DNA of 64,000 nt from a bacterium (lineage in GTDB: Bacteria; UBA10199; 2-02-FULL-44-16; JAAZCA01): contig JBAZOP010000003.1 in assembly GCA_041648665.1 (NCBI GenBank), forward strand, positions 69,082 to 133,081, in the 5' to 3' direction. Made by a program: the position numbers and the translations under genes. Positions 1-64,000 of this stretch are shown piece after piece. Numbering within the stretch: the first letter of the stretch is position 1; the number at the start of each line of letters is the position of its first letter. The notes below the pieces were generated by a model. It was not told the DNA's origin and searched no databases. It saw nothing but the letters and a program-made list of their open reading frames with translations.

Positions 1-3000
1 TGTTCTGCTCATTGAACGTGAGGTACCCCTCCTCGAACATCCGCGCACGGAGGACTCGTGACGGCTTGACGGCCCCTGGCGCACTGATGTCGATGCCGTG
101 TTTGCTCTTCAGGTACATCGTGAGTCGCTCATCGTACTTGAGAGGAGCGTGGCGAGGCCTACCCTCTTTGTCGATCTCTTCCATCATCTCCGTAGGCTCT
201 TCGAGCGTCGGGTGCTCTTCCCGCGCCTCTGCGATCGCTTCGTCCTGTTCCATCCCCTCTTGCATCTTGGCGTCGATGTCCTGCTGTATTCTGGCAAACG
301 ACGCGTCCGCGGCTTTGCCGACGATCTCGTAGATACTGATCGGAGGGATCTTCACCCCTGCCCCAAACCTGTCCTGCTTGCCGGTCTCCTCCTGGAATTT
401 CTTGTCCAGTTCCGCCATTTGCTTCTTGGCGGTGTCTCGCGCGCTCGTGTCGAACTTGAACTCGTGGTAGTAGTCTCCCCACACCTGTAGCCAGTTCACG
501 AGGTCGTCGATCGCAACCGTTGTGCGCATGACGCTGGGGCGGATGCCTTGGAGCTGCTCGATCCACTTACGCATCTGCGCGCGCTCTTCTTCTGGCAGTG
601 AGAGCAGAGGGTCTCGATCGAAGAACCACTTCGGCAGATCGCGCATCGCGGCGAGAGCGGGGTAGCTCGTCTCCTTCATCTGCCCCCAGGTTGTGGCATC
701 TGCCCACTCGATGGCTTGCAGGAACCCCTCGTCGATCTTGGCGCGGTGCTCCTGCCTGATCGCCACCATGCCGCCGGAATACATCCCCACCGTCGCATGC
801 CGCCAGTCTGGTCTGCCTACGCCCTCACCCTTCTTCTTGGCGACGCCCATGAACTTGATCTCTCGACCGGGCTGGAAGATGACACGGTTCTTCTCCGTGT
901 CGTCCACACGGAAGCTCCGCGTGTCGATGCGTGTGGCGCGCTCGGTGAACGGGATCCAGTTGTAGGGCCTGCGAATGAGCGGCTGCACGGCCATGTCGCC
1001 GTGGACCGCAAACCACTCCACGATCCTTTCGGCCATGTGTTCGCGAACGATCCCAAGCTCCCCGGGCGAGGCGCTAGCCTTGAAGTCAATCCACTTGTCC
1101 CCGCGCTTGACCATGATCGACTGGAACTGCTTGGACGCAACGGTCGTGATCTCCGTAATCCAGGCGACCAGCGCCAGCGCAGCCGTGGGGCCCTTCTCGT
1201 TCCAGAAGCGCTTGTAGAGGTTCTGGAGCCCCTTGAGTACGTCCCAGTTCGGTTCGGTCTCGGGCTGCGTCTGGAAGTGGCTCAGAATGGGAGCCATGTC
1301 CTGCTCGGCCCAGGTGTTCTTGCGGCCCGCCCACCACGGTAGCCTGGAGGTGTGTCCAATCCGGTAGGTGAGTACGGCTCCCTGTCCCTTGGGCACGTCA
1401 TGGGGGTCCATGTGGACTTCCGGCAGGTAGAGCCTGAGCTTGTCCACGCCGGTCTGGTACGCCCACTCGGGGCTCTTGAGCGGCTTGTCGGAGACGGCGA
1501 TTCGCTCGCGGCGCGGACGCTGTTCTTCCCCTGGCTGCTGCCCCACGAACGGCGTAGGCACTTTGCGCCCCTCGGGCTCGGAGGCGATGATGCGCTCGTC
1601 GTCGAGCGGGCTCCCGCGCCGCCTGTGCATCCGCTGCGCTTCCTCGGTGGACATCACATCGCCCTTCTCCGCCTTGGCGATGTACGCGCCGATGATCACA
1701 ACGGAGTCGGGCTGGATGTGCACGTAGCCCTCGGTCGTCTTGATGCTCTCGTGCCCGAGCAGCGCTTGGATCTCGTCCAGGGGCATCCCCGCTTCCCTGG
1801 CGCAGGTGGCCCCGTAGTGCCGGAAGTTGTGGGCGTGGATCCGCTTGCGCTCGTCAGCGTTCAGACCCCGCTGCATCCCGCTCTTCACTTCCACAACGCG
1901 CGCTCGTTCCGCCAACGCGTAGAGCATGCGCCGAAGCCCGCTCGTATCCAGCGGCTCCAGGGCCGTCTGCTCCGGTTGCCCGTCGCGTTCGTTGGTGCCC
2001 CAGCGGACCAGCGACGGCACGATGGGCGCATTGGGGTTGGTCATCAGAGCTGCGCAGTACCTCGCCCAGTGCGACGGTTGAAGCTCGCCAGTCTCGGGAT
2101 TGACTTCGTTTTCTTGCGCTCGCTGCCGAAGGCCTTGATCGAAGGCGACCATGGCATCGCGGATCTCGCTGGACAACGGGATCTCGCGCGTCTTGTCGCC
2201 TTTGCCGCTGCGGATGCTCAGGGTGAGCAAACCGTTCTTCTCGTACAGATCCTTTCGCAGGGCTCCGACAAGCTCCTCGGATCGAAGGCAGGCGTGTGTG
2301 AGAAGGTAGAGAGCAAGCGTGTCCCGGAGCGATTCGAGGTTGGGACCGGCGGCGGCGCGGAAGATGGACTTGCGGAGAGGGTGGGTGAGCATCACCTCGC
2401 GCGCCGCGCGCTTGCGCTCCTCGCGGGCTCCACGCAGAGCGATTCGGGCGGGTTCCTTCCACACGTTGACGCGAAGCGGTGCTTCTCCGTGCGGCCCTGC
2501 GTCCCCCTTGAGCATCTCGCTCCAGATGGCGCTCAGGCCCGACAGGTACGTCGCGATCGAGCCCATCTTGATCGAGGCTCGCTTCTCGGGCACCACGTAG
2601 CGGTAGACCATCGGGTCGCGCTCCTTGCGCGTCCAGATGCGTCCCTGCTCCTTGCGCACTTCGATGCTCCTCGGGAGTCGGTACATCCATCGGTAGTCCC
2701 GGATGAGCATGCCCAGGCGCTTGTGCAACTGGGACAGGTCGTCGGTCCCGTCAGGCTTCTTGGGAACGAACTTGGCGCGCGTGGCGGGCGTGAGCATCTC
2801 GTAGATTTCGAGGATGTTCACCTGTCTGCCTCCGCGGGATGCCTTCTCGACGGCGCTGTAGATCATCCACGAGTCCATGCCGCTGGCCCGCACGATCATG
2901 CCTCGGATGTCGGGCGGATCGGTGCTGCGCATCCACTCGTACAGCTCCATCGCGACCCGGCGCGTGACCTCGTCCGGGTCCAGCTCCCTGCCGAACTTCG

Positions 3001-3253
3001 CCCTCATCCAGTAGGTGAAAATCTCCAGCGACTTGAGGTACACGCGGATCGTGTTGGAAGCGTCCTGGGGCTTGTTGCGGAGCCTGCGCTTGCCTCGGAG
3101 ATCCTCGCGCCGCACGCCCTTCGCGCTGTCCTTGAGACGAGAGACGAGCCGCTGGATCGCGTCCACGTACTTGGACTGCTGATCGACTTGGGAGTCCTCG
3201 AAGTACCCGAGTGCGTCGGGGCGGTTCGGGCGCGTGAGATCGAAGTCAGACAC
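1..3253 (-). CDS. Very large tyrosine recombinase/integrase-like protein (>=1084 aa, 3' end beyond window); catalytic HxxR...LGHESIKTTEGYxH region encoded ~1710-1870
   Basis: Minus frame open from the window edge to a GTG at 3251-3253 preceded by GGAG. Translation contains ...RIHAHNFRHYGATCAREAGMPLDEIQALLGHESIKTTEGYVHIQ (tyrosine recombinase box II and catalytic Tyr). No ORF is listed in this frame because it runs off the edge. The plus-strand ORF 1352..3286 is its R/L/G-rich antisense. Confidence 0.75.
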   Translation of the reverse strand, partial: MSDFDLTRPNRPDALGYFEDSQVDQQSKYVDAIQRLVSRLKDSAKGVRREDLRGKRRLRNKPQDASNTIRVYLKSLEIFTYWMRAKFGRELDPDEVTRRVAMELYEWMRSTDPPDIRGMIVRASGMDSWMIYSAVEKASRGGRQVNILEIYEMLTPATRAKFVPKKPDGTDDLSQLHKRLGMLIRDYRWMYRLPRSIEVRKEQGRIWTRKERDPMVYRYVVPEKRASIKMGSIATYLSGLSAIWSEMLKGDAGPHGEAPLRVNVWKEPARIALRGAREERKRAAREVMLTHPLRKSIFRAAAGPNLESLRDTLALYLLTHACLRSEELVGALRKDLYEKNGLLTLSIRSGKGDKTREIPLSSEIRDAMVAFDQGLRQRAQENEVNPETGELQPSHWARYCAALMTNPNAPIVPSLVRWGTNERDGQPEQTALEPLDTSGLRRMLYALAERARVVEVKSGMQRGLNADERKRIHAHNFRHYGATCAREAGMPLDEIQALLGHESIKTTEGYVHIQPDSVVIIGAYIAKAEKGDVMSTEEAQRMHRRRGSPLDDERIIASEPEGRKVPTPFVGQQPGEEQRPRRERIAVSDKPLKSPEWAYQTGVDKLRLYLPEVHMDPHDVPKGQGAVLTYRIGHTSRLPWWAGRKNTWAEQDMAPILSHFQTQPETEPNWDVLKGLQNLYKRFWNEKGPTAALALVAWITEITTVASKQFQSIMVKRGDKWIDFKASASPGELGIVREHMAERIVEWFAVHGDMAVQPLIRRPYNWIPFTERATRIDTRSFRVDDTEKNRVIFQPGREIKFMGVAKKKGEGVGRPDWRHATVGMYSGGMVAIRQEHRAKIDEGFLQAIEWADATTWGQMKETSYPALAAMRDLPKWFFDRDPLLSLPEEERAQMRKWIEQLQGIRPSVMRTTVAIDDLVNWLQVWGDYYHEFKFDTSARDTAKKQMAELDKKFQEETGKQDRFGAGVKIPPISIYEIVGKAADASFARIQQDIDAKMQEGMEQDEAIAEAREEHPTLEEPTEMMEEIDKEGRPRHAPLKYDERLTMYLKSKHGIDISAPGAVKPSRVLRARMFEEGYLTFNEQN

Positions 3254-3983
3254 CGCTATGCTCCGCGTTCGGATCCGACGCGCTGAAATGCCGGATCTCG
3301 TCGTTGATCTTCGTGCAGAGCGTCTCGCCCTCGCCCATCGATCCGCGCAGCCACCGCAGGTGGACTTCTCCGTGTGTCGGATGCTTGCCCGTGACCTCTA
3401 CCCTGCCATCGGACAGCTTGCACTTCGTTGCCGGGATGCCCTGGGCGATGCACTCGCGCACGAGCCCTTCGAGCCTGTCCTGCTGGTAGGACGAACGCGG
3501 CGTTCTCGCCCTCGGCTTGGTGTCGCGCTTGCGAGGGGCGTCTGACGGCTCGACGATGTCCTCGTCATCGTCTTCGTGCACAACGAGCGGGGAGGTGTCC
3601 AGCCCGAGCGACTGCGCGCGCATGTGCAGCGAGTGCGCTTCCTCACCGTCTGCCAGCTCGCAGGCGAACACGATGAGAAGCTCCAGCAGTTCCCGGAGCG
3701 ATGTGCGCCAGGACTCCTCGATGCTGCTTCCCAGGGCCTCGAACAGCACCTCGAACTTGCGGAACTTGTCGGGGCCCATGTTCTGCTTGAGAGCCGGGCT
3801 CTGCACCGCCGTCTTGCACATCTGGATCAGCGCGACCGTGCCGCCTGCGATCATCATCGTGGCTGTGGCGCAGGCCTGGGCAGTGACGGCGACCTCCCGC
3901 GACTCCTTGTTCTCTTCGAGAACCGCGATGGCGTACGAAACGAGGCGAAGGTCGAGACTTCGGCGCAACTTGCCTTGCTGCAT
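3246..3983 (-). CDS. hypothetical protein (~245 aa)
   Basis: Protein-like translation. The track start at 4019 is TTG; an ATG at 3983 (MQQGKLRR...) follows an intergenic palindrome. Confidence 0.6.
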   Translation of the reverse strand: MQQGKLRRSLDLRLVSYAIAVLEENKESREVAVTAQACATATMMIAGGTVALIQMCKTAVQSPALKQNMGPDKFRKFEVLFEALGSSIEESWRTSLRELLELLIVFACELADGEEAHSLHMRAQSLGLDTSPLVVHEDDDEDIVEPSDAPRKRDTKPRARTPRSSYQQDRLEGLVRECIAQGIPATKCKLSDGRVEVTGKHPTHGEVHLRWLRGSMGEGETLCTKINDEIRHFSASDPNAEHSGV

Positions 3984-4003
3984 GGCGATGATAGTGCGCC
4001 TAC

Positions 4004-4020
4004 GTTGCACTATGTGCAAC
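4004..4020. promoter_or_regulatory. perfect palindrome GTTGCAC-TAT-GTGCAAC, candidate operator
   Basis: 7-bp inverted repeat with a 3-nt spacer in the 66-nt intergenic region upstream of gene 3246..3983. Confidence 0.4.
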
Positions 4021-4049
4021 TGCTTACAAGCGGCCCAGTTCCAGACTTT

Positions 4050-4289
4050 CTAGTATCTACGGCCTTTGATTGTTTTGGGGCGGGGCCTGGGGACCATCAC
4101 GCGCTCGATCCTGCGGGCCGTTGTGGGCATGGCTTCGTACGCGTCGGACTGCACCTTCGAGCATGCCTCCAGCTCCGGGAGCCCGAGCTTGTTGACGGCT
4201 GGCGTGTACCACCAGTTGTGGGCCTTCAGGGCGATGATCTTGCCAGTCTCGTCGATGATGCCGCCGTCGTACTTGTGGAGCGTCGTCAT
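4050..4289 (-). CDS. hypothetical protein (~79 aa)
   Basis: ORF 4050..4316 trimmed to MTTLHKYDGG...; ATGA overlap with the next gene at 4286-4289. Confidence 0.5.
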   Translation of the reverse strand: MTTLHKYDGGIIDETGKIIALKAHNWWYTPAVNKLGLPELEACSKVQSDAYEAMPTTARRIERVMVPRPRPKTIKGRRY

Positions 4290-4873
4290 CTCTTCCACCC
4301 TTGTTCGCGCAGGCATCCTTCGATGTCAGGCGGCTTCCAGCCCTCTGGCTTCATCTGTTTGAGATTCACGATCGGCCCCCCGAGCTTGGTCATGTTGGCT
4401 CGGTGCACCTCCTCCGCGATCGGCCCGCCGTCGATGCCGAAGGCGATGCGGGAGCCCTCGACGACGTAGTCGGTGTCCGCGAACCCGTCAGCTGCGGCAG
4501 GAAGATCGACATCGACTTTCAGGCTGTCCAGGCAGTCGAGAGTCGTGCGCTTGAGATGCCCGAGCACACCTGCCCCGTGATCCGGCCTCTTGTCGTAGCA
4601 TGCTTCCGCAACCTCGAATGCCTCTTCCAGTACGAGTCGAACACGCAGCCTTACCGTCGCTTCGTCAGGGACCGTAGGCGTCGAGTTCTGGACTTGACCG
4701 ACCGCCTCCATGAACTCCTTCACCTGACAGTGTACCTTGCTCACCGCGAAGTCCGCGATCTGGGCAAGGATGCCGTGTACTGCCTCGTGCCACGTGAGGC
4801 AGCCGGGCTCAGGATCCTCCAGCAGCATTGTCAGCTTCTTCGACAATCCCAACAGCTTCTCGATGTTGCTCAC
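4286..4873 (-). CDS. MazG-like nucleotide pyrophosphohydrolase (tentative)
   Basis: 195 aa; helical EExxE-type segments (VRLRVRLVLEEAFEVAEAC) reminiscent of the MazG/HisE fold. Confidence 0.45.
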   Translation of the reverse strand: MSNIEKLLGLSKKLTMLLEDPEPGCLTWHEAVHGILAQIADFAVSKVHCQVKEFMEAVGQVQNSTPTVPDEATVRLRVRLVLEEAFEVAEACYDKRPDHGAGVLGHLKRTTLDCLDSLKVDVDLPAAADGFADTDYVVEGSRIAFGIDGGPIAEEVHRANMTKLGGPIVNLKQMKPEGWKPPDIEGCLREQGWKR

Positions 4874-5502
4874 GTCTCACCATCCTTGTAGCCCTGCATC
4901 ATCCTCGCCGCGACTTCCCCCGGTGTCTCCGGTTTGACGCTCCAGTCGATGCCCTTCTTCTCCTTCTGCTCCCCCGTAGGCTTCTCAGCCTCGACCTCGG
5001 ATCGGTATTTCGGCTTTTCGGAGGCCATGCCATACACAATGATCGCGTCGCACTGCCCGCATGTCGCGTGGAGGTGAGACCCTTTGTGTTTCCACTTACA
5101 GGTGGCTTCCGTGTAGAAGCGAACCTCGGAGCACTTCACCCCGTTGCACACGTGGCAGAAGAACTCTTCCTTTCCCTTCCACCTCAAGCGCCCCAAATCG
5201 TCCGTTCTTGGATCGGCGGGGGCCGATTCGGACTTCTTCTCAGTATCGTCCCCCACCTTCTCGGCAGGCTCCCGATACGGATGCCCGTTTTTGTCCTTCG
5301 CATCCGGCGCATCCGTGGTCAGGCTCACGATGCGGTTCAGGTACTCCTGGGCCTTCGCCTCCGCGTCGTGCATCCTCTTGCGCAGATCGCGGATGATGCG
5401 GAAGCGATAGACCGCGAGGGCTGAGCCCGCGACGATACCGAGCAGGATCAGAGTTAGCGCTGCCCAAAGTGTCAGCGGATGCGTTACAAGGTAATCAGCC
5501 AT
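4870..5502 (-). CDS. membrane-anchored protein with C-terminal Cys/His cluster
   Basis: N-terminal TM helix (LTLWAALTLILLGIVAGSALAV); CHVCNG...C..H..H..CGQC cluster. Confidence 0.55.
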   Translation of the reverse strand: MADYLVTHPLTLWAALTLILLGIVAGSALAVYRFRIIRDLRKRMHDAEAKAQEYLNRIVSLTTDAPDAKDKNGHPYREPAEKVGDDTEKKSESAPADPRTDDLGRLRWKGKEEFFCHVCNGVKCSEVRFYTEATCKWKHKGSHLHATCGQCDAIIVYGMASEKPKYRSEVEAEKPTGEQKEKKGIDWSVKPETPGEVAARMMQGYKDGET

Positions 5503-5514
5503 CTCGGATCTCCT

Positions 5515-5697
5515 TCAATCAGCTCGCGGTCGCTTGTGCCGGTTGAGCCAGCCGACGACGTGCACCTTCCCGCAGTATGGGCACTCGTAGCCGAATAGCT
5601 CGCACAGGATGATAGGAAAGCAGACAAAGGCGGCAAGCACGAAGCTCAGCGCTACGATCAGCAGGAGCTTGCCGACGAATACCAGTACAACGATCAC
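5515..5697 (-). CDS. small membrane protein (60 aa)
   Basis: Hydrophobic N-terminus plus CPYCG motif; ATGA overlap at 5694-5697. Confidence 0.45.
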   Translation of the reverse strand: MIVVLVFVGKLLLIVALSFVLAAFVCFPIILCELFGYECPYCGKVHVVGWLNRHKRPRAD

Positions 5698-5858
5698 TTC
5701 TCCTCCCTCGCGCGCAACTTGCGTATGCGCTCAATCTGCTCGTTGTTCTCCCTGATGCCTGCGCTACACAGCATCATGATGCGCGTGCAGCCGATGACGA
5801 CCGCGATGTCGCACAACACGGTGAGCGCTAGGAGCGTTATGTAGATGTAGTAGCCCAT
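5694..5858 (-). CDS. small membrane protein (~54 aa)
   Basis: MGYYIYITLLALTVLCDIAVVIGC...; its ATG overlaps the TGA of the SNF2 gene (ATGA at 5855-5860). Confidence 0.45.
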   Translation of the reverse strand: MGYYIYITLLALTVLCDIAVVIGCTRIMMLCSAGIRENNEQIERIRKLRAREEK

Positions 5859-7954
5859 CACTCTTCCCTCAACACTTCCGCCAGCGTCCCCTGCTTCTCG
5901 GTCCCCATGAGCCTCGCCAGGATCTCCGCTGGCAACTGCTTGTGGTAGCGGGGCAGGATGCGCTTGGCGAGTGCGACCTCGCCGTCTGTCAGCTGCCTTC
6001 GCTTGGCGATCTCTGCGACGCGCCTGCCCATGTGAGCGTGCGCTCCGGAGAACCCCATGCCGTCCCTCTGGCGAGCCCCGTCGCACAGCGCCGAGACCGC
6101 CAGGAAGCCCGCAGAGGCCGCTCCGCGCTCTTCGTCCGTCGCCACGGGCCAGACGATCTTGGGAGGCTTCGGAGGCTCCACGGGGCCAATGCGAGCAGCC
6201 GCGGTGTGCTCCAAGGCAGCGTCCGCGATCTGTTGCTTGCGAATGACCTTGGCGAGCATTACAGCGTCCAGGCTCTCGTCCACGGCGAGATGCTGGATGA
6301 GCACGGCGTTCCGCTGGGAAATCCTATGAATGCGATCTTCTGCTTGGCTCAGGTCTCCGGGCACCCAGGAGCTTTCGACGAACGCCATGTAGTCGGCTGC
6401 GGTCAGGGTGAGCCCGACGCCCGCCGCTTGGATGCTTCCGATGAACACCCTGATTTTCGGGTCGGACTGGAAGCGGTCCACGATGGCGAGCCGATCGTTC
6501 TGCGGAGTCGGGCCGTAGACGCACACGGCTTCGCTGCCATAGTGGGCGACAAGCTGCTCGATGACCGCGTGGTGGTGCGCCATGACGACGATCTTGGGCC
6601 GCTCCTCCAGGACGAGATCGAGATGCTCGAACACGGACGGGAGCTTCGCCAGGGCGAGCTTTTGCCGCTCCACCGAGATCGTCTTGAAGTCGATGTCCGC
6701 AATGGTCTGGCAGAGCCGGTCGAGCGCCATCTCGTACGCGACCGTGTCCCCGCCCGCTTCGGCCAAGTCCACCTCGGCAGCGAGCACATCGATCTGCCCG
6801 CTCTGCTTCGTCCATGCGGCGTGCTCCGCCTTGACCGCGGCAGACGCGCCCGTGGGCGGGAGGAACACGATTTGTCTGGTTTTCTTCGGCAAAAAGGGCA
6901 AAACGTCGGACTTTGCGCGTCGGATCATTACCGTCGATCTCATGCGTTCTTGCAGTTCTTCGAGGCGGCTCGCGCCGTCCGTGTGCCACACCTCGCGCGT
7001 GAATCCGCCTCGGACTCGGATGGTCTCCTTCACAGCGCCGCAGTAGCGCATCAGGAACGGCCATTCCAGGTTCCAGGTGACCGGGTCCAGGGCGTGCAGC
7101 AGCGGCCATAGCTCCTTCGGGCGGTTGGGCAGCGGCGTGCCCGTCAGGAACAGCGCGCGCTTGGCTTGGTTGATCAGTCCAAGCTGGGCAGGCTCCGCGG
7201 GTCTGCCTCGCTTCTTGTCCTCGCGTTTGCCCTTCTTGCCCAGGATGACTTCGCTCCGTTGTGCGGTGCCCGTCTTCATGCGGTGAGCTTCGTCCACGAT
7301 GAGAAGGCCCCAGGTCCGAGCCATCAGCGCTGCGCGGAGCTGGGCTGCACGCGGGCCGACAAGCCGCTCGTAGTTGACGATGACGAGATCGTTGCGAGGA
7401 TGCGGAGGATCGTTCGACTCCACAACGTGGATGAGCCGTGGGCGCACGAGCCACTTCTCTGCCTCGCGCTTCCACAACAGGCGCAGGCTTGCCGGGCAGA
7501 TGACGAGGATGCTGCCCATGTTGGGCACGGCATTGGCGACTCCGAGCGCCTCCACGGTTTTGCCAGTGCCACAAGAATCCGCCAGCAGCACATTCCTGCG
7601 CGCCAGCGCGTACTCGACGGCGGCAAGTTGGTACGGGTAGTATTCGCACCCGGGCGGCGCAGGCACTTCGAGCTTGCTGTCCGCGGCCTTGCTCGCCTCG
7701 ACGGTGCGGTAGTGATCCGCCAGCGAGTAGATCGCGGACTCGGCGAGGTACTTCTCCGCTCGGGAGGCCACCGTCTTGTCGGCGGTGAACCAGATGCGCG
7801 GCTCCATGTGAGCCTTGCAGGCTTCGCAGGCGTGGTAGCAGCGCTCGTCGCCGAAGTGGAAGTGGAAGCCCAGGCTCTTGAGATACTCGCGCGCGGGAAC
7901 GTCGTCGAAACGAATCTGCGCGTAGTAGATGCCGTGGCTGAACTCGATCTTCAT
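5858..7954 (-). CDS. SNF2/RAD54-family DNA helicase
   Basis: Motifs GTGKT (Walker A) and IVDEAH (DEAH box); C-terminal helicase domain. Start trimmed to MKIEFSHGIYY (the track start at 8053 adds an R-rich extension). Confidence 0.85.
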   Translation of the reverse strand: MKIEFSHGIYYAQIRFDDVPAREYLKSLGFHFHFGDERCYHACEACKAHMEPRIWFTADKTVASRAEKYLAESAIYSLADHYRTVEASKAADSKLEVPAPPGCEYYPYQLAAVEYALARRNVLLADSCGTGKTVEALGVANAVPNMGSILVICPASLRLLWKREAEKWLVRPRLIHVVESNDPPHPRNDLVIVNYERLVGPRAAQLRAALMARTWGLLIVDEAHRMKTGTAQRSEVILGKKGKREDKKRGRPAEPAQLGLINQAKRALFLTGTPLPNRPKELWPLLHALDPVTWNLEWPFLMRYCGAVKETIRVRGGFTREVWHTDGASRLEELQERMRSTVMIRRAKSDVLPFLPKKTRQIVFLPPTGASAAVKAEHAAWTKQSGQIDVLAAEVDLAEAGGDTVAYEMALDRLCQTIADIDFKTISVERQKLALAKLPSVFEHLDLVLEERPKIVVMAHHHAVIEQLVAHYGSEAVCVYGPTPQNDRLAIVDRFQSDPKIRVFIGSIQAAGVGLTLTAADYMAFVESSWVPGDLSQAEDRIHRISQRNAVLIQHLAVDESLDAVMLAKVIRKQQIADAALEHTAAARIGPVEPPKPPKIVWPVATDEERGAASAGFLAVSALCDGARQRDGMGFSGAHAHMGRRVAEIAKRRQLTDGEVALAKRILPRYHKQLPAEILARLMGTEKQGTLAEVLREE

Positions 7955-7956
7955 GC

Positions 7957-8640
7957 CTATCCTCGCGCCCCGGCAACCGTCATCGCGTTGGCGAACTCGG
8001 TCATGTACGGCAGGCGAAGGATCCACGCGCAGACACCTTCCGGCCCCGACCACTCGGGCATGCGGTGGCTCCTGCGGTCGAAGTACATCTTGAGCGCGGT
8101 CTCGTAGTTGAACGAATAGGTGGCCTTCTGCAAGAAGCTCTCGGGCAAGTGCATCTTGAGAAGGTGAAGCCGCTCGGGGGTCTTGTCGGAGCGGTACATT
8201 GCTCCAAGCCCGTTCACGTACTCCAGTTGGGCTTGCGTGATGCAGCCACCCTCAAAGTCGGACCGCTCCAGGTCGCGGCTTCCGAGCTTGTGCATCGTCG
8301 AGCACGAGTTGCGGACCGTCGAAACCTTGTACGTGTCGAGTTCCTGCCAGATCGCCCGCGGGATCGTGATGTCCCACCACACCTGGATCTGCCTCAAGAA
8401 CTTCCGGTGCGCACCACCGCCGCGGATCAGCGACAGGGCAAGCTTCATGTCGTCGGGGCCGATGGCGGGTTTTTCTGAGGACTTGATCCCGTAGTCATTG
8501 AGCGTCCAGCGATCGGAGTCATCCTCGAACCGACTGTCTGACTTCGCCCACGACTCCATGGGGTTCCTCATCCCACGCAAAGCCGCCCTCCAGCCGTAGA
8601 CCTCAACGTTCTCGATTTTCATGTTGCTTCCTTCCGTCAC
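7957..8640 (-). CDS. hypothetical protein; distant ThyX-like pattern but lacks the RHR motif
   Basis: 227 aa. Segments WRAALRGMRNPMES and ITIPRAIWQELDTYKVSTVRNSCS loosely resemble the ThyX RAARVSY and RQWFRHRIASY...S.R blocks, but the catalytic RHR is absent. Confidence 0.5.
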   Translation of the reverse strand: MTEGSNMKIENVEVYGWRAALRGMRNPMESWAKSDSRFEDDSDRWTLNDYGIKSSEKPAIGPDDMKLALSLIRGGGAHRKFLRQIQVWWDITIPRAIWQELDTYKVSTVRNSCSTMHKLGSRDLERSDFEGGCITQAQLEYVNGLGAMYRSDKTPERLHLLKMHLPESFLQKATYSFNYETALKMYFDRRSHRMPEWSGPEGVCAWILRLPYMTEFANAMTVAGARG

Positions 8641-9194
8641 GGCTTCCCGTACAGGCGTTCCATTTCGGTCCGGTGCTCAGCTTCGCGGCACTCGTGCTCT
8701 CGCCTGAGAACGGCAACGAGTGCTTTGAGCCCCCGGGGCGTGTCAACGTGATAGCCGGTCACATCGCGGCTTGGGGCTGGGCAAGCGCACGATCCTTCTG
8801 TGCGCACTTCCTTGCCGTGCGTCGTGAAGAGTTCGGCTGCTGCCGACAGCGGGAGAGGGTTGTACTTCGTGAAGCACACCCAGTAGTACCAGTTGCGGCG
8901 GAAAGACCAACCGTACGCTTCGGCTGTCACATCGTGCACATTGATCCACGTCGTTCCCGATCGTGCACACGCGTCGGGAGAAACAATGCCGCAGCGCCCC
9001 AGTTGCGCAGCCTCGGAGCCGGGCTTGTAGACTTCGGCTTCCCTTGTAGTGAACGTCACTACGCCTCGCGGTATTCCGGCCTCTGACAACTCGGCCAGCG
9101 CCGTGTCCTTGGCCTTTGCAGGGAACGGCGGATCGCCCAGGTTGGGGAAACCCACGAGTTCACCATCAAGATTACAGCTTGGATTCAGACTCAT
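8637..9194 (-). CDS. hypothetical protein with DPPF motif
   Basis: 185 aa; NLGDPPFP resembles motif IV of N6A/N4C methyltransferases, but the protein is short. ATGA overlaps at both ends. Confidence 0.5.
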   Translation of the reverse strand: MSLNPSCNLDGELVGFPNLGDPPFPAKAKDTALAELSEAGIPRGVVTFTTREAEVYKPGSEAAQLGRCGIVSPDACARSGTTWINVHDVTAEAYGWSFRRNWYYWVCFTKYNPLPLSAAAELFTTHGKEVRTEGSCACPAPSRDVTGYHVDTPRGLKALVAVLRREHECREAEHRTEMERLYGKP

Positions 9195-9568
9195 CGTTTT
9201 TCCTTCCTCCGCTCGCTCGGCTTGATGAACACGATCTTGATCTCACAGACGCGCTTGCCCCACCTCCCTATCTTCTCCACGCGGGCCATCACGTCGTAGC
9301 AGCCGTCGCCGAACCCGGAGGAGACGCAGACTCCCAGGCCCTCGTGCCCCATGTCGTACGAGAAGGACTTCATGGCCGGGCCACCGTGCATCCGCTCGAA
9401 GAGCCCGAGCTTGTTGCAGAAGTCTTCCCAGTCCTTGCCGATCGATTTCGGCTTGTCCTCGCCCTGGCGGTGCAACACGTAGCAGGGGTCGCCGATCCAC
9501 ACGAGCCCCGCATCCACACCGATCTCCCCGACCTTCACCCAGCTCGACTTTGTCCGTACCTTCTTCGT
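9191..9568 (-). CDS. hypothetical protein (~125 aa)
   Basis: Only the C-terminal 125 aa of track ORF 9191..11122 (from MKTTKKVRTK...) look protein-like; the upstream part is R-rich antisense. Confidence 0.55.
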   Translation of the reverse strand, partial: TKKVRTKSSWVKVGEIGVDAGLVWIGDPCYVLHRQGEDKPKSIGKDWEDFCNKLGLFERMHGGPAMKSFSYDMGHEGLGVCVSSGFGDGCYDVMARVEKIGRWGKRVCEIKIVFIKPSERRKEKR

Positions 9569-9573
9569 CGTCT

Positions 9574-10617
9574 TCATGTGTCTTCCTTCCCCAGCACGTG
9601 CTCTCGCACGTTGATCGGCGCATCTTCTGCCCCGCGCCAGTATGGCTCGATCTGGATTGCCTTGCGCAGCGCCCGGTTCACCCCATGCGGCTGCATCTTC
9701 CAGTGTCCGCGCACCAGCACCTGTACCTGCGGGATGCCAGCCTTGCGCTTGCCCTCCATGTATTGCCGGATGGCGGGTCGGCAGTCGATCTTGATCGGCT
9801 TGCCGACTTGGTACGTCGCGATTGTGGGAGGACCGTCCCGCAGCTTCGCAGACCTGTGCCCCGCGTCGATCTTGTTCTGCTTGGGAGGCCTGATGTTGGA
9901 CGGGTCGCTCATGGCGAGGCACGTTCCGCACACGAGCCTGCCCAACAGCGCCGCCGCCCGTTCGTCCACCTCCTCGAACGGGTGCACGAAGCTGCACTCG
10001 TCCCAGTGCGCGCTGTTTTCCTTCACGTCCAGCAGACACGTCACGTCGGGTCCGTACCTCCAGATGAGCACTGAGGAGTCGGAGAACGCCACCATGGCCC
10101 AGCCGTACGTCCGCTTGTCGCGCCAGCGAAGTGATGTGACGAGCACGTGGCGGATGTCGCTCAGCCGCCCGGTCGTGTCGTTCTTGATCTGGATGAGCCC
10201 CTCCGGGACAACGATGTCGAACGCGGGCCACGGCATCAGGATGTGCTCGCGCATCTCGTCGGTGACGCACGTTGCCATGAGCGCGGCGGCGTACTTGTGC
10301 CCCATGGTGACCTGTGGGAAGCCGCCTTGTGCCCAGCGGTGCGAGCCAATGAGGATGAGTTGGTCCCCTGGCTTTGCCGCCATGGTCGCGATGGCGAGCC
10401 CCTGCGCAGGATCGAAGTCCAGCTGGTGTTCGCTCAAGGCGTCCAGCAAGTCCTCGTCGGAGTTCATCGGCCCCACCGTGGAGAACACGACTTTGCCGAT
10501 GCCAGCCACCATCTCGCGGCTCATGCCTGTGTGGGGATCGACTCCCCAGACTCGCTGCGCAGCGTCCGCGGACTCGGCGAGCGCCTTCATCTGCGCCCAG
10601 TCTTCCGGCTGCATCAC
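9574..10617 (-). CDS. hypothetical protein (347 aa)
   Basis: Balanced composition; unrecognised. Confidence 0.6.
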   Translation of the reverse strand: MMQPEDWAQMKALAESADAAQRVWGVDPHTGMSREMVAGIGKVVFSTVGPMNSDEDLLDALSEHQLDFDPAQGLAIATMAAKPGDQLILIGSHRWAQGGFPQVTMGHKYAAALMATCVTDEMREHILMPWPAFDIVVPEGLIQIKNDTTGRLSDIRHVLVTSLRWRDKRTYGWAMVAFSDSSVLIWRYGPDVTCLLDVKENSAHWDECSFVHPFEEVDERAAALLGRLVCGTCLAMSDPSNIRPPKQNKIDAGHRSAKLRDGPPTIATYQVGKPIKIDCRPAIRQYMEGKRKAGIPQVQVLVRGHWKMQPHGVNRALRKAIQIEPYWRGAEDAPINVREHVLGKEDT

Positions 10618-11330
10618 GTGCCTCGCTTCTTCCTCTCCTGCTCCGCTTCCTCAGTCGTGCACCAACACCCGTAGTCCTCGCAGCTGACGAGCTGGCAGAG
10701 CGCGCCGTGGATTCTGTACAGGATCTCGGGCTCTCGGATGAGGTGGACGGCGAGCTTGACGGAGTAGCCGAACGTGTTGCCGCTGTGATCCGAAAGGTCG
10801 GCCAGCACCTTGCGCTGCTCGTCGTTCGAGGCGTCATTGAACGCTTTGACGGCCTCGACCGTCTTGCACGCTGCTGCGATCTTCGCTGCCGTCTCGCAGC
10901 AGAACATCTCGTAGGGCCCGAACTCTGGTCCCCACCCCGGCTTGTGCATGAAGAACAAGATGCGAAGGCGCATGTGAGTAGGCAGAGCTTCGACCCTGGC
11001 GTTCCACTCGGGGAGCTTGTCCGCGAACTCCTTCTCCTTCCTCGCCTTGCTCTCAGCGATCTCTCGCAGCCGCTCCACCTCGTACTCCTGCTGCGTCTGG
11101 TAGTAGTACACCCGGTCGCCACAGGCGACGCCTCGCACCGGATAGCCGAAGCCCTTGCCGTAGAAGCGAACCATCTCGCCCCTCTTCGGCAGCGGCAACT
11201 TCTCCGGATTGCTCACGCGCAGAAAGCCGCTGTCTTTCACGCGCAGCTCGAAATGGCCTGCGTCCTGCTGCGATGTGGACGCGCACTCCACGTCGTAGAA
11301 CTGCGTGTCGTCATCGGTCGGGTGTTTCAT
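10614..11330 (-). CDS. hypothetical protein (238 aa)
   Basis: ATGA overlap at 10614-10617. Confidence 0.6.
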   Translation of the reverse strand: MKHPTDDDTQFYDVECASTSQQDAGHFELRVKDSGFLRVSNPEKLPLPKRGEMVRFYGKGFGYPVRGVACGDRVYYYQTQQEYEVERLREIAESKARKEKEFADKLPEWNARVEALPTHMRLRILFFMHKPGWGPEFGPYEMFCCETAAKIAAACKTVEAVKAFNDASNDEQRKVLADLSDHSGNTFGYSVKLAVHLIREPEILYRIHGALCQLVSCEDYGCWCTTEEAEQERKKRGT

Positions 11331-11340
11331 GGACTTCCTT

Positions 11341-11595
11341 TCAGAGCTTCGCTTCCCAGGTCTTCAGCTCGGGCCAGTACGCCACGATGCCGCTCCCCAA
11401 GTTGTCGATGTGCGGGGTACCGAGCAGGAGCCCGTTCTCTCCCAGGCAGAGGCCCAGCCGGTACAGGTCACTCCAAGCCTTGAGCCTGACAGCTACGCAG
11501 CAGGCTCCGCGCATGCCCCGTCCTGAGTAGCCAACATCAGCTTCCCAGCCCAGCTCGTGGAGCTGAGCAACAACATCGGCGGGGACAACAAGCAT
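11341..11595 (-). CDS. hypothetical protein (84 aa)
   Basis: ORF track entry; protein-like translation. Confidence 0.45.
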   Translation of the reverse strand: MLVVPADVVAQLHELGWEADVGYSGRGMRGACCVAVRLKAWSDLYRLGLCLGENGLLLGTPHIDNLGSGIVAYWPELKTWEAKL

Positions 11596-11657
11596 GGGCT
11601 TCTCCTACCGTCAAAACCCCGCTCCCATGAGCGAGGTGAGGACGGGGCAGCGTGATG

Positions 11658-11933
11658 TCATTCGTCGGTCAAGAAACCGTCGATCGCTTCGGCTAACGCC
11701 ATCATCTCGGCGCGATTCAGAGATGCCGTCGCGATCATGAACACCGCTCCATCCTGTCCGTTGGATTTTGTGAGCGGGCTCCTGATCTGCAAGTTCCATG
11801 CTGCGCCGTGCTGGGTCGAGTACAGCCGGATTGCCTTCTCTCGTTGCGCATCGCGGTTCGACGCCACTTCCGCATAATTGATCGGTCGGTAGAACTCGTC
11901 CTGCGTTCCTATCTTTCTCATTTCGCGCTCCAA
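11658..11933 (-). CDS. hypothetical protein (91 aa)
   Basis: ORF track entry; protein-like translation. Confidence 0.5.
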   Translation of the reverse strand: MEREMRKIGTQDEFYRPINYAEVASNRDAQREKAIRLYSTQHGAAWNLQIRSPLTKSNGQDGAVFMIATASLNRAEMMALAEAIDGFLTDE

Positions 11934-11960
11934 TGCCTCGCCGTGGGCAAAGCTGGTGTC

Positions 11961-12713
11961 TCAGTCCCTCGTCTCCTCCGCAGAGTGCGTCATCGCCCTT
12001 CGCGCAACGATGACTCGCTCACCGTGCCCAGGCAGACGAATCGGCGGGTGCGTGGCGTGCTCAATGGCCCCTGGCCCCAGGCGCACGACATGCCCCGAAG
12101 GCAAGTTCGGCATCTTCGGCCCAAGGCCTCGAATGACCGCGATGTCACCCTGGCGTCGCACGATCTGGTTGGAGCACGACCGCCAGATCCAGTCGATGGC
12201 AGAGCGTACAGAGGCGAGCCCGGACGGTACCGCATGGGCGAAGAACGTCCCGCTCTCGTTGCGGCCCACCACGAACCGACTGCTCGTCTCCTTCGGGTAC
12301 CACTTGGAGGACTTGGCGTAGACCCGCTTGCGCGTGACCTCGATGAGAGCGAGCCCCGCGTGGCCTGAGTCGCAGTACGGCACCTGAGCCGCCAGCCCCG
12401 GGCCCACATAGTCGACCACGTTCGTGCTGCGGTAGTCGCCCCGTGTCGAACCATGCTCGTCGAAGTACAGCTGAGCCATGCGGGCGAGCCCGCGCCCCTG
12501 CCGCTGCATCTTCTGCGCCTCCCATCCGGACGCAGTCGGCGCGTACGGTTCGGCGAGGCCCAGCAGAGCCACGATGGCAACGTGCCGGGCGTTGACGAAC
12601 ATGCGTTTGGAAGGAGCCCCGCGCTTGCCAGCGATGGCTCGCTCCGCGGCCTTCTCCAGCTGGTCAAGCTGCGTCGTCTTGTCGTAGCTTCGGATGGCCT
12701 GTTTGAGGCTCAC
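11961..12713 (-). CDS. hypothetical protein (~250 aa)
   Basis: Track ORF 11961..13343 trimmed to a GTG at 12711-12713 that overlaps the ParB stop (GTGA). Confidence 0.5.
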   Translation of the reverse strand: MSLKQAIRSYDKTTQLDQLEKAAERAIAGKRGAPSKRMFVNARHVAIVALLGLAEPYAPTASGWEAQKMQRQGRGLARMAQLYFDEHGSTRGDYRSTNVVDYVGPGLAAQVPYCDSGHAGLALIEVTRKRVYAKSSKWYPKETSSRFVVGRNESGTFFAHAVPSGLASVRSAIDWIWRSCSNQIVRRQGDIAVIRGLGPKMPNLPSGHVVRLGPGAIEHATHPPIRLPGHGERVIVARRAMTHSAEETRD

Positions 12714-13594
12714 TTGCCGCTCTCCGTATCGATGCAGGCGTCCAGGGCCTTGTCGTCTCCGAACATCCATCGCATGGCCGCGAGGACTCCCTTGCCCATG
12801 GGCGAAAGGGTCTTCTCGCGCGCCGCCAGCGCTTCCATCTGCGGGGCCACTGCCTTGGCAGGGCGCAGCCGGAACTTGGGAGCCTTGCGCTTGCGCCCGC
12901 GGCCTCCCCTGGCTTCCTTCGCTTCCTTCGCCGCCTTGGGCGACCTCACGCTCAGGAGCCCCGCCGCCTCGAACTCCAGGATCTTGGCGTCCTGCTCGGC
13001 CTCGGGCAGCGTGGACAGGTCTCGGGCCACGCTCACGGCTAGCCGTTCCTGCTCCAGGAGCTTCTGCACGACGGCGCTGCACGACAGCAGCATCAGGGCG
13101 CTGCGCATGCCCCTGGCGTCGAAACCGAACCGAATCCTGGCCTGCTTCTCGTCGTGCCCCGCGTCGAGGTACCGGCGCAGCTTGAGCGCTTCGACCATGG
13201 GCGTGTCGTCCGTTCGGATTGAGTTGCGGGTGATCATGTAGCCCATGCTCTCCTCGCCGTTCGCGCGGCGGGAGGTGGCGGGCACCAGCCAGTGTTTGTC
13301 GCTGCCAGCTTCCTTCAGGCGACGGTTGGCCTCGATGCAGCACCGCACCCTCTGCCGTCCGTCGATGACCTCGACGATGGGGTTGCCGTGCTTGTCCTCG
13401 CCGTTCTTCCGGACCATGACCGGATCGAGCACGCCGTCTGCCATGATGGACAACACCAGCGATTCGTCCAGCGGGAGGTGAACCCGCTCGTCGTACAGCG
13501 GGTGACTCTTGTCCGTGACAATCGTCAGCGCCTCGGGTTCGTAGTTGTATCCGTTCAGGCGCGCTACCGCGCCGAACTCTTCCGCTCTGCTCAT
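12710..13594 (-). CDS. ParB-like nuclease (ParB/Srx) domain protein
   Basis: N-terminal ParB-like domain (LTIVTDKSHPLYDERVH...IEVIDGRQRVRCCIEA) with a basic C-terminal tail. Confidence 0.8.
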   Translation of the reverse strand: MSRAEEFGAVARLNGYNYEPEALTIVTDKSHPLYDERVHLPLDESLVLSIMADGVLDPVMVRKNGEDKHGNPIVEVIDGRQRVRCCIEANRRLKEAGSDKHWLVPATSRRANGEESMGYMITRNSIRTDDTPMVEALKLRRYLDAGHDEKQARIRFGFDARGMRSALMLLSCSAVVQKLLEQERLAVSVARDLSTLPEAEQDAKILEFEAAGLLSVRSPKAAKEAKEARGGRGRKRKAPKFRLRPAKAVAPQMEALAAREKTLSPMGKGVLAAMRWMFGDDKALDACIDTESGK

Positions 13595-13626
13595 CTGCTT
13601 GCCCCTGTCTGCCGCCTATGGCGGCA

Positions 13627-14334
13627 CTACGATGTCAATGCCTTGGCGCTGCCGCCTGTGAGCCCGGGTCTGCCCAGGTTCAGACTGCGGCCTGCCTCCA
13701 GGCCACGGTTGTAGGCGCAGGCGTCGCTGATCGACGACCGGACCGCCACGGTCTTCGTCCCGTTGGTAAGCGCCTCCCGAAACGCTTGCGCCTCGCCCTG
13801 CCGCTTGTCGATCACGGCCAGCGCGCTGGTAGATGCCGTTGCCCGGACTTCCTGCTTCGCCGCTTCGAGCTTCTCGCGGATGCCCGCGACGGCCCCCAGG
13901 TACCAGGAGGCGAAGGCGCTGCGCCCCATGCCCCGGCACTGCGCCTCCGCGAGCCTGCCCAGCTCATTCAGAGCATAGGCCAGCAGGTACTTGACCGACT
14001 CCACGTCGGACTTGCGCCCAACGAACTGGTAGGTGGTCACGCGCGTGTAGCGAGGCCGTGAAAACCACATCGAACAGCCGTTCGCTTTGACCAGGGCGAG
14101 CATCAGCCGCACCTTCCAGGTCGCCACGCGGCTGCCCTCCATCAGGACTTCCCCCGCCTCGACCATGGGCTCGGACGGCTCCTGCCCGCTGGCCTCCAGC
14201 TCAGCCACGCTCAGCCGGTGCTCGTCAATGAGCCGCTGGGCCGCGCCCATAGCTGCCGCGGCTTCGTTCTCGTTGCTGCTCTGCGCGAGCCGCAGGAGCT
14301 TGCGAACCTTGTCCAGGACGGGAGATAGATCCAT
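13627..14334 (-). CDS. DUF2786-family protein
   Basis: N-terminal LDKVRKLLRLAQSSNENEAAAAMGAAQRLIDEH matches the DUF2786 signature common in phages. Confidence 0.7.
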   Translation of the reverse strand: MDLSPVLDKVRKLLRLAQSSNENEAAAAMGAAQRLIDEHRLSVAELEASGQEPSEPMVEAGEVLMEGSRVATWKVRLMLALVKANGCSMWFSRPRYTRVTTYQFVGRKSDVESVKYLLAYALNELGRLAEAQCRGMGRSAFASWYLGAVAGIREKLEAAKQEVRATASTSALAVIDKRQGEAQAFREALTNGTKTVAVRSSISDACAYNRGLEAGRSLNLGRPGLTGGSAKALTS

Positions 14335-14338
14335 CGGG

Positions 14339-14590
14339 TTACGCCGCCTTTTTCTGCTCGGGGACGATCTCCCAGTATTGGAATCCGCCGCACTTGGTGC
14401 AGCAGCACGTCACGTCCTGCTTCTCGGTCCCCATCACGACAAGCTCGCCGCCGCACTTGCAGGCTGCCAGCACGCCCCCTGAGCGAGCCCGCGAGGCCCG
14501 TTCGACGGTGTTCTCCGACGTGGCCTTGCCCTTGCCCCACACGGGCTTGTCCTTGGCATCATCCCACCGACCGATCCGTCTGTACTTCAT
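14339..14590 (-). CDS. zinc-ribbon protein (~83 aa)
   Basis: Trimmed to MKYRRIGRWDD...; CKCGG...CCCTKCGG cluster. RBS ggAAGGAGCAAGcagATG lies downstream of a near-consensus promoter. Confidence 0.5.
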   Translation of the reverse strand: MKYRRIGRWDDAKDKPVWGKGKATSENTVERASRARSGGVLAACKCGGELVVMGTEKQDVTCCCTKCGGFQYWEIVPEQKKAA

Positions 14591-14610
14591 CTGCTTGCTC
14601 CTTCCGCTGT

Positions 14611-14641
14611 CTGACCATAACCACCACGCTGGCGGTGTCAA
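14611..14641 (-). promoter_or_regulatory. sigma70-like promoter TTGACA-N16-TATGGT
   Basis: Minus strand reads TTGACAccgccagcgtggtggTTATGGTcagac, followed by an AGGAGCAAG RBS and the ATG at 14590. Confidence 0.55.
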
Positions 14642-15114
14642 CGACTTTTACGCGATCGTATACTCCCCAACAAGTACGGCACGATACCGCTCTCGCATGA
14701 AAGCAGCTCTTCGGCGCGCTCCGTCAGCCCGGCCTTGTCCCGCACGTCCACCCAACAGCGCTCGGTGTAGTTCCAGGGCGACCACACGCCGATGACCGCG
14801 CCGCCGCAGGCGTTCGCCTCCAACCTGAAGGTCACGCCGTCCGTGGTCCCCTCGTGCGCCAACGACTCGGCCAGCTCAACGTTGAGGTCGATGTCCGTGT
14901 CGTCCACGGGCTCGCCCGTCTTCGATGCGAGCCGAATGACGGTGCCCCACTTGTAGTCGTCGCAGGACATGTCCTCCGGGGCGTCCACCGTCAGCCCCTT
15001 GTCCCGCAGCCCCGTCGCGAGCCGTTCCAGGAACGCCAGTATCTTGGGGCCGTAGCTCTTGGCGATCCGCTCGGTCGCCTTGGAGTACTTCTCCTCAGTC
15101 ATGGGGCGTGTCAT
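14638..15114 (-). CDS. hypothetical protein (~158 aa)
   Basis: Start trimmed to MTRPMTEEKYS, which is preceded by GGAGG. Confidence 0.55.
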   Translation of the reverse strand: MTRPMTEEKYSKATERIAKSYGPKILAFLERLATGLRDKGLTVDAPEDMSCDDYKWGTVIRLASKTGEPVDDTDIDLNVELAESLAHEGTTDGVTFRLEANACGGAVIGVWSPWNYTERCWVDVRDKAGLTERAEELLSCESGIVPYLLGSIRSRKSR

Positions 15115-15407
15115 TCGCCCAGCCTCCACACCTCGTGTGCACCAGCCATCAGCAGAGCCCGGTGGACGCAGGCATAGGACCAGTCTGCCAGTGCTGACGC
15201 GCTCCACACGGGGCACCGCTGACAAACGACGTTGGTGTCACGAAGGTGGCGGTAGATGTCCCCGATCGCCATCCCTGGTGCCACAGAAAGCAGCGACCGG
15301 ACGGCTTTCGTCAGCGCTACCCGTTCCTCCTCGGGCAGCCCCTTCGGCCAGCCGTGTCCGTCGCGCTCCACGTCCGTCAGGTACTTTTCCACATAGGTGA
15401 GATTCAT
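15111..15407 (-). CDS. hypothetical protein (98 aa)
   Basis: ATGA overlap at 15111-15114. Confidence 0.5.
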   Translation of the reverse strand: MNLTYVEKYLTDVERDGHGWPKGLPEEERVALTKAVRSLLSVAPGMAIGDIYRHLRDTNVVCQRCPVWSASALADWSYACVHRALLMAGAHEVWRLGE

Positions 15408-15438
15408 CGGCTTGCTCCTGCCATACGTGTATGGCGAC

Positions 15439-15798
15439 TCAATCCTCCCAGATCAGGGTGCCGCCCCGCGGGAGCTTCTGTGGCAACTGCTCGACGGGCA
15501 GACCAAACGCCTCCGCAATCTTGGGCAACCAGGACTTCCACTTCTCATGGCCGATCCTTCCCTCGCCAGCGTCACCATAGCGGCTCAGGTGGTCCTGCTC
15601 GCGGGAGTCTTTCGAGCCCAGCATCCAACATGGCCCGTAGTAGGACTGGCACCCGACACCACTCCAGCCGACATGCCCGCGCGTCTTGCAGACACAAACC
15701 TTGCCCCTGCGCAGCACCACGTCCCGCTCGGTTCCGTAGTCGGTCCCCAGCGAATGCCTCGAAAGCGTTTCCCTACTGGCTCGCTTCACCCACGGCAT
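15439..15798 (-). CDS. hypothetical protein (119 aa)
   Basis: ORF track entry. Confidence 0.5.
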   Translation of the reverse strand: MPWVKRASRETLSRHSLGTDYGTERDVVLRRGKVCVCKTRGHVGWSGVGCQSYYGPCWMLGSKDSREQDHLSRYGDAGEGRIGHEKWKSWLPKIAEAFGLPVEQLPQKLPRGGTLIWED

Positions 15799-15800
15799 GG

Positions 15801-16193
15801 CTACTCGGCCTCCACCAGCTTGTAGAGCTTCTCTCCGACCTTCACGCGCACCTCGAACGAATCGGGGAACCTACGCGCAAGCTCCAGCGCACCCTCGGCA
15901 GTCTCGAACGTGCAGGTGGGCTTGTTGTCATACCGCTCCTGAAGCAGCGGCACCCTGGCACGAAGCGCTGTACTGTCCGGGCTCAGGGTATCCAGCAGGA
16001 GCACCGTCTTCTCCCTCATGTCCAGCCACAGCGTCCCGTCCTCGCAGCGTGGAGGGATCCCTCCGCTATCATCTCCGATGGCGAAGCGCCCGCTCGGCAC
16101 GTGCAGCCACAGCTTGTGGCCTCGCGCACAGAGCCTTCCCATGTACCGCCACGACACGTGCCTCTCCGGTCCAACCGCGGTTGTCGTTGCCAT
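15801..16193 (-). CDS. hypothetical protein (~131 aa)
   Basis: Trimmed to MATTTAVGPERH...; 1-nt stop/start overlap (TGATG) with the upstream gene. Confidence 0.5.
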   Translation of the reverse strand: MATTTAVGPERHVSWRYMGRLCARGHKLWLHVPSGRFAIGDDSGGIPPRCEDGTLWLDMREKTVLLLDTLSPDSTALRARVPLLQERYDNKPTCTFETAEGALELARRFPDSFEVRVKVGEKLYKLVEAE

Positions 16194-16615
16194 CACACCA
16201 TCTCCTCGAATCCGCTCGCTGACATCTCGTCCGCAAGCTCGCCCTCGAACGTCTTGCCGCAGGTGCACGTCACCGTGTAGCTGGCGTGGACTCCGTAGTA
16301 CGTCGTGCGGTAGCGCATCGGAGTCGTCGGCTTCAGCCCCCGCGAGTCCTCGGTGGACTCGTACTCGCCTTCGATGGACAGCTCGTGCTCGCCCTCCGGA
16401 GCATCCTTGTGCTCCTCCATGTGCTCACGCACGGCGTCATCCTGGCCCTCCAGCTCGAACTCTGCCGACTTGAGTCCCTGACTGCACTCGCCGCAGCGCT
16501 TCTCCAGCGTCACCTGGATGTTGATGTTGCCCTCGTCGTCCACTTCGCAGGACTGCTCTTCGGGCTCTTCGTCACCCTCGTACGATACGAACTTGTTGCA
16601 ATCAGGACACCGCAT
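16193..16615 (-). CDS. acidic zinc-ribbon protein (140 aa)
   Basis: CPDCNK...CGEC and CTCGK motifs; E/D-rich. Confidence 0.55.
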   Translation of the reverse strand: MRCPDCNKFVSYEGDEEPEEQSCEVDDEGNINIQVTLEKRCGECSQGLKSAEFELEGQDDAVREHMEEHKDAPEGEHELSIEGEYESTEDSRGLKPTTPMRYRTTYYGVHASYTVTCTCGKTFEGELADEMSASGFEEMV

Positions 16616-16635
16616 CGCTTGCTCCCTTCAACGAA

Positions 16636-16669
16636 CCTGACATAACCATCGCACCGGGCGGCGCAAGGG
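16636..16669 (-). promoter_or_regulatory. promoter-like direct repeat copy A (TTGCGC-N16-TATGTC, ATGGTTA core)
   Basis: The 34-bp cctgacataaccatcgcaccgggcggcgcaaggg is identical to the copy at ~17166-17199; an RBS gaagggagcaa and the ATG follow ~20 nt downstream. Confidence 0.5.
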
Positions 16670-17146
16670 CTAGTCGTCGGAATCATCCTGGCCGGGCTTC
16701 CAGGTGCCGCTTGCGCCGGTCGCGTGCACCATCTCCAGGAAGCGCTGTGCTGCCTCGGGAGAGATACGCAGCCAGCCGCCATCCCTGTAGCTGTCCGCGT
16801 ACGCCTCGAACCCACGATCGCGCAGCCCGTCACGCAGCCCGTCTACGCGCCGCTTGAGTGCCTCGTACTCGGCTTGCTCCTTGGCGTCCTCTGCCCGCTC
16901 CTCTTGCGGGTAGAACCGGACCTCGCCCCTGCGCCCCAGAGCAACCTCCCCAGCCGCAGCGAGTCGCTTGATCGAGCCGCGCACCTGGGCAAGGCTCAGG
17001 GCTGTAGAGTGTGTCAGCCACCGGGCGCTAGTGCGCCCCAGCCTGCCGCCTTGGGGGCACTTCGCCTTGTCCTCTTCGTACTCCTTGACCAGCGAGCGCA
17101 GCACAGCTGCGTCCACTTGCTTCAACCACTCTTTGGTCTTCGCCAT
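16670..17146 (-). CDS. putative winged-helix DNA-binding protein (~159 aa)
   Basis: Trimmed to MAKTKEWLKQ...; LTHSTALSLAQVRGSIKRLAAAGEV resembles a wHTH. The gene is flanked on both sides by the 34-bp promoter repeat. Confidence 0.5.
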   Translation of the reverse strand: MAKTKEWLKQVDAAVLRSLVKEYEEDKAKCPQGGRLGRTSARWLTHSTALSLAQVRGSIKRLAAAGEVALGRRGEVRFYPQEERAEDAKEQAEYEALKRRVDGLRDGLRDRGFEAYADSYRDGGWLRISPEAAQRFLEMVHATGASGTWKPGQDDSDD

Positions 17147-17165
17147 AGCTTGCTCCTTCGACCAG

Positions 17166-17199
17166 CCTGACATAACCATCGCACCGGGCGGCGCAAGGG
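17166..17199 (-). promoter_or_regulatory. promoter-like direct repeat copy B
   Basis: Identical 34-mer, located ~20 nt upstream of the ATG at 17146. Confidence 0.5.
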
Positions 17200-17200
17200 G

Positions 17201-17506
17201 CTACGTCGTCAAACCCAAACGCTTCGCCGCGTCGTCGAGCGACTCGATCGTGAGGTTGCTGGGCAGCGCCGAATAGATGTTCCACCCGTTGCGGTTGCCC
17301 CGGACCGTGATGATCGCGACGTGGCCTGTGCTGAACTGCCACGCCTCGACGTAGGCGGAAGGCGACTCGGGATCGCCCATCGGCAGTTGCCACTGGCAGC
17401 GCGCATCGTGGTCGTCAAGCCACCGTTGCAGCTCCGGGTAGTTGCTTACCCACGGCTTGTCGCTGTTGTCCTTGTCTCTGGTTGTTCTGGATCTCGGTCG
17501 TGACAT
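17201..17506 (-). CDS. hypothetical protein (101 aa)
   Basis: SD GAGGAGG precedes the ATG. Confidence 0.5.
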   Translation of the reverse strand: MSRPRSRTTRDKDNSDKPWVSNYPELQRWLDDHDARCQWQLPMGDPESPSAYVEAWQFSTGHVAIITVRGNRNGWNIYSALPSNLTIESLDDAAKRLGLTT

Positions 17507-17515
17507 GTTGCCTCC

Positions 17516-17785
17516 TCATCCGCAGTGCGACAGCTCGCACCACTCGTTTGGGTTCTCGGGCACCGCGTCGCCGCAGGCCTTCAAGAACGCCTCGATCTGT
17601 CCCTGCTCTTGCACCGTGTACGTGTACCACCAGCCAGGACAGCCCAGCCAGAGCCACTCGCCACGGTGCTCCGTCATGATGTCTGCCGGTTGCTGCCCAG
17701 GCCGCATCGCGTAGGGAATACCCCACAGCGAAAGTGTGTCCGCTTGCCTGAACAGCACCCGGATTCTCGCTAGCTTCTCTAGCAT
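17516..17785 (-). CDS. hypothetical protein (~90 aa)
   Basis: Trimmed to MLEKLARIRV... with SD GGAGGG; a degenerate SAS lies just upstream (~17808-17826). Confidence 0.5.
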   Translation of the reverse strand: MLEKLARIRVLFRQADTLSLWGIPYAMRPGQQPADIMTEHRGEWLWLGCPGWWYTYTVQEQGQIEAFLKACGDAVPENPNEWCELSHCG

Positions 17786-17832
17786 CTTACCCTCCTGTGT
17801 CGCGGGGATGACATTGCTCCTGCTCCCAGTGT

Positions 17833-18249
17833 TCACAGCAGCGCGGGGATAGTTCCTGCCTTCGCTGCTGCGAGAACCGTGTCGATCACTTGCTGCGCCC
17901 ATCCGCCCGGGTAGCCGCGCATGACTTTGATGACGGGCTCGCTGTGGATGAAACGCCAGCCGTCCCAATCGGGCGACCAGAACTTGTCCCATCCGACCTT
18001 GACGTTGAAAGCATGGACCGGCGACCACCCCTCACGGGCGGCGTTGAGAATCGCGGTGCCCAGGTTCAGGTAGAACCCGAATGAGCCACCGTAGTCGCCG
18101 CACTGGAGCGTGACGCGCCAGCATGCGATCGGCACCTCCGCCTCGGGCGGGTAGTTTTTCAGCAGCGTGTCAAAATCCTGCCTTGTGAGGCGCGGCAGCT
18201 TCGGCACCTCGTCCAGCCTCTTGAACTTCTTACTGTCCACTCGAATCAT
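17833..18249 (-). CDS. hypothetical protein (~138 aa)
   Basis: Track ORF 17833..18645 trimmed to MIRVDSKKF... immediately after an SAS. The track's upstream residues (...RCGNHPATSRSKS) are the translated SAS/hairpin. Confidence 0.55.
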   Translation of the reverse strand: MIRVDSKKFKRLDEVPKLPRLTRQDFDTLLKNYPPEAEVPIACWRVTLQCGDYGGSFGFYLNLGTAILNAAREGWSPVHAFNVKVGWDKFWSPDWDGWRFIHSEPVIKVMRGYPGGWAQQVIDTVLAAAKAGTIPALL

Positions 18250-18311
18250 TGACTTGCTCCTGCTTGTGGCGGGATGATTCCCGCAACGGTGCCGCCGGGT
18301 GGCGGCTGTGC
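18250..18311 (-). repeat. intercistronic SAS + two-hairpin element #1
   Basis: Plus strand reads cattgacttgctcctgcttg, then hairpin gcgggatgattcccgc and hairpin gccgccgggtggcggc. Confidence 0.8.
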
Positions 18312-18620
18312 TCAGCGGAAGAACTTCGCCTTCGGGTACATCGCCAGCACCTGATTTCTGGCGTCCTCCCGACTCTTGGCTCGCAGCGTACCGTCGATCG
18401 TGCAGTCGTCGTTGGCAAACCAGTAGATCGGCGTGCCAAACCCGAAGTACGTGCCGTTTTCGTCGTAGGCACCGTCTGCACTCATGCGCACCTTGCGCAG
18501 CGTGATCTTGCCCGAGAAGGTAGGAGGCCCCTCCCATGTTCCGCGGCCCATTGCTGCGCCGCGTTTGGGGTCTCCGCACCATCCCTTGGGGTCGTGCGTC
18601 TTGTAGCTCGGTCTCGACAT
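18312..18620 (-). CDS. hypothetical protein (102 aa)
   Basis: ORF track entry; starts at an SAS. Confidence 0.55.
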   Translation of the reverse strand: MSRPSYKTHDPKGWCGDPKRGAAMGRGTWEGPPTFSGKITLRKVRMSADGAYDENGTYFGFGTPIYWFANDDCTIDGTLRAKSREDARNQVLAMYPKAKFFR

Positions 18621-18686
18621 GACTTGCTCCTGCGTTGTGGGGCATCGTAGCCCCGTTGGTGCCGCAGGCGAACCTGCGGCTTCGGT
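18621..18686 (-). repeat. SAS + two-hairpin element #2
   Basis: SAS variant catgacttgctcctgcgttg; hairpins ggggcatcgtagcccc and gccgcaggcgaacctgcggc. Confidence 0.75.
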
Positions 18687-19088
18687 TCAGATGTCCCTGG
18701 CGGGAAGGTCTGCGATCACGTAGTCGGCCATGCGGTCGTCACCGATGACGCCCGCTACGCGACGGATCGCTCGGATTGTTGCCTCCTCATCGGGCTTGCC
18801 ATGCGTAGCCCCGTTCGCAGGCGGGATGAGGTATCCAGCCTGCGAACCGCGCCAGCCAGCGGGGACGCCCCTCGGTCCGCTCTCCAGCATGCCGTAGACG
18901 AGCCTGCGCCCGTCTCCGGGCTGCCGCACCTTGATCCACCAAACGCGATTGGCTTGGCACTCGTGCTCACCATTGTAGTCGTGAGCGCTCGCGATCACAG
19001 GCCAATCCTTGGCGACGATACGCACAGGGTTTTCGTCCGAAAGCGCGACGACGATCTTCTTTTCCGTGGTGGTGGTCTTTTCTGACAT
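18687..19088 (-). CDS. hypothetical protein (133 aa)
   Basis: ORF track entry; starts at an SAS. Confidence 0.55.
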   Translation of the reverse strand: MSEKTTTTEKKIVVALSDENPVRIVAKDWPVIASAHDYNGEHECQANRVWWIKVRQPGDGRRLVYGMLESGPRGVPAGWRGSQAGYLIPPANGATHGKPDEEATIRAIRRVAGVIGDDRMADYVIADLPARDI

Positions 19089-19153
19089 GACGTACTCCTG
19101 CTTTAGCGTGGCTTGATTGCCACGGTAGTGCCTGGGCCATCCCAGGCTGCTAG
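19089..19153 (-). repeat. SAS + two-hairpin element #3
   Basis: SAS variant catgacgtactcctgcttt; hairpins gtggcttgattgccac and cctgggccatcccagg. Confidence 0.7.
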
Positions 19154-19360
19154 CTACTCCACCTCGGTGTAGACGGTGCGTTTTGTCGCCAGCACCATCG
19201 GCTCACCGCAGCACGTGAACACGTGGTCCTTGGGAGCGTCCCAGTAGTCCCCTGCGTTCGCGCTGTTTTCCGCACCGCACACATTACAGAGAAGGAAGGG
19301 GTGCGGGCCGGGCACACCGATCTGGTTCTTCAGATCCGCGACTGTGACTTTGTTGCTCAT
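19154..19360 (-). CDS. small Cys-rich protein (68 aa)
   Basis: CNVCG...CCGEP motifs; starts at an SAS. Confidence 0.5.
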   Translation of the reverse strand: MSNKVTVADLKNQIGVPGPHPFLLCNVCGAENSANAGDYWDAPKDHVFTCCGEPMVLATKRTVYTEVE

Positions 19361-19435
19361 TGACTTGCTCCTGCTACTCGCGGCGACATTGCCGCAATGG
19401 TGCTACCCGGCCACGACGGGGCTGGTAGCGGTAGG
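19361..19435 (-). repeat. SAS + hairpin element #4
   Basis: cattgacttgctcctgctact; hairpin gcggcgacattgccgc; a second imperfect stem gctacc...ggtagc. Confidence 0.75.
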
Positions 19436-19846
19436 TCAGCGGTGGAACTCCTCGAAGGGGCAGCGTCCGCTGGGAACGGGAGTGTAGCCTGTGCTCACGG
19501 CATCGTCCCAGGTGAGCCCGCAGGTGCCGCACGTCATGGGATCCTTGGCTTCGTCCCCGGGCTTGACCGGCTGCACCGGGAAGTCTGGAGGGACCACCAC
19601 GGTGTGTGTGGCGGGCACTGGCTCTTCGTCCATCTCATCCACGACGGAGATGTCTCGCCCGTCGTTGTCGGTCGGGTAGCTCGGGTAGCAGCGCCCGTTG
19701 AGCGTCTTGCCCCACGTAGTGGGAACGTCGAAGCCCTCTTCGTTCTCGTCCATGAGATCGTTGGCGAGCTTCATCGCCTGCTCTTCTGTCTCGGCTGCCA
19801 CGTCGAAACAGAGCCATGCCTTGGCTTGGCATCGGTATGTTTTCAC
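19436..19846 (-). CDS. hypothetical acidic protein (136 aa)
   Basis: GTG start; C-terminal CGTCG zinc-ribbon-like motif. Confidence 0.55.
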   Translation of the reverse strand: MKTYRCQAKAWLCFDVAAETEEQAMKLANDLMDENEEGFDVPTTWGKTLNGRCYPSYPTDNDGRDISVVDEMDEEPVPATHTVVVPPDFPVQPVKPGDEAKDPMTCGTCGLTWDDAVSTGYTPVPSGRCPFEEFHR

Positions 19847-19906
19847 GTTGTTGCTCCTGCTTTGTGCGGGTCTCCCCGCGTTGGTGCCGCCGTGTGGCGG
19901 CTCGAC
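19847..19906 (-). repeat. SAS + two-hairpin element #5
   Basis: SAS variant cacgttgttgctcctgcttt; the hairpin module gcgggtctccccgc...gccgccgtgtggcggc is identical to that of element #6. Confidence 0.75.
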
Positions 19907-20134
19907 TCATGCCCCTTGCACTCGCTTGGCGAAGTCCTTGAGCGCTTCCTCGTACTTGCTGAAGTAGTGCCCCCACACGTACTCGCTGTGCTCCATTTCG
20001 TGGGTGAGCACTTCGACGTGCGTGACGTACGGCTCGATGCCGTTGCCGATCTTGCGCAGCACGACGCGCGAAGGAAGTTGCTGCCCCTTGATACCGGGAC
20101 TTATGGGGCCTTCGGCCAGATGCCTTTGTTCCAT
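19907..20134 (-). CDS. hypothetical protein (75 aa)
   Basis: ORF track entry; starts at an SAS. Confidence 0.5.
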   Translation of the reverse strand: MEQRHLAEGPISPGIKGQQLPSRVVLRKIGNGIEPYVTHVEVLTHEMEHSEYVWGHYFSKYEEALKDFAKRVQGA

Positions 20135-20196
20135 GACGATTGCTCCTGCTTGGTGCGGGTCTCCCCGCGTTGGTGCCGCCGTGTGGCGGCTGGCAG
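20135..20196 (-). repeat. SAS + two-hairpin element #6
   Basis: catgacgattgctcctgcttg plus the same ~39-nt two-hairpin module as element #5. Confidence 0.75.
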
Positions 20197-21060
20197 CTAC
20201 GCTGCCGCGCTGTTGAGGTGCCCGGGTAGCATCCCCGCAGCGAAGCCCAGGCGGCGGTAGATGTACGCCGTGAGGAGCTTGGTGAGCCGCTCGCGTCCGT
20301 ACTTCGCCCAGTACCCATCCGCTGCCACGCCCTGTTCCCAGAGCGCGTGCAGCACGCTGTGAACCGGCCTCGGCATGTGCCCAGGCCCGCCAGCTTCGTT
20401 GATCGCGTTCATCAGCATGCTGGGCACGTAGTAGGGTTCCTCCATGTGGCCCAGGATGTGGCTCTTGGGGTCACCGTCGAGCACGGGCTTGCCGCTCTTG
20501 TCCTTCATGAGGCAGGCCCAGCAGTCCGCACCCGAAGGCTTGGGAACCTTCAGAGCGAACAGCGCGTCCATGTAGTCGGAGACGAACTTGCGAGCCCGCT
20601 TCTTGAGCTTGATGTCGCTCCGGGTCTTCTTGTCAGTCGCCAGCGGCGCACCCTTGACCTTGCCGGATTCCGTGACGGTCATGCCGTCCGTGAACACGTA
20701 GGCCTTGCCAGGAGACGCCCAGGGGTATTCCCCCGGCTTGTACATCTTGACGTACCAGATCCCGGCATCCGTGTAGATGGCGAGCCCTGCGGGCATCAGC
20801 GCGTTCAGACGACCCTTTGTCGTGGCCGTCTTGAAGCCGCATGACGAGATGATCATGCCGCCCGACTTGCGGAACACGGCGATCTTGCTGCCGAACAAGT
20901 GCAACTCGATGTTGCCCGCGTTCAGGCAGACCGACGTGTTCTCGCTCAGCTTGCGAGTCGTGACCGGCTTGCCGCGACTCATCAGCAGTGTCCCGCCGAT
21001 GACGCGGAAGAAGGTCTCGCCTCGCTTGTACTTCCTTCCTCCGAAATTCAACTTGTCCAT
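20197..21060 (-). CDS. hypothetical protein (~287 aa)
   Basis: Track ORF trimmed to MDKLNFGGRKY..., directly after an SAS (upstream residues ...SPSRSKV are the SAS translation). Confidence 0.6.
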   Translation of the reverse strand: MDKLNFGGRKYKRGETFFRVIGGTLLMSRGKPVTTRKLSENTSVCLNAGNIELHLFGSKIAVFRKSGGMIISSCGFKTATTKGRLNALMPAGLAIYTDAGIWYVKMYKPGEYPWASPGKAYVFTDGMTVTESGKVKGAPLATDKKTRSDIKLKKRARKFVSDYMDALFALKVPKPSGADCWACLMKDKSGKPVLDGDPKSHILGHMEEPYYVPSMLMNAINEAGGPGHMPRPVHSVLHALWEQGVAADGYWAKYGRERLTKLLTAYIYRRLGFAAGMLPGHLNSAAA

Positions 21061-21140
21061 GACTTTGCTCCTGCTTGGTGAGGGGACATCCCCTCGTTGG
21101 TGCCAGCCTAACCATGAACGGTCAGGTGGCAAGAGGCGGG
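21061..21140 (-). repeat. SAS + hairpin element #7 with embedded promoter-like motif
   Basis: catgactttgctcctgcttg; hairpin gaggggacatcccctc; then, on the minus strand, TTGCCA-N16-TAGGCT (plus ~21103-21141). Confidence 0.7.
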
Positions 21141-21141
21141 T
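21103..21141 (-). promoter_or_regulatory. sigma70-like promoter-like motif (TTGCCA...ATGGTTAGGCT)
   Basis: Related to the copy at ~24852-24891 (shared cctaaccat...ggtggcaag.g.ggcg) and to the 34-bp promoter repeat through the ATGGTTA core. Confidence 0.45.
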
Positions 21142-21806
21142 CAGTCGCGAGCCCAGCAACCGGGCAGCGTGACCGTTTCGGGCAGGGACTTCAGGAAGGC
21201 GATCACGTCCTCCGGGACTTCCTCGTACAGCCATTGGCTGCCGTACTTGTATCCACACTCCGGGCACGGCTTGTTCAGCAAGCCCTTGGGATGCTCTTCT
21301 GGGCGCACCCATCCCGTGGCCTTGGTTTCCCTCTTGTGTACCCGGTAAAAGGAAACGTCCAAAGGATGAAGCGTGCTCAAGGGCAGTGACAGAAGGAACC
21401 GCTGTCGCTCTGTCACGGCGGTCGAGCCGTTCTTGACCAGCTCCGCGACGCCGGATTCCACCAGATTGTTCCGCGCAGTGTAATGCTCAGTCTTGAGCAT
21501 GTACTCGATCACTTCTACCTTTTCGGTCACATCCCAATCCTTGCGCTGGTGCTCGCAACCGGCTCGCATGTCGTTCAGGTGCCAGCGGTTCCACACCTCT
21601 GCCAGCTTGGCGACATCAATCCCCGGGAACGGCTGGGTGACGTTGACCAGATCGATCTGACCGCAGCCACCCTTCGCATCACCATTACTCAGCGGTCCTT
21701 CAACGCCGGTCAGAGAGAGGCGCTTTCCGTCCCACTTGATGGTCACGAAGACCTTGCCGCAGTCACCTGTGCCCACCAGCACATGCTTTGTGAATGGTTC
21801 GATCAT
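21141..21806 (-). CDS. hypothetical protein (~221 aa)
   Basis: Trimmed to MIEPFTKHVLVG... after an SAS; contains a CPECG motif. Confidence 0.6.
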   Translation of the reverse strand: MIEPFTKHVLVGTGDCGKVFVTIKWDGKRLSLTGVEGPLSNGDAKGGCGQIDLVNVTQPFPGIDVAKLAEVWNRWHLNDMRAGCEHQRKDWDVTEKVEVIEYMLKTEHYTARNNLVESGVAELVKNGSTAVTERQRFLLSLPLSTLHPLDVSFYRVHKRETKATGWVRPEEHPKGLLNKPCPECGYKYGSQWLYEEVPEDVIAFLKSLPETVTLPGCWARD

Positions 21807-21876
21807 TGACTTGCTCCTGCTTGTGGCGGGATGATTCCCGCAACGGTGAGCACGCCGGGGAGGCGCGCTCGTAAGG
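21807..21876 (-). repeat. SAS + hairpin element #8
   Basis: cattgacttgctcctgcttgtggcgggatgattcccgcaacggtg, a ~45-nt stretch identical to element #1. Confidence 0.8.
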
Positions 21877-22386
21877 TCAAACGGCTGCGCGCTCGCTGCG
21901 AAGCTCATTGACCAGCGCTCGACGGTGAAGATCGGCTTTGTAGTACCGATCACAGTTGTACGTGTTCAGCATGGCTTCGCGGATCCGGTACCACGCTTGC
22001 TCTTCGCTGGCCTCGGAGCGACCCTGCCACGTCCGCTCGACTTCAGGAATCGGCGTGACGTAGGCGTTGACGATCGCCCAGTTGTCTTCTGGCCTGCCGT
22101 TGAACGAGATCGCGGGCGCGAGGCCGAATCCGCAGCCGGGTGCGCCGAGCGATCCCATGGTCTCACACGTGTCAGCGTCCAGGCCGCACTGCTCGACGAA
22201 CTTGTCGAACTGCTTGCGGGTGAGGATGGCGCAATACTTGCGATGCTTCCCGTGAGGGAATACCTCGCTGTAGTCCGCGCTCTCATCGCCCTCTGTGCAT
22301 TGCCACTGCCGAATGCACGGTGGCCTGTACTCCGAGACGCTAGCTCCGCGCGCTATGTCAAACGAGTAGATGACTGAGAACTTCAT
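21877..22386 (-). CDS. hypothetical protein (169 aa)
   Basis: ORF track entry; starts at an SAS. Confidence 0.55.
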   Translation of the reverse strand: MKFSVIYSFDIARGASVSEYRPPCIRQWQCTEGDESADYSEVFPHGKHRKYCAILTRKQFDKFVEQCGLDADTCETMGSLGAPGCGFGLAPAISFNGRPEDNWAIVNAYVTPIPEVERTWQGRSEASEEQAWYRIREAMLNTYNCDRYYKADLHRRALVNELRSERAAV

Positions 22387-22457
22387 TGTGACTTGCTCCT
22401 GCTTGTGCGTGGCACCATGCCACGTTGGCGCGTGCGCTTGCGGCGCACGCTTGGATG
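22387..22457 (-). repeat. SAS + two-hairpin element #9
   Basis: cattgtgacttgctcctgcttg; hairpins cgtggcaccatgccacg and gcgtgcgcttgcggcgcacgc. Confidence 0.75.
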
Positions 22458-22880
22458 CTACGGAAGCAGCATCGCGCAGATGTACAGGTAGCCGTAGCTC
22501 GCGTTCGGAGTCGCCACGAGGCGAACGCCGTTCTCTTCGATCTCAATCAGATCGCGACTGTCAGGGCTCACGTACTTGCTCGCCACGCGCTTGTGCAGCT
22601 TGTCCAGCAGCCCGGAGTCCCCGTTGAGCCTCTTCTGAAGATCCGGCCACCGGGACTGGTCGCCATCGGCCCCTTGCCGATTCGGCACGAGGTCCACGGA
22701 CTGAACCAGCTTCTTGTCCTCGATGATGCGCGTGCGCCCGCCGACACGTTTGCGAATGCGCTGCGTTTGGTAGCTCGACTGAAGGATCGCTCGCGCGCCC
22801 CAGGCGACTGCGCAGTCACGGTCAACGAGCCAGCCGCACCATGCGGGCTTGGGCCTGCTTGCGTTCTTCTCTTCTTCCAT
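22458..22880 (-). CDS. hypothetical protein (~140 aa)
   Basis: Trimmed to MEEEKNASRPKP... after an SAS. Confidence 0.55.
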   Translation of the reverse strand: MEEEKNASRPKPAWCGWLVDRDCAVAWGARAILQSSYQTQRIRKRVGGRTRIIEDKKLVQSVDLVPNRQGADGDQSRWPDLQKRLNGDSGLLDKLHKRVASKYVSPDSRDLIEIEENGVRLVATPNASYGYLYICAMLLP

Positions 22881-22957
22881 TGACTTTGCTCCTGCTTGTG
22901 GTGCGGGCACCATACCCGCCCTAGTGCCTCGCCGCTTCCTCACGGCGAGGCAGGCTT
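22881..22957 (-). repeat. SAS + two-hairpin element #10
   Basis: cattgactttgctcctgcttg; hairpins gcgggcaccatacccgc and gcctcgccgcttcctcacggcgaggc. Confidence 0.75.
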
Positions 22958-23335
22958 CTACTTGCTCCCTTCTCCCTGGCCGACATGTGCCCGCAAGCGC
23001 AGGAGCGTCCACCCTGCGGACTTGCGGCCTGAGTATCGGCGACCATCGATCATGGTCGCAAAGCACTGCACCACGACGGGGCAGTACGCGCCCGGAGGGT
23101 GAATGCGGTAGCGCCCAGTCAGAGCCAGCGGCGCAATGATCTTGTCGCCAGCCCAGTTCTTGAGCACAAACCGCCCGCCCTCCTCGCAGACGTGGCCGAT
23201 GACCACGCCTTGGGTATGATCCACAACCGGGCCGATAGAGGAGAACTGCGTCCCGTTGTGTTCAACGAAACCGATCTCCACCTGCGCTCCGGTCGCGGTC
23301 ACACCGCTTTCGGAATGAAAGGTTGTCTTGTCCAT
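22958..23335 (-). CDS. hypothetical protein (~125 aa)
   Basis: Trimmed to MDKTTFHSESG... after an SAS. Confidence 0.55.
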   Translation of the reverse strand: MDKTTFHSESGVTATGAQVEIGFVEHNGTQFSSIGPVVDHTQGVVIGHVCEEGGRFVLKNWAGDKIIAPLALTGRYRIHPPGAYCPVVVQCFATMIDGRRYSGRKSAGWTLLRLRAHVGQGEGSK

Positions 23336-23410
23336 TCGACTTGCTCCTGCTTGTGCGTGGCACCATGCCACGTTAGCGCCATCGTAGCGAGCTGGCTAGA
23401 TGGCGGGCGG
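23336..23410 (-). repeat. SAS + hairpin element #11
   Basis: cattcgacttgctcctgcttg; hairpin cgtggcaccatgccacg, identical to the hairpin of element #9. Confidence 0.75.
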
Positions 23411-23545
23411 TCAAATCTCCGTGTATGCCACAGACACTTGACGCCCCGGGTATTTTGCCTGGGCCTTCCTCTCCGCGTCGTTGTGCGACTTGGCTCTGAT
23501 CATTCCCACCTCTTCCCCGTCCACGTATACGATATATACCTTCAT
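23411..23545 (-). CDS. small protein (~44 aa), not in the ORF track
   Basis: An SAS-adjacent ATG followed by MKVYIVYVDGEEVGMIRAKSHNDAERKAQAKYPGRQVSVAYTEI; below the track's length cutoff. Confidence 0.4.
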   Translation of the reverse strand: MKVYIVYVDGEEVGMIRAKSHNDAERKAQAKYPGRQVSVAYTEI

Positions 23546-23641
23546 TCGACTTTTGCTCCTGCTATGGTGCGGGACCATGCCCGCCCTGGTGCATGCGCGC
23601 GCGAACGCGCATGCGAGGGATTGTGCTGCTGTGGTGGGATA
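23546..23641 (-). repeat. SAS + two-hairpin element #12
   Basis: SAS variant cattcgacttttgctcctgctatg; hairpin gcgggaccatgcccgc; palindrome gcatgcgcgcgcgaacgcgcatgc. Confidence 0.7.
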
Positions 23642-24802
23642 CTAGGCGGCGAGCGCTTGGGAGAAAATCTTGCCCGCGAACCGTTCCAGGTCGAGCACGT
23701 CGTCGCCGATCTGCGCCGAGCGTGCCTTGCGGGGCGCACCAGCGAGTGCCTTCGCCTCGATGTCCTGGCTGAGAGCCGACACGGCCTGCGCCGCATCGAG
23801 CCAGGAGATGCCCTTGCCGAGCGTGTGAGGCACGCGCGGGTCGGCGCTCTGCACCATTTCGACGACGCGCTTCGCCATGTCCTGGGAGACCTGACCCTTG
23901 AGGATCGTGTTCAAGCGGTCCACGGTCAGTTCCTTCTCACCCGCCGCGTTCAGCGAGTCGAACATCGACTGCCGCCGCTCGGGCAGAAGGAACTGCGATG
24001 TGCTGTCCTTGATCATGCTGATGGTGGCCTCGTGGTCGAGCTTGCGCGTGTCTTGCGACCAGTCCACGTCACGGTCGAGCCGCTGCCCGAGATGCACGCG
24101 GCGGAAGATCCGCTCAGTCGTCATCCCGTTCATGCAGGCCAACCGCAGGAAGAACGCCGTGATGCCCGCTGCCGTGCCGCCCCAGTCCGAATTGCGATAC
24201 TCGATTCCCAGGACGTAGGGGTCGCCGCCGACCATCTGCACCTGCGGAATGACCATCTTGATCGCGAACTGGAGATCCGTGCCGGTCGCTGAGAACGGGA
24301 CCGCGCCCGACTTGTCAGAGACTTCCAGCACGGTTTCGAGCAAGGGGCGGGTGTCGATCGTGTTGTAGCTGGCGGAGAGAACCGCCATGCCCAGTTCCAC
24401 GTCGGGCTTCTTGCGCGCGCGCACGAGGTGAGCCGGGGGCCTGCCGTCCTTGCCGACAAGGTGCGCCCAGTCCGTGTTCAGCACGTTCTGCAAGAGGTCG
24501 CGCGCCCAGTCCGTGTCAGCGTCCAGGCAGGCGTTCGCGAAGTTCGCGTTCACTACCTGACCGATGCCGTACACGTGGCTGAGAGCGTGGTCGTGCAGCA
24601 CGAGCGTATCGTGCTTGTCGAGCACCATCTGGACGTTGTTGTCCTGCGTGACCGCGAACTCCACAAGCTCCGCGGGCGCTTTGCGGTCCACCGGCATCTC
24701 GCTGAACACGCGCGCGACTTGCGCCTTCGCGTTCGGGAGGTTCCGATGGATCACTTCGTCCAGGCGTGCCGCCGCCTGTTCTGCCGAAACATTCTGCATC
24801 AT
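23642..24802 (-). CDS. hypothetical protein (386 aa), possibly a phage/plasmid DUF932-like family
   Basis: Largest protein in the SAS block; the family assignment is tentative. Confidence 0.6.
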   Translation of the reverse strand: MMQNVSAEQAAARLDEVIHRNLPNAKAQVARVFSEMPVDRKAPAELVEFAVTQDNNVQMVLDKHDTLVLHDHALSHVYGIGQVVNANFANACLDADTDWARDLLQNVLNTDWAHLVGKDGRPPAHLVRARKKPDVELGMAVLSASYNTIDTRPLLETVLEVSDKSGAVPFSATGTDLQFAIKMVIPQVQMVGGDPYVLGIEYRNSDWGGTAAGITAFFLRLACMNGMTTERIFRRVHLGQRLDRDVDWSQDTRKLDHEATISMIKDSTSQFLLPERRQSMFDSLNAAGEKELTVDRLNTILKGQVSQDMAKRVVEMVQSADPRVPHTLGKGISWLDAAQAVSALSQDIEAKALAGAPRKARSAQIGDDVLDLERFAGKIFSQALAA

Positions 24803-24904
24803 TTGACTTGCTCCTGCTTTAGTCGGGCCGCGACATGCGACCCGCTTGGTGCCATCCTAACCATTGCTGGCCGGGTGGCAAGGGAGGGCGTGACAGGCAA
24901 TGTC
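24803..24904 (-). repeat. SAS + hairpin element #13 with embedded promoter-like motif
   Basis: catttgacttgctcctgcttt; hairpin cgggccgcgacatgcgacccg; then the TTGCCA-N16-TAGGAT motif on the minus strand. Confidence 0.7.
24852..24891 (-). promoter_or_regulatory. sigma70-like promoter-like motif (TTGCCA...ATGGTTAGGAT)
   Basis: Same family as the copy at ~21103-21141. Confidence 0.45.
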
Positions 24905-25288
24905 CTAGTCCACGATCTCAGTGAGCGAGCACTGGAAAATCTCGTGGATGTAGTCCTTGATCTCGCGGCGGTCGCGTCCGGTGATGCGCAGGACGATTCC
25001 GTGCACGAGCGAAGCCTTGACGATCACGGTGTGCTCGGTCCAGCCATCGTACATGCCAACATCGTTCATGTGGTGGTAGCTGGTATGGATCACCAGCTTC
25101 TCGCCAGTGGACGCATCGAAGTCGAACGTGCATCCGTTGTCGAACCCGGAGCCGTGCGGCAACCTGTTCAGAACGAGCTGCTCAATCGTCTCGCGGTGCT
25201 TGACTCGCCATTCCGCATTGCCCTTCTCGGCACAACGCGCGTAGGCGTCAACGGATGACGCCAGCCTCTTGTAAACTGGCTCTTTCAT
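24905..25288 (-). CDS. hypothetical protein (~127 aa)
   Basis: Trimmed to MKEPVYKRLASS... after an SAS. Confidence 0.55.
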   Translation of the reverse strand: MKEPVYKRLASSVDAYARCAEKGNAEWRVKHRETIEQLVLNRLPHGSGFDNGCTFDFDASTGEKLVIHTSYHHMNDVGMYDGWTEHTVIVKASLVHGIVLRITGRDRREIKDYIHEIFQCSLTEIVD

Positions 25289-25363
25289 TGACTTGTGCTC
25301 CTGCTTTGTGCGGCGGGATTGCCGCATCAGTGCGCGTACCCGTGCGGGCGTACGCGCGTGGGG
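25289..25363 (-). repeat. SAS + two-hairpin element #14
   Basis: SAS variant cattgacttgtgctcctgcttt; hairpin gcggcgggattgccgc; long stem gcgcgtacccgtgcgggcgtacgcgc. Confidence 0.75.
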
Positions 25364-25660
25364 TCAACCGACCCGCTTGGACGCGCCAGCGGTTTCCATC
25401 TCCGCCACCAGTGCGCGCACCGCAGCGTCGCCACCCTTGTCGCTGTAGACGTGGTGCGGACGCCCGATGCGCCCCTCGAAGTCCCACCCTTCGTAGCCGT
25501 CGCGGCGCGCGAAATCGATCCGCGTTCCGTCTGCGCGTTCCAGGTAGAACTCTCCGAAGCCCATGTGATGCAGGGTTCCGAAGCGGTTGCAAGCGTTCAG
25601 GAAGTCGGAATCCCCGACAACCTTCTCGCTTCCATCAATCTGCTTGATCGTGTGAGGCAT
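25364..25660 (-). CDS. hypothetical protein (~98 aa)
   Basis: Trimmed to MPHTIKQIDGSEK... after an SAS. Confidence 0.5.
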   Translation of the reverse strand: MPHTIKQIDGSEKVVGDSDFLNACNRFGTLHHMGFGEFYLERADGTRIDFARRDGYEGWDFEGRIGRPHHVYSDKGGDAAVRALVAEMETAGASKRVG

Positions 25661-25731
25661 TGACTTGTGCTCCTGCTTTGAGAGGCGGCACCATACCGCC
25701 TTCAGTGCGTACGCGGGCGCGTACGCGAGGC
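25661..25731 (-). repeat. SAS + two-hairpin element #15
   Basis: cattgacttgtgctcctgcttt; hairpins ggcggcaccataccgcc and gcgtacgcgggcgcgtacgc. Confidence 0.75.
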
Positions 25732-26079
25732 TCAGTCCTCTGCGGTCTCTGGACGGGAGAACGGAAGCTGGTGACAGCCGCAACCGTGCGGGCAGCACCA
25801 TGCTTCCTTGAAGTCGTTTGTGCAGTTTCGGAGGCGTTCCGCTAGCTCGTAGATTTTGTTCGCCAGGGTTTCGTTGCACAAGCAATCGGCCCCGCAGAGC
25901 GCACGCTGGTAGCGGCGTTCGTCAAAATCAGTCCGAGCGTTCCACCTCGGATGGAAGTAGCCACCGGAGCTTGCTTTCCATTCCGCGTACACCACAAGCA
26001 ACCACTCGCGCGGCTGATCGTGAATGTTCTCGTACAGGTCAGCGTATGCCTCCGGTGCGTGAGACCATTCGCATGTCAT
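25732..26079 (-). CDS. Cys-rich protein (115 aa)
   Basis: CGADCLCNE and CCPHGCGCH clusters; starts at an SAS. Confidence 0.55.
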   Translation of the reverse strand: MTCEWSHAPEAYADLYENIHDQPREWLLVVYAEWKASSGGYFHPRWNARTDFDERRYQRALCGADCLCNETLANKIYELAERLRNCTNDFKEAWCCPHGCGCHQLPFSRPETAED

Positions 26080-26200
26080 GGTTTGCTCCTGCGCTGTGCT
26101 GACGGAATTGTCAGCGGTCGGTACCCGGGAATCGAACCCGGATCTCGCGGCACCAGTTACGGTGTCGCGTGACAGCTTGCTCCTAGGCGCGTCAAACGCA
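26080..26200 (-). repeat. SAS + three-hairpin element #16, including a tRNA T-arm-like hairpin
   Basis: SAS variant catggtttgctcctgcgctg; hairpin gctgacggaattgtcagc; hairpin ccgggaatcgaacccgg, which on the minus strand reads CCGGG-TTCGATT-CCCGG (a T-stem/T-loop); hairpin cgcggcaccagttacggtgtcgcg; then a degenerate SAS, cttgctcctagg. Confidence 0.6.
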
Positions 26201-27370
26201 CCATGCCCGGCGGTCAGATGCCCCGTCAGGCCTTTTGGCTATACCGATTTTGAGGTTGCTGGCGACAGGTTGACTATTGTCGCCAGAGAGCCCCTGCCCA
26301 CGTCTTAGCGTGAGCGGCAGGAGCAGGAGCGGGATCTACTTCCCCCACCACGCTGGTATGCCCAGTCACGGGCGCGTGATGGTTTCGGAACCTGCCTGGA
26401 AGCCGTACGGTCAAAAGCCCCGGGCTATCATGCGGCAGGCTCGCGCAGCTTGGAGCAGCGCGACGATCCAAAATGTCATCCCCGTTGAATTCGATTCACG
26501 TTGCCGGTTCACCTCAGTAGCAGCGGTCCGATTTGGCATGCGTCCCCATGGACAGCCGCGGACTTGCTTGCCCCCCGTCAAAGACAAGGGGCTGAGTTTA
26601 CCCGGTACGCGGGATAGTAGCTCTAGCCGGAACGGAATCTCTCCCGTGGCCCGCGGGTATCAGCCGCAGCGCCCTGCGCGTAGGACGGCTCAGGCGATCT
26701 GAGGGACGGAGCCCAGAGGCGCAGTCACGCCGCACGGTACGCCGTGCGGTTAGGCGAGCACCGCTTGTCCGTTCGCTTGTCGGTTCCGCTTGCTAGTCTT
26801 GCTTCAGGCGTTCACGGATCCAGGAGTCCACGCGAGACCTTGAGCCTTACCGAGCCGCCAAAAGCGACCCCTATACGCGCCGGTCCGAACGGAAACCTGC
26901 CCGGTTCCCTGGTGAGGGGAGGACTTGCGCGCCCCAAATGCTGGCGCAGCAGCGGTCACATGGGCCGGGTAGACCCGTGGCAGCCATCCGCTCGACTAGC
27001 GCGCGTTGCCGCGTCGCAATCGGGGCAGATGTTGCCCTATTGCTTGCAGGGTACGCCCCGCAAGGCTGGCGTGGTCCGGTCAAGGGCACCGGCTAGGCTC
27101 ACCCCACAACAGGCAGGCTCGCCAGGGGAGCCGCCCCGCCAACCGGGGCCGCGCTCCACCCTGTTGTTGTCCTGCACCCCACCCCCTCCCCTCCTATACG
27201 TGGCGATAGTGTTTCGCTATCAGCGCGTACAGGGGGTACATCGTGGCGATAGTGCACTGGTATAGTGTATCGTATTGCAGCGTCACGCGGTGTATTGTGA
27301 GGTGGTGTGATGTATCGCTGGAGCTTGCTGTCCAGCTTGGGAACGGAGCGCGCAGGGAGCGCGTGCGACG
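26201..27370. other. ~1.2 kb non-coding hub (candidate regulatory/ori region or ncRNA)
   Basis: Only R-rich junk ORFs are present. Contains a 9-bp-stem palindrome (ctggcgaca...tgtcgccag, ~26262-26290), CGCTTG x3 repeats (~26770-26800) and AT-richer iteron-like repeats (cgtggcgatagtg x2, GTGTAT x3, ATAGTG x3) at ~27190-27320. Confidence 0.5.
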
Positions 27371-27823
27371 CTACCGCGTGCGGCGACGGTGCGAACGGCT
27401 ACGGTTTGGCGTGGCCTTGCGCCGGGCGGCGAACCAGATGCCTGCTACGGCCAGCGCGACGGCTACCGCAACGTAGACCTTGCCGTACGGTTCGCAGCCG
27501 GAACCGTAAAGAGCGGGCAGGGCCAGCAGGGCGGGGCACTGCTTGCCGTGCGATGGCGCAGGTTGCGCGGGCTTCGGGGGCTGCACAGACCCCCACGGCA
27601 CGCATCTGCTCAGCTTTGGATCCCACCTCTGATCTGGTGCGAGGCAACCTCCCTTGCCGCCGTTCGCACCGCACGCGTCCATGAAGGCGTTCAGCGCAGA
27701 GCCCTTTGTCATGTCGAAGGGGATGCTCAGCGCCTGGGCCTGCTGCGCGCAGTCAACAGCCATCGTCGTGGCGGCATCCGCTGGAAGCGCGGCCATCTGC
27801 TTGTAGAAGTCTTCGTAGGTCAT
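27371..27823 (-). CDS. hypothetical protein with C-terminal TM anchor (150 aa)
   Basis: VYVAVAVALAVAGIWFAA, then a basic tail. Confidence 0.5.
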   Translation of the reverse strand: MTYEDFYKQMAALPADAATTMAVDCAQQAQALSIPFDMTKGSALNAFMDACGANGGKGGCLAPDQRWDPKLSRCVPWGSVQPPKPAQPAPSHGKQCPALLALPALYGSGCEPYGKVYVAVAVALAVAGIWFAARRKATPNRSRSHRRRTR

Positions 27824-27864
27824 GCCCCATTATCCACGACCCCCCGGAATCTCCAAGCGCGCGG

Positions 27865-28314
27865 CTACCTCTTGCGTTTGACCGGCGCAGCCGTCTCGCG
27901 CTCCTGTCTCACGTCGCACAGCAGTGCTTCCACCGTGCGCAGCTCGCGCGCAAGTGTCAGCTTGCGCACCTCCAGCCACTTCTCACCTTGAAGCAGCATG
28001 CGCTTCGCGGCCCCCAGCGGACCCCACCAGGAGAGCCCGGAGCGCTTTATCCTGTCCGCGCGCCGCTGCGCTGCCTCGAACGTTGGGAAGACGCCTACGA
28101 GCCGGAAGTGAGGGAAAGGTTGCCGCGCTTCGACGAGGACGGCGTAACGACTGCTCGCGGACCTTTTGGGCGGGACAAACACCGTCTTCTCCCGTAGGAT
28201 GTTTCCGTCCCCGTCTATAGTGGTAACGCGGAGACGCCTTCCGGGCATCAGCTTACGATCTCTGACATTCAACAACGTCAGCGACGACATCGGATGAGGG
28301 TTGGGCTTCTTCAT
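27865..28314 (-). CDS. hypothetical protein (149 aa)
   Basis: ORF track entry. Confidence 0.5.
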   Translation of the reverse strand: MKKPNPHPMSSLTLLNVRDRKLMPGRRLRVTTIDGDGNILREKTVFVPPKRSASSRYAVLVEARQPFPHFRLVGVFPTFEAAQRRADRIKRSGLSWWGPLGAAKRMLLQGEKWLEVRKLTLARELRTVEALLCDVRQERETAAPVKRKR

Positions 28315-28757
28315 CTCCCCTTCACCACATCCAGCGCAACCTTGTACAACTGCGCCAGCGCCATCGGTAGCCCAGGCTTATGGTCGCCACGCCCGCAGCA
28401 CCTGCACCCGCCGTTCGTTGCCATGCCGTGCGGCGTGATGAACATGCAGCTGTTGTCCCCACAACCGGCACGAGCCGTGACCGCTGCGACGGCCTCCACC
28501 AAGCGCGCATCCTCTCCACGAACAGGCGCGTCCTTCGCCAAAGTCGCGGCCAGCGTCCAACCCAAACGCCAAGCCGTTCCCTCTCTCCCTTCGTACGGCG
28601 TCGGATTCTTCTCAGTGCTCCGCAGGGCGATGTAGCTCAGCGCGCCCTCCAGGACGTAGTACACCCCGCTGAGCGGGCCGATCCCCGGCCTGTTCACCGC
28701 TTCGTTCACCTTGTGCAGGATTTCCTCCTGCTCTGGTGTGTGTCTACCCACTGTCAT
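28311..28757 (-). CDS. hypothetical protein (~148 aa)
   Basis: Trimmed to MTVGRHTPEQEE... Confidence 0.5.
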   Translation of the reverse strand: MTVGRHTPEQEEILHKVNEAVNRPGIGPLSGVYYVLEGALSYIALRSTEKNPTPYEGREGTAWRLGWTLAATLAKDAPVRGEDARLVEAVAAVTARAGCGDNSCMFITPHGMATNGGCRCCGRGDHKPGLPMALAQLYKVALDVVKGR

Positions 28758-29445
28758 GAACTCCCTCCTTCTTCTCCGTATCCTGTACGGGGGCGGCAGC
28801 TCGGCGGTTGAAATCATCTGCCAGTGCCCGGAGCACTTCACGAACCGTTTCTCCGTCAAGATCCATATCGGCAGCCAACTCGTGCAACGTTCTTCCCTCG
28901 GCTAACTCGGCGAGCACCCGGGCCAGTGGAAAACGTGTTCCGCGAACTACGGGGAGGCCTCCGCGCATATTTGGGTCCACGTCGATGAACGCAGCAGGAC
29001 CCCGCTCCTGCTTGGCCGCGGCGGGCGGCGAAGAAGAATCGGCAACCGCTCTCTGCCAAAGCCGTTCCGCCGTCTGCTGGTGCAGGTAGATGGCCGGCGG
29101 CTGCTCTGCACTGACCCCGTTGTCGCCCCTCTCGACGAGCCCCGTGTACGTGACCCGAAGAACCAACGGTCCCTCCGCACCCATCACCCAGAGACAGCAC
29201 ACCTTCTCGAACCGAAGCTCCGGATTGGCTGGCCACCCTTCCTTCAGATGTCTGAGGGACGCGCGCGGCCAACACGCCTTGACGAACTCCCACAGGGGCT
29301 CGTTTGGGCGCACGACGAAGGTCAGCGCTCTGCCCTCGTTCACCCAGGGCAGCGGGTCTTTCTCGTGCTGCTCACGCGACCACGTCTGCTGCTCGTTGAA
29401 GTTCTTGTTCGCCTCGTCTACCAGAAAGTCCATCAATGTAGTCAC
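28744..29445 (-). CDS. DUF433-containing protein (233 aa)
   Basis: GLPVVRGTRFPLARVLAELAEGRTLHELAADMDLDGETVREVL resembles DUF433. Confidence 0.55.
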   Translation of the reverse strand: MTTLMDFLVDEANKNFNEQQTWSREQHEKDPLPWVNEGRALTFVVRPNEPLWEFVKACWPRASLRHLKEGWPANPELRFEKVCCLWVMGAEGPLVLRVTYTGLVERGDNGVSAEQPPAIYLHQQTAERLWQRAVADSSSPPAAAKQERGPAAFIDVDPNMRGGLPVVRGTRFPLARVLAELAEGRTLHELAADMDLDGETVREVLRALADDFNRRAAAPVQDTEKKEGVHDSG

Positions 29446-29469
29446 ATCTGCCTCCGGGTTGCCGTAACA

Positions 29470-30399
29470 CTAGATCATGTCGTCGCTCGGCAGGCCCCCA
29501 AGCCAGTCAGGCAGCTTGCAGGCATGGGCAACGCAGTAATCGTACGTGAGATCGCGCTGGATCTGCGTCGGTGCCTTGTCCCCGCAGAACACGAACTGTG
29601 CGTTGTCCAGCAGCATGCTCGTGCAGAATTTCAGCCAGCCATCCGCCGCAAGCCCATCTTCCGTGCTCCCCAGAGCCCCGGCCAGGGCGATGTGCTCGTG
29701 ATAGCGGCAGCGGTAGAATTTTCCCTCCGGGGAGAGCCAGCCCGTGTCCGAAGTCACCGCGTTCTCTGCGGGCGGGAGGGGGAAGCTAGGGGGATCGTCT
29801 TCTTTCTCGACCGGCTCTGCGGGCAACTCCGCCGCAGACGCGCCTTTCGGCCCTTGTGCAGGACTGCCGCTCCGCGCGTCGAAAGGCGGCGGGCACTGTT
29901 GCCAGTAGGGCAGCGTATCGTAGTCGTAGGGCTCCTTGATTATCGGATGGTGCACTAAGGAGCCTCCGCTCCCCGCTTTTCTTTGTGGGATCTTGCGCTT
30001 CCCTGTAGGGCTTGCGACGTACTCCACGTCTCCGATCAGAAGCTGAATCAGGTCTGCTTCGCCGTCTCTCGCCTTGTCCCGCTCCTTCATGAGTCTGGCG
30101 AGCACCGCGGAGAGCTTGGGCAGCGGCTGCCCGTGCACGGTGGTCGTCGCATCGTCGGGCACCATCTCGATGCTGTTTTCGCGGCTGTCCCCAACGAGCT
30201 TCGCTTTGCCTTCAAGGATCTCGATGGCCTGCGCCAACGTGATCCCCTGGAGCCCGTCCATGAGCGTGCGGAGCGCGTGATCGGGGCGATCCTCTTCGGC
30301 CCACAGATTTCGGACATGCTGCGTGAGCCATTCCCCGTCGATGGAAAAGCACAGCGTGTATGTCTCAGCTCGTGCTGCGTTATCGCTCTTGCCTCCCAC
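29470..30399 (-). CDS. hypothetical protein (309 aa)
   Basis: ORF track entry; protein-like translation. Confidence 0.6.
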   Translation of the reverse strand: MGGKSDNAARAETYTLCFSIDGEWLTQHVRNLWAEEDRPDHALRTLMDGLQGITLAQAIEILEGKAKLVGDSRENSIEMVPDDATTTVHGQPLPKLSAVLARLMKERDKARDGEADLIQLLIGDVEYVASPTGKRKIPQRKAGSGGSLVHHPIIKEPYDYDTLPYWQQCPPPFDARSGSPAQGPKGASAAELPAEPVEKEDDPPSFPLPPAENAVTSDTGWLSPEGKFYRCRYHEHIALAGALGSTEDGLAADGWLKFCTSMLLDNAQFVFCGDKAPTQIQRDLTYDYCVAHACKLPDWLGGLPSDDMI

Positions 30400-30413
30400 A
30401 ACTGCCCCCTCCT

Positions 30414-30731
30414 CTACCAGAACATCGCCCGCACGAGATACACGATCCCGCCCAGCAGCCCCGTAGCGACGAACAGGCAGACGGCTGCCAGAATGCCGAG
30501 ACTTCTCCTGGTCACGCGCCGATCAAGCTCGGGGTCCATCCCCTCGAACACCCTATCGAAGAGCCTGATCGCGAGCATCGGCTCGTTCCGCATCGCACGG
30601 AACATCGTGTCGCGCAGGACTTCCTTGTTGACCAGAATGCCGCGCCGGTCCACCCACGACTCCAACGCCACGATGTTGCCCGCGCGCACCAGGGCTCGTC
30701 CCTCTTCCAGCTCTGCTTCGGTCAGCTTCAT
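30414..30731 (-). CDS. hypothetical protein with C-terminal TM (~105 aa)
   Basis: Trimmed to MKLTEAELEEG... Confidence 0.45.
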   Translation of the reverse strand: MKLTEAELEEGRALVRAGNIVALESWVDRRGILVNKEVLRDTMFRAMRNEPMLAIRLFDRVFEGMDPELDRRVTRRSLGILAAVCLFVATGLLGGIVYLVRAMFW

Positions 30732-30930
30732 GGCTCTCCCTCTCCCTGCATCCCATGCACTTGCACCACGTCCACGATCTCGACGGACATGAAGCACCTC
30801 TGCATCTCTTCGCTGTTGTCCAAAGCGTTCTGCACGCACTCCTGCACGAAGCTCAACGTGCTCTCCGTCATCCTGGGCACCCGAATGTTCACGGTCACTT
30901 CCACGAGAGGATCGCTCACTTCTTCACCGC
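30728..30930 (-). CDS. small hypothetical protein (start uncertain)
   Basis: Only the C-terminal ~65 aa of ORF 30728..31120 look protein-like. Confidence 0.3.
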
Positions 30931-31215
30931 CCCGCTCGTAGCCTTGTCTGCCAGACGGATCGCCTTGTCCAACAACCGGAGGGCATCGTCGCGTTCCTTC
31001 CTGAGCACATCGACCATTTTCTCGTGGATGTCGTTGAGCGCAACGACGCGGGCCTGCTCTGTGGCAAGCTGGGCGCGAAGTGCGTCGATCCGCTCTTGGT
31101 CCAACTCTCTCACCAAACACACGGAGCAGCGTCCTCCGTTCGGCTGATCCATCCTATGTAGGGTCGCGACGGTGTGCCCGCAGCCGTGGCAGAAGTATTG
31201 CGCCTGGGTGATCAT
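30916..31215 (-). CDS. zinc-ribbon/coiled-coil protein (~99 aa)
   Basis: CHGCGH...CSVC motifs; trimmed to MITQAQYF... Confidence 0.45.
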   Translation of the reverse strand: MITQAQYFCHGCGHTVATLHRMDQPNGGRCSVCLVRELDQERIDALRAQLATEQARVVALNDIHEKMVDVLRKERDDALRLLDKAIRLADKATSGAVKK

Positions 31216-31406
31216 GCGCCCAGCATAACCACGCGAGCGCCCCGCCGTCAATACGAACGTGTAAAAGAATCAGGATCTCTTCGCCGCCCGCCACGCAGCG
31301 AATGCGGCGAGGCCAGCCAGCGCTGCGATCAGCATCTCATCCCACCAAACAGCCAGGAAGACCAGCGCGGCATCACCGCCACGGTTGCGCGCGAGCTTGC
31401 GTTGCC

Positions 31407-31643
31407 TCACCACGCCGTTTTCTCCCAGTCCTCACGCGGCTTCTCGGGCGCTCCCGTGAACAGCACCGACACGAGAAATCCAGCCACCAAGATCCCGCCC
31501 ACAACGAGCAGGGCGACCGGCATGTCGCCGAAGTCGGGCCTGACGGGAACGAGGTCGCCCATCCACCCAGCGGTTGCGCGCGAAGGGAGAGGTCCACCCT
31601 TGCCGCACGGGCAGGGCTGCTTGTAGGGAGGAAGCTGGCTCAT
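31407..31643 (-). CDS. small membrane protein (78 aa)
   Basis: CPCGKG motif plus a TM helix. Confidence 0.45.
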   Translation of the reverse strand: MSQLPPYKQPCPCGKGGPLPSRATAGWMGDLVPVRPDFGDMPVALLVVGGILVAGFLVSVLFTGAPEKPREDWEKTAW

Positions 31644-31651
31644 GATCGCTC

Positions 31652-31972
31652 CTACAGGTCTTGCCAGTAGATTTTGCCAACATCGTCGGCATAAATCTCA
31701 CGCAGAGCCACTTCCTCCTGCTCCATTTTTGTCACGACGATGAGGTGGGTGACAGGGATGAGATACGTGAGAATGCCGATTGCTGCATCCTGGGCCTCGT
31801 TGAAGCTGCTGAACTTCTTGGACTCCCAGCCGGTTTCCTTCATGGTTCTCTCGTTGATCGCAACGAGCCAACACGACCCGGTCCCGGGGAAGTCGTAGGT
31901 GGGTGCCCGGTGAGCCCACTTCCATCCTGAAGGCAGGCTGGCGACGTTTCTTCGGGCGGCTCCATGTCTCAT
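31652..31972 (-). CDS. hypothetical protein (106 aa)
   Basis: ORF track entry. Confidence 0.5.
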   Translation of the reverse strand: MRHGAARRNVASLPSGWKWAHRAPTYDFPGTGSCWLVAINERTMKETGWESKKFSSFNEAQDAAIGILTYLIPVTHLIVVTKMEQEEVALREIYADDVGKIYWQDL

Positions 31973-32006
31973 GGATCCGGATCCTACATCCAGATCCCGG
32001 GTTCTG

Positions 32007-32333
32007 TCACGGATCTCGATGCCCGCAGTACCGACAGCGCATCTTCGCGGCGTAGGTGACCGCTGAGTAGAACCGGGTGCGGTACAGGCCCTTCTTCCCG
32101 CACTTCGGGCACACCTCGAACCGCTCGCCCTTCTTCACCCGCACGCAGTCGGTGACGATCGGTCGTGCATCTCCACGATCGCATCGTGAGCAGTGGGCGA
32201 CCTCCCCTACAACGGGTCTTCGAGCCATCAGGTGTCCGACCTCGTGTCCGCACTCCAGCACCAGCCTACCGAGCCCGACCTTGCGCCCGTGGTTGTACAC
32301 GCGGTTCTTCCTTGCAACGATCTTGCGCAGCAT
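32007..32333 (-). CDS. zinc-ribbon protein (~108 aa)
   Basis: CSRCD...CPKCG...CRYCG motifs; trimmed to MLRKIVARKN... Confidence 0.5.
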   Translation of the reverse strand: MLRKIVARKNRVYNHGRKVGLGRLVLECGHEVGHLMARRPVVGEVAHCSRCDRGDARPIVTDCVRVKKGERFEVCPKCGKKGLYRTRFYSAVTYAAKMRCRYCGHRDP

Positions 32334-32341
32334 CGGCACCT

Positions 32342-32587
32342 TCAGGAAGGGAGGGTGAACTTCCCCATGGACTTGAAGTCTCCATTGGTCTGGATCACGC
32401 CCATCAGCACGTCCCCGTGCCCCTGGTGCTCGGAGACAAAGGCCGCGAGCTGGTCGCACTCCTGCATCGTGTCCGGGATCAACATCACGTTGCAGATCGT
32501 GCAGAGCATGGCCGCGTCCTTCTCCTCATCGTCCAGTCCGTCGTCTTCGGCGGGACCAGGGCACTCCTGAACGTCAGCGGTCTTCAT
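32342..32587 (-). CDS. small acidic Cys-containing protein (~81 aa)
   Basis: Trimmed to MKTADVQECPG... Confidence 0.4.
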   Translation of the reverse strand: MKTADVQECPGPAEDDGLDDEEKDAAMLCTICNVMLIPDTMQECDQLAAFVSEHQGHGDVLMGVIQTNGDFKSMGKFTLPS

Positions 32588-32790
32588 TTTACTCGGCTCT
32601 GGTGCCGCCCTCGGGCATGGAATCACAACGGTATCAGGCCGCTTGGCGCATCGCAAGGGGAAGGGCGAACCACAAAAGACGAACGCCCCACCGGACCATC
32701 CGGCAGGGCGCACGCCTTTCGCGTAACTCAGCTCGGCCAAGATGCCCACTGCGCTACCCGATGTCAACGGCCACGGTGTAGAATGCTCCC

Positions 32791-33537
32791 ATGCGCAACG
32801 GGACCGGCTGCATCCACGACCCGCCCACCGTCCGCGGCTCGCACTCGAAAGAGCAGGTGTTCGGGACAGCCCTGCTCAACGAGCCCCCGGACATCCTGGA
32901 CCTGACCCTCCTGATCGACAGCATCCGGCAGCAGAACCGGCAGCCTACTTGCGTTGGCTTCGGCACAGGTCAAGCCATCCAGGTGGTGGCCAAGCAGAAC
33001 GGATGCCCGCACATCGCCGTGCCCTCCGCTCGGCACCTGTTTGCCCAAGCCTGCGGCATCGCTCACGACCCGGGGCTGGACGGCACGACCATCGGGGCCT
33101 GCATCGAGGGAGCGCAGCTGGGCGGCATCATCGACGAGAATCTCCTGCCGTACGACCCGGCGAAGGTCTACGACGAGATCGACCTGGACGTGCTCCAGAT
33201 GGGGCTCGTGCGCATCGGCCTGAAGGCGCACCGGCTCATCGAGTTCGGCGAAGACGTGGACAGGGCTGTGAAGCTCGCCGTAGCGTCAGGCAAGGGCGTC
33301 GTGGGCGGCATCGACGTGGACGATCTGTTCTTGGAGTGGCCCGCGGGAGAGGTCTACCCGGGCATCACGGGCGAGTACGCGGGCGGGCACGCCATGAACT
33401 TGCTCGATTTTCCGCTGGGACTGCCCCGCTGGGTTGGCAGCTACGGCGCGAATTGGGCAGAGGGCGGGCTCATCACAACGGCGTGGGATGTCGTGAGGAA
33501 GGCGAGGTCGCTGTGGATCATCGACTACGTGCCGTAG
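32791..33537 (+). CDS. hypothetical protein (248 aa); weak papain-like Q..C pattern
   Basis: Plus-strand gene in an otherwise minus-strand block; NRQPTCVGFGTGQA. Confidence 0.5.
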   Translation: MRNGTGCIHDPPTVRGSHSKEQVFGTALLNEPPDILDLTLLIDSIRQQNRQPTCVGFGTGQAIQVVAKQNGCPHIAVPSARHLFAQACGIAHDPGLDGTTIGACIEGAQLGGIIDENLLPYDPAKVYDEIDLDVLQMGLVRIGLKAHRLIEFGEDVDRAVKLAVASGKGVVGGIDVDDLFLEWPAGEVYPGITGEYAGGHAMNLLDFPLGLPRWVGSYGANWAEGGLITTAWDVVRKARSLWIIDYVP

Positions 33538-33800
33538 CGGCACTTCTGCTGCTCACCGATTGCGGCACCTGCGAGCCGCCGCCGCCGAAGCCCCCGGGCG
33601 AGCCCAGTGTGCAAGCGGCATGCGACACGTTGTGTCGCTTCAAGTGCCCGGAGTGCACACCGAAGGCCATGTCGTGTCAGGATTCGCTCAGTAGGCTCCT
33701 GGAAGTCGGCACGGTCACGCCAGAGAGGCTGTCGTGCATCTCGGGAGCGGACGGGGTTGAGCAGCTTGCGACGTGCAAGGTGAAGTGCGCCGGGCAGTGA
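33513..33800 (+). CDS. putative Cys-rich secreted/lipoprotein (~95 aa)
   Basis: GTG start inside the tail of ORF 32742..33800; the lipobox-like LTDC has D at -1, which is atypical. Confidence 0.3.
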   Translation: MDHRLRAVAALLLLTDCGTCEPPPPKPPGEPSVQAACDTLCRFKCPECTPKAMSCQDSLSRLLEVGTVTPERLSCISGADGVEQLATCKVKCAGQ

Positions 33801-33801
33801 T

Positions 33802-34017
33802 TCAGTCGCTCTTGCCGATCAGCTGTTGAACCATTTTGGTCAGGCAGTGGTCCGAGCGAAAGCTCTTCACCCGACGCCAGCTCTGCTCGCCCATGGCATC
33901 CAAGCCTCCCTCTTCAATCGAAAGGTAGCCCGATTCCTCTAGCACGACACGACACAGCGTTTCCACCTCGTGGTTCACCTTCGACGCGTACCCATGAAAG
34001 AGAAGTTTTCCAGTCAT
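33802..34017 (-). CDS. hypothetical protein (71 aa)
   Basis: ORF track entry. Confidence 0.45.
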   Translation of the reverse strand: MTGKLLFHGYASKVNHEVETLCRVVLEESGYLSIEEGGLDAMGEQSWRRVKSFRSDHCLTKMVQQLIGKSD

Positions 34018-34023
34018 TTTGTA

Positions 34024-34221
34024 TCACCTTTTGCACCCGGCTCCTCGGGGTAGGACCCACACACCGTCCCGCCTACGCACGAGAAACACTTCCTTCATCA
34101 CACGCCAAGCACGCCCACACCACCGACTCTGCTCTGGCGTCATTTGCGAGTCTGTTATCCTTGGGTCAGTGAGCGCCAACAGGATCTGCTGGCATCGCTT
34201 CAAGTCGTTCGGTGGTTTCAT
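34024..34221 (-). CDS. small hypothetical protein
   Basis: Trimmed to MKPPNDLKRCQQ... Confidence 0.35.
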   Translation of the reverse strand: MKPPNDLKRCQQILLALTDPRITDSQMTPEQSRWCGRAWRVMKEVFLVRRRDGVWVLPRGAGCKR

Positions 34222-34547
34222 CGTGGATTCTCCTTGTGCTGCCGCCACGCCCTCTCGAACTCTGCCTTCTCGCGCTCGGCCCGCTTCTGCTTCTCGCGGT
34301 CCTCTGCCACCGTGCGAGCCAGTGACTCTACCCGCTCCAGATTCTTCAGCACGATCTCGTTAGCTGCTTTCGTCACCGCGTCACGAAGAATCTTCGCACA
34401 CCCCTCGCAGGTGTCGTTGATAACGGGCCACTTGCGCGTCTCGGGTATGTCCCAGCCCTCGAAGTTGGGGCTCGTCTGGAACGAGCCGTAGTTTTCCGTC
34501 GCGTCACTGAGCCGCCTAGCGCACACGCCACAATAGCAAGCCATCAC
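34218..34547 (-). CDS. Cys-containing protein (109 aa)
   Basis: CYCGVC and CEGC motifs. Confidence 0.5.
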   Translation of the reverse strand: MMACYCGVCARRLSDATENYGSFQTSPNFEGWDIPETRKWPVINDTCEGCAKILRDAVTKAANEIVLKNLERVESLARTVAEDREKQKRAEREKAEFERAWRQHKENPR

Positions 34548-34548
34548 G

Positions 34549-34770
34549 TCACCTCGGCAGTCCGAATACCTCCAGCGATCCTTCGTAGTCGCGCCCGGTC
34601 AGGTACCTGAGCGACTCCTTGGAGACCGGGCACCCCATCTTCCAGTCCCACACCCGCTGCGTCCTCGGACCCCAGATGCCATCGACAGCAATCTGCTCGT
34701 CGGCGTGCCACGAGGTGTCGAACTCCATGCGGTTGAGGATGCCCTGAATCTCCTCTACGATGGCGATCAT
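34549..34770 (-). CDS. peptidoglycan-binding domain (PG_binding_1-like) protein
   Basis: IAVDGIWGPRTQRVW matches the DGxxGxxT core of PG-binding domains. Confidence 0.5.
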   Translation of the reverse strand: MIAIVEEIQGILNRMEFDTSWHADEQIAVDGIWGPRTQRVWDWKMGCPVSKESLRYLTGRDYEGSLEVFGLPR

Positions 34771-35468
34771 GGTCCGAACCCATCCAATCTCGGCCTGATC
34801 CCGGCCTTCCGCAGCTGATCGAACGCTGTTTGCGCGCACCTGTGCAGAGTGCCGATCCGTTCATCCGCAATCCGCAGCTGGTTCCGCAGCGCCTGATTCT
34901 CCGCCGCGGCATCCTCGCGAGAAGCAATCTCCTTCTCGTACAGGTCGGACGCTTCGTGCGCGATCTTCTTCCACGCCGCGAGCTTCGATCCGTAGATCGA
35001 CTCGGCGTCGTTGACGAGAGCGCCGATGCGCGCCTCGATCTGCTCAACGGTTGCGGTCGAGGGGCTCAGGTTCGCAGCCCTGGCGAACCGCTCGCGCAGA
35101 TCCGACTCGGGCTGGCGGACGGCGAAAGAATAGAGCCTGCCTTCGGGGATGTCCGTCAGATCGAACGTGGACACCATGACGTGAGCGTTCCACTCTTCTC
35201 TCGTCGGGTTCTCGACGAGCACTGTGACCCTTTCTCCAGTTCGCAGGACAACCGGCTCGTATGTGCGGTAGCAATCCCTGTCAAAGACGGTGCGACGACC
35301 CGCTGTGACAGTCCGTATGTAAAGCGCGCCGGTCGTCTCCCATACATCAACCAGCTGCACGAGCTTCTCAGCGACGTACATAAGAGTCTGTGACCCACCA
35401 GATGGGATCGGGCTCGAACTGGTCAGATTGTGCTCGGACATTCTGCCTCTCATGTTCTCGATCTTCAT
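34767..35468 (-). CDS. hypothetical protein (~233 aa)
   Basis: Trimmed to MKIENMRGRM... Confidence 0.55.
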   Translation of the reverse strand: MKIENMRGRMSEHNLTSSSPIPSGGSQTLMYVAEKLVQLVDVWETTGALYIRTVTAGRRTVFDRDCYRTYEPVVLRTGERVTVLVENPTREEWNAHVMVSTFDLTDIPEGRLYSFAVRQPESDLRERFARAANLSPSTATVEQIEARIGALVNDAESIYGSKLAAWKKIAHEASDLYEKEIASREDAAAENQALRNQLRIADERIGTLHRCAQTAFDQLRKAGIRPRLDGFGP

Positions 35469-36022
35469 GATCTTACCTTCCCCTTCGGCGTTGTCGCCAC
35501 TTCGTGTAGCCTCCGCCAGATCGCCTGCGCCTCCCCGAGCGGCATCACGCGGTGTTCGCATCCGTTCGGAACCCCCAGAACCGACATCTGCGTATCGGCG
35601 GCCATCCTCGACGGAAACATGAGCACCTTGTCGTGTAGAGTCGCCCAGCCGCCTCCGATGTACCACAGCCACTCGCCGTTGTGTGCCTTCTGGACACGCC
35701 CTAGCACCCACGGCTGGCCAATCTCGTCATCGACTTCCTCGACCGGGGGCTCAGCCGTGGTCTTCTCGTCAGGGACACGGATCTGCTGGAAGTCGAGTCT
35801 GCGCAGGTAGTGCGTATCGCTGCTGTAGCGGGCCTTCCCACTGACACGAAGTCGGCCAACACAGGGCTCCCCTGGCTTCGCGCCGCAGCACTTGCACGTC
35901 ACGTACGCCACACAGACGTGCGTGCGCATGTAGCGCCCCCGCTCGTTGGGCACCACGACGAACACCATGTTCTTATGCCCAGCGGCGATGATCGGAGCGG
36001 AAGGGTACGGTTTCTTAGTCAT
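35465..36022 (-). CDS. hypothetical protein (185 aa)
   Basis: ORF track entry; protein-like translation. Confidence 0.55.
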   Translation of the reverse strand: MTKKPYPSAPIIAAGHKNMVFVVVPNERGRYMRTHVCVAYVTCKCCGAKPGEPCVGRLRVSGKARYSSDTHYLRRLDFQQIRVPDEKTTAEPPVEEVDDEIGQPWVLGRVQKAHNGEWLWYIGGGWATLHDKVLMFPSRMAADTQMSVLGVPNGCEHRVMPLGEAQAIWRRLHEVATTPKGKVRS

Positions 36023-36031
36023 CTCGACGCC

Positions 36032-36331
36032 TCAATCGTAGTACGCCACGCTCAGCATCTTGTAGAGAGCGAACGGAACACCTTGTTCCAGCATGTACCC
36101 CACAACTCTCTTGCCAACCATCTCGTCCCTGTCGCGGGCCTTGGCAAAGACGCGAAGCATGTGCGCCTGCCACAGCGTTGGGCTCAGCTCCCCGCGCTCC
36201 CACTTCGAGACGGTCATCTCATGCACGCCGAGAAGCTGTCCGAGCCTCGCCTCCGTCATGGAGAGAGCTTTGCGCAACCGGGTGATGCCCCTTGGGCGCA
36301 TGCTGAAGGTGGTTTCTGTGAAGGTCTTCAT
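36032..36331 (-). CDS. XRE-family HTH transcriptional regulator
   Basis: LSMTEARLGQLLGVHEMTVSKWERGELSP is a canonical HTH_XRE. Confidence 0.6.
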   Translation of the reverse strand: MKTFTETTFSMRPRGITRLRKALSMTEARLGQLLGVHEMTVSKWERGELSPTLWQAHMLRVFAKARDRDEMVGKRVVGYMLEQGVPFALYKMLSVAYYD

Positions 36332-36639
36332 GACTTCTCTACCGGCACCTGGGCTCGCAGCCTGGGGATAGCCAGTTCGCAAGTCCGCAATCCGACCGCT
36401 AAAGGCATGGGCAACTTCTCGATCCCACCGATCGAGTTCACGTACTCGCGAGCCTTCTTCGTGCAGCGCTCCAGATCGCCCATCTCCCGCTCGCGCTCTG
36501 GAGTGCCGGGCGCAGTGCCCTGCGCAGCCAACAGAAGGTGCATCTTCGCTTCCGCCAATAGATCAACCACGCGGAGCAACTCAGGTGTGAGTTTCACGGC
36601 TTCACCAGCCGCAAATGCGTCTTCGCCGCCGCCATCCAC
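36328..36639 (-). CDS. hypothetical protein
   Basis: ORF track entry; moderately protein-like. Confidence 0.35.
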   Translation of the reverse strand: MDGGGEDAFAAGEAVKLTPELLRVVDLLAEAKMHLLLAAQGTAPGTPEREREMGDLERCTKKAREYVNSIGGIEKLPMPLAVGLRTCELAIPRLRAQVPVEKS

Positions 36640-36842
36640 TTGGCGATCTGCTGATCGGCCTCCCGCTCCACCTCGTCCTTGGTCTCGTCATCGAAGGCCG
36701 CGGCGTAGATGACCTCCAGTGGGTGTTTCAGATCGTACTCTTCCCCTCGCGCGAGCACGACCTTCTTGGCGATCTTGGTGACGCTGTTCCAGTACACAAC
36801 GAGTTCGCGTTCCCCAACGGCTGCAAGTCTGACGAATGCCAT
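36594..36842 (-). CDS. hypothetical protein (~82 aa)
   Basis: Trimmed to MAFVRLAAVGER... Confidence 0.4.
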   Translation of the reverse strand: MAFVRLAAVGERELVVYWNSVTKIAKKVVLARGEEYDLKHPLEVIYAAAFDDETKDEVEREADQQIAKWMAAAKTHLRLVKP

Positions 36843-36853
36843 ACTTCCTCCGT

Positions 36854-37084
36854 TCAGCAGGGAGCGCAGCCAGGGTGAGTAGGGCAGTACACCTCGCACT
36901 CCTGCGCGTCCTCCTCCACGGCGTCCTCGTCCGACGCTTCCTCAGACCCAGCGTCCTCCTGCTGGGCGTCGGGCGCAACCTCGCTCTCCGCCTCCCCTGC
37001 GTCGGGCACCTGATCCCCAGAGCCGATGTTCACCGACCCGCCGCATGCGGCCAACAAAACCAACAACCACCCGTACCTGATCAT
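36854..37084 (-). CDS. acidic lipoprotein (76 aa)
   Basis: Signal peptide and lipobox LLAAC; D/E-rich mature part ending in CPTHPGCAPC. Confidence 0.5.
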   Translation of the reverse strand: MIRYGWLLVLLAACGGSVNIGSGDQVPDAGEAESEVAPDAQQEDAGSEEASDEDAVEEDAQECEVYCPTHPGCAPC

Positions 37085-37473
37085 GCCATTCCTCCCTTAC
37101 TGTTGACGCCCATCGCAAACGAGCCCGGGGCCTGCCCAGCGAGTGCTTCCGCCATGTTCACAAAGGGGCACTCGATGCCCTTCACCTTCAGGGCTCCGAT
37201 GAGCTGAAGCCCGATGTGCCCACCCTTCATCAGCTCGCATTCCTGATAGATGATCGCGCGCGTCGTATCTGTCATCCCGGGCTCGGTGCCGTTCCACAGC
37301 GCGGCGGCGTGCGTCCACTGCTTCGCGAACTGCTCCTGCGACATGTTGGGCTTTCCGCAGAGGATCGTGAACTCCTTGCCTTGCATCTTGAGTACGACAG
37401 TAATCTGGTTCGGATAGTAGGCGCAGAAGATGTCGGCGGCAGGGAAGCCCAGCCTGCGCAGGGCCTCCCACAT
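37081..37473 (-). CDS. hypothetical protein (~130 aa)
   Basis: Trimmed to MWEALRRLGF... Confidence 0.45.
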   Translation of the reverse strand: MWEALRRLGFPAADIFCAYYPNQITVVLKMQGKEFTILCGKPNMSQEQFAKQWTHAAALWNGTEPGMTDTTRAIIYQECELMKGGHIGLQLIGALKVKGIECPFVNMAEALAGQAPGSFAMGVNSKGGMA

Positions 37474-37547
37474 TGCGAGCACTTCCCGGATCGGCGCGGG
37501 GATGTGGCGCGGTTGGATGGGTCGAACGCGGGGGCTCTTGGCTTTGG

Positions 37548-37751
37548 TCACGACTTCTTCTCCTGTATCCGACCGTACATCACACCCCACGAGAAGCGCC
37601 AAATAACGAACGACACGCCGCATTCGTCGAACTCAATAGCGAGCCAGCGGATCCAGACGGATCCTTCGATCAGGCGGCACGCGTAAGGCTTGACCCAGAA
37701 GGGCAGATCCAGCACCTGCCATGCCTTGCCGAAGCGGCGGAGCACTTTCAC
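37548..37751 (-). CDS. small Trp-rich protein (67 aa)
   Basis: ORF track entry. Confidence 0.4.
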   Translation of the reverse strand: MKVLRRFGKAWQVLDLPFWVKPYACRLIEGSVWIRWLAIEFDECGVSFVIWRFSWGVMYGRIQEKKS

Positions 37752-38569
37752 GGCTCCACCTCGTAGCTCGTGATCACAACCTCGCCGACCTTACCCCGCT
37801 TGCTGGCGTCGCAGTTCACGTTGCGCCGCGCCGAGACGGAGTGGATGCGGAAGCCGCCGAACATCTCGCGCACCTCGGGCGTGTCGGCCTGCGACAGCAT
37901 CACGTACGCGCCTCGCTGCCTTGCCTCGCAGCAAGACGCGCGGAGCCGCTTCAAGTCCTCCAGGCCGAAGCCGCCCGGCGTGTACGTCGTGAAGTTCGCT
38001 GTCTTGGTTAGAGGCACATAAGGCGGGTCACAGTAAGCCAGCGAGCCCTCCTCCGCGTTCGCTATGATGCTCTGAAAGTCCGCGCACATGATGCGAGCCT
38101 TCTGAAGAGCCGCGGAGCACGCGCGAAGGTTCTCTTCGTCACACGTCGTCGGCAGCTTGTCGTCCTTCCACTTGCCCCACGGCACGTTGAAGCCACCGCT
38201 CTTGTTGACGCGATAGAGGCCGTTGAAGTCGGTGTGATTCAGGTAGATCGTCCTGGCAGCCGCCGCGGCAGGGGACAGATCCGCTGGCTTCAGGCTGCGC
38301 AGCGCGTAGTACCGCTTCTCGTCGATCGGCAACTTCTTCAGCTCGTGAATCACGGAACCCACCTGAAGGGCGACTGCTAGGTAGCAGCTCACAAGCTCCA
38401 GGTTGGCGTCGGAGACGGTTGCGTGCTCCGGTGCCAGATCGAAGAACATCGCGCCGCCGCCAAGGAACGGCTCGTAGTAGTGGTTGAAGCTCTTCGGCAT
38501 CAGCGCGCGAAGCTGTGGGAGAAGCTGGGTCTTCCCACCTGCCCAACGGAGCAGGGGATAAGCCTTCAC
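37748..38569 (-). CDS. dam: DNA adenine methyltransferase (Dam/D12 class)
   Basis: N-terminal YPLLRWAGGK motif and DPPY motif IV (AYCDPPYVPL). GTG start at 38569; the track start at 38731 adds R-rich antisense. Confidence 0.85.
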   Translation of the reverse strand: MKAYPLLRWAGGKTQLLPQLRALMPKSFNHYYEPFLGGGAMFFDLAPEHATVSDANLELVSCYLAVALQVGSVIHELKKLPIDEKRYYALRSLKPADLSPAAAAARTIYLNHTDFNGLYRVNKSGGFNVPWGKWKDDKLPTTCDEENLRACSAALQKARIMCADFQSIIANAEEGSLAYCDPPYVPLTKTANFTTYTPGGFGLEDLKRLRASCCEARQRGAYVMLSQADTPEVREMFGGFRIHSVSARRNVNCDASKRGKVGEVVITSYEVEP

Positions 38570-39081
38570 GTCGCCCCCGTCATGCGTCGGACATGCGTCA
38601 CGAAGTCCTGCCCTGGCCGCACGTTGTGCTTCTCCAGGTAGTGGGCGAAGCCCTCGGGCCACACGAACGTCCCATCGGTCAGGTCTGCGTCGCCCATCTC
38701 CGCGTCGTCGATGCCGCACTTGAAGCGGCACGTGGAGTAACCGAAGTAGCGCTCCAGGACGCGACCCTTGCGCAGGTACGCGATCACCATGCCGCGCTCG
38801 GCAGGATCCCAGGAAGGGTCAACGAAGTCCTTCGGATCCGGAAGAGACAGCAACGATTGCAGACGAACGTTGCCCGCGAGCCACGTGAGAATGCCAAGTG
38901 ATCGAGGAGTCTGGATAGCCTCAATGAGCCTGTGGAAATCCGATGGCTGCCTATCGGCTGACGGCGGTCTCCAGTACCCGATAGCCCGAAGCCCTTGCGT
39001 GCCCTCGATATTGTCGGGGTGCTTAGGCAGAACCATCGACTTAGGCTGCTCGATCACGGCGTCGCCCCCATCTCCTTGCAC
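38566..39081 (-). CDS. hypothetical protein (171 aa)
   Basis: GTGA overlap with dam. Confidence 0.55.
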   Translation of the reverse strand: MQGDGGDAVIEQPKSMVLPKHPDNIEGTQGLRAIGYWRPPSADRQPSDFHRLIEAIQTPRSLGILTWLAGNVRLQSLLSLPDPKDFVDPSWDPAERGMVIAYLRKGRVLERYFGYSTCRFKCGIDDAEMGDADLTDGTFVWPEGFAHYLEKHNVRPGQDFVTHVRRMTGAT

Positions 39082-39254
39082 CCTGCATGCTTGGCCTTGA
39101 ACACCGCTTCCGTCCAGCGCCAGTCGTGGAGACTGATCGGGTACTTGCGGACCTCACCCTTCCCACAACGGGCGCAGCGGATGGCGCACTGATTGTCGCT
39201 GACCATCTCGACCACGCCCCACGTCACCTCGACCGGCTTGCTGTCCTTACCCAT
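39054..39254 (-). CDS. small Cys-rich protein (66 aa)
   Basis: CAIRCARCG motif. Confidence 0.45.
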   Translation of the reverse strand: MGKDSKPVEVTWGVVEMVSDNQCAIRCARCGKGEVRKYPISLHDWRWTEAVFKAKHAGCKEMGATP

Positions 39255-39618
39255 CGACGACCTCCATCACTTCCACGCCCGCCTTCCGCGCTTGGCGCAC
39301 ACAATCCTCCGTGCCTTTTCCGCCCGGGAATGCCACGACGAGATCCGGCTTGCCTTCATCGAGCATGCGCCGGTTGCGGATCGGCCCCGCCGCATACCCG
39401 TCCCGATCCCAGTTGGCGGGGAACGAGAACAGATCGCACTTGAACACGTCTGCGATGTGAAACGTTCGCAGAACCCACTGCGCCGCGAGTGTGTCGGCTC
39501 CGCGTGCTGCGCCGTGGATGAGCGCGTCGATGCCACGCTCCGCATGCAGCTTGTCGAGAACCTCGAACACGCGCTCGCGGTTGGCGTAGTCCCTGCCGCC
39601 GCAGACCAGTACGCGCAT
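39247..39618 (-). CDS. DUF2493/SLOG-like Rossmann protein (~123 aa)
   Basis: Trimmed to MRVLVCGGRDYANRER...; the GGRDY pattern is typical of phage-associated SLOG/DUF2493 proteins. Confidence 0.5.
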   Translation of the reverse strand: MRVLVCGGRDYANRERVFEVLDKLHAERGIDALIHGAARGADTLAAQWVLRTFHIADVFKCDLFSFPANWDRDGYAAGPIRNRRMLDEGKPDLVVAFPGGKGTEDCVRQARKAGVEVMEVVDG

Positions 39619-39845
39619 CACAGTCCAGCCTTCCTGCGCATGGCAGCAACGTTGCTGGCCGACAGCGCCAACGATGCGCGACTCTCCGCCCGCGCTTCTG
39701 GCGACTTCACGGAGAAGCGCCGATACCCGTTGCGGCCAATCGGGCAGTCGTAGCACTCGTACTCCGCTCCGTACCCAAACCCGTAGTCGGGCGTGGTCAG
39801 TCCGACACGCTCGGATCCGCACCAGATGCACTTTACGCCGCTCAT
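39618..39845 (-). CDS. zinc-ribbon protein (~75 aa)
   Basis: CIWCG...CYDCP motifs. Confidence 0.45.
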   Translation of the reverse strand: MSGVKCIWCGSERVGLTTPDYGFGYGAEYECYDCPIGRNGYRRFSVKSPEARAESRASLALSASNVAAMRRKAGL

Positions 39846-40882
39846 CGGATCTCCGTGGCGGAAACCCCGCCCTTCAGGCCGGGGAGGAGCCGCGTCCTCC
39901 ATGCGTTGTAGGTCAGGAAACGCACATCTGCTGGCTTCGCGTTCTGGCAAAGGCGCTTACCATCTGCCACTGCGAGCAGGCTGATCCTCCCAGCCATCGT
40001 CCCGCCAACGTAGACCAACCCGTACTTCGGGTGCGTGACCAGCGATCCTCGCTTCAGTCCACGACTGCGCGTGCCCCCGTACGCCTTGCGAACCCCGCCC
40101 TTCGCGGGCTGAAGCATGTGCAGTTGTCGCCGATGCAGTCGGATCGGCGAGACGCACATCATCCGCTTGTTCTCTGGCAGAATGTGCCCACCGACGTACC
40201 AGTTGGCGAGCACCCAGCTGTCCACGCAGTGCGCCTCGAAGACTTCCGACATCTTCGACTTGGACTTCTTGAGCCCCGCGGCATTGCGCAGCTCGAACGT
40301 CTCCCACCCTTGCTTCACGTGCACGTTGCCGAAACGCTTCAGCTCTTCGTAAAACCACGCCTTACCGACTTCGAGCGGGGAGAAGCTGCGGTTCCACTTC
40401 CGCTGCCACTTCTTGGTCTTCGCCCTGATGTCCTCGACGGCGATGTCGGTGATCGGAAACACCTTCGCGAGCTGCTCGACGATGCGCAACTTCCACTGCC
40501 ATCGTGCCTTCGTGCTCGGAGGAAGACCCCCGCGAGCACGGTTCTTCCTGCACGCCCGATAAGGCGTCTTACGGGACCGACGCGCCCGACGCATGTTGTG
40601 GCGCACCTCCACGGCATCCTTGACGTGCCGCACAGCATCCGCCTGGATGTTGAGCAGCGTGTGCGCCTCAGACTTGACCGTGAACCCTTCCTTCTTCGAT
40701 CCGGGATCGATTCCAACCACAACTGGCTGCAAGACTCGACTAGACGGCTCAACGTTCAGGCGGATGCAGAAGATGCCTCGCTTCCAGAAGGGCGTTGCCT
40801 TCCTCGATGCGACCATCTGCCGCGCTCGCTTTTCCGAGCACGGCATCAATGGCATCCGCTGACTGTCAACAACTGGAACCAC
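39842..40882 (-). CDS. isrB: IsrB (HNH-less IscB-type OMEGA RNA-guided nickase)
   Basis: N-terminal PLMP motif (QRMPLMPCSEK); RuvC-I QPVVVGIDPGSKKEG; Arg-rich bridge helix; RuvC-II IAVEDIR; RuvC-III EAHCVDSW; no HNH insert. Strong positional match to OgeuIscB blocks. Confidence 0.8.
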   Translation of the reverse strand: MVPVVDSQRMPLMPCSEKRARQMVASRKATPFWKRGIFCIRLNVEPSSRVLQPVVVGIDPGSKKEGFTVKSEAHTLLNIQADAVRHVKDAVEVRHNMRRARRSRKTPYRACRKNRARGGLPPSTKARWQWKLRIVEQLAKVFPITDIAVEDIRAKTKKWQRKWNRSFSPLEVGKAWFYEELKRFGNVHVKQGWETFELRNAAGLKKSKSKMSEVFEAHCVDSWVLANWYVGGHILPENKRMMCVSPIRLHRRQLHMLQPAKGGVRKAYGGTRSRGLKRGSLVTHPKYGLVYVGGTMAGRISLLAVADGKRLCQNAKPADVRFLTYNAWRTRLLPGLKGGVSATEIR

Positions 40883-41100
40883 AAATCACCTCAAGAAGAA
40901 TGCCCGTAAGGGCCTTGTGTATGCGCCACTTCGACACCTTCCGGCCGAGGGAAGCGGGGCTAGTGGGGCACCCCGCATGTCGCTCGCCCTGCCACGGGCA
41001 GCCGGTTCGGTTGGCGGCACGGAGCCGCCCTGTCTAGTCAACCGTTTGGTCTCTCTGGTCCGCATGGCTTTGCTTTCCTTCAAGCCCCTGCCTTTAGGGA
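40883..41100 (-). ncRNA. candidate omegaRNA scaffold for IsrB (upstream of isrB)
   Basis: ~220-nt GC-rich region immediately 5' of isrB with multiple potential stems (gccctgccacgggcagccgg, ggcggcacggagccgcc). IscB/IsrB omegaRNAs are encoded at this position. Confidence 0.35.
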
Positions 41101-41311
41101 GGGGTGGTTGACTGTAGTAGTAATGCGAGGAAGGGTGCACTTCCTGCAACTGGCACACGATCTGCGACCGCTCGAACTCGATGTACGGCCCGCGCCCGCC
41201 GATCACAACCCGTCGGTACCCGACCGAGAACAAGACGCCGGTCTCGGTGTAGAGGCGCATCATGGTCGAGCCTTCAACCGGAATGCGCAAGCGAGCAGCG
41301 TAGTCTTGCAT
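40886..41311 (-). pseudogene. ORF possibly disrupted by the IsrB element insertion
   Basis: The first ~70 aa (MQDYAARLRIPVEG...SSHYYY) are protein-like; the remainder is R/P-rich and coincides with the putative omegaRNA. Confidence 0.25.
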
Positions 41312-41868
41312 CAGCCCTCCAGACTCTTCATGCGCAGCACCACCGGCAGCATATCCTTCCGCGCACGCTCCGCCGCCGTTTTCCCAAAGTGCTGCTCGAT
41401 GCCTCTTGCCAGGATCTCAAACCCCCACCGAAGCCTCCACCGTACTCCGTCGTCTGCTGTGAAAATCACGTTGTCGATCCGCCCCACCTCCAGCGGGAAC
41501 AGCCACTCGTGTCTCCAGAGAGCCGCCAGGGAAAGCGGAACCATCAGATCATCCACGTCAACGAGGATGAGCGCTTCGTCGCCGCCATCGGTTGCGGGGA
41601 GGAGCACAACGGTCTGCTCGACGCCGTTGAACTCGACGGAGCCCCTGATCTGGCGGCTGATACCGGGCTCGGCACTGTACCTGTTGGCCACCTCCCGCTG
41701 ATCCCAGACCGACTCCATCGAGCTTGCCAACCCGATCACGTCTTCGAGGGAAGCGTGAACGTCGGCAAAGATAATGGGATCGCCGCATGACATTATGGCA
41801 TCTATGGCAGCGCGGCACGCCATGCTCAGCCCGGTCATGTCGGAGCGGTACACGGGACGCTTTTTCAT
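41311..41868 (-). CDS. hypothetical protein (~185 aa)
   Basis: Trimmed to MKKRPVYRSD... Confidence 0.55.
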   Translation of the reverse strand: MKKRPVYRSDMTGLSMACRAAIDAIMSCGDPIIFADVHASLEDVIGLASSMESVWDQREVANRYSAEPGISRQIRGSVEFNGVEQTVVLLPATDGGDEALILVDVDDLMVPLSLAALWRHEWLFPLEVGRIDNVIFTADDGVRWRLRWGFEILARGIEQHFGKTAAERARKDMLPVVLRMKSLEG

Positions 41869-42266
41869 CGAATCTCCTTCATCCCGAACGGCAGCGTGAA
41901 CCCCTTGGGCAGCACCCACAGGTGGTACAGGTTCGCGTGGTCAACCAACTCGGCTTGCGCTGGAAACACCTCGATTGCGACCCGGTCCTCACCGACGATC
42001 TCGTTCTTGACGCGCTGCAGTTCCTGCCAGGAGCGCACGGGGGCCTCGTCGTTGCGCCGGATCATCAGCCGCTCGACCGTGCCCCACTCCGTCACATGGT
42101 AGACGATCTGCACGACGTACACGTTGTTCTTGAACACCGCCTCGACGTTGCGCAGACTGGGGTACTTCGCCGGGTCGGGCCTGGGCACGCGCTCCCATTC
42201 GGACCAGCCCTGGCGCATGAGCTTGCGTCCGACCGACCTGGAGGCTCTGCGCTGGAGACGGCTCAC
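41865..42266 (-). CDS. hypothetical protein (133 aa)
   Basis: ORF track entry. Confidence 0.55.
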   Translation of the reverse strand: MSRLQRRASRSVGRKLMRQGWSEWERVPRPDPAKYPSLRNVEAVFKNNVYVVQIVYHVTEWGTVERLMIRRNDEAPVRSWQELQRVKNEIVGEDRVAIEVFPAQAELVDHANLYHLWVLPKGFTLPFGMKEIR

Positions 42267-42574
42267 GAGTTTGCTTCCTTCTTGCGTTCAGCGTCCATCT
42301 CCAAGAACCGCTTGCGCTGCCGCTCCCTTTGTGCTTCAGCCTTCGCCTCCGCAGCGTCGTACTCGGCCTTGGTGCAGATCGACCAGTACGTGACCGTTTC
42401 TGTCTCCACGACAGCCAGCTGCGCGCCGCACTTTCGGCATTCCAGCTCGGAGCCCGCCCTCATCTCGTAGTAATCGTCCTGTTGGAACTCGTGGCCACAC
42501 ACGGGGCACGTGACCATCGGGGCCGCCGTTGTGGTGCTCACTGCACGTCCCTCGAAAAGAGCGGGAACATCCAC
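42263..42574 (-). CDS. zinc-ribbon protein (103 aa)
   Basis: CPVCG...CRKCG motifs. Confidence 0.5.
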   Translation of the reverse strand: MDVPALFEGRAVSTTTAAPMVTCPVCGHEFQQDDYYEMRAGSELECRKCGAQLAVVETETVTYWSICTKAEYDAAEAKAEAQRERQRKRFLEMDAERKKEANS

Positions 42575-42756
42575 ATCATGTCTGTCCTATTTCTCCTCAT
42601 CACAGCGTCCAGATGCGCCCTTTGCAGAGCATCCAGGGGCCGCTTGCTATATGCGATCGACGCGGCGACCGCTGCCCTGAGCCGTGCGCGGTTGCGTTCC
42701 ATGTACTTGCGAGCACGCCTGCGCCTCCTGCGGGCTCTGTGGCTACGAGAACTCAT
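42538..42756 (-). CDS. small basic protein (~72 aa)
   Basis: Trimmed to MSSRSHRARRRRR...; ATGA overlap. Confidence 0.3.
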   Translation of the reverse strand: MSSRSHRARRRRRRARKYMERNRARLRAAVAASIAYSKRPLDALQRAHLDAVMRRNRTDMMWMFPLFSRDVQ

Positions 42757-42986
42757 TTGTCGGCTCCGTACTTGTCCAAGTCTTCCTTCGGCCACCATGG
42801 GGGTGCCTGCTTTTTGACCACCAATGCCACCACTTCGGCCCTGAACTCCTTTGTGGCAGCGATCGACCACAGACCTCCATGCACCCATCCGTCTCTGAAC
42901 CCTGCCGAGTAAAGCGCTCTCCCGACGACAGAGATCAGCAGAACGGCTTCGGCAAACATCGCGACGAGCAGCCAAACCCACTGCAT
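42753..42986 (-). CDS. small membrane protein (~77 aa)
   Basis: MQWVWLLVAMFAEAVLLISVV. Confidence 0.45.
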   Translation of the reverse strand: MQWVWLLVAMFAEAVLLISVVGRALYSAGFRDGWVHGGLWSIAATKEFRAEVVALVVKKQAPPWWPKEDLDKYGADK

Positions 42987-43891
42987 CACGCCACCCTCTT
43001 GAGCGCCGTTGCGATCTCCGCCACGCGCTTGAAGTCTCGAACCTCGACAGCCTTCTTCAGCTCGGCCTCCATGCGCCGCGGTTGCCCATCCACGGCACGC
43101 CGCGGTTCGAGGTCGGGACGTTCGCAGTCGAATAGCTCCCGACACACCTTCCAGGTAGCGTCACCGTTCGAGTAGACGCCCCACATGTCGTTCATGTTGG
43201 TGAACACCGTGCCGCGAAACAGTCGCCCGTTCCTGCGCACGTATTTGATCTGACCGTTGAAGATCGGCTTCTTGTCCCGATCCACGTTCTGCCCACAGGT
43301 GCCTTGCCTATATTCCTTTTCTGTTGGCCAACCGCGCTCGTCTCGCTCGAAACGGATCGCCTCCCACCTCTGGTTGAAGTCCGCGAGCGGATCCGCGCGT
43401 GCAGGGTTCCGGCCCTCCATCGCGCGAAGAATCGACAGCGCGAACGGCTCCCCTGGCATCGGAGGCGACTTGCCAAAGTCCATCGTGTACCCGAACTCTA
43501 TCCACTTCTGGATGAGACGCAGCGCGGCCAGCGCTGTCTGAAGCCGGATGAGGCGAGGCATCTTCCGCATCTTGTCGAAGTCGTACCGTCCACCGTTGCG
43601 GTTCTCGACGTTGGCGACGTTCTGATAGAACATCACCTTCATCGTGCGCCCGGACTGCTCCGCGTTGAACTCTAGATCGCCGAGACGCCCATATCTGCGG
43701 CACGGGCCAAGGCACTTGTAGTGCTTCTCGATCTCTGGGTCGCGCGTCACCTTGAACCCGTGGAACTTCATGCGCTCCATCGTGCTCTGGAACGTCTTCA
43801 ACATGGCCACGTCGTCCACGTGCTCTTCCCAGACCATCACGGACGTGTCGTGGATACGGATGCGACCCTCGCGATGCCACCATTGCGTCAT
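42986..43891 (-). CDS. hypothetical protein (301 aa)
   Basis: ORF track entry; protein-like translation. Confidence 0.6.
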   Translation of the reverse strand: MTQWWHREGRIRIHDTSVMVWEEHVDDVAMLKTFQSTMERMKFHGFKVTRDPEIEKHYKCLGPCRRYGRLGDLEFNAEQSGRTMKVMFYQNVANVENRNGGRYDFDKMRKMPRLIRLQTALAALRLIQKWIEFGYTMDFGKSPPMPGEPFALSILRAMEGRNPARADPLADFNQRWEAIRFERDERGWPTEKEYRQGTCGQNVDRDKKPIFNGQIKYVRRNGRLFRGTVFTNMNDMWGVYSNGDATWKVCRELFDCERPDLEPRRAVDGQPRRMEAELKKAVEVRDFKRVAEIATALKRVA

Positions 43892-44214
43892 TGCCCGATA
43901 CCTCGTCTGCTCAGGTTCACCGGCTCGCCATCACACTCCCACAACGGGTAGTTCGGAGGGCCGCATTGATCGATATGGCAGCAGCCGACATTCAGACTTT
44001 CCCACATCTTGCACGAGCCGCAGTCGCGCATGTGGCACAGGTCGTCGAGCGCTTCGAGAAAGCAAAGCGCGCACAGCACGCCCTTCCCGTCCTTGCCCGT
44101 CCACGGCTTGGCGTGTCCGTTGCGCTCAGCGAGGCGAGCATAGCGATCGAAGTCGGCCTGCTCGTGGAGTCGCCCGCACTTCCGACAGTTGGGAGGGATG
44201 CCGTAGGTGTTCAT
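43888..44214 (-). CDS. Cys-rich protein (~108 aa)
   Basis: CRKCG...CALCF...CGSC...CCHIDQC motifs. Confidence 0.45.
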   Translation of the reverse strand: MNTYGIPPNCRKCGRLHEQADFDRYARLAERNGHAKPWTGKDGKGVLCALCFLEALDDLCHMRDCGSCKMWESLNVGCCHIDQCGPPNYPLWECDGEPVNLSRRGIGQ

Positions 44215-44219
44215 CGCGC

Positions 44220-44645
44220 TCACCACCACGGCTCGACTGGACGCCTTGGAATGACCCAATCGCCAACGTCGAGCCCGGAACACGCAGGATTCCCTCTGCT
44301 CGGGCGGGGGAATTTGTAGCGAGCCGTCCCGATCAAAAGCGCCGCTCCGACTCTACCCAAAAGGAAAGCCCCGATCAAGATTTCGCGCGTGGGAGCGTCC
44401 GGGCAGAATGCAAGCGTCTCTGTTTCCACGTCGGCCCCCGGGATACGAACGCGCAGAACCGTTGCTTGTCCGTCAATCCGCTTGCCGTCCGGGCCCCGTG
44501 GCATTCTCGGAGGCTCACAGAGCGTCGCTCCCGCTGCCCTTGCCGCCGACTTGGAGAGGAAGATGCCGCCCGTGAACCCGGTGTCCACAAGGGCATCGCG
44601 CGCGATCTTTCTCACCCAAGAAATCTCGATAGGGATTGTGATCAT
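44220..44645 (-). CDS. retropepsin-like aspartic protease (clan AA)
   Basis: ALVDTGFTGG (D-T-G motif) and the later ILIGAFLLGR. Confidence 0.55.
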   Translation of the reverse strand: MITIPIEISWVRKIARDALVDTGFTGGIFLSKSAARAAGATLCEPPRMPRGPDGKRIDGQATVLRVRIPGADVETETLAFCPDAPTREILIGAFLLGRVGAALLIGTARYKFPRPSRGNPACSGLDVGDWVIPRRPVEPWW

Positions 44646-44848
44646 CGTCCCACCTTCACGACCCACCCATCGGGCAACGTGTACTCGCTCGTTCCTGAGT
44701 CGAACCTCGTTCCCTTCGGCCACACGATCCTCACGCGCTTGTCGGGTTCGTCAGTCACCCCGCAGCCGTGGCTGATCAGCTCCCTGCGCTGCCCCCGCAG
44801 GTTGTCTGCAAGGATCGACGTTGACAGCACCTCGAAGACTTCGTTCAT
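44642..44848 (-). CDS. hypothetical protein (68 aa)
   Basis: ORF track entry. Confidence 0.45.
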   Translation of the reverse strand: MNEVFEVLSTSILADNLRGQRRELISHGCGVTDEPDKRVRIVWPKGTRFDSGTSEYTLPDGWVVKVGR

Positions 44849-45252
44849 CAGTTGAGCGCCTTTCCATCGGCTTCCGACGCAACGATCGTACCGTGCATGA
44901 CTCTGCCGATCTGCGCGTTGGCCCGCAGGCTGTCGAGCACGGCTCCCTGAAGCGTCTCGCGGAGCGCGGTGTCAGCGTGCTTCGAGATCATGACCATCAC
45001 CGGGTCGCCACGCACATCCACAACGGCCAGCGCCTCGTCTGGGAACCGGCCAGCGTCGAACTCCTCGATCGTCACCACCGGCTGGCGTCCCTGCGCAAAG
45101 ACGACAAGGATCGCCGGGTCCGGATCCCCGCTGGCCCGAAGCACCATGACCCGGCACTGGATCTGTTCGAGCACGCTCGCCAGATCGGTTGCCATCCCTT
45201 CCTTGCCTGAAAACATCGCTTTTATTTCTTCCTTGACGCCGCGTCTCGGCAT
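44848..45252 (-). CDS. hypothetical protein (~134 aa), first gene of the leftward operon
   Basis: The ATG at 45252 is preferred over the track's GTG at 45261. Confidence 0.5.
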   Translation of the reverse strand: MPRRGVKEEIKAMFSGKEGMATDLASVLEQIQCRVMVLRASGDPDPAILVVFAQGRQPVVTIEEFDAGRFPDEALAVVDVRGDPVMVMISKHADTALRETLQGAVLDSLRANAQIGRVMHGTIVASEADGKALN

Positions 45253-45261
45253 GTATATCAC
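45231..45261 (+). promoter_or_regulatory. rightward sigma70-like promoter (TTGACG-N15/17-TATATCAC) with an upstream AT-rich tract
   Basis: ttgacgccgcgtctcggcatgtatatcac, located immediately upstream of the RHH gene. Confidence 0.5.
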
Positions 45262-45292
45262 TGATGGTATGTCGCATCCCGGTGAAAGTCAA
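45262..45292 (-). promoter_or_regulatory. leftward sigma70-like promoter (TTGACT-N17-TACCAT), face-to-face with the rightward promoter
   Basis: Minus strand reads TTGACTttcaccgggatgcgacaTACCATcagtgatatacATG; the -10 elements of the two promoters lie ~10 bp apart. Confidence 0.5.
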
Positions 45293-45511
45293 CAGCTCAA
45301 AGGTCTCCAGATCGCTCTTCGTATCTCGCAGGAGATGGATGACGAACTTCTCCAGCTCGCGCAGCGATGGGAGCGCACGATGACGCTCGACACGCGCGTG
45401 GGCAAGACGACGATCGCGCGCGAGGCTCTCAAGCGGGGCATGAGGCTGATCGACGAGGAGCTTACGGCCATCGAGGCGAAGCAAGGGAAGAAGAAGGACG
45501 GCGGGCGATGA
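45269..45511 (+). CDS. ribbon-helix-helix (CopG/Arc-like) DNA-binding protein
   Basis: [38 protein letters not shown]...; a beta-strand followed by two helices, consistent with RHH. Confidence 0.5.
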
Positions 45512-45681
45512 CCTACGAGTACGAGTGCGACGCCTGCGGACACGAGTGGGAGCAGGAACAGAAGATCACTGAGGAGCCGGTGAAGGTGTGCCCGAAGTGC
45601 GGGGAAGAGGCGGCGAAGCGGCTCGTGTCCAACGGCAACTTCGTGCTCAAGGGGAAGAACTGGGCGAGGGATGGGTACTGA
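45508..45681 (+). CDS. FmdB-family zinc-ribbon protein (57 aa)
   Basis: [18 protein letters not shown]...VCPKCGEE matches the FmdB signature. Confidence 0.6.
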
Positions 45682-45868
45682 CGCAAAGCCCACGTGGCTC
45701 CTCCGCGTCGAGATGCAGCACGCTGTCTTCGGTATCATCGTTGCGGCAGACGGCAGCGTGATGGAAGCCGCGCCCATCGCGAAGTGGTCGGTGGGTAAAC
45801 GAGGTCGGGAAGTCGTTCGGTACTTCAGGGAGCGGGGAGCGACGGTAACGGTGCATGGAGGGAAGTAG
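45671..45868 (+). CDS. hypothetical protein (65 aa)
   Basis: ORF track entry. Confidence 0.4.
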
Positions 45869-45871
45869 TCG

Positions 45872-46531
45872 ATGAGCGAGAAGCACGTAAAGATCGTCCG
45901 AGCAGTCCGGGACCAGCTCAAGGCCTACGGCGTCAACAAGGACGAGAGCCTGCGTGACGCTATCGATCGGCTCACGGCTGAGCACGCGCTCGCGACCGAT
46001 GAAGCGCGCACCTACAAGAGGCTCACGGAGGAGGCGCAGCAAGAAGCTGCCCTGGCCCGCAAGACGCGTGACGAGGCAGAGGCAACAGCGATCGTCGCGC
46101 TGGCGAAGGAGAGAGCTGCGACGTTCCAGAACCGCGCGCTGCGAGCGTTCCTTGATCTGGTCATCGAGCGCAGCGGCGCGCAGATCCAGAAGGACTACGC
46201 GGGGGCCCTGGCGGAGATCGATGCGCGGAGCAAGACCATCGCGAAGGAAGCGGGCACGACCCGGCTGGAAGACGACATCCGAGAAGTGGAAGCCCGACGC
46301 GTGACGGCGTTCGCTCAGTCGATGCAGGGGAAGTCGTTCGACACCTACGGGAATCCGCTACCAAACGGCGTGCTTTGTAGAAAGAGGGACTCGTATCTCG
46401 ACGACTGCCTCGCCCCGAACCCGAAACATCCTGGCGCGAATTGCCATCGTCCGAAGACGCACGGTGGCCAGCACCAGAACGGGGACGACGTGTGGGGCGA
46501 TGAACCTGAAAGCAGAAAGGCAGGTGCGTGA
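45872..46531 (+). CDS. hypothetical coiled-coil protein (219 aa)
   Basis: ORF track entry; protein-like translation. Confidence 0.55.
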   Translation: MSEKHVKIVRAVRDQLKAYGVNKDESLRDAIDRLTAEHALATDEARTYKRLTEEAQQEAALARKTRDEAEATAIVALAKERAATFQNRALRAFLDLVIERSGAQIQKDYAGALAEIDARSKTIAKEAGTTRLEDDIREVEARRVTAFAQSMQGKSFDTYGNPLPNGVLCRKRDSYLDDCLAPNPKHPGANCHRPKTHGGQHQNGDDVWGDEPESRKAGA

Positions 46532-46914
46532 TGCCCTGGTGCTACGCAACGTCCAGAGAAGCCGAAGCATGGAACGGAAACTTCGCGACGCGGGAAGAGG
46601 CGATCGAGGAGGGAACTCGCGAGTACGAGGGCGACGCTGATCATTTCTTCGTCGCGTGCGGCGAGTGTCCGGACCCGGCTGATGCCATGCCCCGAGCGCT
46701 CGACATCATCGAGATGATGGTGGAGTGTGCTGGCGACGAATGGGGCGAGATCGCGGAGGACTGGCCCGAAGTCTCTAAGGAAGAGGAGAAGGAACTGGAC
46801 GACATCCTGGAGGGATGGGCACGCAAACACTGCCGCATCTCGTTCTTCATGGTGGATGGCGACAAGGCAGAGGAGGTGCGCATCGCGAAGGCAGAGGAGC
46901 CGAAGCAACCGTGA
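46528..46914 (+). CDS. acidic hypothetical protein (128 aa)
   Basis: ORF track entry. Confidence 0.5.
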   Translation: MMPWCYATSREAEAWNGNFATREEAIEEGTREYEGDADHFFVACGECPDPADAMPRALDIIEMMVECAGDEWGEIAEDWPEVSKEEEKELDDILEGWARKHCRISFFMVDGDKAEEVRIAKAEEPKQP

Positions 46915-47114
46915 GCGCGCGGCAAGAGAGGATGGTCGAAGCCAGACAGCGCCTCGATGACGCGATCGGCGCGCTCTCCGACCTGTACGAGTACGGCCAC
47001 CTGCTCGCCCAGACCGAGCCCGACAAGCTCCTGATGCTGGCTGTTGAGGAGATCCGAAAGGCGCGGGACGAGAAGCGCAACGAGAAGAAAGGCACGCGAA
47101 CACATGGACGATGA
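46911..47114 (+). CDS. small hypothetical protein (~67 aa)
   Basis: GTG start overlapping the previous stop. Confidence 0.4.
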   Translation: MSARQERMVEARQRLDDAIGALSDLYEYGHLLAQTEPDKLLMLAVEEIRKARDEKRNEKKGTRTHGR

Positions 47115-47685
47115 TGCTGCCAACAAGACTCCGGAGCCCGCTCCGTTCGTCTGCCCATACCACAGGCCGTCTCCACCCTGGACATGGCGCGACACCGTAG
47201 GGGTGCTGCTCCTGATTGCCGCTGCGACCGTGCTCACCATCGGCATGTATCACGTCGAAAAGCTGAGCGAGCACTACTGGATCATGTCGGCCTACCTCAC
47301 GAAGCCCATAACGCTGTACTCTTACCGTGGACATCGTGAGTGGGTAGATCGGGATCGGATCGAGAAGTCCGACGCGGACGACTACGGCCAAGCGTACAGG
47401 GAGGGGTACCACGACGGCAAGGGCATGTGCGTGGCCGCGTACAAGAGGACGAAGAGCCCAACTGCGCTCTGGGTCTCGACGGGTTGCATCGACGCCTGCG
47501 CTGCCATGCGCAAGGCGGGGGCTCACGACATGAGTGCACAGACGCCCGGACATGCCTGCGAGTTCTTCTGCGAGGCGGGCAACGAGCGGGGCTACGACGA
47601 TCCGTGGCCGGTTGCGTGCTTCCAGCGGGCGAAGTCGCAGCAGGATGTCCACGACTGCTGGATCGGGGCGGAGAAGAAACAATGA
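47104..47685 (+). CDS. membrane-anchored Cys-rich protein (~193 aa)
   Basis: TM helix VGVLLLIAAATVLTIG followed by a Cys/His-rich domain. Confidence 0.55.
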   Translation: MDDDAANKTPEPAPFVCPYHRPSPPWTWRDTVGVLLLIAAATVLTIGMYHVEKLSEHYWIMSAYLTKPITLYSYRGHREWVDRDRIEKSDADDYGQAYREGYHDGKGMCVAAYKRTKSPTALWVSTGCIDACAAMRKAGAHDMSAQTPGHACEFFCEAGNERGYDDPWPVACFQRAKSQQDVHDCWIGAEKKQ

Positions 47686-47918
47686 CCAGGATGGCTCACC
47701 ACGAAGAGTGTGGCATCTGCCACAGCGACCACATGTGCGAGCACAGGCTTCCGAAAGTCGAACCTCGCCCTCCGAGCATCTGCCCCCTGTGCGGAGAGCC
47801 GATCAACCCGCTCGACGAGATCGAGACCGATCGGGACCGCCTGATGAGGGCAGCGCCCGGCTGCACCACCGATGGGTGGATCGCTCACAAGAGCTGTGTC
47901 ACCAAGGCGGGCACGTGA
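47682..47918 (+). CDS. zinc-ribbon protein (~78 aa)
   Basis: CGICH...CPLCG motifs. Confidence 0.45.
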   Translation: MTRMAHHEECGICHSDHMCEHRLPKVEPRPPSICPLCGEPINPLDEIETDRDRLMRAAPGCTTDGWIAHKSCVTKAGT

Positions 47919-48760
47919 CCACCCCCAAGACAACGTGCGGGACATGCGGCGGTGACTACCCAGTCGGCTCGACATGTCCTAGCTGCGGTCCCCACAACCC
48001 CGGAGCGGCGCTGTTGGGCGCTCTCCGCGGGCACGGCAGTGGCTTGGCACCCGATCCGTTCGAGCAGGCCGAAGCGTGCCCGTACTGCGACATCAAGGAC
48101 CAAGTGATCAAGGCTGCTGGCGAGCAGATCGAGGCTCTCGAACAGAAGCTCGCTGACGCCGCTGCTGATCGCGACAGGAACGCATCGTCCGTCGAGACAC
48201 TGATCCGCGAGATTGGCTACAACCGCGTGCTACCGTATGGAGATGTGGGCGCTGCCGTCGAGTACGCCCGCGGGCTGCACGCGAGGATCGCATCCGACGC
48301 AAGCGACAACGCCAGATTGTGCAATGCCCTCAACCGGGACAAGACCGGGCTGGCGCAGGCGCTCGTGGATGTCCTGACTGAAGCCAGGGGTCGTCGCTGG
48401 CTCGGGCCAGAAGGCGGGTGGGGCTCGTACGAGTGGCAGGAGCACACGACGGACACGCTGCGCAAGGAGATCGAGTGGGCCCTGGACGCCATCGAGACGA
48501 TCGCGAAGAAGGCGCTCGCCACGTCGGGCGCGCTCGCGACGGAGACGCTTCGGCTCACAGCAGAAAAAGCCCGCGCGATGTGCAGAACGGCGGTAGACAT
48601 ACCCAGCCGCTACGGCATGATCGAAGGCGCGCACCATAAGCAGTGGGTCATCGACCAGATGCTTCGGAAGATGCTCGGAGAAGCGGGCTACGCTACTTGG
48701 GTAGCGGGGATGAACGCGGACCCCGACTTCGCACCGTGGGACACGGGGATCGCGCCATGA
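47915..48760 (+). CDS. zinc-ribbon/coiled-coil protein (~281 aa)
   Basis: GTG start; CGTCG...CPSCG...CPYCD motifs. Confidence 0.55.
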   Translation: MTTPKTTCGTCGGDYPVGSTCPSCGPHNPGAALLGALRGHGSGLAPDPFEQAEACPYCDIKDQVIKAAGEQIEALEQKLADAAADRDRNASSVETLIREIGYNRVLPYGDVGAAVEYARGLHARIASDASDNARLCNALNRDKTGLAQALVDVLTEARGRRWLGPEGGWGSYEWQEHTTDTLRKEIEWALDAIETIAKKALATSGALATETLRLTAEKARAMCRTAVDIPSRYGMIEGAHHKQWVIDQMLRKMLGEAGYATWVAGMNADPDFAPWDTGIAP

Positions 48761-49014
48761 AGGCCCTCTGCCCCTGTGGCCGCATCGCCACGTGGTTCTA
48801 CATGCTCTGCACACCCGCTCCGGTCGTGTACTGCGATGCCTGCGTGCCCCGCAACTGCGCCTGCGGCGTCTGCCAGCAGTTCGGAGAAGAGCGTGACGAG
48901 CAGGGGCGCTTGACGCCCTGCATTTGGTGGGCCGAAGAGCCGCATGGAGTGGATGATAGCGAGCCCGGGTGGATCGCACACGATCAGCCGTTCGAGCAAC
49001 CGGAGGCGACGTGA
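48757..49014 (+). CDS. Cys-rich protein (~85 aa)
   Basis: CPCG...CDACVPRNCACGVC motifs. Confidence 0.45.
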   Translation: MKALCPCGRIATWFYMLCTPAPVVYCDACVPRNCACGVCQQFGEERDEQGRLTPCIWWAEEPHGVDDSEPGWIAHDQPFEQPEAT

Positions 49015-49445
49015 AAAAGCTCAAGGTGCTCCCACCCATGACGTGCGATCCCGGCTGCGGGGACTGCTGCGGTATCGTCCCGGTGACCGAGACCGAGTTC
49101 CAGCGGGTCGCTCGATACGCCCGCGAGCACGCCGTCGAGCCGCTGCGGCAAAGGATCACCTGCCCCTGGTTCCAGCAGGGCAGCTGCGCGGTCTACCCGG
49201 CGAGACCCCTGCCATGCCGCCTGTTCGGGCACACCCCGGGGCTGGCGTGTCCGAGAGGGCACAGCGCGTTCGTGTGGGAGCGCGAGATTCAGCGCATGAT
49301 GCGAGCGAACGGAAAGCCCGTAAAGCTGCTGCACGACGTGTTCCCCGACTTCAGGAATGGGATGGCGCTCGACATGTTTATCGATCAGATCCAGCAGGCC
49401 GCGCAGTTGTACGCTCGCGACATGAAGTTCGCGGGAGGGGTGTGA
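49011..49445 (+). CDS. YkgJ-family Cys-cluster protein
   Basis: CDPGCGDCCG, with later CPWF...C...C motifs. Confidence 0.55.
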   Translation: MKKLKVLPPMTCDPGCGDCCGIVPVTETEFQRVARYAREHAVEPLRQRITCPWFQQGSCAVYPARPLPCRLFGHTPGLACPRGHSAFVWEREIQRMMRANGKPVKLLHDVFPDFRNGMALDMFIDQIQQAAQLYARDMKFAGGV

Positions 49446-49447
49446 GT

Positions 49448-49723
49448 ATGAGTAGGGACGAAGAACCGAACATCATGTTGCCGGATGAAACGCAGCGCAT
49501 ATCGGACCTGCACAACGAGGCCTTGGCTGACCTGAGCATCGCGCTCGACATACTCGAAGATGAGCAGTGGGACGGGGACACGGCTGCGCTACCGGACGAA
49601 CGCGACAGGGGCTGCGCGACGTGCAAGAACTCGGAGGTGGATGGAGCGCACAAGTGCGATTGTGCCAAAGCCCTGCTGCTGCGCAAGTACGGGCGGAAGG
49701 TCAAGATCCAGGGGGATCCTTGA
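49448..49723 (+). CDS. hypothetical protein (~91 aa)
   Basis: CATCK...CDCAK motifs. Confidence 0.45.
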   Translation: MSRDEEPNIMLPDETQRISDLHNEALADLSIALDILEDEQWDGDTAALPDERDRGCATCKNSEVDGAHKCDCAKALLLRKYGRKVKIQGDP

Positions 49724-49863
49724 GGCTCAACTGGCACCGTCCCCGAGGCCACCCGATGCCCTTCCGACAGCGCTTCGCTCGTCCACAACCCCTGCGGTGC
49801 CGCTCCCTGCCGAGGCCGTCTGTGCCGCCTGCATGCGCCCGTAGCGCCGAGTCGCTGGCCTGC

Positions 49864-50082
49864 GTGAGAAGGACGAGGCTTGAGATCGCCGTCCAGCAGT
49901 TCGAGCAGATCGCGAAGCGCATCCAGATCGAGAACAGCGACACCGGAACCACAGCGTACGGCATCCGGATCGACCGGGGCCTGCTCTCGGTGCGCGTGTT
50001 CGTGAACGGCGAGCTTCGCGAGGTGATTGACCTACCAACCAGGGACGAGTACCCTACGATGTCGTACGGGAACCGCGTCTGA
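49864..50082 (+). CDS. small hypothetical protein (start uncertain, GTG/TTG)
   Basis: Only the tail of ORF 49567..50082 is protein-like. Confidence 0.3.
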   Translation: MRRTRLEIAVQQFEQIAKRIQIENSDTGTTAYGIRIDRGLLSVRVFVNGELREVIDLPTRDEYPTMSYGNRV

Positions 50083-50110
50083 CCCCACTCGCTGATAAGG
50101 AGCTGGCAAC

Positions 50111-50740
50111 ATGGATCTGGCCTCTATTGAGCAACTCGCAAATACCATCGCTTCCATCCCTGATACGCGGCCCGACTGGATGAAAAACGTGTGCATGGGA
50201 AATGAGGGCTGGCTATATTACAGATTCTTCCACGAGTTCATTCAAAGGCATGGGCCAGCGCGTGTTGTAGATATTGGGACTCACATGGCAGGTTCTGCTG
50301 TACACCTCGCCTGCGGCAACCCGCAGGGCCACGTCTACACAATGGACCCGGACCCGAACTCAAAGAACTGCGTCGCGCTTCTTCCGGTGAAGAACATCAC
50401 GGCGTTCACGGGTACTTCCATGGCTCTGGCGGATCAAATCCGCCGGTTCGGGCCGTTCGACATCGCTGTCATCGACGGCGAACACCACATCAATCACATG
50501 TACCCAGAATACGTGTGCTACCGAAGCATGGTGAAAGACGGAGGGCTCATCTTCTTCGACGACGTGAACTATGACCAGTTCCCCAGCATGCGTATTGCCT
50601 GGGATCTCATCCCGGACCCCAAAGCGCTGCTACCTACGCTGCACTTCTCTGGGTTCGGCGTCTGCAAGGTAGACCACAGCATCCACGCCCTGGAGCTTCG
50701 GGCCGCTCTGCGGCAGAGAGAGCGAAGAGCTACGGCTTGA
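50111..50740 (+). CDS. class I SAM-dependent O-methyltransferase (TylF/MycF-like)
   Basis: Rossmann GxG (VVDIGTHMAGSAVHLA) and IDGEHH motifs. Confidence 0.7.
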   Translation: MDLASIEQLANTIASIPDTRPDWMKNVCMGNEGWLYYRFFHEFIQRHGPARVVDIGTHMAGSAVHLACGNPQGHVYTMDPDPNSKNCVALLPVKNITAFTGTSMALADQIRRFGPFDIAVIDGEHHINHMYPEYVCYRSMVKDGGLIFFDDVNYDQFPSMRIAWDLIPDPKALLPTLHFSGFGVCKVDHSIHALELRAALRQRERRATA

Positions 50741-51218
50741 TCGCCTCGAAGAATGAGTCGAGACCTTCGATGCGGTTGTCCACGATGACGTAGGACTTCC
50801 TACCGTTCTCGATCATCCACTCCCCGAACAGCACCTTGTACGCGTCGTGCGAGAAGCGCCAGCAGTCGGTCGGATACGCATGGTACCCCCATGCCCAGGC
50901 GGCGCTGATGCACAGTAGCCCACTCGGGCGAAGCACGCGATCCATCTCAAGCACGAGCTTCCATGGCATAGAGACGTGTTCCAGGCTGTTCGCTGAAACC
51001 ACTGCATCCACGCTTGCGTCGGCCAGCGGGATCTTGAATGGTTCCTTCTCGACGATGTCTACGTTCGGACCTTTCTCGATGTCGAACCCGATGTACTTCG
51101 GGCCAAACAGCCCGCGCAGGTTCCCATTTACGTCGTAGGCTCCAACATCCAGGACCACCGCATGCTTCGGCACCTTCTTCGCGAACTCCGCTAGTCTATT
51201 GTAGCTCTGTGCGTGCAT
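50730..51218 (-). CDS. SAM-dependent methyltransferase (Methyltransf_11-like)
   Basis: VLDVGAYDVNG and VDAVVSANSLEHV motifs. Confidence 0.7.
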   Translation of the reverse strand: MHAQSYNRLAEFAKKVPKHAVVLDVGAYDVNGNLRGLFGPKYIGFDIEKGPNVDIVEKEPFKIPLADASVDAVVSANSLEHVSMPWKLVLEMDRVLRPSGLLCISAAWAWGYHAYPTDCWRFSHDAYKVLFGEWMIENGRKSYVIVDNRIEGLDSFFEAIKP

Positions 51219-52011
51219 TTTCGTTCTCCCGTTTCAAAAAACCAGTTGGGTTCCATGTAACACAGAACCGCTCCCGATCCCTGTCGCTTGCAAACTTTTT
51301 GTTTTCGGCCAGAAATGCCGCGACCGCCTCATAGGGGCCAGGAGAATGGCCGACGTTCAACCCGTGATGGCAAATCGTATCTTCCACGATCAGATAGCTG
51401 CCGCACGTTACCACGTCTCCATAGGTTCGCATCACGCTCAGCGTGTGTTCATACGTGTGCGCCGTGTCCTCAATCACGAGAACCGTCTCCGCTCCGCTGC
51501 ACAGTTTCTTCACATCTCCGAATCTCGCGATGACATCCCCCTGCACCAGCTTGATTCTAGGGTGCCTCGGAACCGTCTCGTGCAGCATCGCGAAGCTCTT
51601 GTCCACACCTACGACGAAGCCCTTCCCGATGCTCTGGCACGTGTCAGCAAGCCACAGTGTTGCCCCGCCCCTGGATACACCCAGCTCGACGACAGCGTTT
51701 GGCCGAAGCTCGTACATGATCTCTCGATACGTCCACAAGTCGAACGGGTTCTTGAGTGCCACGACTCCATTGTACGCCATGAGACCGGACATCAGGCGCT
51801 CCTGGACTTTAGCGAGAGCGTCGCGTACCTTCGCCTTCTGCATCCCTCGCAGGAGCTTCAGCATATCCTTTGCGCACGCCATGACCCACATGTCAGCAGG
51901 CACGCCCACCGACTTCAGTGGCCACGGATGGCGCGGTGTGAACAACTCTGCCTCGACAATCGGTAAAATCTCCGACACTGGCCTATCAAGCATGGCTTCC
52001 ATGATTGGCAT
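51196..52011 (-). CDS. CmcI/cephalosporin-hydroxylase-family methyltransferase
   Basis: VVELGVSRGGATLWLA...VLVIEDTAHT resembles Methyltransf_24. Confidence 0.65.
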   Translation of the reverse strand: MPIMEAMLDRPVSEILPIVEAELFTPRHPWPLKSVGVPADMWVMACAKDMLKLLRGMQKAKVRDALAKVQERLMSGLMAYNGVVALKNPFDLWTYREIMYELRPNAVVELGVSRGGATLWLADTCQSIGKGFVVGVDKSFAMLHETVPRHPRIKLVQGDVIARFGDVKKLCSGAETVLVIEDTAHTYEHTLSVMRTYGDVVTCGSYLIVEDTICHHGLNVGHSPGPYEAVAAFLAENKKFASDRDRERFCVTWNPTGFLKRENENARTELQ

Positions 52012-52014
52012 GAT

Positions 52015-52752
52015 TCAACCCTTGAAATACGGGCTCGCTGGCGGAGCCCTGTGCCCATACGCGGAGACCTCCCCGATGTGCTTGCACATGCAGGGGTGAG
52101 CGTTGAAGATTGGGATCTTGTGCAGCGCACAGGCTCGGTTGATGCCCATATCCGCGTACCAGTCCAGTGCCCCGCCATAGACCGGCAACAGCATCTTCTC
52201 GCTAATCGTCATGGCAAATTGCGACGCGACAGCAGCAGGCATGCACAGACCATGGTTGGCGTAAAAAGCAGTCGGGTACTTCCACTTCATCAGGAGATCC
52301 TCTCCGAAGCCGGTGGCATCCACCCGATCAAAGTCTTCCAGTCGATACAAGTGATGCAGAGTTATCATCCACTTGTCGCACTTGCCCGACACGACGCGCA
52401 CAAGCGCTTCCACTCGCTTGTACCAATCGCGAGCCAAAATCACGTCATCCTCGAATACGCACCCTGGCTCACCTGTCTCCGCGATCCACTTCAGAGCCCG
52501 CACCAAATTCAGGGTCAGCCTGATGCCTCCATGCGTCGCGTCCGCGAGTTCGATTGGAGGGGTCACGTGGACATACGTGCCTTCCGGGACTGATGGTACG
52601 ATATGATGATCGACGAATACCCCCATGTTCGTGGCCTGAAAAGTCGGATCTTTCTCGACCATCTCGCGCAGCGTCTGCTCGCAATATCCATACCCGATCC
52701 CTATTCTAGGAGCCGTGGTGGTTGCTGCGCGCATCATGATCTTTGTCTCCAC
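52015..52752 (-). CDS. glycosyltransferase (GT25-like, tentative)
   Basis: 245 aa; loose resemblance to LOS glycosyltransferases. Confidence 0.45.
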   Translation of the reverse strand: METKIMMRAATTTAPRIGIGYGYCEQTLREMVEKDPTFQATNMGVFVDHHIVPSVPEGTYVHVTPPIELADATHGGIRLTLNLVRALKWIAETGEPGCVFEDDVILARDWYKRVEALVRVVSGKCDKWMITLHHLYRLEDFDRVDATGFGEDLLMKWKYPTAFYANHGLCMPAAVASQFAMTISEKMLLPVYGGALDWYADMGINRACALHKIPIFNAHPCMCKHIGEVSAYGHRAPPASPYFKG

Positions 52753-52764
52753 GGATACCGCCTG

Positions 52765-53619
52765 TTACCACACGGTTTGCACCATCGGGTGATGTAGTAG
52801 ATGTTCTCGGCTCAGTGCCTGCTCGACGTATTCTCGATACCTACCCACGTCGCGACTGACGCGCCGACCGAACCGCTTTGGCCCATCCATGTGCAGAATC
52901 ACCTTCCCAGGCGTGTCTGACATCAGGCTGTACTTTTCCGGATCCAGTTGCACAGGAGAAATGTCCGCTTCCATCGCTGCGCAGTTCATCGGAGTATTCT
53001 CAGGAAGGATCGCCAAGGCTCGCGCGTTCGGATGCGCAATACCGAACTCCGACGTGCGCTGAAACATCTGGATCACCTTCTCACACCGTCGCACAAACAA
53101 GAATGCTGCCCCGAAGTACGGCCTCCTGTTCAGTGCGTCCTGTTCTGGCAAGTTGAAGAAACTCTTCAATTCTGCACCCGAATCGGGGCAGATGTCCAGA
53201 CGACTGCCAAGATCGCTTCTGCATCTGGCATGGTCGTGCCTAAGCTCTACCGTGCTTGAATGCACCTGCATGTACGAGGAGTTGTCCACTACGGCTGCCA
53301 GCCCGGTCCTGTGAGACTCCTTGATCCCTTCATGCAGCGAAGCAAGTGGCACGGTGTCCGCGTCGAGAAGCACGACCTCCCTGTCGCCTGCGCAGCTGAG
53401 TAGGTGCAACCACGATCTGGGCTTGCGAATGTAGTGCTGCGGATACTCGTCATCCACAGGGCGGTGCTCTATCCAGTCCGGGAAGTCTCTGGCATACTTC
53501 TGGGGGCTGTAGACGATCACCGTCATATCAGGATCTGCGCGTCTCGCGCAGCATGCGCTTATCAGCGCCATGCCGACGTAGATCCCGTCCGCGTAGTACG
53601 CAAGGATCGTCTGGCTCAC
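52765..53619 (-). CDS. nucleotide-sugar glycosyltransferase (DxD type)
   Basis: VVLLDADTV DxD motif; GTG start with GTGA overlap. Confidence 0.5.
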   Translation of the reverse strand: MSQTILAYYADGIYVGMALISACCARRADPDMTVIVYSPQKYARDFPDWIEHRPVDDEYPQHYIRKPRSWLHLLSCAGDREVVLLDADTVPLASLHEGIKESHRTGLAAVVDNSSYMQVHSSTVELRHDHARCRSDLGSRLDICPDSGAELKSFFNLPEQDALNRRPYFGAAFLFVRRCEKVIQMFQRTSEFGIAHPNARALAILPENTPMNCAAMEADISPVQLDPEKYSLMSDTPGKVILHMDGPKRFGRRVSRDVGRYREYVEQALSREHLLHHPMVQTVW

Positions 53620-54422
53620 GCGACGCTCCGCTTCTTGAACACCGTGGTCGCGCACCCCAGCCTCTGCAACTTCTCCACAGATACTGGGCACGCGACGCCG
53701 CTGGAGCTTATCTCCCAAGCGTCGTACCCGCCCTCCATCATCTCAACACCGAACCTCTTCGCGTAGTGAGGACGCCAGCTGCACACAAAGATCGGAGGCT
53801 TCTCTGTGGATAGGATACCGGAAGCTCCCGACACGACCTCTGGTTCAGCCCCGCACGCGCCGCAGAATATCACGTCTGGAACACTCGACAGGGCGAAGTC
53901 AAGATTCGCCACTTTCACGTCCAGCGACATCCAGTCGTCAGCGCCGCAAACGATAGACCCTTCCATGGGAGAACGGGGCGGGCACCTGAGATCGTGACTT
54001 CCGCAGACATCGCTCACCGCGCACTCGTGTACGTCAGTGACGGCAGAGAGCCCGTTGAGCCTCAGATTATCCATCAGCAAGGGAACCAGCTGTGGGTTCG
54101 GCTCGAACGCGTCCACGTGTCCGTTCTCACCAACGAGATGAGCGAACAGCATAGTGTAGTAGCCAACGTTCGCGCCGATTTCCACGACGTGCATCCCGCG
54201 ACGGATGATCCCGCACATGGCAGCTGTTATCCAGCTTTCCCAGTAGCCATCGAACACGACATGTGGCGCAAACGTCGTGTCCGAAGAGAGCACGAACGTC
54301 TTGAACATCCCAAGCGTGTGGCAAAGCACTCTATCCGGCGGGAATGAAACCGCCCTAACTTTGCTGCGAGAGAACTCTTCAATCTTCTGAGGAGTGGGGT
54401 TGCTCAGGTAAATCGACATCAC
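53616..54422 (-). CDS. FkbM-family methyltransferase
   Basis: VVEIGANVGYYT...FEPNP resembles Methyltransf_21. Confidence 0.7.
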   Translation of the reverse strand: MMSIYLSNPTPQKIEEFSRSKVRAVSFPPDRVLCHTLGMFKTFVLSSDTTFAPHVVFDGYWESWITAAMCGIIRRGMHVVEIGANVGYYTMLFAHLVGENGHVDAFEPNPQLVPLLMDNLRLNGLSAVTDVHECAVSDVCGSHDLRCPPRSPMEGSIVCGADDWMSLDVKVANLDFALSSVPDVIFCGACGAEPEVVSGASGILSTEKPPIFVCSWRPHYAKRFGVEMMEGGYDAWEISSSGVACPVSVEKLQRLGCATTVFKKRSVA

Positions 54423-55210
54423 TTCCCCGCATTCGTCAGTGTGTCGTTGTACTCTTTCGCAGCGCGCAGAACGCTCATGTCCACCCCAACACTAGCGGCG
54501 GCAACGAGCATAGCGTTCGTATCCTTCGGCAGGCATTTCCCACCGAACCCCCTATACCCCTTGTGGAACACGTCCAAGTGCGTCGGCCCACACATCGGGT
54601 CCACTTCCGCCGCTCGACGTATATCCTCGTACTGTGCCCCAATCGCTTGCGACATGTCGTACATCTGGTTGGCGAACGACACCTTCACCGCGTACCAGCA
54701 GTTGGCGAAATACTTGACGAGTTCTGCCTCTGTGCTTTTCATCAGCAAGACGAACCCGGCTGGCGGCAGTAGCGACAACACCCGATGAAGAACTTGAGCG
54801 TCTCTGCTGCCCGCAAACCCCACAACGTGGCGCGCGGGGTGTAGAAAGTCGTCCACTGCTGTTGCGTCGGACAAGAACTCTGGCATGAATAGGATCGCCA
54901 AGGTAGGATGCTTGGCTTGTAGCGCCGCGGTAGTCCCCGGGGCCACGGTTGAGCGAATGACGACGATGATGCCCTCGCGAGCGGACAGCTTGCGCACAGC
55001 ATCTTCGACAGCCGACACATCGCATGCTCCATCGGCGCGTTCAGGAGTCGGCACGCACACGAATGCGACTTGACAATCGGCAACCGCATCCCAGTCGTTG
55101 TAGCCCTTCGCCGGATCGTAGACGGACAGCTCGCATCTGCTCGCGAGCCACTCTGCCATCGCGGCCCCTACCGTGCCGTGCCCAATGACCGCTACACGCT
55201 CTGCGCTCAC
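54419..55210 (-). CDS. UDP-glucose/GDP-mannose dehydrogenase-family protein, short (263 aa)
   Basis: N-terminal NAD-binding VAVIGHGTVG and central domain FANCWYAVKVSFANQ; the usual C-terminal UDP-binding domain appears absent. Confidence 0.65.
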   Translation of the reverse strand: MSAERVAVIGHGTVGAAMAEWLASRCELSVYDPAKGYNDWDAVADCQVAFVCVPTPERADGACDVSAVEDAVRKLSAREGIIVVIRSTVAPGTTAALQAKHPTLAILFMPEFLSDATAVDDFLHPARHVVGFAGSRDAQVLHRVLSLLPPAGFVLLMKSTEAELVKYFANCWYAVKVSFANQMYDMSQAIGAQYEDIRRAAEVDPMCGPTHLDVFHKGYRGFGGKCLPKDTNAMLVAAASVGVDMSVLRAAKEYNDTLTNAGK

Positions 55211-55764
55211 GCCTGCCCCTCCGCCGCTGCCTCCGCGGGGGCCATCTGCACGAACGGCGCGGTCACCTGATACTTCGCAAACTTCTTGGACCCGATCTGC
55301 TCCACCTGCTTGCTCTCCCGAAGCTCCCGCATCGCGCGCTTCACCTGCGAGATCGACCAGTCGAACTGTGTGGCGAGCGAGCCATGGATCTCCGCCAGCG
55401 CGACCGGCTCCGCGAACCCACTCAGGTAGCTCAGGATCTCGCGCTTCACGTCCTGCATCGGCGCAGCCTTGGACTTGCTCACGATGACCTTGCTCTTGCC
55501 GATCACCTTCTTGGCCCGCTGCATGAGCCCAGAACGCTTCTTCTGCACCTTACCCATCGGCTTACCGTCCCGGGCCACCTTGCGCGCCCCGCCCCGGCGA
55601 TCCCCTCCCGCGTCCAGGTACATCTCGTGCAGGAACTGCTTGTGCGCCTCGCAGTGCGCCTCCGCGAGCTTGTCCGTGATCTCTTTCGAGTAGAGCGGCC
55701 TGAGCGTCGCAAAAAACAAGTCGTAGAGCGACGAACGCGCCTTCTCGATCTTCTTTTGGGACAT
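55207..55764 (-). CDS. hypothetical basic protein (185 aa), first gene of the glycan-modification operon
   Basis: ORF track entry; ATGA overlap with the next gene. Confidence 0.5.
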   Translation of the reverse strand: MSQKKIEKARSSLYDLFFATLRPLYSKEITDKLAEAHCEAHKQFLHEMYLDAGGDRRGGARKVARDGKPMGKVQKKRSGLMQRAKKVIGKSKVIVSKSKAAPMQDVKREILSYLSGFAEPVALAEIHGSLATQFDWSISQVKRAMRELRESKQVEQIGSKKFAKYQVTAPFVQMAPAEAAAEGQA

Positions 55765-55772
55765 GCGAAGAA

Positions 55773-55801
55773 TGATTAGCCGAACAACAAGAATTTGTCA
55801 A
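55773..55801 (-). promoter_or_regulatory. near-consensus sigma70 promoter TTGACA-N17-TAATCA, giving an essentially leaderless transcript
   Basis: Minus strand reads TTGACAaattcttgttgttcggcTAATCATtcttcgcATG; the ATG lies ~13 nt after the -10. Confidence 0.55.
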
Positions 55802-56205
55802 CGCGCCGTCATCGCACGATAGGCGAGGAAGCCAAGGATCGCTGCGATGACCACGACGGCTGCGCGTGGCGAGGAGGCCACGGATGCTTGGATCACAGGG
55901 GGTTGCGTGATGACGATCTCGGACTCCGTTTCGTCAGGCGGCGTCTCTTCGTCTGGGACTTCCGGCGAAAGGGACGCGTACAAGTTCGATAGGGCCTGCT
56001 CGATGGCCGAAGCGTAGTACCCGTCGATCTGAGGCTCGTCCCCGATGATGATGAGCGGCACCTGCTTGATGGCCGAGTCCTCGCCCGCGTCGTGAACGTT
56101 GACCGTGACGCCGTGGGAGGCCGGGTCCGACGCCATGATCTGCGCCTTCGCTTTTTCGCAATGCTCGCAATACGGTCGCGTAAAGATGTCGATCTGGGTT
56201 CTCAC
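55798..56205 (-). CDS. glutaredoxin/NrdH-like protein with C-terminal TM anchor
   Basis: VRTQIDIFTRPYCEHCEKAK (CxxC) and PLIIIGDE...GY motifs; GTG start. Confidence 0.5.
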   Translation of the reverse strand: MRTQIDIFTRPYCEHCEKAKAQIMASDPASHGVTVNVHDAGEDSAIKQVPLIIIGDEPQIDGYYASAIEQALSNLYASLSPEVPDEETPPDETESEIVITQPPVIQASVASSPRAAVVVIAAILGFLAYRAMTAR

Positions 56206-56242
56206 GCGTGCACCGCCCGGAGGATCTTCGGGGTGAGCCCGA

Positions 56243-57412
56243 TCATTTTTCGCTACCAGACGCTGCCGGTGCAACATCTAATGCCGATGCATCCTTCAGG
56301 TTACCCCGAAGGACGGGTTGATCTCCCAAAGCTCGCAGGAAGATCCCGCGAGCGCCATTGTAGTCTCGATCCATCGAGAGTCCCGTCTTCGCCGAGCGCA
56401 CCACCTTCGAGCCGCCGAGCTTGGCGTTCACTTCACCCGTCCACGATACCGTCTTGCTCGTCCAAGCCTCGTTCTGATCGAGCACGAGCTTGCCGTACTC
56501 GAATGCCTTGTGCTTCAGAAACATCCTGAAACGGTAGTGGGCAAACGTCAGCATCGAACGCACCGACTTCGCCCGGAGCTTACGCGCACCTCGTTGCACC
56601 ATCTCCTGCGTCTCGAACGGAGGCAGGATGATCACGTCGAAGCTCTTCACTAGAAATGCCGCCACCTTGTGATGCAGCTCGTCCACGAGGTTGTGGAGCC
56701 TGCTCTGCATGTTCAGAATCGCGCGGCGCAAGTTCCGTTTTCGGAAGCGCTGCGTCTCCAGCTTGCGCCTGGAGATCAGATCGTCGATGTGCGCGCATAG
56801 CCGCTGAATCTGTCCAAAGTCACCGTCTCCGAGCTTGCCACAACCTGTCTCGGCGTAGAACGTTTGGAAGGATCGCACCCCGGGATCGAGAGCAACGACG
56901 CGCCCTTGGTTTTCGGCTGCGCATCGCTTCTGCTGTACGGGAACGATCAGAAACCAACGCCCTCTTGCACGTACCAACCGCAGATCACCGTGTCCCTTCG
57001 GCACCTCCTCGACCATTCGGATCTCGCCCTTGGAGAGAGTCGGGTATATTCCTCCACGACGGAATGCACTCTTCGGAATGAAACATGACTGCACGGGTTG
57101 TTTCCTGGACCTGAAGCCCACCTCTTGAAACTCGCCCGTCTCCATGAACTTGCGCTTCGCCGCCGACACCGCCCTGCACGCGTCCCTCATTGCCACGGAT
57201 CGGATCTGGTAGGGCGTCTCCTCGGACCATGGCGGCAACGCCTTGAGCAGGCCCGTCTTGATCTTCTTCCAGTTCGCCTTGGTGCCGGGCGTTCGGAGGA
57301 AGGCGACCGCTGCGTTGAACGCGACGCGCGAGGTCCCGAGCCATCGGCGGAAGACGCCTGCCTGCTGGTCAGTGGGGTAGATCCGGATCTTCTTTGATTT
57401 GAGCAGCGTATC
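56243..57412 (-). CDS. tnpB: TnpB (IS607-type OMEGA nuclease), start codon unresolved
   Basis: KKIRIYPTDQQAGVFRRWLGTSRVAFN (OrfB N-terminus); RuvC-I VVALDPGVR; RuvC-II ILPPFETQEM; RuvC-III DRDYNGARGI. The zinc-finger cysteines are replaced (TSKT...SAKT). No ATG or GTG lies near the homologous N-terminus. Confidence 0.7.
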   Translation of the reverse strand, partial: DTLLKSKKIRIYPTDQQAGVFRRWLGTSRVAFNAAVAFLRTPGTKANWKKIKTGLLKALPPWSEETPYQIRSVAMRDACRAVSAAKRKFMETGEFQEVGFRSRKQPVQSCFIPKSAFRRGGIYPTLSKGEIRMVEEVPKGHGDLRLVRARGRWFLIVPVQQKRCAAENQGRVVALDPGVRSFQTFYAETGCGKLGDGDFGQIQRLCAHIDDLISRRKLETQRFRKRNLRRAILNMQSRLHNLVDELHHKVAAFLVKSFDVIILPPFETQEMVQRGARKLRAKSVRSMLTFAHYRFRMFLKHKAFEYGKLVLDQNEAWTSKTVSWTGEVNAKLGGSKVVRSAKTGLSMDRDYNGARGIFLRALGDQPVLRGNLKDASALDVAPAASGSEK

Positions 57413-57941
57413 GTCTGAGGCCGTGCATTCGGCAAGAGAAGACGTGAACGATGGCAAGAAGATCGTCGGAAAGCTCCCGCTCGGGGCTGTGTTCAGTCTG
57501 ATTGAGAACCACGAGTTCTCCACCGTTATGTTCGAGAAGATGCCCGAGAAGTTCGACACCAAAGCGGGCAAGGCGGTCCTTGTGGGCAACCACAACCGTG
57601 AGCTTTGCTCCGCGTGCCAGTCGGTCCAGTAGGGAGAGCAATCCTTTACGCTTGAAGTTGAGCCCACTCCCGATGTCTTTGACAATTTCTGCGTTCGGGA
57701 AGCGCTGTCGCATGTAGATGATCTGTCTTGCGAGGTCATCCTTCTGCTTGGGAGAGGAGACCCGGCAGTAGCAGACAATAGCTGGAGGCAGGCCGTCCTT
57801 GACGAAGGAATCGACATCGAGAAGCCGCTGGCCAGCAGCGTTGCGCACGTGTTTGATGAGCCCTTCATCGGCGTACTTCCGGATCGTGTTCGGGCACATG
57901 CCAAGAATCTGGCAGGCCATCCGCAGTGGAACCAACTTCAT
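57369..57941 (-). CDS. tnpA: IS607-family serine recombinase TnpA (MerR-like HTH + resolvase domain)
   Basis: N-terminal MerR-type HTH (LRMACQILGMCPNTIRKYADEG) and catalytic serine VCYCRVSSPKQKDD. Confidence 0.8.
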   Translation of the reverse strand: MKLVPLRMACQILGMCPNTIRKYADEGLIKHVRNAAGQRLLDVDSFVKDGLPPAIVCYCRVSSPKQKDDLARQIIYMRQRFPNAEIVKDIGSGLNFKRKGLLSLLDRLARGAKLTVVVAHKDRLARFGVELLGHLLEHNGGELVVLNQTEHSPERELSDDLLAIVHVFSCRMHGLRRYAAQIKEDPDLPH

Positions 57942-57970
57942 GGCGTCTGGTAGAGAACGGTAGCATCTCG

Positions 57971-58717
57971 TTAGCTATTCGTCAACCCCCAGTGGATGTC
58001 GGCGAGCATGTACCCCACGGCCCCGAGCACGAAGAAGATGACCGCGACCTGCATCGCCCCGCTCGCCCCAGCCTGCCGAGGCGCGGACAAGCCGAGGGCG
58101 ACGAAGGTGTTGGCGGCGCGCACGAAGTTCGCCACGTAGTCGTGCTGGCCGTACATGCCCAGGATGCCAGGGCCATCAGCCATGCCGGTGTCGTTGCAGG
58201 CGCACGTCTCTGCGGGCTTCCCGCAACCGTTGTACGCCTTCACCGCCGCGAGTACCGAGCCACCGAAGTTCTTCGTCATCTTCACGATGAGGTTGCCCGC
58301 GTCGATGATCTGCTGCTCCGGGTGCTCGTTGTAGAACTGCGGCTCGTGACCGTACATCCGGCACGTCATCGGGATGAACTGCATCAGGCCGCACGCGCCA
58401 GCGTCGCTGCACACCGTGGGGTTGCCGCCCGATTCGATCTGCATGATGCCCACAAGCCAGGACGGCGGGATGCCGTTGATCTCGGCAGCGTTCTGGATGG
58501 CCGCGCCCCAGCGGCCCCAGACGTTTGTGGCCATCTTCTGAGCGCGCGCGCTTGCGATGTCCCAGGAGGGGAACCCCTGGCCTTCGACCTCGATCCGCCC
58601 GTCCTCCCACAGCCGGTAGGGGACGCCACAGGGATTGAACCACGCGCTCGGCATGGCCCCATCATACACGCGGGGCGCTTGTCCGAAAAGCGCCCGAGGC
58701 TGTATGCTCTCGTCCAT
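57971..58717 (-). CDS. lytic transglycosylase (SLT domain) with C-terminal TM segment
   Basis: IMQIESGGNP...GLMQF are SLT catalytic motifs; C-terminal AVIFFVLGAVGYMLA. Confidence 0.75.
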   Translation of the reverse strand: MDESIQPRALFGQAPRVYDGAMPSAWFNPCGVPYRLWEDGRIEVEGQGFPSWDIASARAQKMATNVWGRWGAAIQNAAEINGIPPSWLVGIMQIESGGNPTVCSDAGACGLMQFIPMTCRMYGHEPQFYNEHPEQQIIDAGNLIVKMTKNFGGSVLAAVKAYNGCGKPAETCACNDTGMADGPGILGMYGQHDYVANFVRAANTFVALGLSAPRQAGASGAMQVAVIFFVLGAVGYMLADIHWGLTNS

Positions 58718-58907
58718 GAAGATCGCCTTCTACGTCGGGTTGTGCGGAGGGTATGGGGCCATGGAGGCTCGTCAGTACGAGCGTCTACAGACAGAAACCG
58801 AAGCGCTCGCCAAAAAGAACCACGAGAAGGACGCATCGGTCCCGCTGTTTCATCCCGTACCACCGCTGCTCGTGGTAGACACGAAGGATTTTGAAGGTCA
58901 CGGATGA
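58716..58907 (+). CDS. small membrane protein (~63 aa)
   Basis: MKIAFYVGLCGGYGAM... Confidence 0.4.
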   Translation: MKIAFYVGLCGGYGAMEARQYERLQTETEALAKKNHEKDASVPLFHPVPPLLVVDTKDFEGHG

Positions 58908-59635
58908 AAGATTCGACGCCCCTCATCCTGGGAGGCCTGCTGCTCGTTGCGGGCATCGGCATCGCCAAGAGTCTAAGCGCCCGGTGCGTTCCGAACATCA
59001 AGGCGGGCTCGCGCGTCTTTCTGGTCGGCGACAGCCTTGCCGTGGGGCTCGGCCCCTACGTGAAGAAGCTCTGCACCAGCGTCGGAGCAGACTTCGATGC
59101 GGCGTCCCAGATCAGCACGACGACCGGCTTCTGGGTGGGCAACGCGGAGTTCAAAGCGCAGATCGCAGCGTTTCAGCCGACCATCGTCCTGGTCTCGCTG
59201 GGCACGAACGACACGGCGGGAAACACCCAGGCCCCGCAGCTCTCCGCCAACATCGCCGCCATGATCGACATCATCCGGGCGACCGGAGCGATCGTCTACT
59301 GGATCCTTCCCCCGACGCTGCCCTTCGCAGACAGGTTCTCGGCGCTCGTGAGGCAGACCGGGGTGCCGGTGTTCGAGTCGAGCAGGTTCGCCATCCCGCG
59401 GGGGCCCGACAACCTGCACCCCACCGGGCTGGGCTACGCATCGTGGGCGGGCGTCATTTGGCAGACCGCAACGTGCAGCAAGGAGCCACCCGCAGTCTCC
59501 CTGTCCGGGCTCGGCAGGCTGCGCTTCCTGCCCCTCAACGGTGTGAGGCCGCGGGCGAGCGGCGTGATGAGCCGTGTTGCCCCTGCGCGCCCAGTCAGAC
59601 GGCGCAAGCCGACCATCACGTTCAGACGGACTTGA
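58904..59635 (+). CDS. SGNH/GDSL hydrolase with signal peptide
   Basis: VFLVGDSLAVG, SLGTND and D..H blocks. Confidence 0.65.
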   Translation: MKDSTPLILGGLLLVAGIGIAKSLSARCVPNIKAGSRVFLVGDSLAVGLGPYVKKLCTSVGADFDAASQISTTTGFWVGNAEFKAQIAAFQPTIVLVSLGTNDTAGNTQAPQLSANIAAMIDIIRATGAIVYWILPPTLPFADRFSALVRQTGVPVFESSRFAIPRGPDNLHPTGLGYASWAGVIWQTATCSKEPPAVSLSGLGRLRFLPLNGVRPRASGVMSRVAPARPVRRRKPTITFRRT

Positions 59636-59641
59636 GAGGAC

Positions 59642-61309
59642 ATGCTCATGCGCGCACGTAGACCGTTTGGCATCTTCAACAACGTGCCCGAGCCATTGCG
59701 CGGGCTCGGGGAGGAAGACAAGGGCGACGAGTCTGGGTGCGAGTCGCTGATCCTTGCGGGGAAAACGAAAGAGTACGAGCAGTGCGAGGAATCATACTGG
59801 GGGAGCAGCGCGGGTGACTGTCACCAGTTTCAGAAGCGCATGAGAGAAGGGGGCGAGATCAACGACGATTGGTGTAGGAGCAAAGGAGGCACCGATCCCG
59901 AGCCCTGCGTCGAGCTGGCGCACTCCTGCATTTCCACCGTGGTTTGCCAAGTCTTCAACTACATGTACGGCGGGGGCGCGTTCACAAAGCAATGCGGCCA
60001 GTACGGCGAGCCCGTGGGGGATGTGATCTGGTACCTGTCCGGTTTTCAGTTCGCCTCCGGTCTGCTTGGCCCCATTTCGGAAGCAATCAAGTGCATCGGT
60101 GCCAACTCAGGATCCTGCTGGACCAACATAGAGACCCTCTATTCCCAGTATGCGAAGGGCGTCGGGAAACTCCTCGCCGACATCACCAAACTCTGGGACA
60201 CCCAAAGGGCCGAGGCGGGGCTGCCCTGGTCTGCGGTCTGCATCGACGCCCCATTCCTGAGTATCGCCGCGATGATCGCAAGGGGAGATGTCCCCGCTAC
60301 CCTGAACGCGCCGTCGAGGGCAAAGCTCCTCAGTGCGTTGAAAGCCTCCCAGGGCTACGCGCCCAAGGGCTGGGCGGTCACGGAGGGCTACGCGCCCAAG
60401 GGCTTCACGATGGCGTGCGTCAAGGACGGGGGATGCGAGTGCCCACCGAAAACCTTCGGCCTGGAGGAAGCCTTCGTCGAGCTTTCCCTGTGGACTGACC
60501 CAAACGGGTTTCAGAAGACCATTTCGACAAACAGGCTGGTGTTCCTCAACAAGAGCAGCTGGGTGCAGGCGTTCTCACGAGGGATAGCCTCCAGCGTCCA
60601 GCTTGTGGATCCTGAGATCGCGAAAACGTTGAAGCCTGTTTCTGTGATGTCGCTTACGAGAAAGTTCATCGCGGGTCCGGTGGGCCTGTCGGGCGAAGAC
60701 ATGTCCGGGTACTCGCCCCCTATGCTCCCGGAGGGATCCAAGCCTCTCAAGCTGTTCTTGACGTACGACCTGTTCAAGCTGAACTACGAGAACAGCTCCG
60801 ACAACTGCGCCTTCAACCTGTACATCGACCAGAAAGGTGGGCCGGAAGCGTGCAAGAGCATCGCGGCCTCCAACGATTCCAGGGTCTGCGCAGGCGTTGC
60901 GCAAGAGCTTCTTAGTCAGAGGCTGGAGGCTTTGCGCCGGGTGCTCCCACTCGTCATTGGCGCGATGACGGCGCACAACGCGCACTATGCCATGCGGTGG
61001 CAGCAGTCCAAGGGAACCATCCCTTTCCCTGCCCAGGGCGCTCCCGCCAAGAAGATGTTGTCCGTGAGGGCACTGAAGCTCGACCTCGTACCGGCTGCTC
61101 CCAAGGCCAAGGTCTCCATTGCGCCGAAAAACAGGTTCTCCATCGTCCAGCCGTTGAAGCCGGGTGTGGATCTACCGGGCAGAGCAGGGTCCGTCACAAG
61201 ATGGGTGCTCATCGCGGCGATCGCGGCCCTTGTCGGTGTGGGGATCTGGGCCGGGACGAAAAAAAGGCGAGCAGCCCCGAACCGCCGCCGCAGAATCCGC
61301 CGATACTGA
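59642..61309 (+). CDS. large Cys-rich secreted protein with C-terminal TM anchor and basic tail (555 aa)
   Basis: More than 20 Cys residues; tandem GYAPKG(W/F) repeat; TM VLIAAIAALVGVGIWAG followed by KKRRAAPNRRRRIRRY. Confidence 0.6.
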   Translation: MLMRARRPFGIFNNVPEPLRGLGEEDKGDESGCESLILAGKTKEYEQCEESYWGSSAGDCHQFQKRMREGGEINDDWCRSKGGTDPEPCVELAHSCISTVVCQVFNYMYGGGAFTKQCGQYGEPVGDVIWYLSGFQFASGLLGPISEAIKCIGANSGSCWTNIETLYSQYAKGVGKLLADITKLWDTQRAEAGLPWSAVCIDAPFLSIAAMIARGDVPATLNAPSRAKLLSALKASQGYAPKGWAVTEGYAPKGFTMACVKDGGCECPPKTFGLEEAFVELSLWTDPNGFQKTISTNRLVFLNKSSWVQAFSRGIASSVQLVDPEIAKTLKPVSVMSLTRKFIAGPVGLSGEDMSGYSPPMLPEGSKPLKLFLTYDLFKLNYENSSDNCAFNLYIDQKGGPEACKSIAASNDSRVCAGVAQELLSQRLEALRRVLPLVIGAMTAHNAHYAMRWQQSKGTIPFPAQGAPAKKMLSVRALKLDLVPAAPKAKVSIAPKNRFSIVQPLKPGVDLPGRAGSVTRWVLIAAIAALVGVGIWAGTKKRRAAPNRRRRIRRY

Positions 61310-61367
61310 AACAAGTTGGAGGAACGGGACAGCTCGTGATACGCATGGTGTCGAAGGAGCGACAACC

Positions 61368-62102
61368 ATGCAATTTGTCGAGATTTTGTTCGGTATCATC
61401 CTGATGTTCGCCGCTACCCGAGGGAAATTGCCTGAAGATCAGGTGCGACTTCACCAAGTGGCCTTTGATCAGTGGGAAGCCGTCGATGCAGCGCCCCAAA
61501 CCCCTGTCCGCGGAGAAGCGGGCCGCGAAGCATCAGCGCTGGCCCTGGCAGCCGTCTCGGGGCACGAGAGCGGGTTCTGGTCCAAGGTCCAGGACTGCTC
61601 GGCCTGCTTCGTCGGTAGCCAGTATTGTGATCGCGGAATGAGTATTTCACTTTTTCAGTTGCGCACCGGGAGCGGGGCGTTCGGCGACTACACGCGCGAG
61701 CAGCTCTGTGAAAGCAATGCGCTGGCGACGGAGCGCGCGCTCGTGCTGCTCAACCGGCATCGGCGGGCGCACACGACCCTGGCGCTGTTCAAGGGCTACG
61801 CACGCGGGGGTCGCAGCGGAGCCGCCGAGGAGATGGACGCGATGTACGCGACGGCGCTGCGCAAGGCGGGCATCGTCGTCACCTACGGCACGACGGTCGA
61901 TGCCGAAGGCAAGGAGCACAGGGGGCTCAAGGCTGCTTGGCTCCCTGGCCGGAAGCCGGTGCCGGGTGAACCAGAAGCTGCCATGCCCACGTTGCCCAGA
62001 CTCGACATCCGTCTGCCCGATCCCCTGCGTATTGGGGCCTGGAACAGTGAAGCTGGTCGTCCCACATACCAACTTCGATTTCTCGCGCATCCAGGTACCT
62101 AA
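61368..62102 (+). CDS. hypothetical membrane protein, possible SLT-like (VSGHESGFW); the 3' ~175 nt are doubtful
   Basis: Trimmed to MQFVEILFGIILMF...; the last ~60 aa overlap the convergent SGNH gene in antisense. Confidence 0.4.
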   Translation: MQFVEILFGIILMFAATRGKLPEDQVRLHQVAFDQWEAVDAAPQTPVRGEAGREASALALAAVSGHESGFWSKVQDCSACFVGSQYCDRGMSISLFQLRTGSGAFGDYTREQLCESNALATERALVLLNRHRRAHTTLALFKGYARGGRSGAAEEMDAMYATALRKAGIVVTYGTTVDAEGKEHRGLKAAWLPGRKPVPGEPEAAMPTLPRLDIRLPDPLRIGAWNSEAGRPTYQLRFLAHPGT

Positions 62103-62532
62103 ACCCCGTCCTGCTCACCATTTGCACAAACGCTTCCAGCCCCTTGGCCGCTCGCCTGAGCTTCGGAGGCCCAAGCCAGACGACCTCACGAGCCCCGAGC
62201 CCATCCAGCCGCTTCGACACGCGGGCCAGGAACGGCCCCTCGTTGCGGACAACGGACGGCCCCATATACGCATCGTTCGAGCCCAGACTGACCAGCACAG
62301 CGGTGGGACGGAACTGCGCGGCCATGGCCCACAGCGGGCCGTCAGAAGCCCAGGAAATGACGCTGGAGCCAGGAGCGACGACCGCTTTGAACGTGACGCC
62401 GTCACGCGTGGCGAGAACAGGAAACTCGTGCGAGAGCAGGAACGCTTGGGAGTCCCCGATGAGGAGCACACGATCGCCTGCCGTGAGGGACATGAGCCCA
62501 ATGGTAAACCCGAGTGTCCAGAATCCCGTCAC
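61927..62532 (-). CDS. SGNH/GDSL hydrolase with signal peptide
   Basis: LLIGDSQA, SLGSND and DQLH blocks. Confidence 0.6.
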   Translation of the reverse strand: MTGFWTLGFTIGLMSLTAGDRVLLIGDSQAFLLSHEFPVLATRDGVTFKAVVAPGSSVISWASDGPLWAMAAQFRPTAVLVSLGSNDAYMGPSVVRNEGPFLARVSKRLDGLGAREVVWLGPPKLRRAAKGLEAFVQMVSRTGFRYLDAREIEVGMWDDQLHCSRPQYAGDRADGCRVWATWAWQLLVHPAPASGQGAKQP

Positions 62533-63029
62533 GTGCAGCCCTGCTTGATGTAGCGGACGAGCTGGTCCATCGTCCTGAGCGCGGATCGCTGACAGACGTA
62601 GAAGTTCTCGTCGATGTTGCGTACCCGATCGTGTTTGGCCACGATCCGGAAAAACGTCTTGGTTTGACTGTTGATCGCGAGCATCGCTCCGGTGATCTGG
62701 CTGACGAACACGTAGGCGACCGGCGGGGGCTTCTTCGCATCGTAGCCCGCAACGGTGTCTACAAAGGGTTCGTCGTAGGGGAAGTCGGCAGCGCAGGTGA
62801 ACCGCTCCCCGCGGCTCTTGATCTCGATGACGTGCCCATCAACGATCAGGTCGGTATCGGACTTCGTCCACCGGCTCGCTTCCGATACGTCCTGCCGCAC
62901 CGTTAGGTTGGGGATCTCGACGGCGAGCCCCGAGCACCGGAAGAAGACGGCGGGCAGGTGCTGCCACGCGTAGCCCTTCTTCAGCTGATCGAAGAACAGC
63001 GCGTCGTTCGAGAACCAGTCCTCGCTCAC
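62529..63029 (-). CDS. PD-(D/E)xK-like nuclease-fold protein (tentative)
   Basis: DLIVDGHVIEIKS pattern; ATGA overlap. Confidence 0.45.
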   Translation of the reverse strand: MSEDWFSNDALFFDQLKKGYAWQHLPAVFFRCSGLAVEIPNLTVRQDVSEASRWTKSDTDLIVDGHVIEIKSRGERFTCAADFPYDEPFVDTVAGYDAKKPPPVAYVFVSQITGAMLAINSQTKTFFRIVAKHDRVRNIDENFYVCQRSALRTMDQLVRYIKQGCT

Positions 63030-63478
63030 AACGAGCCTTCGCGCACACGTCGGAGCGTGTCCCCGATCTGTTGCTGCAAAGCGATCGATTCTACCCGGAG
63101 CGCTTCATACTTCGCCATGAGAACGCCGAGATCGGACGGCGCGTCCGTCTGGTCGTTGTTGTACCGGCATGTCGAATCAGGCTCTGATCGGAACCACTTC
63201 TGGACGGCCTCCATCCATTCACCGCGGCACCCCTTGCACACGCGCATCGAGAACAGGCCATACGTCGTCGCCTGTTCCTCCCACTTGTACGGAGGAGCCT
63301 CGAACTCCGCACAGCCGAACTTCGGGTCGTCACCGCAGGACTTCACGACGACGCCATGCAGCCCGATCGGCATCAGAGGGATGCCAAGCTCGCGCATATC
63401 GTAGAAGCACGCCATGCACAACGTGCGCCTGTCCGTGCCGATGCTCCCGCAGCGTTCGCACTTCTCGCCTTCGCTCAC
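63026..63478 (-). CDS. zinc-ribbon protein (~150 aa)
   Basis: GTG start with GTGA overlap; CERCG...CMAC motifs. Confidence 0.45.
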   Translation of the reverse strand: MSEGEKCERCGSIGTDRRTLCMACFYDMRELGIPLMPIGLHGVVVKSCGDDPKFGCAEFEAPPYKWEEQATTYGLFSMRVCKGCRGEWMEAVQKWFRSEPDSTCRYNNDQTDAPSDLGVLMAKYEALRVESIALQQQIGDTLRRVREGSL

Positions 63479-63888
63479 GGCTTTTCTCCTTCTGGCACCT
63501 TGTGCGCCTGAACCTTGCACGACGTGAACCACTGCGGCCTGAGATTGTACTTGTCGAGCCACGTGTTCCAGGTGGCTTCGAGCATCGCGTCGAGATCCTC
63601 CATCTCCCCGCGCGGAACATCGTCGAGCCACGTCTCTACCCAGTCGGCTCCGAGTGTGTCGTCGCAGGCGCGCTCTTGTGCATCCTCGATCACGCGGTCC
63701 GCAACGGGTGGATACGTTTCGGTCGTGTAGTCAGCCTCGCACGTCCAGAAGTTGTCGCCGGGCTCCAGATCGAACTCCGCGACGGCTGCGGCCATGGCCT
63801 CCTCGCGCGTGTCGAACGGGCCGCACGAAAACGACTCCTCGCTGTCGCTGGCCCAAAACGAAGGTTTCGATTCTGTCTTGTCTGCCAT
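63475..63888 (-). CDS. acidic hypothetical protein (137 aa)
   Basis: ORF track entry; protein-like translation. Confidence 0.5.
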   Translation of the reverse strand: MADKTESKPSFWASDSEESFSCGPFDTREEAMAAAVAEFDLEPGDNFWTCEADYTTETYPPVADRVIEDAQERACDDTLGADWVETWLDDVPRGEMEDLDAMLEATWNTWLDKYNLRPQWFTSCKVQAHKVPEGEKP

Positions 63889-64000
63889 TGCTCAATACTC
63901 CGTAGTGCAAAGGTATCCGCGTCCATCCGACTGGCACCACTCCGCACACGTCTTGCGCGGGTGGCCGACTGGGCAGTCATCGTAGTGGCCGTTCGGACCT

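Follow-up and report, generated by a model that had tools for sequence, protein, structure and literature searches.

A giant tyrosine recombinase with a two-domain C-terminal extension, encoded in a phage-like gene block and belonging to an undescribed family

The left edge of the window (here the whole stretch of 64,000 nucleotides that was analysed) is occupied by a minus-strand frame that runs without a stop from a GTG at position 3253 to base 2 (Table 1). Translation of positions 1–3253 gives 1084 codons, as the first-pass annotation had described for a tyrosine recombinase of at least 1084 aa, and the frame is closed by a stop 50 codons upstream of the GTG. The gene is indeed cut by the window edge. 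A database protein, P0001 (NCBI MFA4971468.1, from a 134,065-bp contig), is 100% identical to the frame and completes it, as that annotation had asked, to 1301 aa, placing the last 217 codons past the edge. An exact 42-mer from the edge had no match in viral and metagenome contigs. The ORF is absent from the program-made ORF list only since its frame runs off the window. GC3 is uniformly high at 0.84 along the frame, in a window with 63% GC. On the opposite strand, an ORF of 644 aa (1352–3286, plus strand) overlaps the recombinase gene and is probably a shadow ORF to which the GC-rich sequence gives rise.

Table 1. Position of the recombinase gene, its domains and its neighbours in the window
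Feature	Position (nt)	Strand	Details and basis
Giant tyrosine recombinase gene	2–3253	−	Codons 1–1084 of 1301; open frame, GC3 0.84, 100% identity to P0001, full-length homologs
Recombinase start region	3251–3264	−	GGAG Shine-Dalgarno 3261–3264, 7-nt spacer, GTG 3251–3253; read directly from the sequence
N-terminal helical domain	2399–3190	−	aa ~22–285; SAM-like core-binding domain
Core-binding-domain insertion	2579–2926	−	~115 aa, aa ~110–225; probably a winged helix
Catalytic domain	1712–2362	−	aa 298–514; Pfam PF00589, PHROG_1 and XerD matches
Catalytic codon R324	2282–2284	−	
Catalytic codon K351	2201–2203	−	
Catalytic codon H475	1829–1831	−	
Catalytic codon R478	1820–1822	−	
Catalytic codon H501	1751–1753	−	
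Catalytic codon Y510	1724–1726	−	
Pro/Arg-rich linker	1484–1666	−	aa ~530–590; length-variable in alignment, predicted disordered
Domain C1	1001–1480	−	aa ~592–751; conserved motifs, confident model in ortholog P0006
Beta-rich insert between C1 and C2	698–961	−	aa ~765–852; alignment gaps, modelled strands
Helical domain C2, first part	2–640	−	aa ~872–1084 of ~872–1177; motifs, invariant residues, P0006 model
Upstream partner gene	3246–4019	−	257 aa; stop overlaps recombinase start; conserved
SNF2-family helicase	5858–8053	−	Pfam SNF2-rel_dom and Helicase_C; recurrent recombinase neighbour
DUF2786/DUF7168 protein	13627–14334	−	Pfam; recurrent member of the same gene block as SNF2

As noted earlier, the gene is the distal one in an array of leftward genes, and two convergent gene blocks meet at this point. 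In related loci it is tightly packed against its neighbours. The TGA of the upstream 257-aa gene (3246–3248) creates an 8-nt overlap with the recombinase start, which suggests translational coupling of the two genes. Homologs of this partner (41–44% identity) stand directly upstream of the giant recombinase in two related loci (L001 and L002), and its cluster, c16, recurs in L004 and L005/L020; no Pfam, PHROG or NCBIfam family matched it. Further upstream lies the SNF2 helicase gene; most related loci likewise have an SNF2 gene no more than 10 kb from the recombinase, and the copy in the window is 32–35% identical to large-phage helicases. The DUF2786 and DUF7168 domain pair also precedes the recombinase in L001 and L002. 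Together, the synteny with SNF2, DUF2786 and UvrD defines a DNA-metabolism block. ORFs of the window match 46 PHROG families; scanning the window for Rfam families and for tandem repeats gave nothing informative. No ParA partner was seen for a ParB-like gene, which leaves a plasmid-prophage lifestyle without support as well.

Profile searches leave little doubt about the enzyme class. PF00589 (Phage_integrase) scores 63.3 bits over aa 298–514 (cut-off 27.1), PHROG_1 (integrase) matches the same domain at 8.6e-23 alongside a PHROG_216 ‘integrase’ match, and XerD is the best PDB sequence match to the protein (6e-16). With the NCBIfam matches given below, the catalytic motifs hold up in all four resources, a point on which the first-pass annotation had made its assignment depend. 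All six catalytic residues are intact, so that both the profile score and the R-K-H-R-H/W-Y residue set place the protein in the tyrosine recombinase superfamily, and the core-binding and catalytic domains form the two-domain clamp fold. The HxxR motif corresponds to H475–R478 (nt 1820–1831) and LGH...Y to H501–Y510 (nt 1724–1753), both within the 1710–1870 interval to which they had been assigned. The catalytic domain thus sits mid-protein as proposed, with about 470 aa before HxxR and, after Y510, 574 aa in the window (at least 570 had been claimed) and 791 in the full protein. An R-K-H-R-H-Y two-domain core cuts and rejoins DNA via a 3′-phosphotyrosine intermediate at paired core sites. No Pfam arm-binding family was matched in P0001.

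The C-terminal extension of about 790 aa consists of two folded domains, C1 and C2, with no match to a known domain. C1 is preceded by the linker, where pLDDT falls below 50 (residues 554–572 in P0006, 585–653 in P0001). C1 carries the motifs SRLPWWAGR..W...MAPILS..Q, GPTAA, W698, REH (R737/H739) and W747; in P0006 it was modelled at pLDDT 80–95 (residues 576–735), and it had no Pfam match even at E≤10. The beta-rich insert occurs in part of the clade only, being missing in P0006, P0008 and P0011. Its strands appear at residues 181–268 of a C-terminal-only model with pLDDT of about 65–82, and it too is without a Pfam match. The first part of C2 contains DLPxWFFxxDPLLxLPxxER..W...LQG, and the most conserved block of the domain lies just outside the window at aa 1085–1156 (TIVH, DSECVxRRxxRxLWE and VPCP). 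C2 reaches pLDDT 80–96 in P0006 (residues 760–1033) and gave no match in PDB, BFVD or Pfam; the extension on its own was searched only as a low-confidence model (pLDDT 57). Besides C1 and C2, the extension has a charged stretch of low complexity and a short conserved tail, LPxPxxLxxA; in Cre, lambda Int and XerD, the C-terminal segment docks in trans on a neighbouring protomer. Across 112 members, P655, W698, W747, D881 and R1110 are invariant, and C1106 and C1151 co-vary, with both present in 91 members, neither in 20 and only one in a single member. Such conservation shows that the extension is real and under selection. When C1 and C2 were aligned by hhalign to the N-terminal domain and to the catalytic domain, no probability exceeded 1.1%, and an origin as a degenerate second recombinase module by internal duplication was rejected.

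A profile of the extension alone, run against 1.84 billion proteins, retrieved 155 representatives at E≤1e-3 and 129 at E≤1e-10, each representative being a cluster at 50% identity. Nearly all are 1100–1630 aa long with the same layout and the same relative position of the match. Ten full-length homologs (1121–1633 aa, 35–67% identity) align end to end, which excludes a frameshift or a two-gene fusion. More broadly, 112 long homologs with 21–67% identity are colinear across the junction of core and extension to the extreme C-terminus; the split into an ordinary integrase and a separate downstream gene that the first-pass annotation had allowed for was not seen. The catalytic R, K, H, R and Y are kept in all 112, H501 in 111 of them, and PF00589 was present in each of 35 sampled members. 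A full-text literature search returned no description of this family, and we conclude that it is undescribed and represents a new architecture within a known enzyme class.

With a pattern covering the conserved C-terminal block, 22 IMG/VR contigs of up to 182 kb were matched. Among 185,579 species genomes, two scans by pattern yielded one 2.8 kb contig, although this near-absence depends on which hosts have been sampled and on exact peptide patterns, by which divergent copies can be missed. Prophages could be hidden in poorly sampled hosts such as Planctomycetota. Tblastn searches of isolate phages and plasmids, with P0001 and P0041 as queries, gave matches at the level of the catalytic domain only. 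Two MAGs, from Planctomycetota and Elusimicrobia, have one binned family member each. On these data, the family occurs almost exclusively in large, uncultivated phages and does not show up as prophages. An array of 12 tRNAs is present in one relative, and the tmRNA of another (L021) lies inside conserved phage gene order and not at a host boundary.

Searches for a target site covered the window and related loci. The first-pass annotation had suggested looking for tRNA genes near the recombinase; none was found in the window and none adjoins the gene in 24 related loci, and an att site at a tRNA was rejected on this basis. No recombination site was found. A shufflon-like invertible segment was likewise set aside, as five related loci showed no consistent inverted repeats flanking or adjoining the gene. 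Long palindromes were absent within 10 kb of the gene in L001–L005, and none in the window was convincing.

Taken together, we tentatively read the protein as an Xer/Cre/IntI-type tyrosine site-specific recombinase of 1301 aa, predicted from its sequence to be active, from a giant family that forms a conserved single-copy gene in one lineage of large, GC-rich, uncultivated phages (90–180 kb contigs); this combined reading has a little less than an even chance of being right. Such an enzyme would have the phage’s own genome as its substrate while this replicates or becomes established. It might resolve multimers arising by replication or recombination, or circularise or maintain an extrachromosomal genome, as Cre-lox does for P1; routine insertion of a prophage into the host chromosome is less likely. 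The C-terminal module and the coupled 257-aa partner would supply site selection, synapsis or control of directionality, functions for which small recombinases depend on arm-binding domains and host factors. A bolder extension of this proposal, which we regard as rather doubtful, is that the C1–C2 module (about 790 aa) forms a functional unit of a new type. With it, these enzymes would be self-contained, host-factor-independent ‘large tyrosine recombinases’ that recognise their sites and control directionality by themselves, or it would bring a second, unrecognised activity; in either case they would carry out a new step in large-phage genome processing.

The rival that carries most weight, although unlikely, is an integrase of a temperate large phage that inserts at a host attB, with the extension replacing arm-binding or host-factor needs or controlling directionality. 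Phage tyrosine recombinases are mostly integrases, far more than anything else. The PHROG_1 and PHROG_216 matches and the NCBI and JGI annotations of family members point the same way, the junction of convergent blocks fits an int-attP arrangement, and the two MAG-binned members may be counted on this side as well. Nevertheless, a single short contig among the cellular genomes against 22 viral contigs argues against a routine prophage integrase, and, with the family so rare in cellular genomes, the ‘phage integrase’ label implicit in the first-pass annotation is open to question. Also at odds with integration are the lack of the family in isolate phages and plasmids, of an adjacent tRNA or att candidate and of a detected arm-binding domain, the relatives with tRNA arrays and tmRNA, and the location of the gene in a DNA-metabolism block and not beside a recognisable repressor module.

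The same fold could also serve topoisomerase-like or other non-recombinational DNA processing, such as relaxing or nicking during replication or packaging, or action on the entering genome by a virion-packaged enzyme. This appears improbable, and the combination typical of type IB topoisomerases (a Topo IB fold with the pentad R-K-R-H-Y and without a recombinase-type core-binding domain) was not found. The option of a protelomerase (telomere resolvase), raised in the first-pass annotation, would have the enzyme form the hairpin ends of a linear phage or plasmid genome; it is disfavoured and very improbable. In neither sequence nor fold is the protein closer to protelomerases than to other tyrosine recombinases. 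Least credible is an assembly or annotation artefact in which an ordinary integrase is read through into a downstream gene. High-GC DNA does give long spurious frames, the opposite-strand ORF of 644 aa being an example, but the 1301-aa protein is present in two deposits, GC3 is uniformly high and the colinear homologs run across the junction; the homolog set refutes this explanation.

Few DNA-rearranging enzymes are understood as well as the tyrosine recombinases, some of which are widely used tools (Cre, Flp and lambda Int). To our knowledge, nearly all have 300–450 aa and are controlled via arm-binding domains, accessory proteins or host factors. A coherent family of 3–4 times the usual size, with at least 155 clusters at 50% identity and a C-terminal module of unknown fold, raises the questions of what use such a recombinase is to a non-integrating large phage and what is gained from 790 extra conserved residues when 300 suffice. 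If the module gives autonomous site recognition or directionality, the family could serve genome engineering; if these are oversized integrases of poorly sampled hosts, they are a modest addition to recombinase diversity.

Known systems close to this one include XerC, XerD, XerA and the integron integrase IntI4, ‘simple’ tyrosine recombinases without an arm-binding domain; the three Xer proteins resolve chromosome dimers at dif-type 11-6-11 sites, XerD under FtsK control. The giant enzyme is 3–4 times larger, adds the core-binding insertion of about 115 aa and the C-terminal extension, and is encoded by large phages and not by chromosomes or integrons. Its NCBIfam equivalog scores of 71.6 bits for XerA (cut-off 220), 66.1 for XerC (335) and 55.5 for XerD (330) place it outside all three families. 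Cre of phage P1, which like Flp-type recombinases serves genome maintenance, has 343 aa and needs no accessory domains. Its loxP site adjoins cre, whereas no site was found beside the giant recombinase gene, and life as a P1-like plasmid prophage with ParA/ParB is not apparent for these phages. Lambda-type integrases (lambda Int, HP1, P2 and Tn1549 Int) differ in their N-terminal arm-binding domain, which was not detected here, in lacking a huge C-terminal extension, and in being host-integrated or tRNA-adjacent, while the giant family is nearly absent from cellular genomes and without an adjacent tRNA or att candidate. The protelomerases TelK, TelN, TelA and ResT are likewise enlarged members of the superfamily, phage- or plasmid-encoded, with extra domains past the catalytic domain. 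Large serine recombinases such as phiC31 and Bxb1 are unrelated in fold and chemistry. In these enzymes, the C-terminal module provides DNA recognition, synapsis and directionality control as well as host-factor independence. By analogy and not by homology, the giant tyrosine recombinases may share the same concept, in which a compact catalytic core is joined to a large module on its C-terminal side.

The recombinase frame on the minus strand translates from a GTG at 3253 to the window edge as 1084 codons without a stop, and ahead of this GTG it stays open for 50 codons before it closes. A Shine-Dalgarno-like GGAG lies 7 nt ahead of the start, which shares an 8-nt overlap with the upstream gene ending in TGA (3246-3248). 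With a GC3 of 0.84 (window GC 63%), the frame is missing from the ORF listing solely because it is cut by the window edge. A 644-aa ORF on the opposite strand (1352-3286, +) is read as a shadow ORF and not as a gene, given that it lies across the confirmed recombinase gene in DNA of 63% GC. An identical 1301-aa protein, P0001 (NCBI MFA4971468.1, titled 'MAG: site-specific integrase [bacterium]'; its residue numbering is used below), is encoded on a 134,065-bp contig recorded in NCBI, ENA and Logan; therefore, the last 217 residues are missing from the window. The same protein occurs in a second deposit (JGI) on a contig of 134,037 bp, and these near-equal lengths hint at a complete genome of about 134 kb.

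Pfam Phage_integrase (PF00589) matches residues 298-514 with 63.3 bits (cut-off 27.1), and the PHROG_1 'integrase' family matches at 8.6e-23. The nearest NCBIfam models for this core are XerA, XerC and XerD, which at 55-72 bits fall far short of their cut-offs of 220-335; a PDB profile search concurs, with XerD at 6e-16. The HxxR (H475, R478) and LGHESIKTTEGYVH (H501, Y510) motifs lie at nt 1724-1831, where the first-pass annotation had placed them. In an alignment of 112 family members of at least 1000 aa, R324, K351, H475, R478 and Y510 are invariant (112/112) and H501 is found in 111. The recombinase is thus a complete, conserved Xer/Cre/IntI-type enzyme with a large conserved extension, catalytically intact as judged from its residues.

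Ten homologs, 1121-1633 aa long and at 35-67% identity, can be aligned with P0001 over its whole length, from the opening residues to the conserved extreme C-terminus. The giant tyrosine recombinase proposed by the first-pass annotation is therefore real, and its extension, put there at more than 570 aa, measures 791 aa after Y510 in the full protein. A frameshift artefact splitting an ordinary integrase from a separate gene, or a failure of the motifs, is excluded by the end-to-end alignment of the homologs and the catalytic residues conserved in 112 members.

A profile of the extension only (alignment A2, P0001 residues 585-1301) was scored against 1.84 billion cluster representatives, giving 155 matches at E<=1e-3; 129 of them pass E<=1e-10 and 41 pass E<=1e-30. 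Almost all of these proteins measure 1100-1630 aa and are matched at the same relative position, and the shorter ones look like fragments. PF00589 was found in all 35 diverse members scanned with Pfam and a SAM-like N-terminal domain in six, with no other domain detected in these 35; the extension matches nothing known. A full-text literature search returned no description of such a giant recombinase family. Although the class of enzyme is familiar, the recombinase's size, its conserved but unknown 790-aa module and its lack of described relatives make it worth taking up as an experimental target.

Since P0001 is too long for a single structure prediction, the 1121-aa ortholog P0006 (43% identical, same synteny) was modelled with a 62-sequence family alignment (mean pLDDT 81.9, pTM 0.55; domains in the table). 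In the extension, P655, W698, W747, D881 and R1110 are invariant among the 112 members, and R737, H739, H1088, E1105, R1109, R1113 and E1156 nearly so. Two conserved cysteines of the helical domain C2 just past the left window edge, C1106 ('SECVxRR') and C1151 ('VPCP'), co-vary (alignment A6: both in 91 members, neither in 20, one in 1), which suggests a contact pair, joined either by a disulfide or through a common metal site.

Features of the window, of related loci and of the P0006 model
Feature	Sequence	Position	Strand	Remark
Partner protein, 257 aa	window	3246-4019	-	directly upstream of recombinase
MazG-like pyrophosphohydrolase	window	4286-4873
SNF2 helicase	window	5858-8053
ParB-HTH protein	window	12710-13594
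DUF2786/DUF7168 protein	window	13627-14334
Intergenic cassette copies	window	about 18249, 18621, 19360, 19851, 20140, 21062, 21806, 22388, 22881, 23336, 23553, 24803, 25296, 25668
ORF-poor region	window	25328-27370
Tandem repeat, 12 nt	window	26761-26792
Dam methylase (N6-adenine methyltransferase)	window	37748-38731
RRXRR/HNH-like protein	window	39842-40882
Further methyltransferase-like ORFs	window	53616-55210
TnpB / IS605 OrfB (Cas12f-like)	window	56243-57904	-
SLT transglycosylase	window	57971-58717
TnpB	L001	1287-2495		near recombinase block
UvrD-family helicase	L007	14460-17582	-	split by Hint/LAGLIDADG intein
12-tRNA array	L015	14279-19564
tmRNA gene	L021	14799-15150		tag peptide ENDNAQLVAA
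Helical N-terminal domain	P0006	25-275
Catalytic domain	P0006	284-535		pLDDT mostly >90
Pro-rich linker	P0006	554-572		disordered
Mixed domain C1	P0006	576-735
Disordered loop	P0006	738-755		beta-rich insert of ~90-100 aa in P0001 and part of clade
Helical domain C2	P0006	760-1033
Charged helices	P0006	1034-1106		low confidence
Short terminal helix	P0006	C-terminus		conserved LPxPxxLxxA motif

The window consists mostly of small minus-strand ORFs, and its ORFs match 46 PHROG families at E<1e-5. Its SNF2 helicase shares 32-35% identity with large-phage helicases (Thermus MN1 and phiLo, Rhodothermus RM378, Phaeobacter MD18 and Caulobacter jumbo phages). In four homolog loci, a same-strand block holds DUF2786/DUF7168, SNF2, one or two proteins of ~250 aa and the recombinase last, followed by convergent genes (GT4 glycosyltransferases, DnaJ, unknowns). 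The recombinase is single-copy in 22 further IMG/VR loci (contigs up to 182 kb), where SNF2 is usually less than 10 kb away and DUF2786 often near; in one clade, an intein-containing UvrD helicase is also near. These findings identify the element as a large phage with the recombinase in its DNA-metabolism region, and the recombinase as a core gene in a lineage of large uncultivated phages. The 257-aa partner has no Pfam, PHROG or NCBIfam match and is 41-44% identical to counterparts directly upstream of the recombinase in related loci. Its translation is probably coupled to that of the recombinase, for which it may serve as an accessory or directionality factor. Related contigs also carry a tRNA array, a TnpB gene and, inside the conserved phage gene order, a tmRNA gene.

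Between 18249 and 25708, an intergenic cassette occurs at least 14 times ahead of small minus-strand ORFs. Each copy reads, on the coding strand, as a GC-rich hairpin followed by CAAGCAGGAGCAAGTCA and ATG (Shine-Dalgarno and start), with stems that vary between copies yet remain complementary. They look like a stem-loop/RBS unit repeated through an array of early phage genes, and recall the T4-type promoter/stem-loop cassettes. A stretch of ~2 kb (25328-27370), in which the short 12-nt tandem repeat lies, lacks a convincing high-GC3 ORF and has no Rfam match; it may serve in regulation or as an origin. Further methyltransferase-like ORFs accompany the Dam-type and RRXRR genes, and in related loci glycosyltransferases cluster downstream of the giant gene; from these genes, the phage may modify its own DNA.

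Beyond the catalytic domain, P0001 and the divergent member P0041 have no relative among 50,697 deposited phage records and 72,556 plasmids. When one genome for each of 185,579 species of bacteria and archaea was scanned twice with the family's most conserved C-terminal peptides, the only match was a 2.8 kb contig from an Elusimicrobia MAG; a pattern over the same block matched 22 viral contigs. This restriction to non-integrated large phages likewise makes the recombinase worth experiments. No tRNA was found in the window, nor does one flank the gene in 24 related loci. Around the gene, the window and five related loci show no consistent inverted repeats or palindromes, and no recombination site was found.

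Tentatively, we favour action of the recombinase on the phage's own genome, because integrated copies of these phages are hardly ever encountered and the gene's neighbours include replication and repair genes; the lack of a recombination site is the main weakness of this reading. Routine chromosomal integration, in line with the 'integrase' record title and PHROG match, seems less likely given that same near-absence of integrated copies, which makes the integrase label doubtful. A role as a topoisomerase-like or virion-borne enzyme is possible but weakly supported and rather improbable, and the protelomerase suggested in the first-pass annotation is not supported and very unlikely.

Tyrosine recombinase cores clamp onto paired core sites, form a tetramer and exchange strands via a 3'-phosphotyrosine and a Holliday junction, and the giant recombinase should do likewise. 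Acting on the phage genome, the enzyme might resolve multimers, circularise the genome or keep it in an extrachromosomal form, tasks in which Cre-lox serves P1. The extension, the conserved tail and the coupled partner would supply site choice, synapsis or directionality control. The C-terminal module of large serine recombinases plays such a control role, a likeness to the giant recombinase by analogy only.

Follow-up and report, generated by a model that had tools for sequence, protein, structure and literature searches.

What does an intercistronic element do when it is repeated before one small gene after another? This question is raised by a phage- or plasmid-like element of an uncultivated lineage, in the 64,000-nt stretch of DNA analysed here (the window). 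On the minus strand, from 26079 to 17833, 16 consecutive genes each follow the same module (16 of 16 copies in the gene sense). They start at 26079, 25660, 25288, 24802, 23545, 23335, 22880, 22386, 21806, 21060, 20134, 19846, 19360, 19088, 18620 and 18249, with ATG in 15 cases and GTG in one; ATG opens 13 of the 21 neighbouring genes. Among the 16 products, g4 (23642-24802) has a DUF932-like fold and g10 (20197-21060) a Kyano_Gp96 domain, and no resemblance to anything known was found for the others. Neither the array proteins nor their neighbours gave informative family matches or a candidate RNA-binding protein or nuclease.

Anatomy and extent of the repeated module

Each module runs from the upstream stop codon through a GC-rich, gene-specific hairpin placed immediately 3' of it (hp2), an A/C-rich linker of about 6 nt, a short hairpin (hp1) and a start-associated sequence (SAS) to the start codon. 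The invariant SAS, AAGCAGGAGCAA, lies 3-9 nt upstream of the start codon in 16/16 array genes, and the gap between hp1 and the SAS is fixed at 3-7 nt. It contains an invariant Shine-Dalgarno (SD)-like AGGAG, located 7-10 nt before the AUG, and little or no variation is seen in the A, A, G, C, A that precede this motif or in the C, A, A that follow it. Lengths of the 15 intercistronic spacers range from 60 to 102 nt, with two hairpins in each (z -2.0 to -5.8 against dinucleotide shuffles), while the leader unit before gene 1 folds with z = -1.9. The units, on which the original prediction of an array of structured intercistronic elements is borne out, are the following.

17833..26079, minus strand: array gene block, 16 small genes in a row (44-386 aa), one module per gene
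26077..26200, minus strand: leader-proximal unit before gene 1, 37.5 bits with the covariance model; it contains hp1 GCTGAC/GTCAGC, then SAS GCAGGAGCAAACC-ATG
26184-26176, minus strand: SAS-like core of the leader unit, without a start codon, followed by a hairpin
26141-26125, minus strand: T-arm-like hairpin of the leader unit, CCGGGTTCGATTCCCGG
25661..25731, minus strand: spacer 1, 71 nt; hp2 GCGTACGC/GCGTACGC; linker ACTGAA; hp1 GGCGGTA-TGG-TGCCGCC; SAS
25289..25363, minus strand: spacer 2, 75 nt; hp2; linker ACTGAT; hp1 GCGGC-AATCCC-GCCGC; SAS; 58.4 bits
24803..24904, minus strand: spacer 3, 102 nt, upstream of g4; small stop-proximal hairpin; bipartite hp2B (CTTGCCACC...ATGGTTAGGATGGCA); hp1 CGGGTCGC-ATGTC-GCGGCCCG; SAS
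23546..23641, minus strand: spacer 4, 96 nt; hp2 GCATGCGCG-TTCG-CGCGCGCATGC, its loop entered as U(UCGC)G in tetraloop scoring; linker ACCAGG; hp1; SAS
23336..23410, minus strand: spacer 5, 75 nt; hp2; linker GCTAAC; hp1 CGTGGCA-TGG-TGCCACG; SAS
22881..22957, minus strand: spacer 6, 77 nt; 11-bp hp2; hp1 GCGGGTA-TGG-TGCCCGC; SAS
22387..22457, minus strand: spacer 7, 71 nt; hp2; linker GCCAAC; hp1; SAS
21807..21876, minus strand: spacer 8, 70 nt; hp2; linker ACCGTT; hp1 GCGGGA-ATCA-TCCCGC; SAS
21061..21140, minus strand: spacer 9, 80 nt, upstream of g10; bipartite hp2B; linker CCAAC; hp1 GAGGGG-ATGT-CCCCTC; SAS
20135..20196, minus strand: spacer 10, 62 nt; hp2 GCCGCC-ACAC-GGCGGC; linker ACCAAC; hp1 GCGGG-GAGA-CCCGC; SAS
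19847..19906, minus strand: spacer 11, 60 nt, before the sole GTG start
19361..19435, minus strand: spacer 12, 75 nt; hp2; linker ACCATT; hp1 GCGGC-AATGTC-GCCGC; SAS; 55.8 bits
19089..19153, minus strand: spacer 13, 65 nt; hp2; linker ACTACC; hp1 GTGGC-AATCAA-GCCAC; variant SAS GCAGGAGTACGTC
18621..18686, minus strand: spacer 14, 66 nt; hp2 GCCGCAGG-TTCG-CCTGCGGC; linker ACCAAC; hp1 GGGGC-TACGAT-GCCCC; SAS
18250..18311, minus strand: spacer 15, 62 nt; hp2 GCCGCC-ACCC-GGCGGC; linker ACCGTT; hp1 GCGGGA-ATCA-TCCCGC; SAS
17779..17832, minus strand: array end, hairpin-less SAS core (GGGAGCAGGAGCAATG), 12.7 bits with the covariance model
17203-17142 and 16673-16613, minus strand: two degenerate units

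These units refine three details of the original prediction. The linker, proposed as about CACCAAC or ACCGTT, is conserved, but its consensus is RCYAMY, ACCAAC being the most frequent form only. Hairpin 1 does vary with its pairing kept, but not freely, having a semi-conserved G-Y-G-G-S stem and loops that are mostly AAUNNN or UGG. The range of 18.2-26.2 kb holds for the 16 full units, but the block continues past 18.2 kb in degenerate form. At the array end lies an SAS with a mini-ORF (17823-17779), whose 11 codons at 17814-17779 overlap the start of the next gene (ATG 17785, with its own SD AGGAGGG), and the tail in the relative L024 resembles this arrangement. The two degenerate units beyond have in common a 45-nt repeat (93% identity) folding into an hp2B-like hairpin (CCCTTGCGCCGCCCGGTGCGATGGTTATG; family D10); each terminates in GAAGGAGCAAGC(T/G)ATG and neither has hp1.

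Specificity to the block and selection on structure

The sequence GCAGGAGCA occurs 22 times in the 64-kb window against 1.2 expected, a number reached in 0/100 shuffles, and 17 of the 22 copies are on the minus strand at 17.8-26.1 kb; with the 16-mer and up to 3 mismatches, 8 matches were found in the window against 0.57 expected. A covariance model of the linker, hp1 and SAS recovered all 16 array sites in the 64 kb (E 4e-16 to 6e-5), and its remaining matches were two weak, SAS-only sites at 15405 and 17812. Varied SDs without an SAS precede the 21 other called genes of the element, whose spacers mostly measure -14 to +41 nt, with one of 147 nt, compared with 60-102 nt in the array. The SAS is therefore not a ribosome-binding context that the element uses for its genes in general. 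Elsewhere in the element, genes overlap or sit a few nucleotides apart. The predicted unpaired probability of the SD was 0.54 in the array and 0.43 in neighbouring genes (p = 0.01), and the array value dropped to 0.50 when the hairpin region was shuffled, suggesting a slightly more open SD region with a small gain in accessibility.

hp1 and hp2B are under selection for structure, as the compensatory pattern in the original prediction implied. Pairing in hp1 reaches 93-95%, compensatory changes occur at 4-5 of its 6 pairs, and its covariation score (0.44 or 0.38, compared with 0.15 or 0.11 in shuffles) was reached by 0/500 shuffles and lay above all slid controls. Since the hp1 stems differ among copies yet remain paired, the selection is for pairing and not a result of copying. 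In hp2B, pairing is 93%, three pairs show compensatory change and one G.U is conserved as read in the sense strand. Both hp1 and the bipartite hp2B covary in related lineages, and orthologous spacers retain their hairpins while the sequence changes.

The loops point to a role in RNA. Among 31 unique tetraloop hairpins from 46 distinct spacers, a GNRA/UNCG loop is seen 17 times in the mRNA sense and once in the complement (binomial 7e-5), and such loops account for 5/47 in coding-sequence tiles (Fisher 3e-5). The abundance of these loops in the sense strand and their near absence in the antisense argue that the module acts in RNA, an argument that rests mainly on the relatives' spacers, as the window by itself gives a weak signal (4/13 sense versus 1 antisense). 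The hairpins are nearly all Watson-Crick with no G.U excess, and internal G.U versus A.C mismatches revealed no strand bias. They are not intrinsic terminators of the hairpin-plus-U type, consistent with the earlier claim: a terminator scan found none in any spacer, and no T run in the 15 spacers exceeds 2. The repeats are also not CRISPR-like, as had been stated, and a comparison with Rfam placed the module in no family.

Cassette behaviour and known phage systems

The same architecture is present in at least four related metagenomic lineages (GC 54-62%), with 45-76% identity in the anchor protein g4. Lineages that differ by 8 points in GC retain the core GCAGGAGCAA, the RCYAMY linker and the geometry of hp1, and the core is kept where its distance from the AUG has shifted from 8-9 to 3-4 nt. 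SAS versions are closer within one lineage than across lineages, and the core without a start codon recurs in the leader of L021, as in the window. The backbone g4 > win6 > g10 > win15 is retained in the relatives, while other genes differ or switch side of the anchors; the hp2 of spacer 10 is conserved together with g10 in L021 and L024. Because gene content and order between the modules differ in this way, the modules behave as cassette boundaries, one of the roles proposed originally, and probably mark points of gene swapping between related elements. Inside the window, units are near-identical over 42-67 nt in four families: hp1 plus SAS of spacers 5 and 7 (98% across 42 nt, D1), spacers 8 and 15 (identical from linker to start, about 46 nt, with different hp2; D3 and D5) and spacers 10 and 11 (98% across 52 nt, D8). 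Unit-to-unit identity breaks at the linker.

In its ribosome-site part the module is like the SAS of Cluster K mycobacteriophages, and in its cassette behaviour like the PeSLs of T4-type phages; it is a member of neither. The Cluster K SAS (Pope et al. 2011, PMC3203893), whose function was still unverified in 2025 (PMC12699233), is likewise invariant, longer than an SD, AGGAG-containing and a few nucleotides before the start; it precedes 11-19 non-structural genes per genome in essentially one orientation with ATG enriched, has conserved flanks unable to pair with 16S rRNA and is attached to different gene families in different relatives. To this extent the analogy drawn in the original prediction stands. 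The sequences differ, however (Cluster K GGGATAGGAGCCC versus AAGCAGGAGCAA), the Cluster K consensus was not found in the window, and the element belongs to a different, uncultivated lineage, for which nothing points to an actinobacterial host. Unlike the Cluster K SAS, the module forms one contiguous array between nearly every gene, with covarying hairpins coupled to every copy. The extension of the analogy to the ESAS fails: both have an inverted repeat directly upstream of the SAS, but each ESAS arm is a 17-bp half-site that follows a conserved consensus, whereas the module stems (5-8 bp) vary at several positions with pairing kept and carry RNA-type loops. Departures from the ESAS consensus do not support RNA pairing, and its authors favoured DNA-binding sites (PMC3203893).

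The PeSL cassette (promoter-early stem-loop), which the original prediction did not consider, is the closer precedent for the array's behaviour (PMC2839356). PeSLs are mobile regulatory cassettes (Arbiol et al. 2010, PMC2839356; Comeau et al. 2014, PMC4122927) that, like the module, form a composite of about 100 nt from the upstream stop codon through the downstream SD and start, include a stable GC stem-loop and are found before ORFans in plastic regions; insertions, deletions and replacements among relatives are accounted for by recombination between the copies. What defines them, however, is a strong sigma-70-like promoter preceded by an AT-rich region, and their stem-loop has been demonstrated to act as a terminator. 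The module has two hairpins in fixed geometry, its RBS is the invariant part, and the promoter consensus, AT-rich tract and U-run are all absent.

Proposed function and alternative readings

We put at about even the chance that the array is built from an intercistronic module that serves expression and insulation in the mRNA and is at the same time a joint for recombination. The module probably gives each array gene its own expression signal. AGGAG 7-10 nt before the AUG is an ordinary strong SD, which would allow independent initiation on each cistron. With hp2 travelling with the upstream gene and hp1 with the downstream gene, two stable hairpins bracket each cistron; they may keep the A/C-rich ribosome-binding region from pairing with whichever gene adjoins and, should the transcript be cleaved in the single-stranded linker, may shield both ends, 3' and 5', of the cistron-sized RNAs. 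Against such a cut, typical RNase E sites are U-rich, a character that the linker lacks. The bases flanking the SD (AAGC-AGGAG-CAA), presumably unable to pair with the standard 16S rRNA tail, could be a common address for one trans-acting factor raising or lowering the whole set, since they are conserved across lineages despite differing distances to the AUG. With the same stretch of 25-50 nt repeated in every gap, the modules could also supply the homology at which genes are inserted, lost or moved.

In T7, hairpins between the early genes are where the transcript is processed into stable mRNAs of cistron size. The T7 RNase III sites and the T4 RegB/S1 sites are, like the module, intergenic signals of early polycistronic mRNA common to a gene class. 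RegB/S1 strong sites, an 11-nt extended SD (GG*AGRAYARAA) in early intergenic regions, give a precedent for a class-specific extended SD read by a phage factor (PMC3014915). The module does not fit this consensus, its hairpins are shorter than typical RNase III substrates and no nuclease gene was recognised among the array proteins and neighbours.

Alternatively, the modules could work in transcription as PeSLs do, with hp2 an attenuator or terminator and the linker, hp1 and pre-SAS a promoter that makes each gene its own transcription unit, read by an RNA polymerase or sigma factor of unknown consensus, possibly element-encoded (compare T4-type hyperplastic regions). GNRA/UUCG loops typify terminator hairpins as well, and hp2 could therefore work during transcription instead of after it; the conserved linker and hp1 can be read as DNA; the composite repeat of about 60-100 nt, ending in an SD and start before ORFans in a plastic region with modular shuffling, also fits (PMC2839356). 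We nevertheless consider this unlikely: sigma-70-like -35/-10 elements are in no spacer and are not enriched over shuffles, a TANNNT-like -10 element and a U-run after hp2 are absent, hp2, where the -35 would have to lie, lacks conservation, sigma-54-like GG-N10-GC spacing is found in just 7/46 spacers, and a duplex promoter gives hp1 no reason to covary. Slightly less likely again is concerted evolution, in which recent duplication, gene conversion and recombination carried one successful spacer, with an ordinary strong RBS and ordinary post-stop hairpins but no further dedicated function, across a plastic gene block. Conversion or duplication would leave near-identical units like those of D1, D3, D5 and D8 and greater SAS likeness inside a lineage, and the small accessibility gain agrees with this; but core, hp1 geometry and linker outlast the protein and GC divergence, the core survives the shift in AUG distance, and hp1 varies with its pairing kept.

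It is improbable that the array is a set of DNA operators (compare Cluster A mycobacteriophage stoperators and the ESAS), with an element-encoded protein bound to the double-stranded SAS, and possibly to the hp1 inverted repeat, silencing or activating the block at the level of transcription. An asymmetric, invariant 12-19-bp sequence in a single orientation and in short intergenic gaps is stoperator-like (PMC3203893), and the start-less cores in the leaders and the nearly pure Watson-Crick hairpins suit this reading. Strand-specific GNRA/UNCG loops argue for RNA, however; the hp1 arms covary instead of holding one recognisable half-site, the core contains an SD and is positioned as one, and no HTH or other DNA-binding domain was found among the flanking small genes. 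Most improbable are sites of site-specific recombination, namely integron attC-like or other recombinase-recognised single-stranded hairpins that capture or reorder promoterless cassettes, as might be imagined from small, unrelated ORFs in the same orientation separated by imperfect palindromes of 60-100 nt, the shuffled gene order among relatives and a tyrosine-recombinase domain in the ORF at 2-3397. That gene is more than 14 kb from the array and its IntI identity is not established, RYYYAAC ... GTTRRRY boxes occur in 0/16 spacers, the loops are RNA-type, and each spacer has two separate hairpins, not one long bulged stem, with an RBS as its conserved part.

Anatomy and specificity of the intercistronic modules

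The intercistronic module is a repeated start-associated or regulatory cassette of a mobile element, clearly real and unusually regular. The array lies on the minus strand and consists of 16 consecutive genes (44–386 a.a.) from 26079 to 17833, 15 of them starting with ATG and one with GTG. The 15 spacers between these genes are GC-rich, 60–102 nt long, and share one succession of parts from the upstream stop codon to the next start:

hp2: a GC-rich hairpin of 6–11 bp, ~5–30 nt past the stop codon; almost every spacer has its own hp2 sequence
Linker: ~6 nt, fitting RCYAMY (ACCAAC, ACCGTT, ACTGAA and others)
hp1: a second hairpin, 5–8 bp
A/C-rich stretch: 3–7 nt between hp1 and the core
Conserved core, or start-associated sequence (SAS): at the 3' end of the spacer

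The spacers fold 2.0–5.8 standard deviations better than their dinucleotide shuffles. The commonest form of the core is (C)ACAAGCAGGAGCAAGTCA, ending 3–9 nt upstream of the start codon. When the copies are anchored on GGAG, the preceding G, C and A and the A two bases after are invariant in all 16, and the flanking A, A, C and A are present in 13–15 of them. The sequence GCAGGAGCA occurs 22 times in the 64 kb, versus 1.2 expected; 17 of these lie on the minus strand between 17.8 and 26.1 kb.

Motif counts, folding against shuffles, T runs and terminator and promoter scans bore out the original description of this architecture, with three refinements. The linker between the hairpins is degenerate. 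The stems of hp1 differ among copies as described, yet the hairpin is semi-conserved (stem G-Y-G-G-S, loops mostly AAUNNN or UGG). The array reaches 18.2 kb as delimited, and a degenerate continuation extends past that point. The hairpins had been held not to be intrinsic terminators, and none of the 15 spacers contains a terminator-like site (GC-rich hairpin plus U-run) or a T run longer than 2. A CRISPR array, likewise doubted at the outset, was rejected: the start-to-start distances of ~210–1470 nt are gene lengths, and the intervals are ORFs with high GC3.

The modules are specific to this block. A covariance model of 19 hp1+SAS units from three lineages, the type of search suggested earlier, recovered all 16 units of the window (E 4e-16 to 6e-5); its only other matches in the 64 kb were two weak ones to the SAS alone. 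Just upstream on the same contig, 21 other called genes have ordinary and varied Shine–Dalgarno (SD) contexts, 13 ATG and 8 GTG starts, and spacers of mostly −14 to +41 nt (one of 147 nt), so that the long structured spacers of the array stand against overlapping or abutting genes elsewhere. Because these genes have varied SDs and short spacers, the motif is not the element's general ribosome-binding context, in a comparison made with the element's own genes.

The hairpin stems covary. A MAFFT alignment made without reference to the structure gives 94.7% pairing for hp1, with compensatory changes in 4 of 6 pairs and a covariation score of 0.44, versus 0.15 in shuffles, of which 0 of 500 reached the observed value; slid controls all fell to 33–59% pairing. 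The model-fitted alignment of 40 distinct copies, which leans towards the structure, gave 93% pairing, 5 of 6 pairs compensated and a score of 0.375 versus 0.112. MAFFT on raw units followed by RNAalifold missed hp1 because the loop lengths differ, a problem solved by a hand-given structure and the covariance model. A bipartite form of hp2, hp2B, precedes g4 (gene 23642–24802) and g10 (gene 20197–21060) in three lineages. It comprises an outer stem, a bulge, an inner stem with a GCAA, GCAG or GCGA cap, and a UUA bulge, and is 93% paired, with three compensatory pairs and one G.U pair conserved in the mRNA sense. Each module combines an SD-containing invariant sequence at translation-start distance with two selected hairpins, in a fixed geometry.

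The loops indicate the strand. The tetraloops, from 31 unique hairpins in 46 distinct spacers, include 17 of GNRA or UNCG type on the mRNA strand versus one on the complement (binomial 7e-5), while in coding-sequence tiles such loops account for 5 of 47 (Fisher 3e-5 versus spacers); in the window alone, the counts are only 4 of 13 sense versus 1 antisense. GNRA and UNCG loops specifically stabilise RNA hairpins, and their occurrence in the mRNA sense is therefore evidence that the hairpins act in the transcript. The G.U versus A.C mismatches in stems, a comparison in which A/C-rich flanks inflate the antisense G.U counts, gave no strand signal: internal mismatches were balanced at 22 versus 28, or ~10 versus 8 in long helices.

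Relatives, gene exchange and the ends of the array

At the cluster level, g4 has only seven relatives among 5.8 billion proteins, and related metagenomic contigs were readable in four lineages:

L014 / L021: g4 identity 74%
L024–L027: g4 identity 76%
L008: g4 identity 59%, GC 55%
L011: g4 identity 55%, GC 54%

All four keep the order stop, hp2, linker, hp1, core, ATG, and the motif is also present in L012, whose g4 is 45% identical. The core context reads AGCAGGAGCAA(A)GTCA(C)ATG in L021 and L024 and ACGAAAGGCAGGAGCAA(A)TG in L008 and L011, with GGAG only 3–4 nt from the ATG; the part common to the lineages is GCAGGAGCAA. In two further loci, L002 and L015, the g4 homologue immediately precedes a DnaB-type helicase within a phage replication module whose genes are tightly packed, and neither the spacers nor the motif is present. 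The intercistronic module therefore belongs to the array and not to g4.

A nucleotide search of the window against 50,697 phage records gave no match, and no relatives were found in IMG/VR by motif and by g4 or in GTDB genomes by g4. The hp1–SAS pattern produced single chance-like matches in GTDB genomes and IMG/VR, except for one IMG/VR contig (L045) with one convincing unit and SAS-like spacers. The module family is rare and so far known from metagenomes only. Several independent assemblies (L001, Logan contig SRR8542065_92312; L014; L024–L027) end inside the array, where the repeated modules presumably break short-read assembly, and the array lengths in the relatives are consequently lower bounds. 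L008 contains two nearly identical spacers of 150–170 nt (1643–1790 and 2430–2600), starting with TAGCAGGAGCTAGAC, in which a long hairpin sequesters the SAS: an SAS-like core adjoining the stop codon pairs with GCTCCTGC further downstream. A normal hp1–SAS follows.

The gene content between modules is shuffled. BLAST of all array proteins identified a conserved backbone of g4, the sixth array gene, g10 and the fifteenth array gene, in that order, with many unrelated genes between these anchors. The first gene of the array, upstream of g4 in the window, corresponds to L021 gene 8, downstream of g4; the eleventh, after g10 in the window, corresponds to L024 gene 3, before g10; L008 gene 5 is the fourteenth, at a different distance from g4; and L008 gene 1 corresponds to L021 gene 3. 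Across orthologous junctions, the simple form of hp2 keeps to the upstream gene, and hp2B and hp1 keep to the downstream gene. The 3' end of g10 and its GCCGCC..GGCGGC are common to the window, L021 and L024, where hp1 and the next gene differ. Within the array, two spacer pairs (8 and 15; 5 and 7, numbered from gene 1) each share one sequence between linker and start codon and differ in hp2. The unit of exchange would therefore be approximately linker-hp1-SAS-ORF-hp2.

The sequences at both ends of the array carry further features:

26080–26960: ~880 nt without a convincing gene, between the array and two small divergently oriented genes (26960–27265 and 27243–27476, plus strand)
26330–26316, minus strand: tandem GCTCCTGCTCCTGC, located in the leader and containing two perfect complements of the SAS core GCAGGAGC
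26184–26171, minus strand: SAS-like core without a following ATG (AGGAGCAAGCTGTC), ~100 nt before gene 1
26141–26125, minus strand: T-arm-like hairpin, ~45–70 nt upstream of the first array gene (L021 ~5118–5134; L014 ~6186–6202)
17823–17779, minus strand: hairpin-less SAS and an 11-codon mini-ORF (MSSPRHRRVRC, 17814–17779) at the array end (L024 5738–5800)
17203–17142 and 16673–16613, minus strand: degenerate units past the array, sharing a 45-nt direct repeat, 93% identical (17199–17155 and 16669–16625)

The array is likely controlled from the upstream gap, whose L021 equivalent measures ~1.16 kb (4040–5203); no promoter was identified there. The T-arm-like hairpin has a canonical T-loop, reading CCGGG-TTCGATT-CCCGG in the window and GGCAG-TTCGACT-CTGCC in L021 and L014, with the stem compensated and the loop kept. 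A tRNA gene or attP at this site was rejected: ARAGORN and Rfam made no call, and there was no cloverleaf, no matching acceptor 5' strand and no adjacent integrase. Possible identities of the hairpin are a mimic of a tRNA, a remnant, or a portion of an att site. The leader SAS-like core has an equivalent, GCAGGAGCAAGGCTGTC, at ~5075–5095 in L021. An N-terminal extension of gene 1 from the CTG after this core was discarded, as by our own reading the frame ends in a stop in L021 and the peptide is not conserved. Pairing of the tandem GCTCCTGCTCCTGC with the SAS was also rejected; the tandem is absent from the L021 leader and is probably due to chance.

At the downstream end, the next gene is equipped with an AGGAGGG of its own, and its ATG (17785) overlaps the stop codon of the mini-ORF. 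The sequence GAGCAGGAGCA(A/G)TGTCATCCCCGCGAC is conserved in L024; the mini-ORF may be a coupling or attenuating upstream ORF. The 45-nt repeat of the degenerate units follows two stop codons, folds like hp2B with a stop codon within the outer stem, and shares the motif GATGGTTATG.

Known systems, competing explanations and a proposed RNA-level mechanism

Repeated start-associated sequences have been known in phages since 2011, without an established function. By analogy, the SAS part would work like the Cluster K mycobacteriophage SAS, with which it shares most descriptive features: it contains AGGAG, lies a few bp before mostly ATG starts (3–7 bp in Cluster K), has one orientation, and is present in 16 copies, compared with 11–19 non-structural genes in Cluster K. 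It falls outside that family, since it lacks the consensus and its element is unrelated. The 13-bp consensus GGGATAGGAGCCC, with up to 2 mismatches, matched three times versus 1.4 expected (2 mismatches each, all on the plus strand), never in the array or at a gene start there, and the 50,697 phage records, searched by nucleotide, do not place the module in Cluster K genomes. Nor are the hairpins ESAS, the accompanying Cluster K repeats. ESAS are two 17-bp imperfect inverted repeats with a conserved consensus, in which departures do not preserve pairing, whereas the stems here are 5–8 bp, with 4–5 of 6 pairs compensated and 93–95% pairing. Rfam gave nothing at the gathering score in the 64 kb and only four chance-level matches at E ≤ 10 (E 1.3–8.1) in 17.7–27.4 kb, and ARAGORN called no tRNA.

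In genomic behaviour, the modules fit the PeSLs, the promoter-early stem-loop cassettes of T4-type phages: in both, the repeat lies before ORFans and has a stable stem-loop, with the SD and start codon closing its 3' end, and copies mark points of insertion, deletion or replacement between relatives, as judged here from differing gene sets and from genes that change sides of g4 and g10 while the spacers stay conserved. However, the PeSL sigma-70-like early promoter with its AT-rich upstream region is absent from the spacers. The PeSL stem-loop terminates or attenuates transcription; no U-run occurs here. The sigma-70 promoter and terminator scans showed no enrichment and nothing in the spacers (3 promoter-like matches in 11 kb versus 1.6 expected, two on the opposite strand, across the SAS), and a sigma-54-like GG-N10-GC was found in only 7 of 46 spacers, none strict. 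A promoter/terminator cassette of the PeSL kind, which would also leave the hp1 covariation without explanation, is therefore unlikely. Concerted evolution without function accounts for the identity of units within the genome, but not for conservation between lineages or for compensatory changes, and we consider it quite unlikely. The loop signature and the covarying arms make an array of DNA operators very unlikely, and integron-like sites are highly improbable: attC boxes (RYYYAAC/GTTRRRY) occur in 0 of 16 spacers, each spacer forms two separate hairpins and not a single long stem, and the only recombinase domain seen is >14 kb from the array.

To an RNA-level reading as a whole we give an even chance; hairpin insulation and capping, a trans-acting factor and linker cleavage are each, individually, less probable than the whole. 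In this mechanism, each cistron would be initiated independently from its strong SD, and hp1 and hp2 would insulate the A/C-rich initiation region from neighbouring sequence. The predicted unpaired probability from −16 to +3 is 0.54 in the array versus 0.43 in neighbouring genes (p = 0.01) and 0.50 when the hairpin region is shuffled, so insulation, if real, would be modest. If the RNA were cut in the linker, the two hairpins would cap the resulting 3' and 5' ends. The invariant SD flanks cannot pair with the standard 16S tail and persist in lineages with a different distance to the AUG; one trans-acting factor may read them, co-regulating the block. In T4, RegB/S1 reads GG*AGRAYARAA in early intergenic regions (PMC3014915). 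By our reading of the units, GGAG is here followed by CAAGTCA, with C at the R position and A at the Y position, which differs from GGAGRAYARAA, and family scans, which were not RegB-specific, gave no informative match for the array proteins and scanned neighbours. The repeats would also supply homology for cassette exchange, as proposed for PeSLs (PMC2839356).

A stronger form of the RNA-level reading, to which we assign a small chance, is that the modules are the cis half of a dedicated gene-cassette system, in which a factor reading hp1 plus GCAGGAGCAA (or the hp2–ACY end) cuts or licenses every cistron. Candidates for such a factor, element- or host-encoded, are an endoribonuclease, an activator or repressor that binds RNA, and a tRNA-processing enzyme attracted by tRNA-like features. 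The T-arm-like leader hairpin, compensated between the window and L021, and the frequent ACCA after hp2 are in favour of tRNA-like punctuation or a dedicated nuclease; against it, the relatives generally have ACY in place of ACCA, and no tRNA is detected by Rfam or ARAGORN. If true, the polycistronic transcript would be divided into monocistronic mRNAs with hairpin caps, in the way that tRNAs punctuate transcripts in mitochondria, and any gene recombined between two modules would be automatically expressed and co-regulated.

This lineage couples a start-associated sequence to covarying hairpins with RNA-type loops, so that small synthetic constructs could test directly for action at the RNA level. 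The array, in which unrelated ORFans sit in putatively insulated, swappable expression units (3' hairpin, linker, 5' hairpin, fixed RBS), is a natural example of such a design and may explain how accessory, possibly early or anti-defence, genes are exchanged between mobile elements without loss of expression. It carries the concept of mobile regulatory cassettes, proposed for the PeSLs of T4-type phages, over to a GC-rich, uncultivated element with a different kind of signal, and its parts could serve as context-independent RBS modules for GC-rich hosts.

The element and its other genes

The window encodes a tyrosine-recombinase domain, an SNF2-type helicase, a ParB-like protein, DUF2786/DUF7168, a DNA methyltransferase, an HNH protein, a transposase and an SLT lytic transglycosylase, and no recognisable virion genes. 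The array proteins, for which Pfam, PHROGs and NCBIfam gave nothing useful, are ORFans except for two. One is g10, with a Kyano_Gp96 domain. The other, g4 (minus strand), has no Pfam match by sequence, and the only BFVD matches of its structure model (pLDDT 67) are to DUF932/TIGR03299 'phage/plasmid-like' proteins (E 2e-15 to 1e-7). A total of 226 phage records contain distant g4 relatives, every one annotated as hypothetical; those in Mycobacterium phages are distant, partial and <38% identical. We therefore class the element as a phage- or plasmid-like mobile element, and no more narrowly.

Other features of the window were also observed. An ORF at 2–3397 on the minus strand runs off the window end; at at least 1132 a.a. 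it is unusually large for a tyrosine recombinase, with a Phage_integrase domain only at residues ~346–562. The segment 50000–58000 has a GC content of 0.57–0.60, versus ~0.62–0.65 elsewhere, and may be an inserted island; it encodes a CmcI-type methyltransferase, a UDP-glucose-dehydrogenase-like protein, a thioredoxin-like protein and a 553-a.a. transposase (56243–57937). A divergent gene pair, whose proteins have no family match, lies at 32749–32791, with TAGAAT 6 nt before the ATG of a 248-a.a. plus-strand gene (32791) and GTTGACA on the other strand. The gene at 32791 may be leaderless, and the pair resembles a repressor-type switch.
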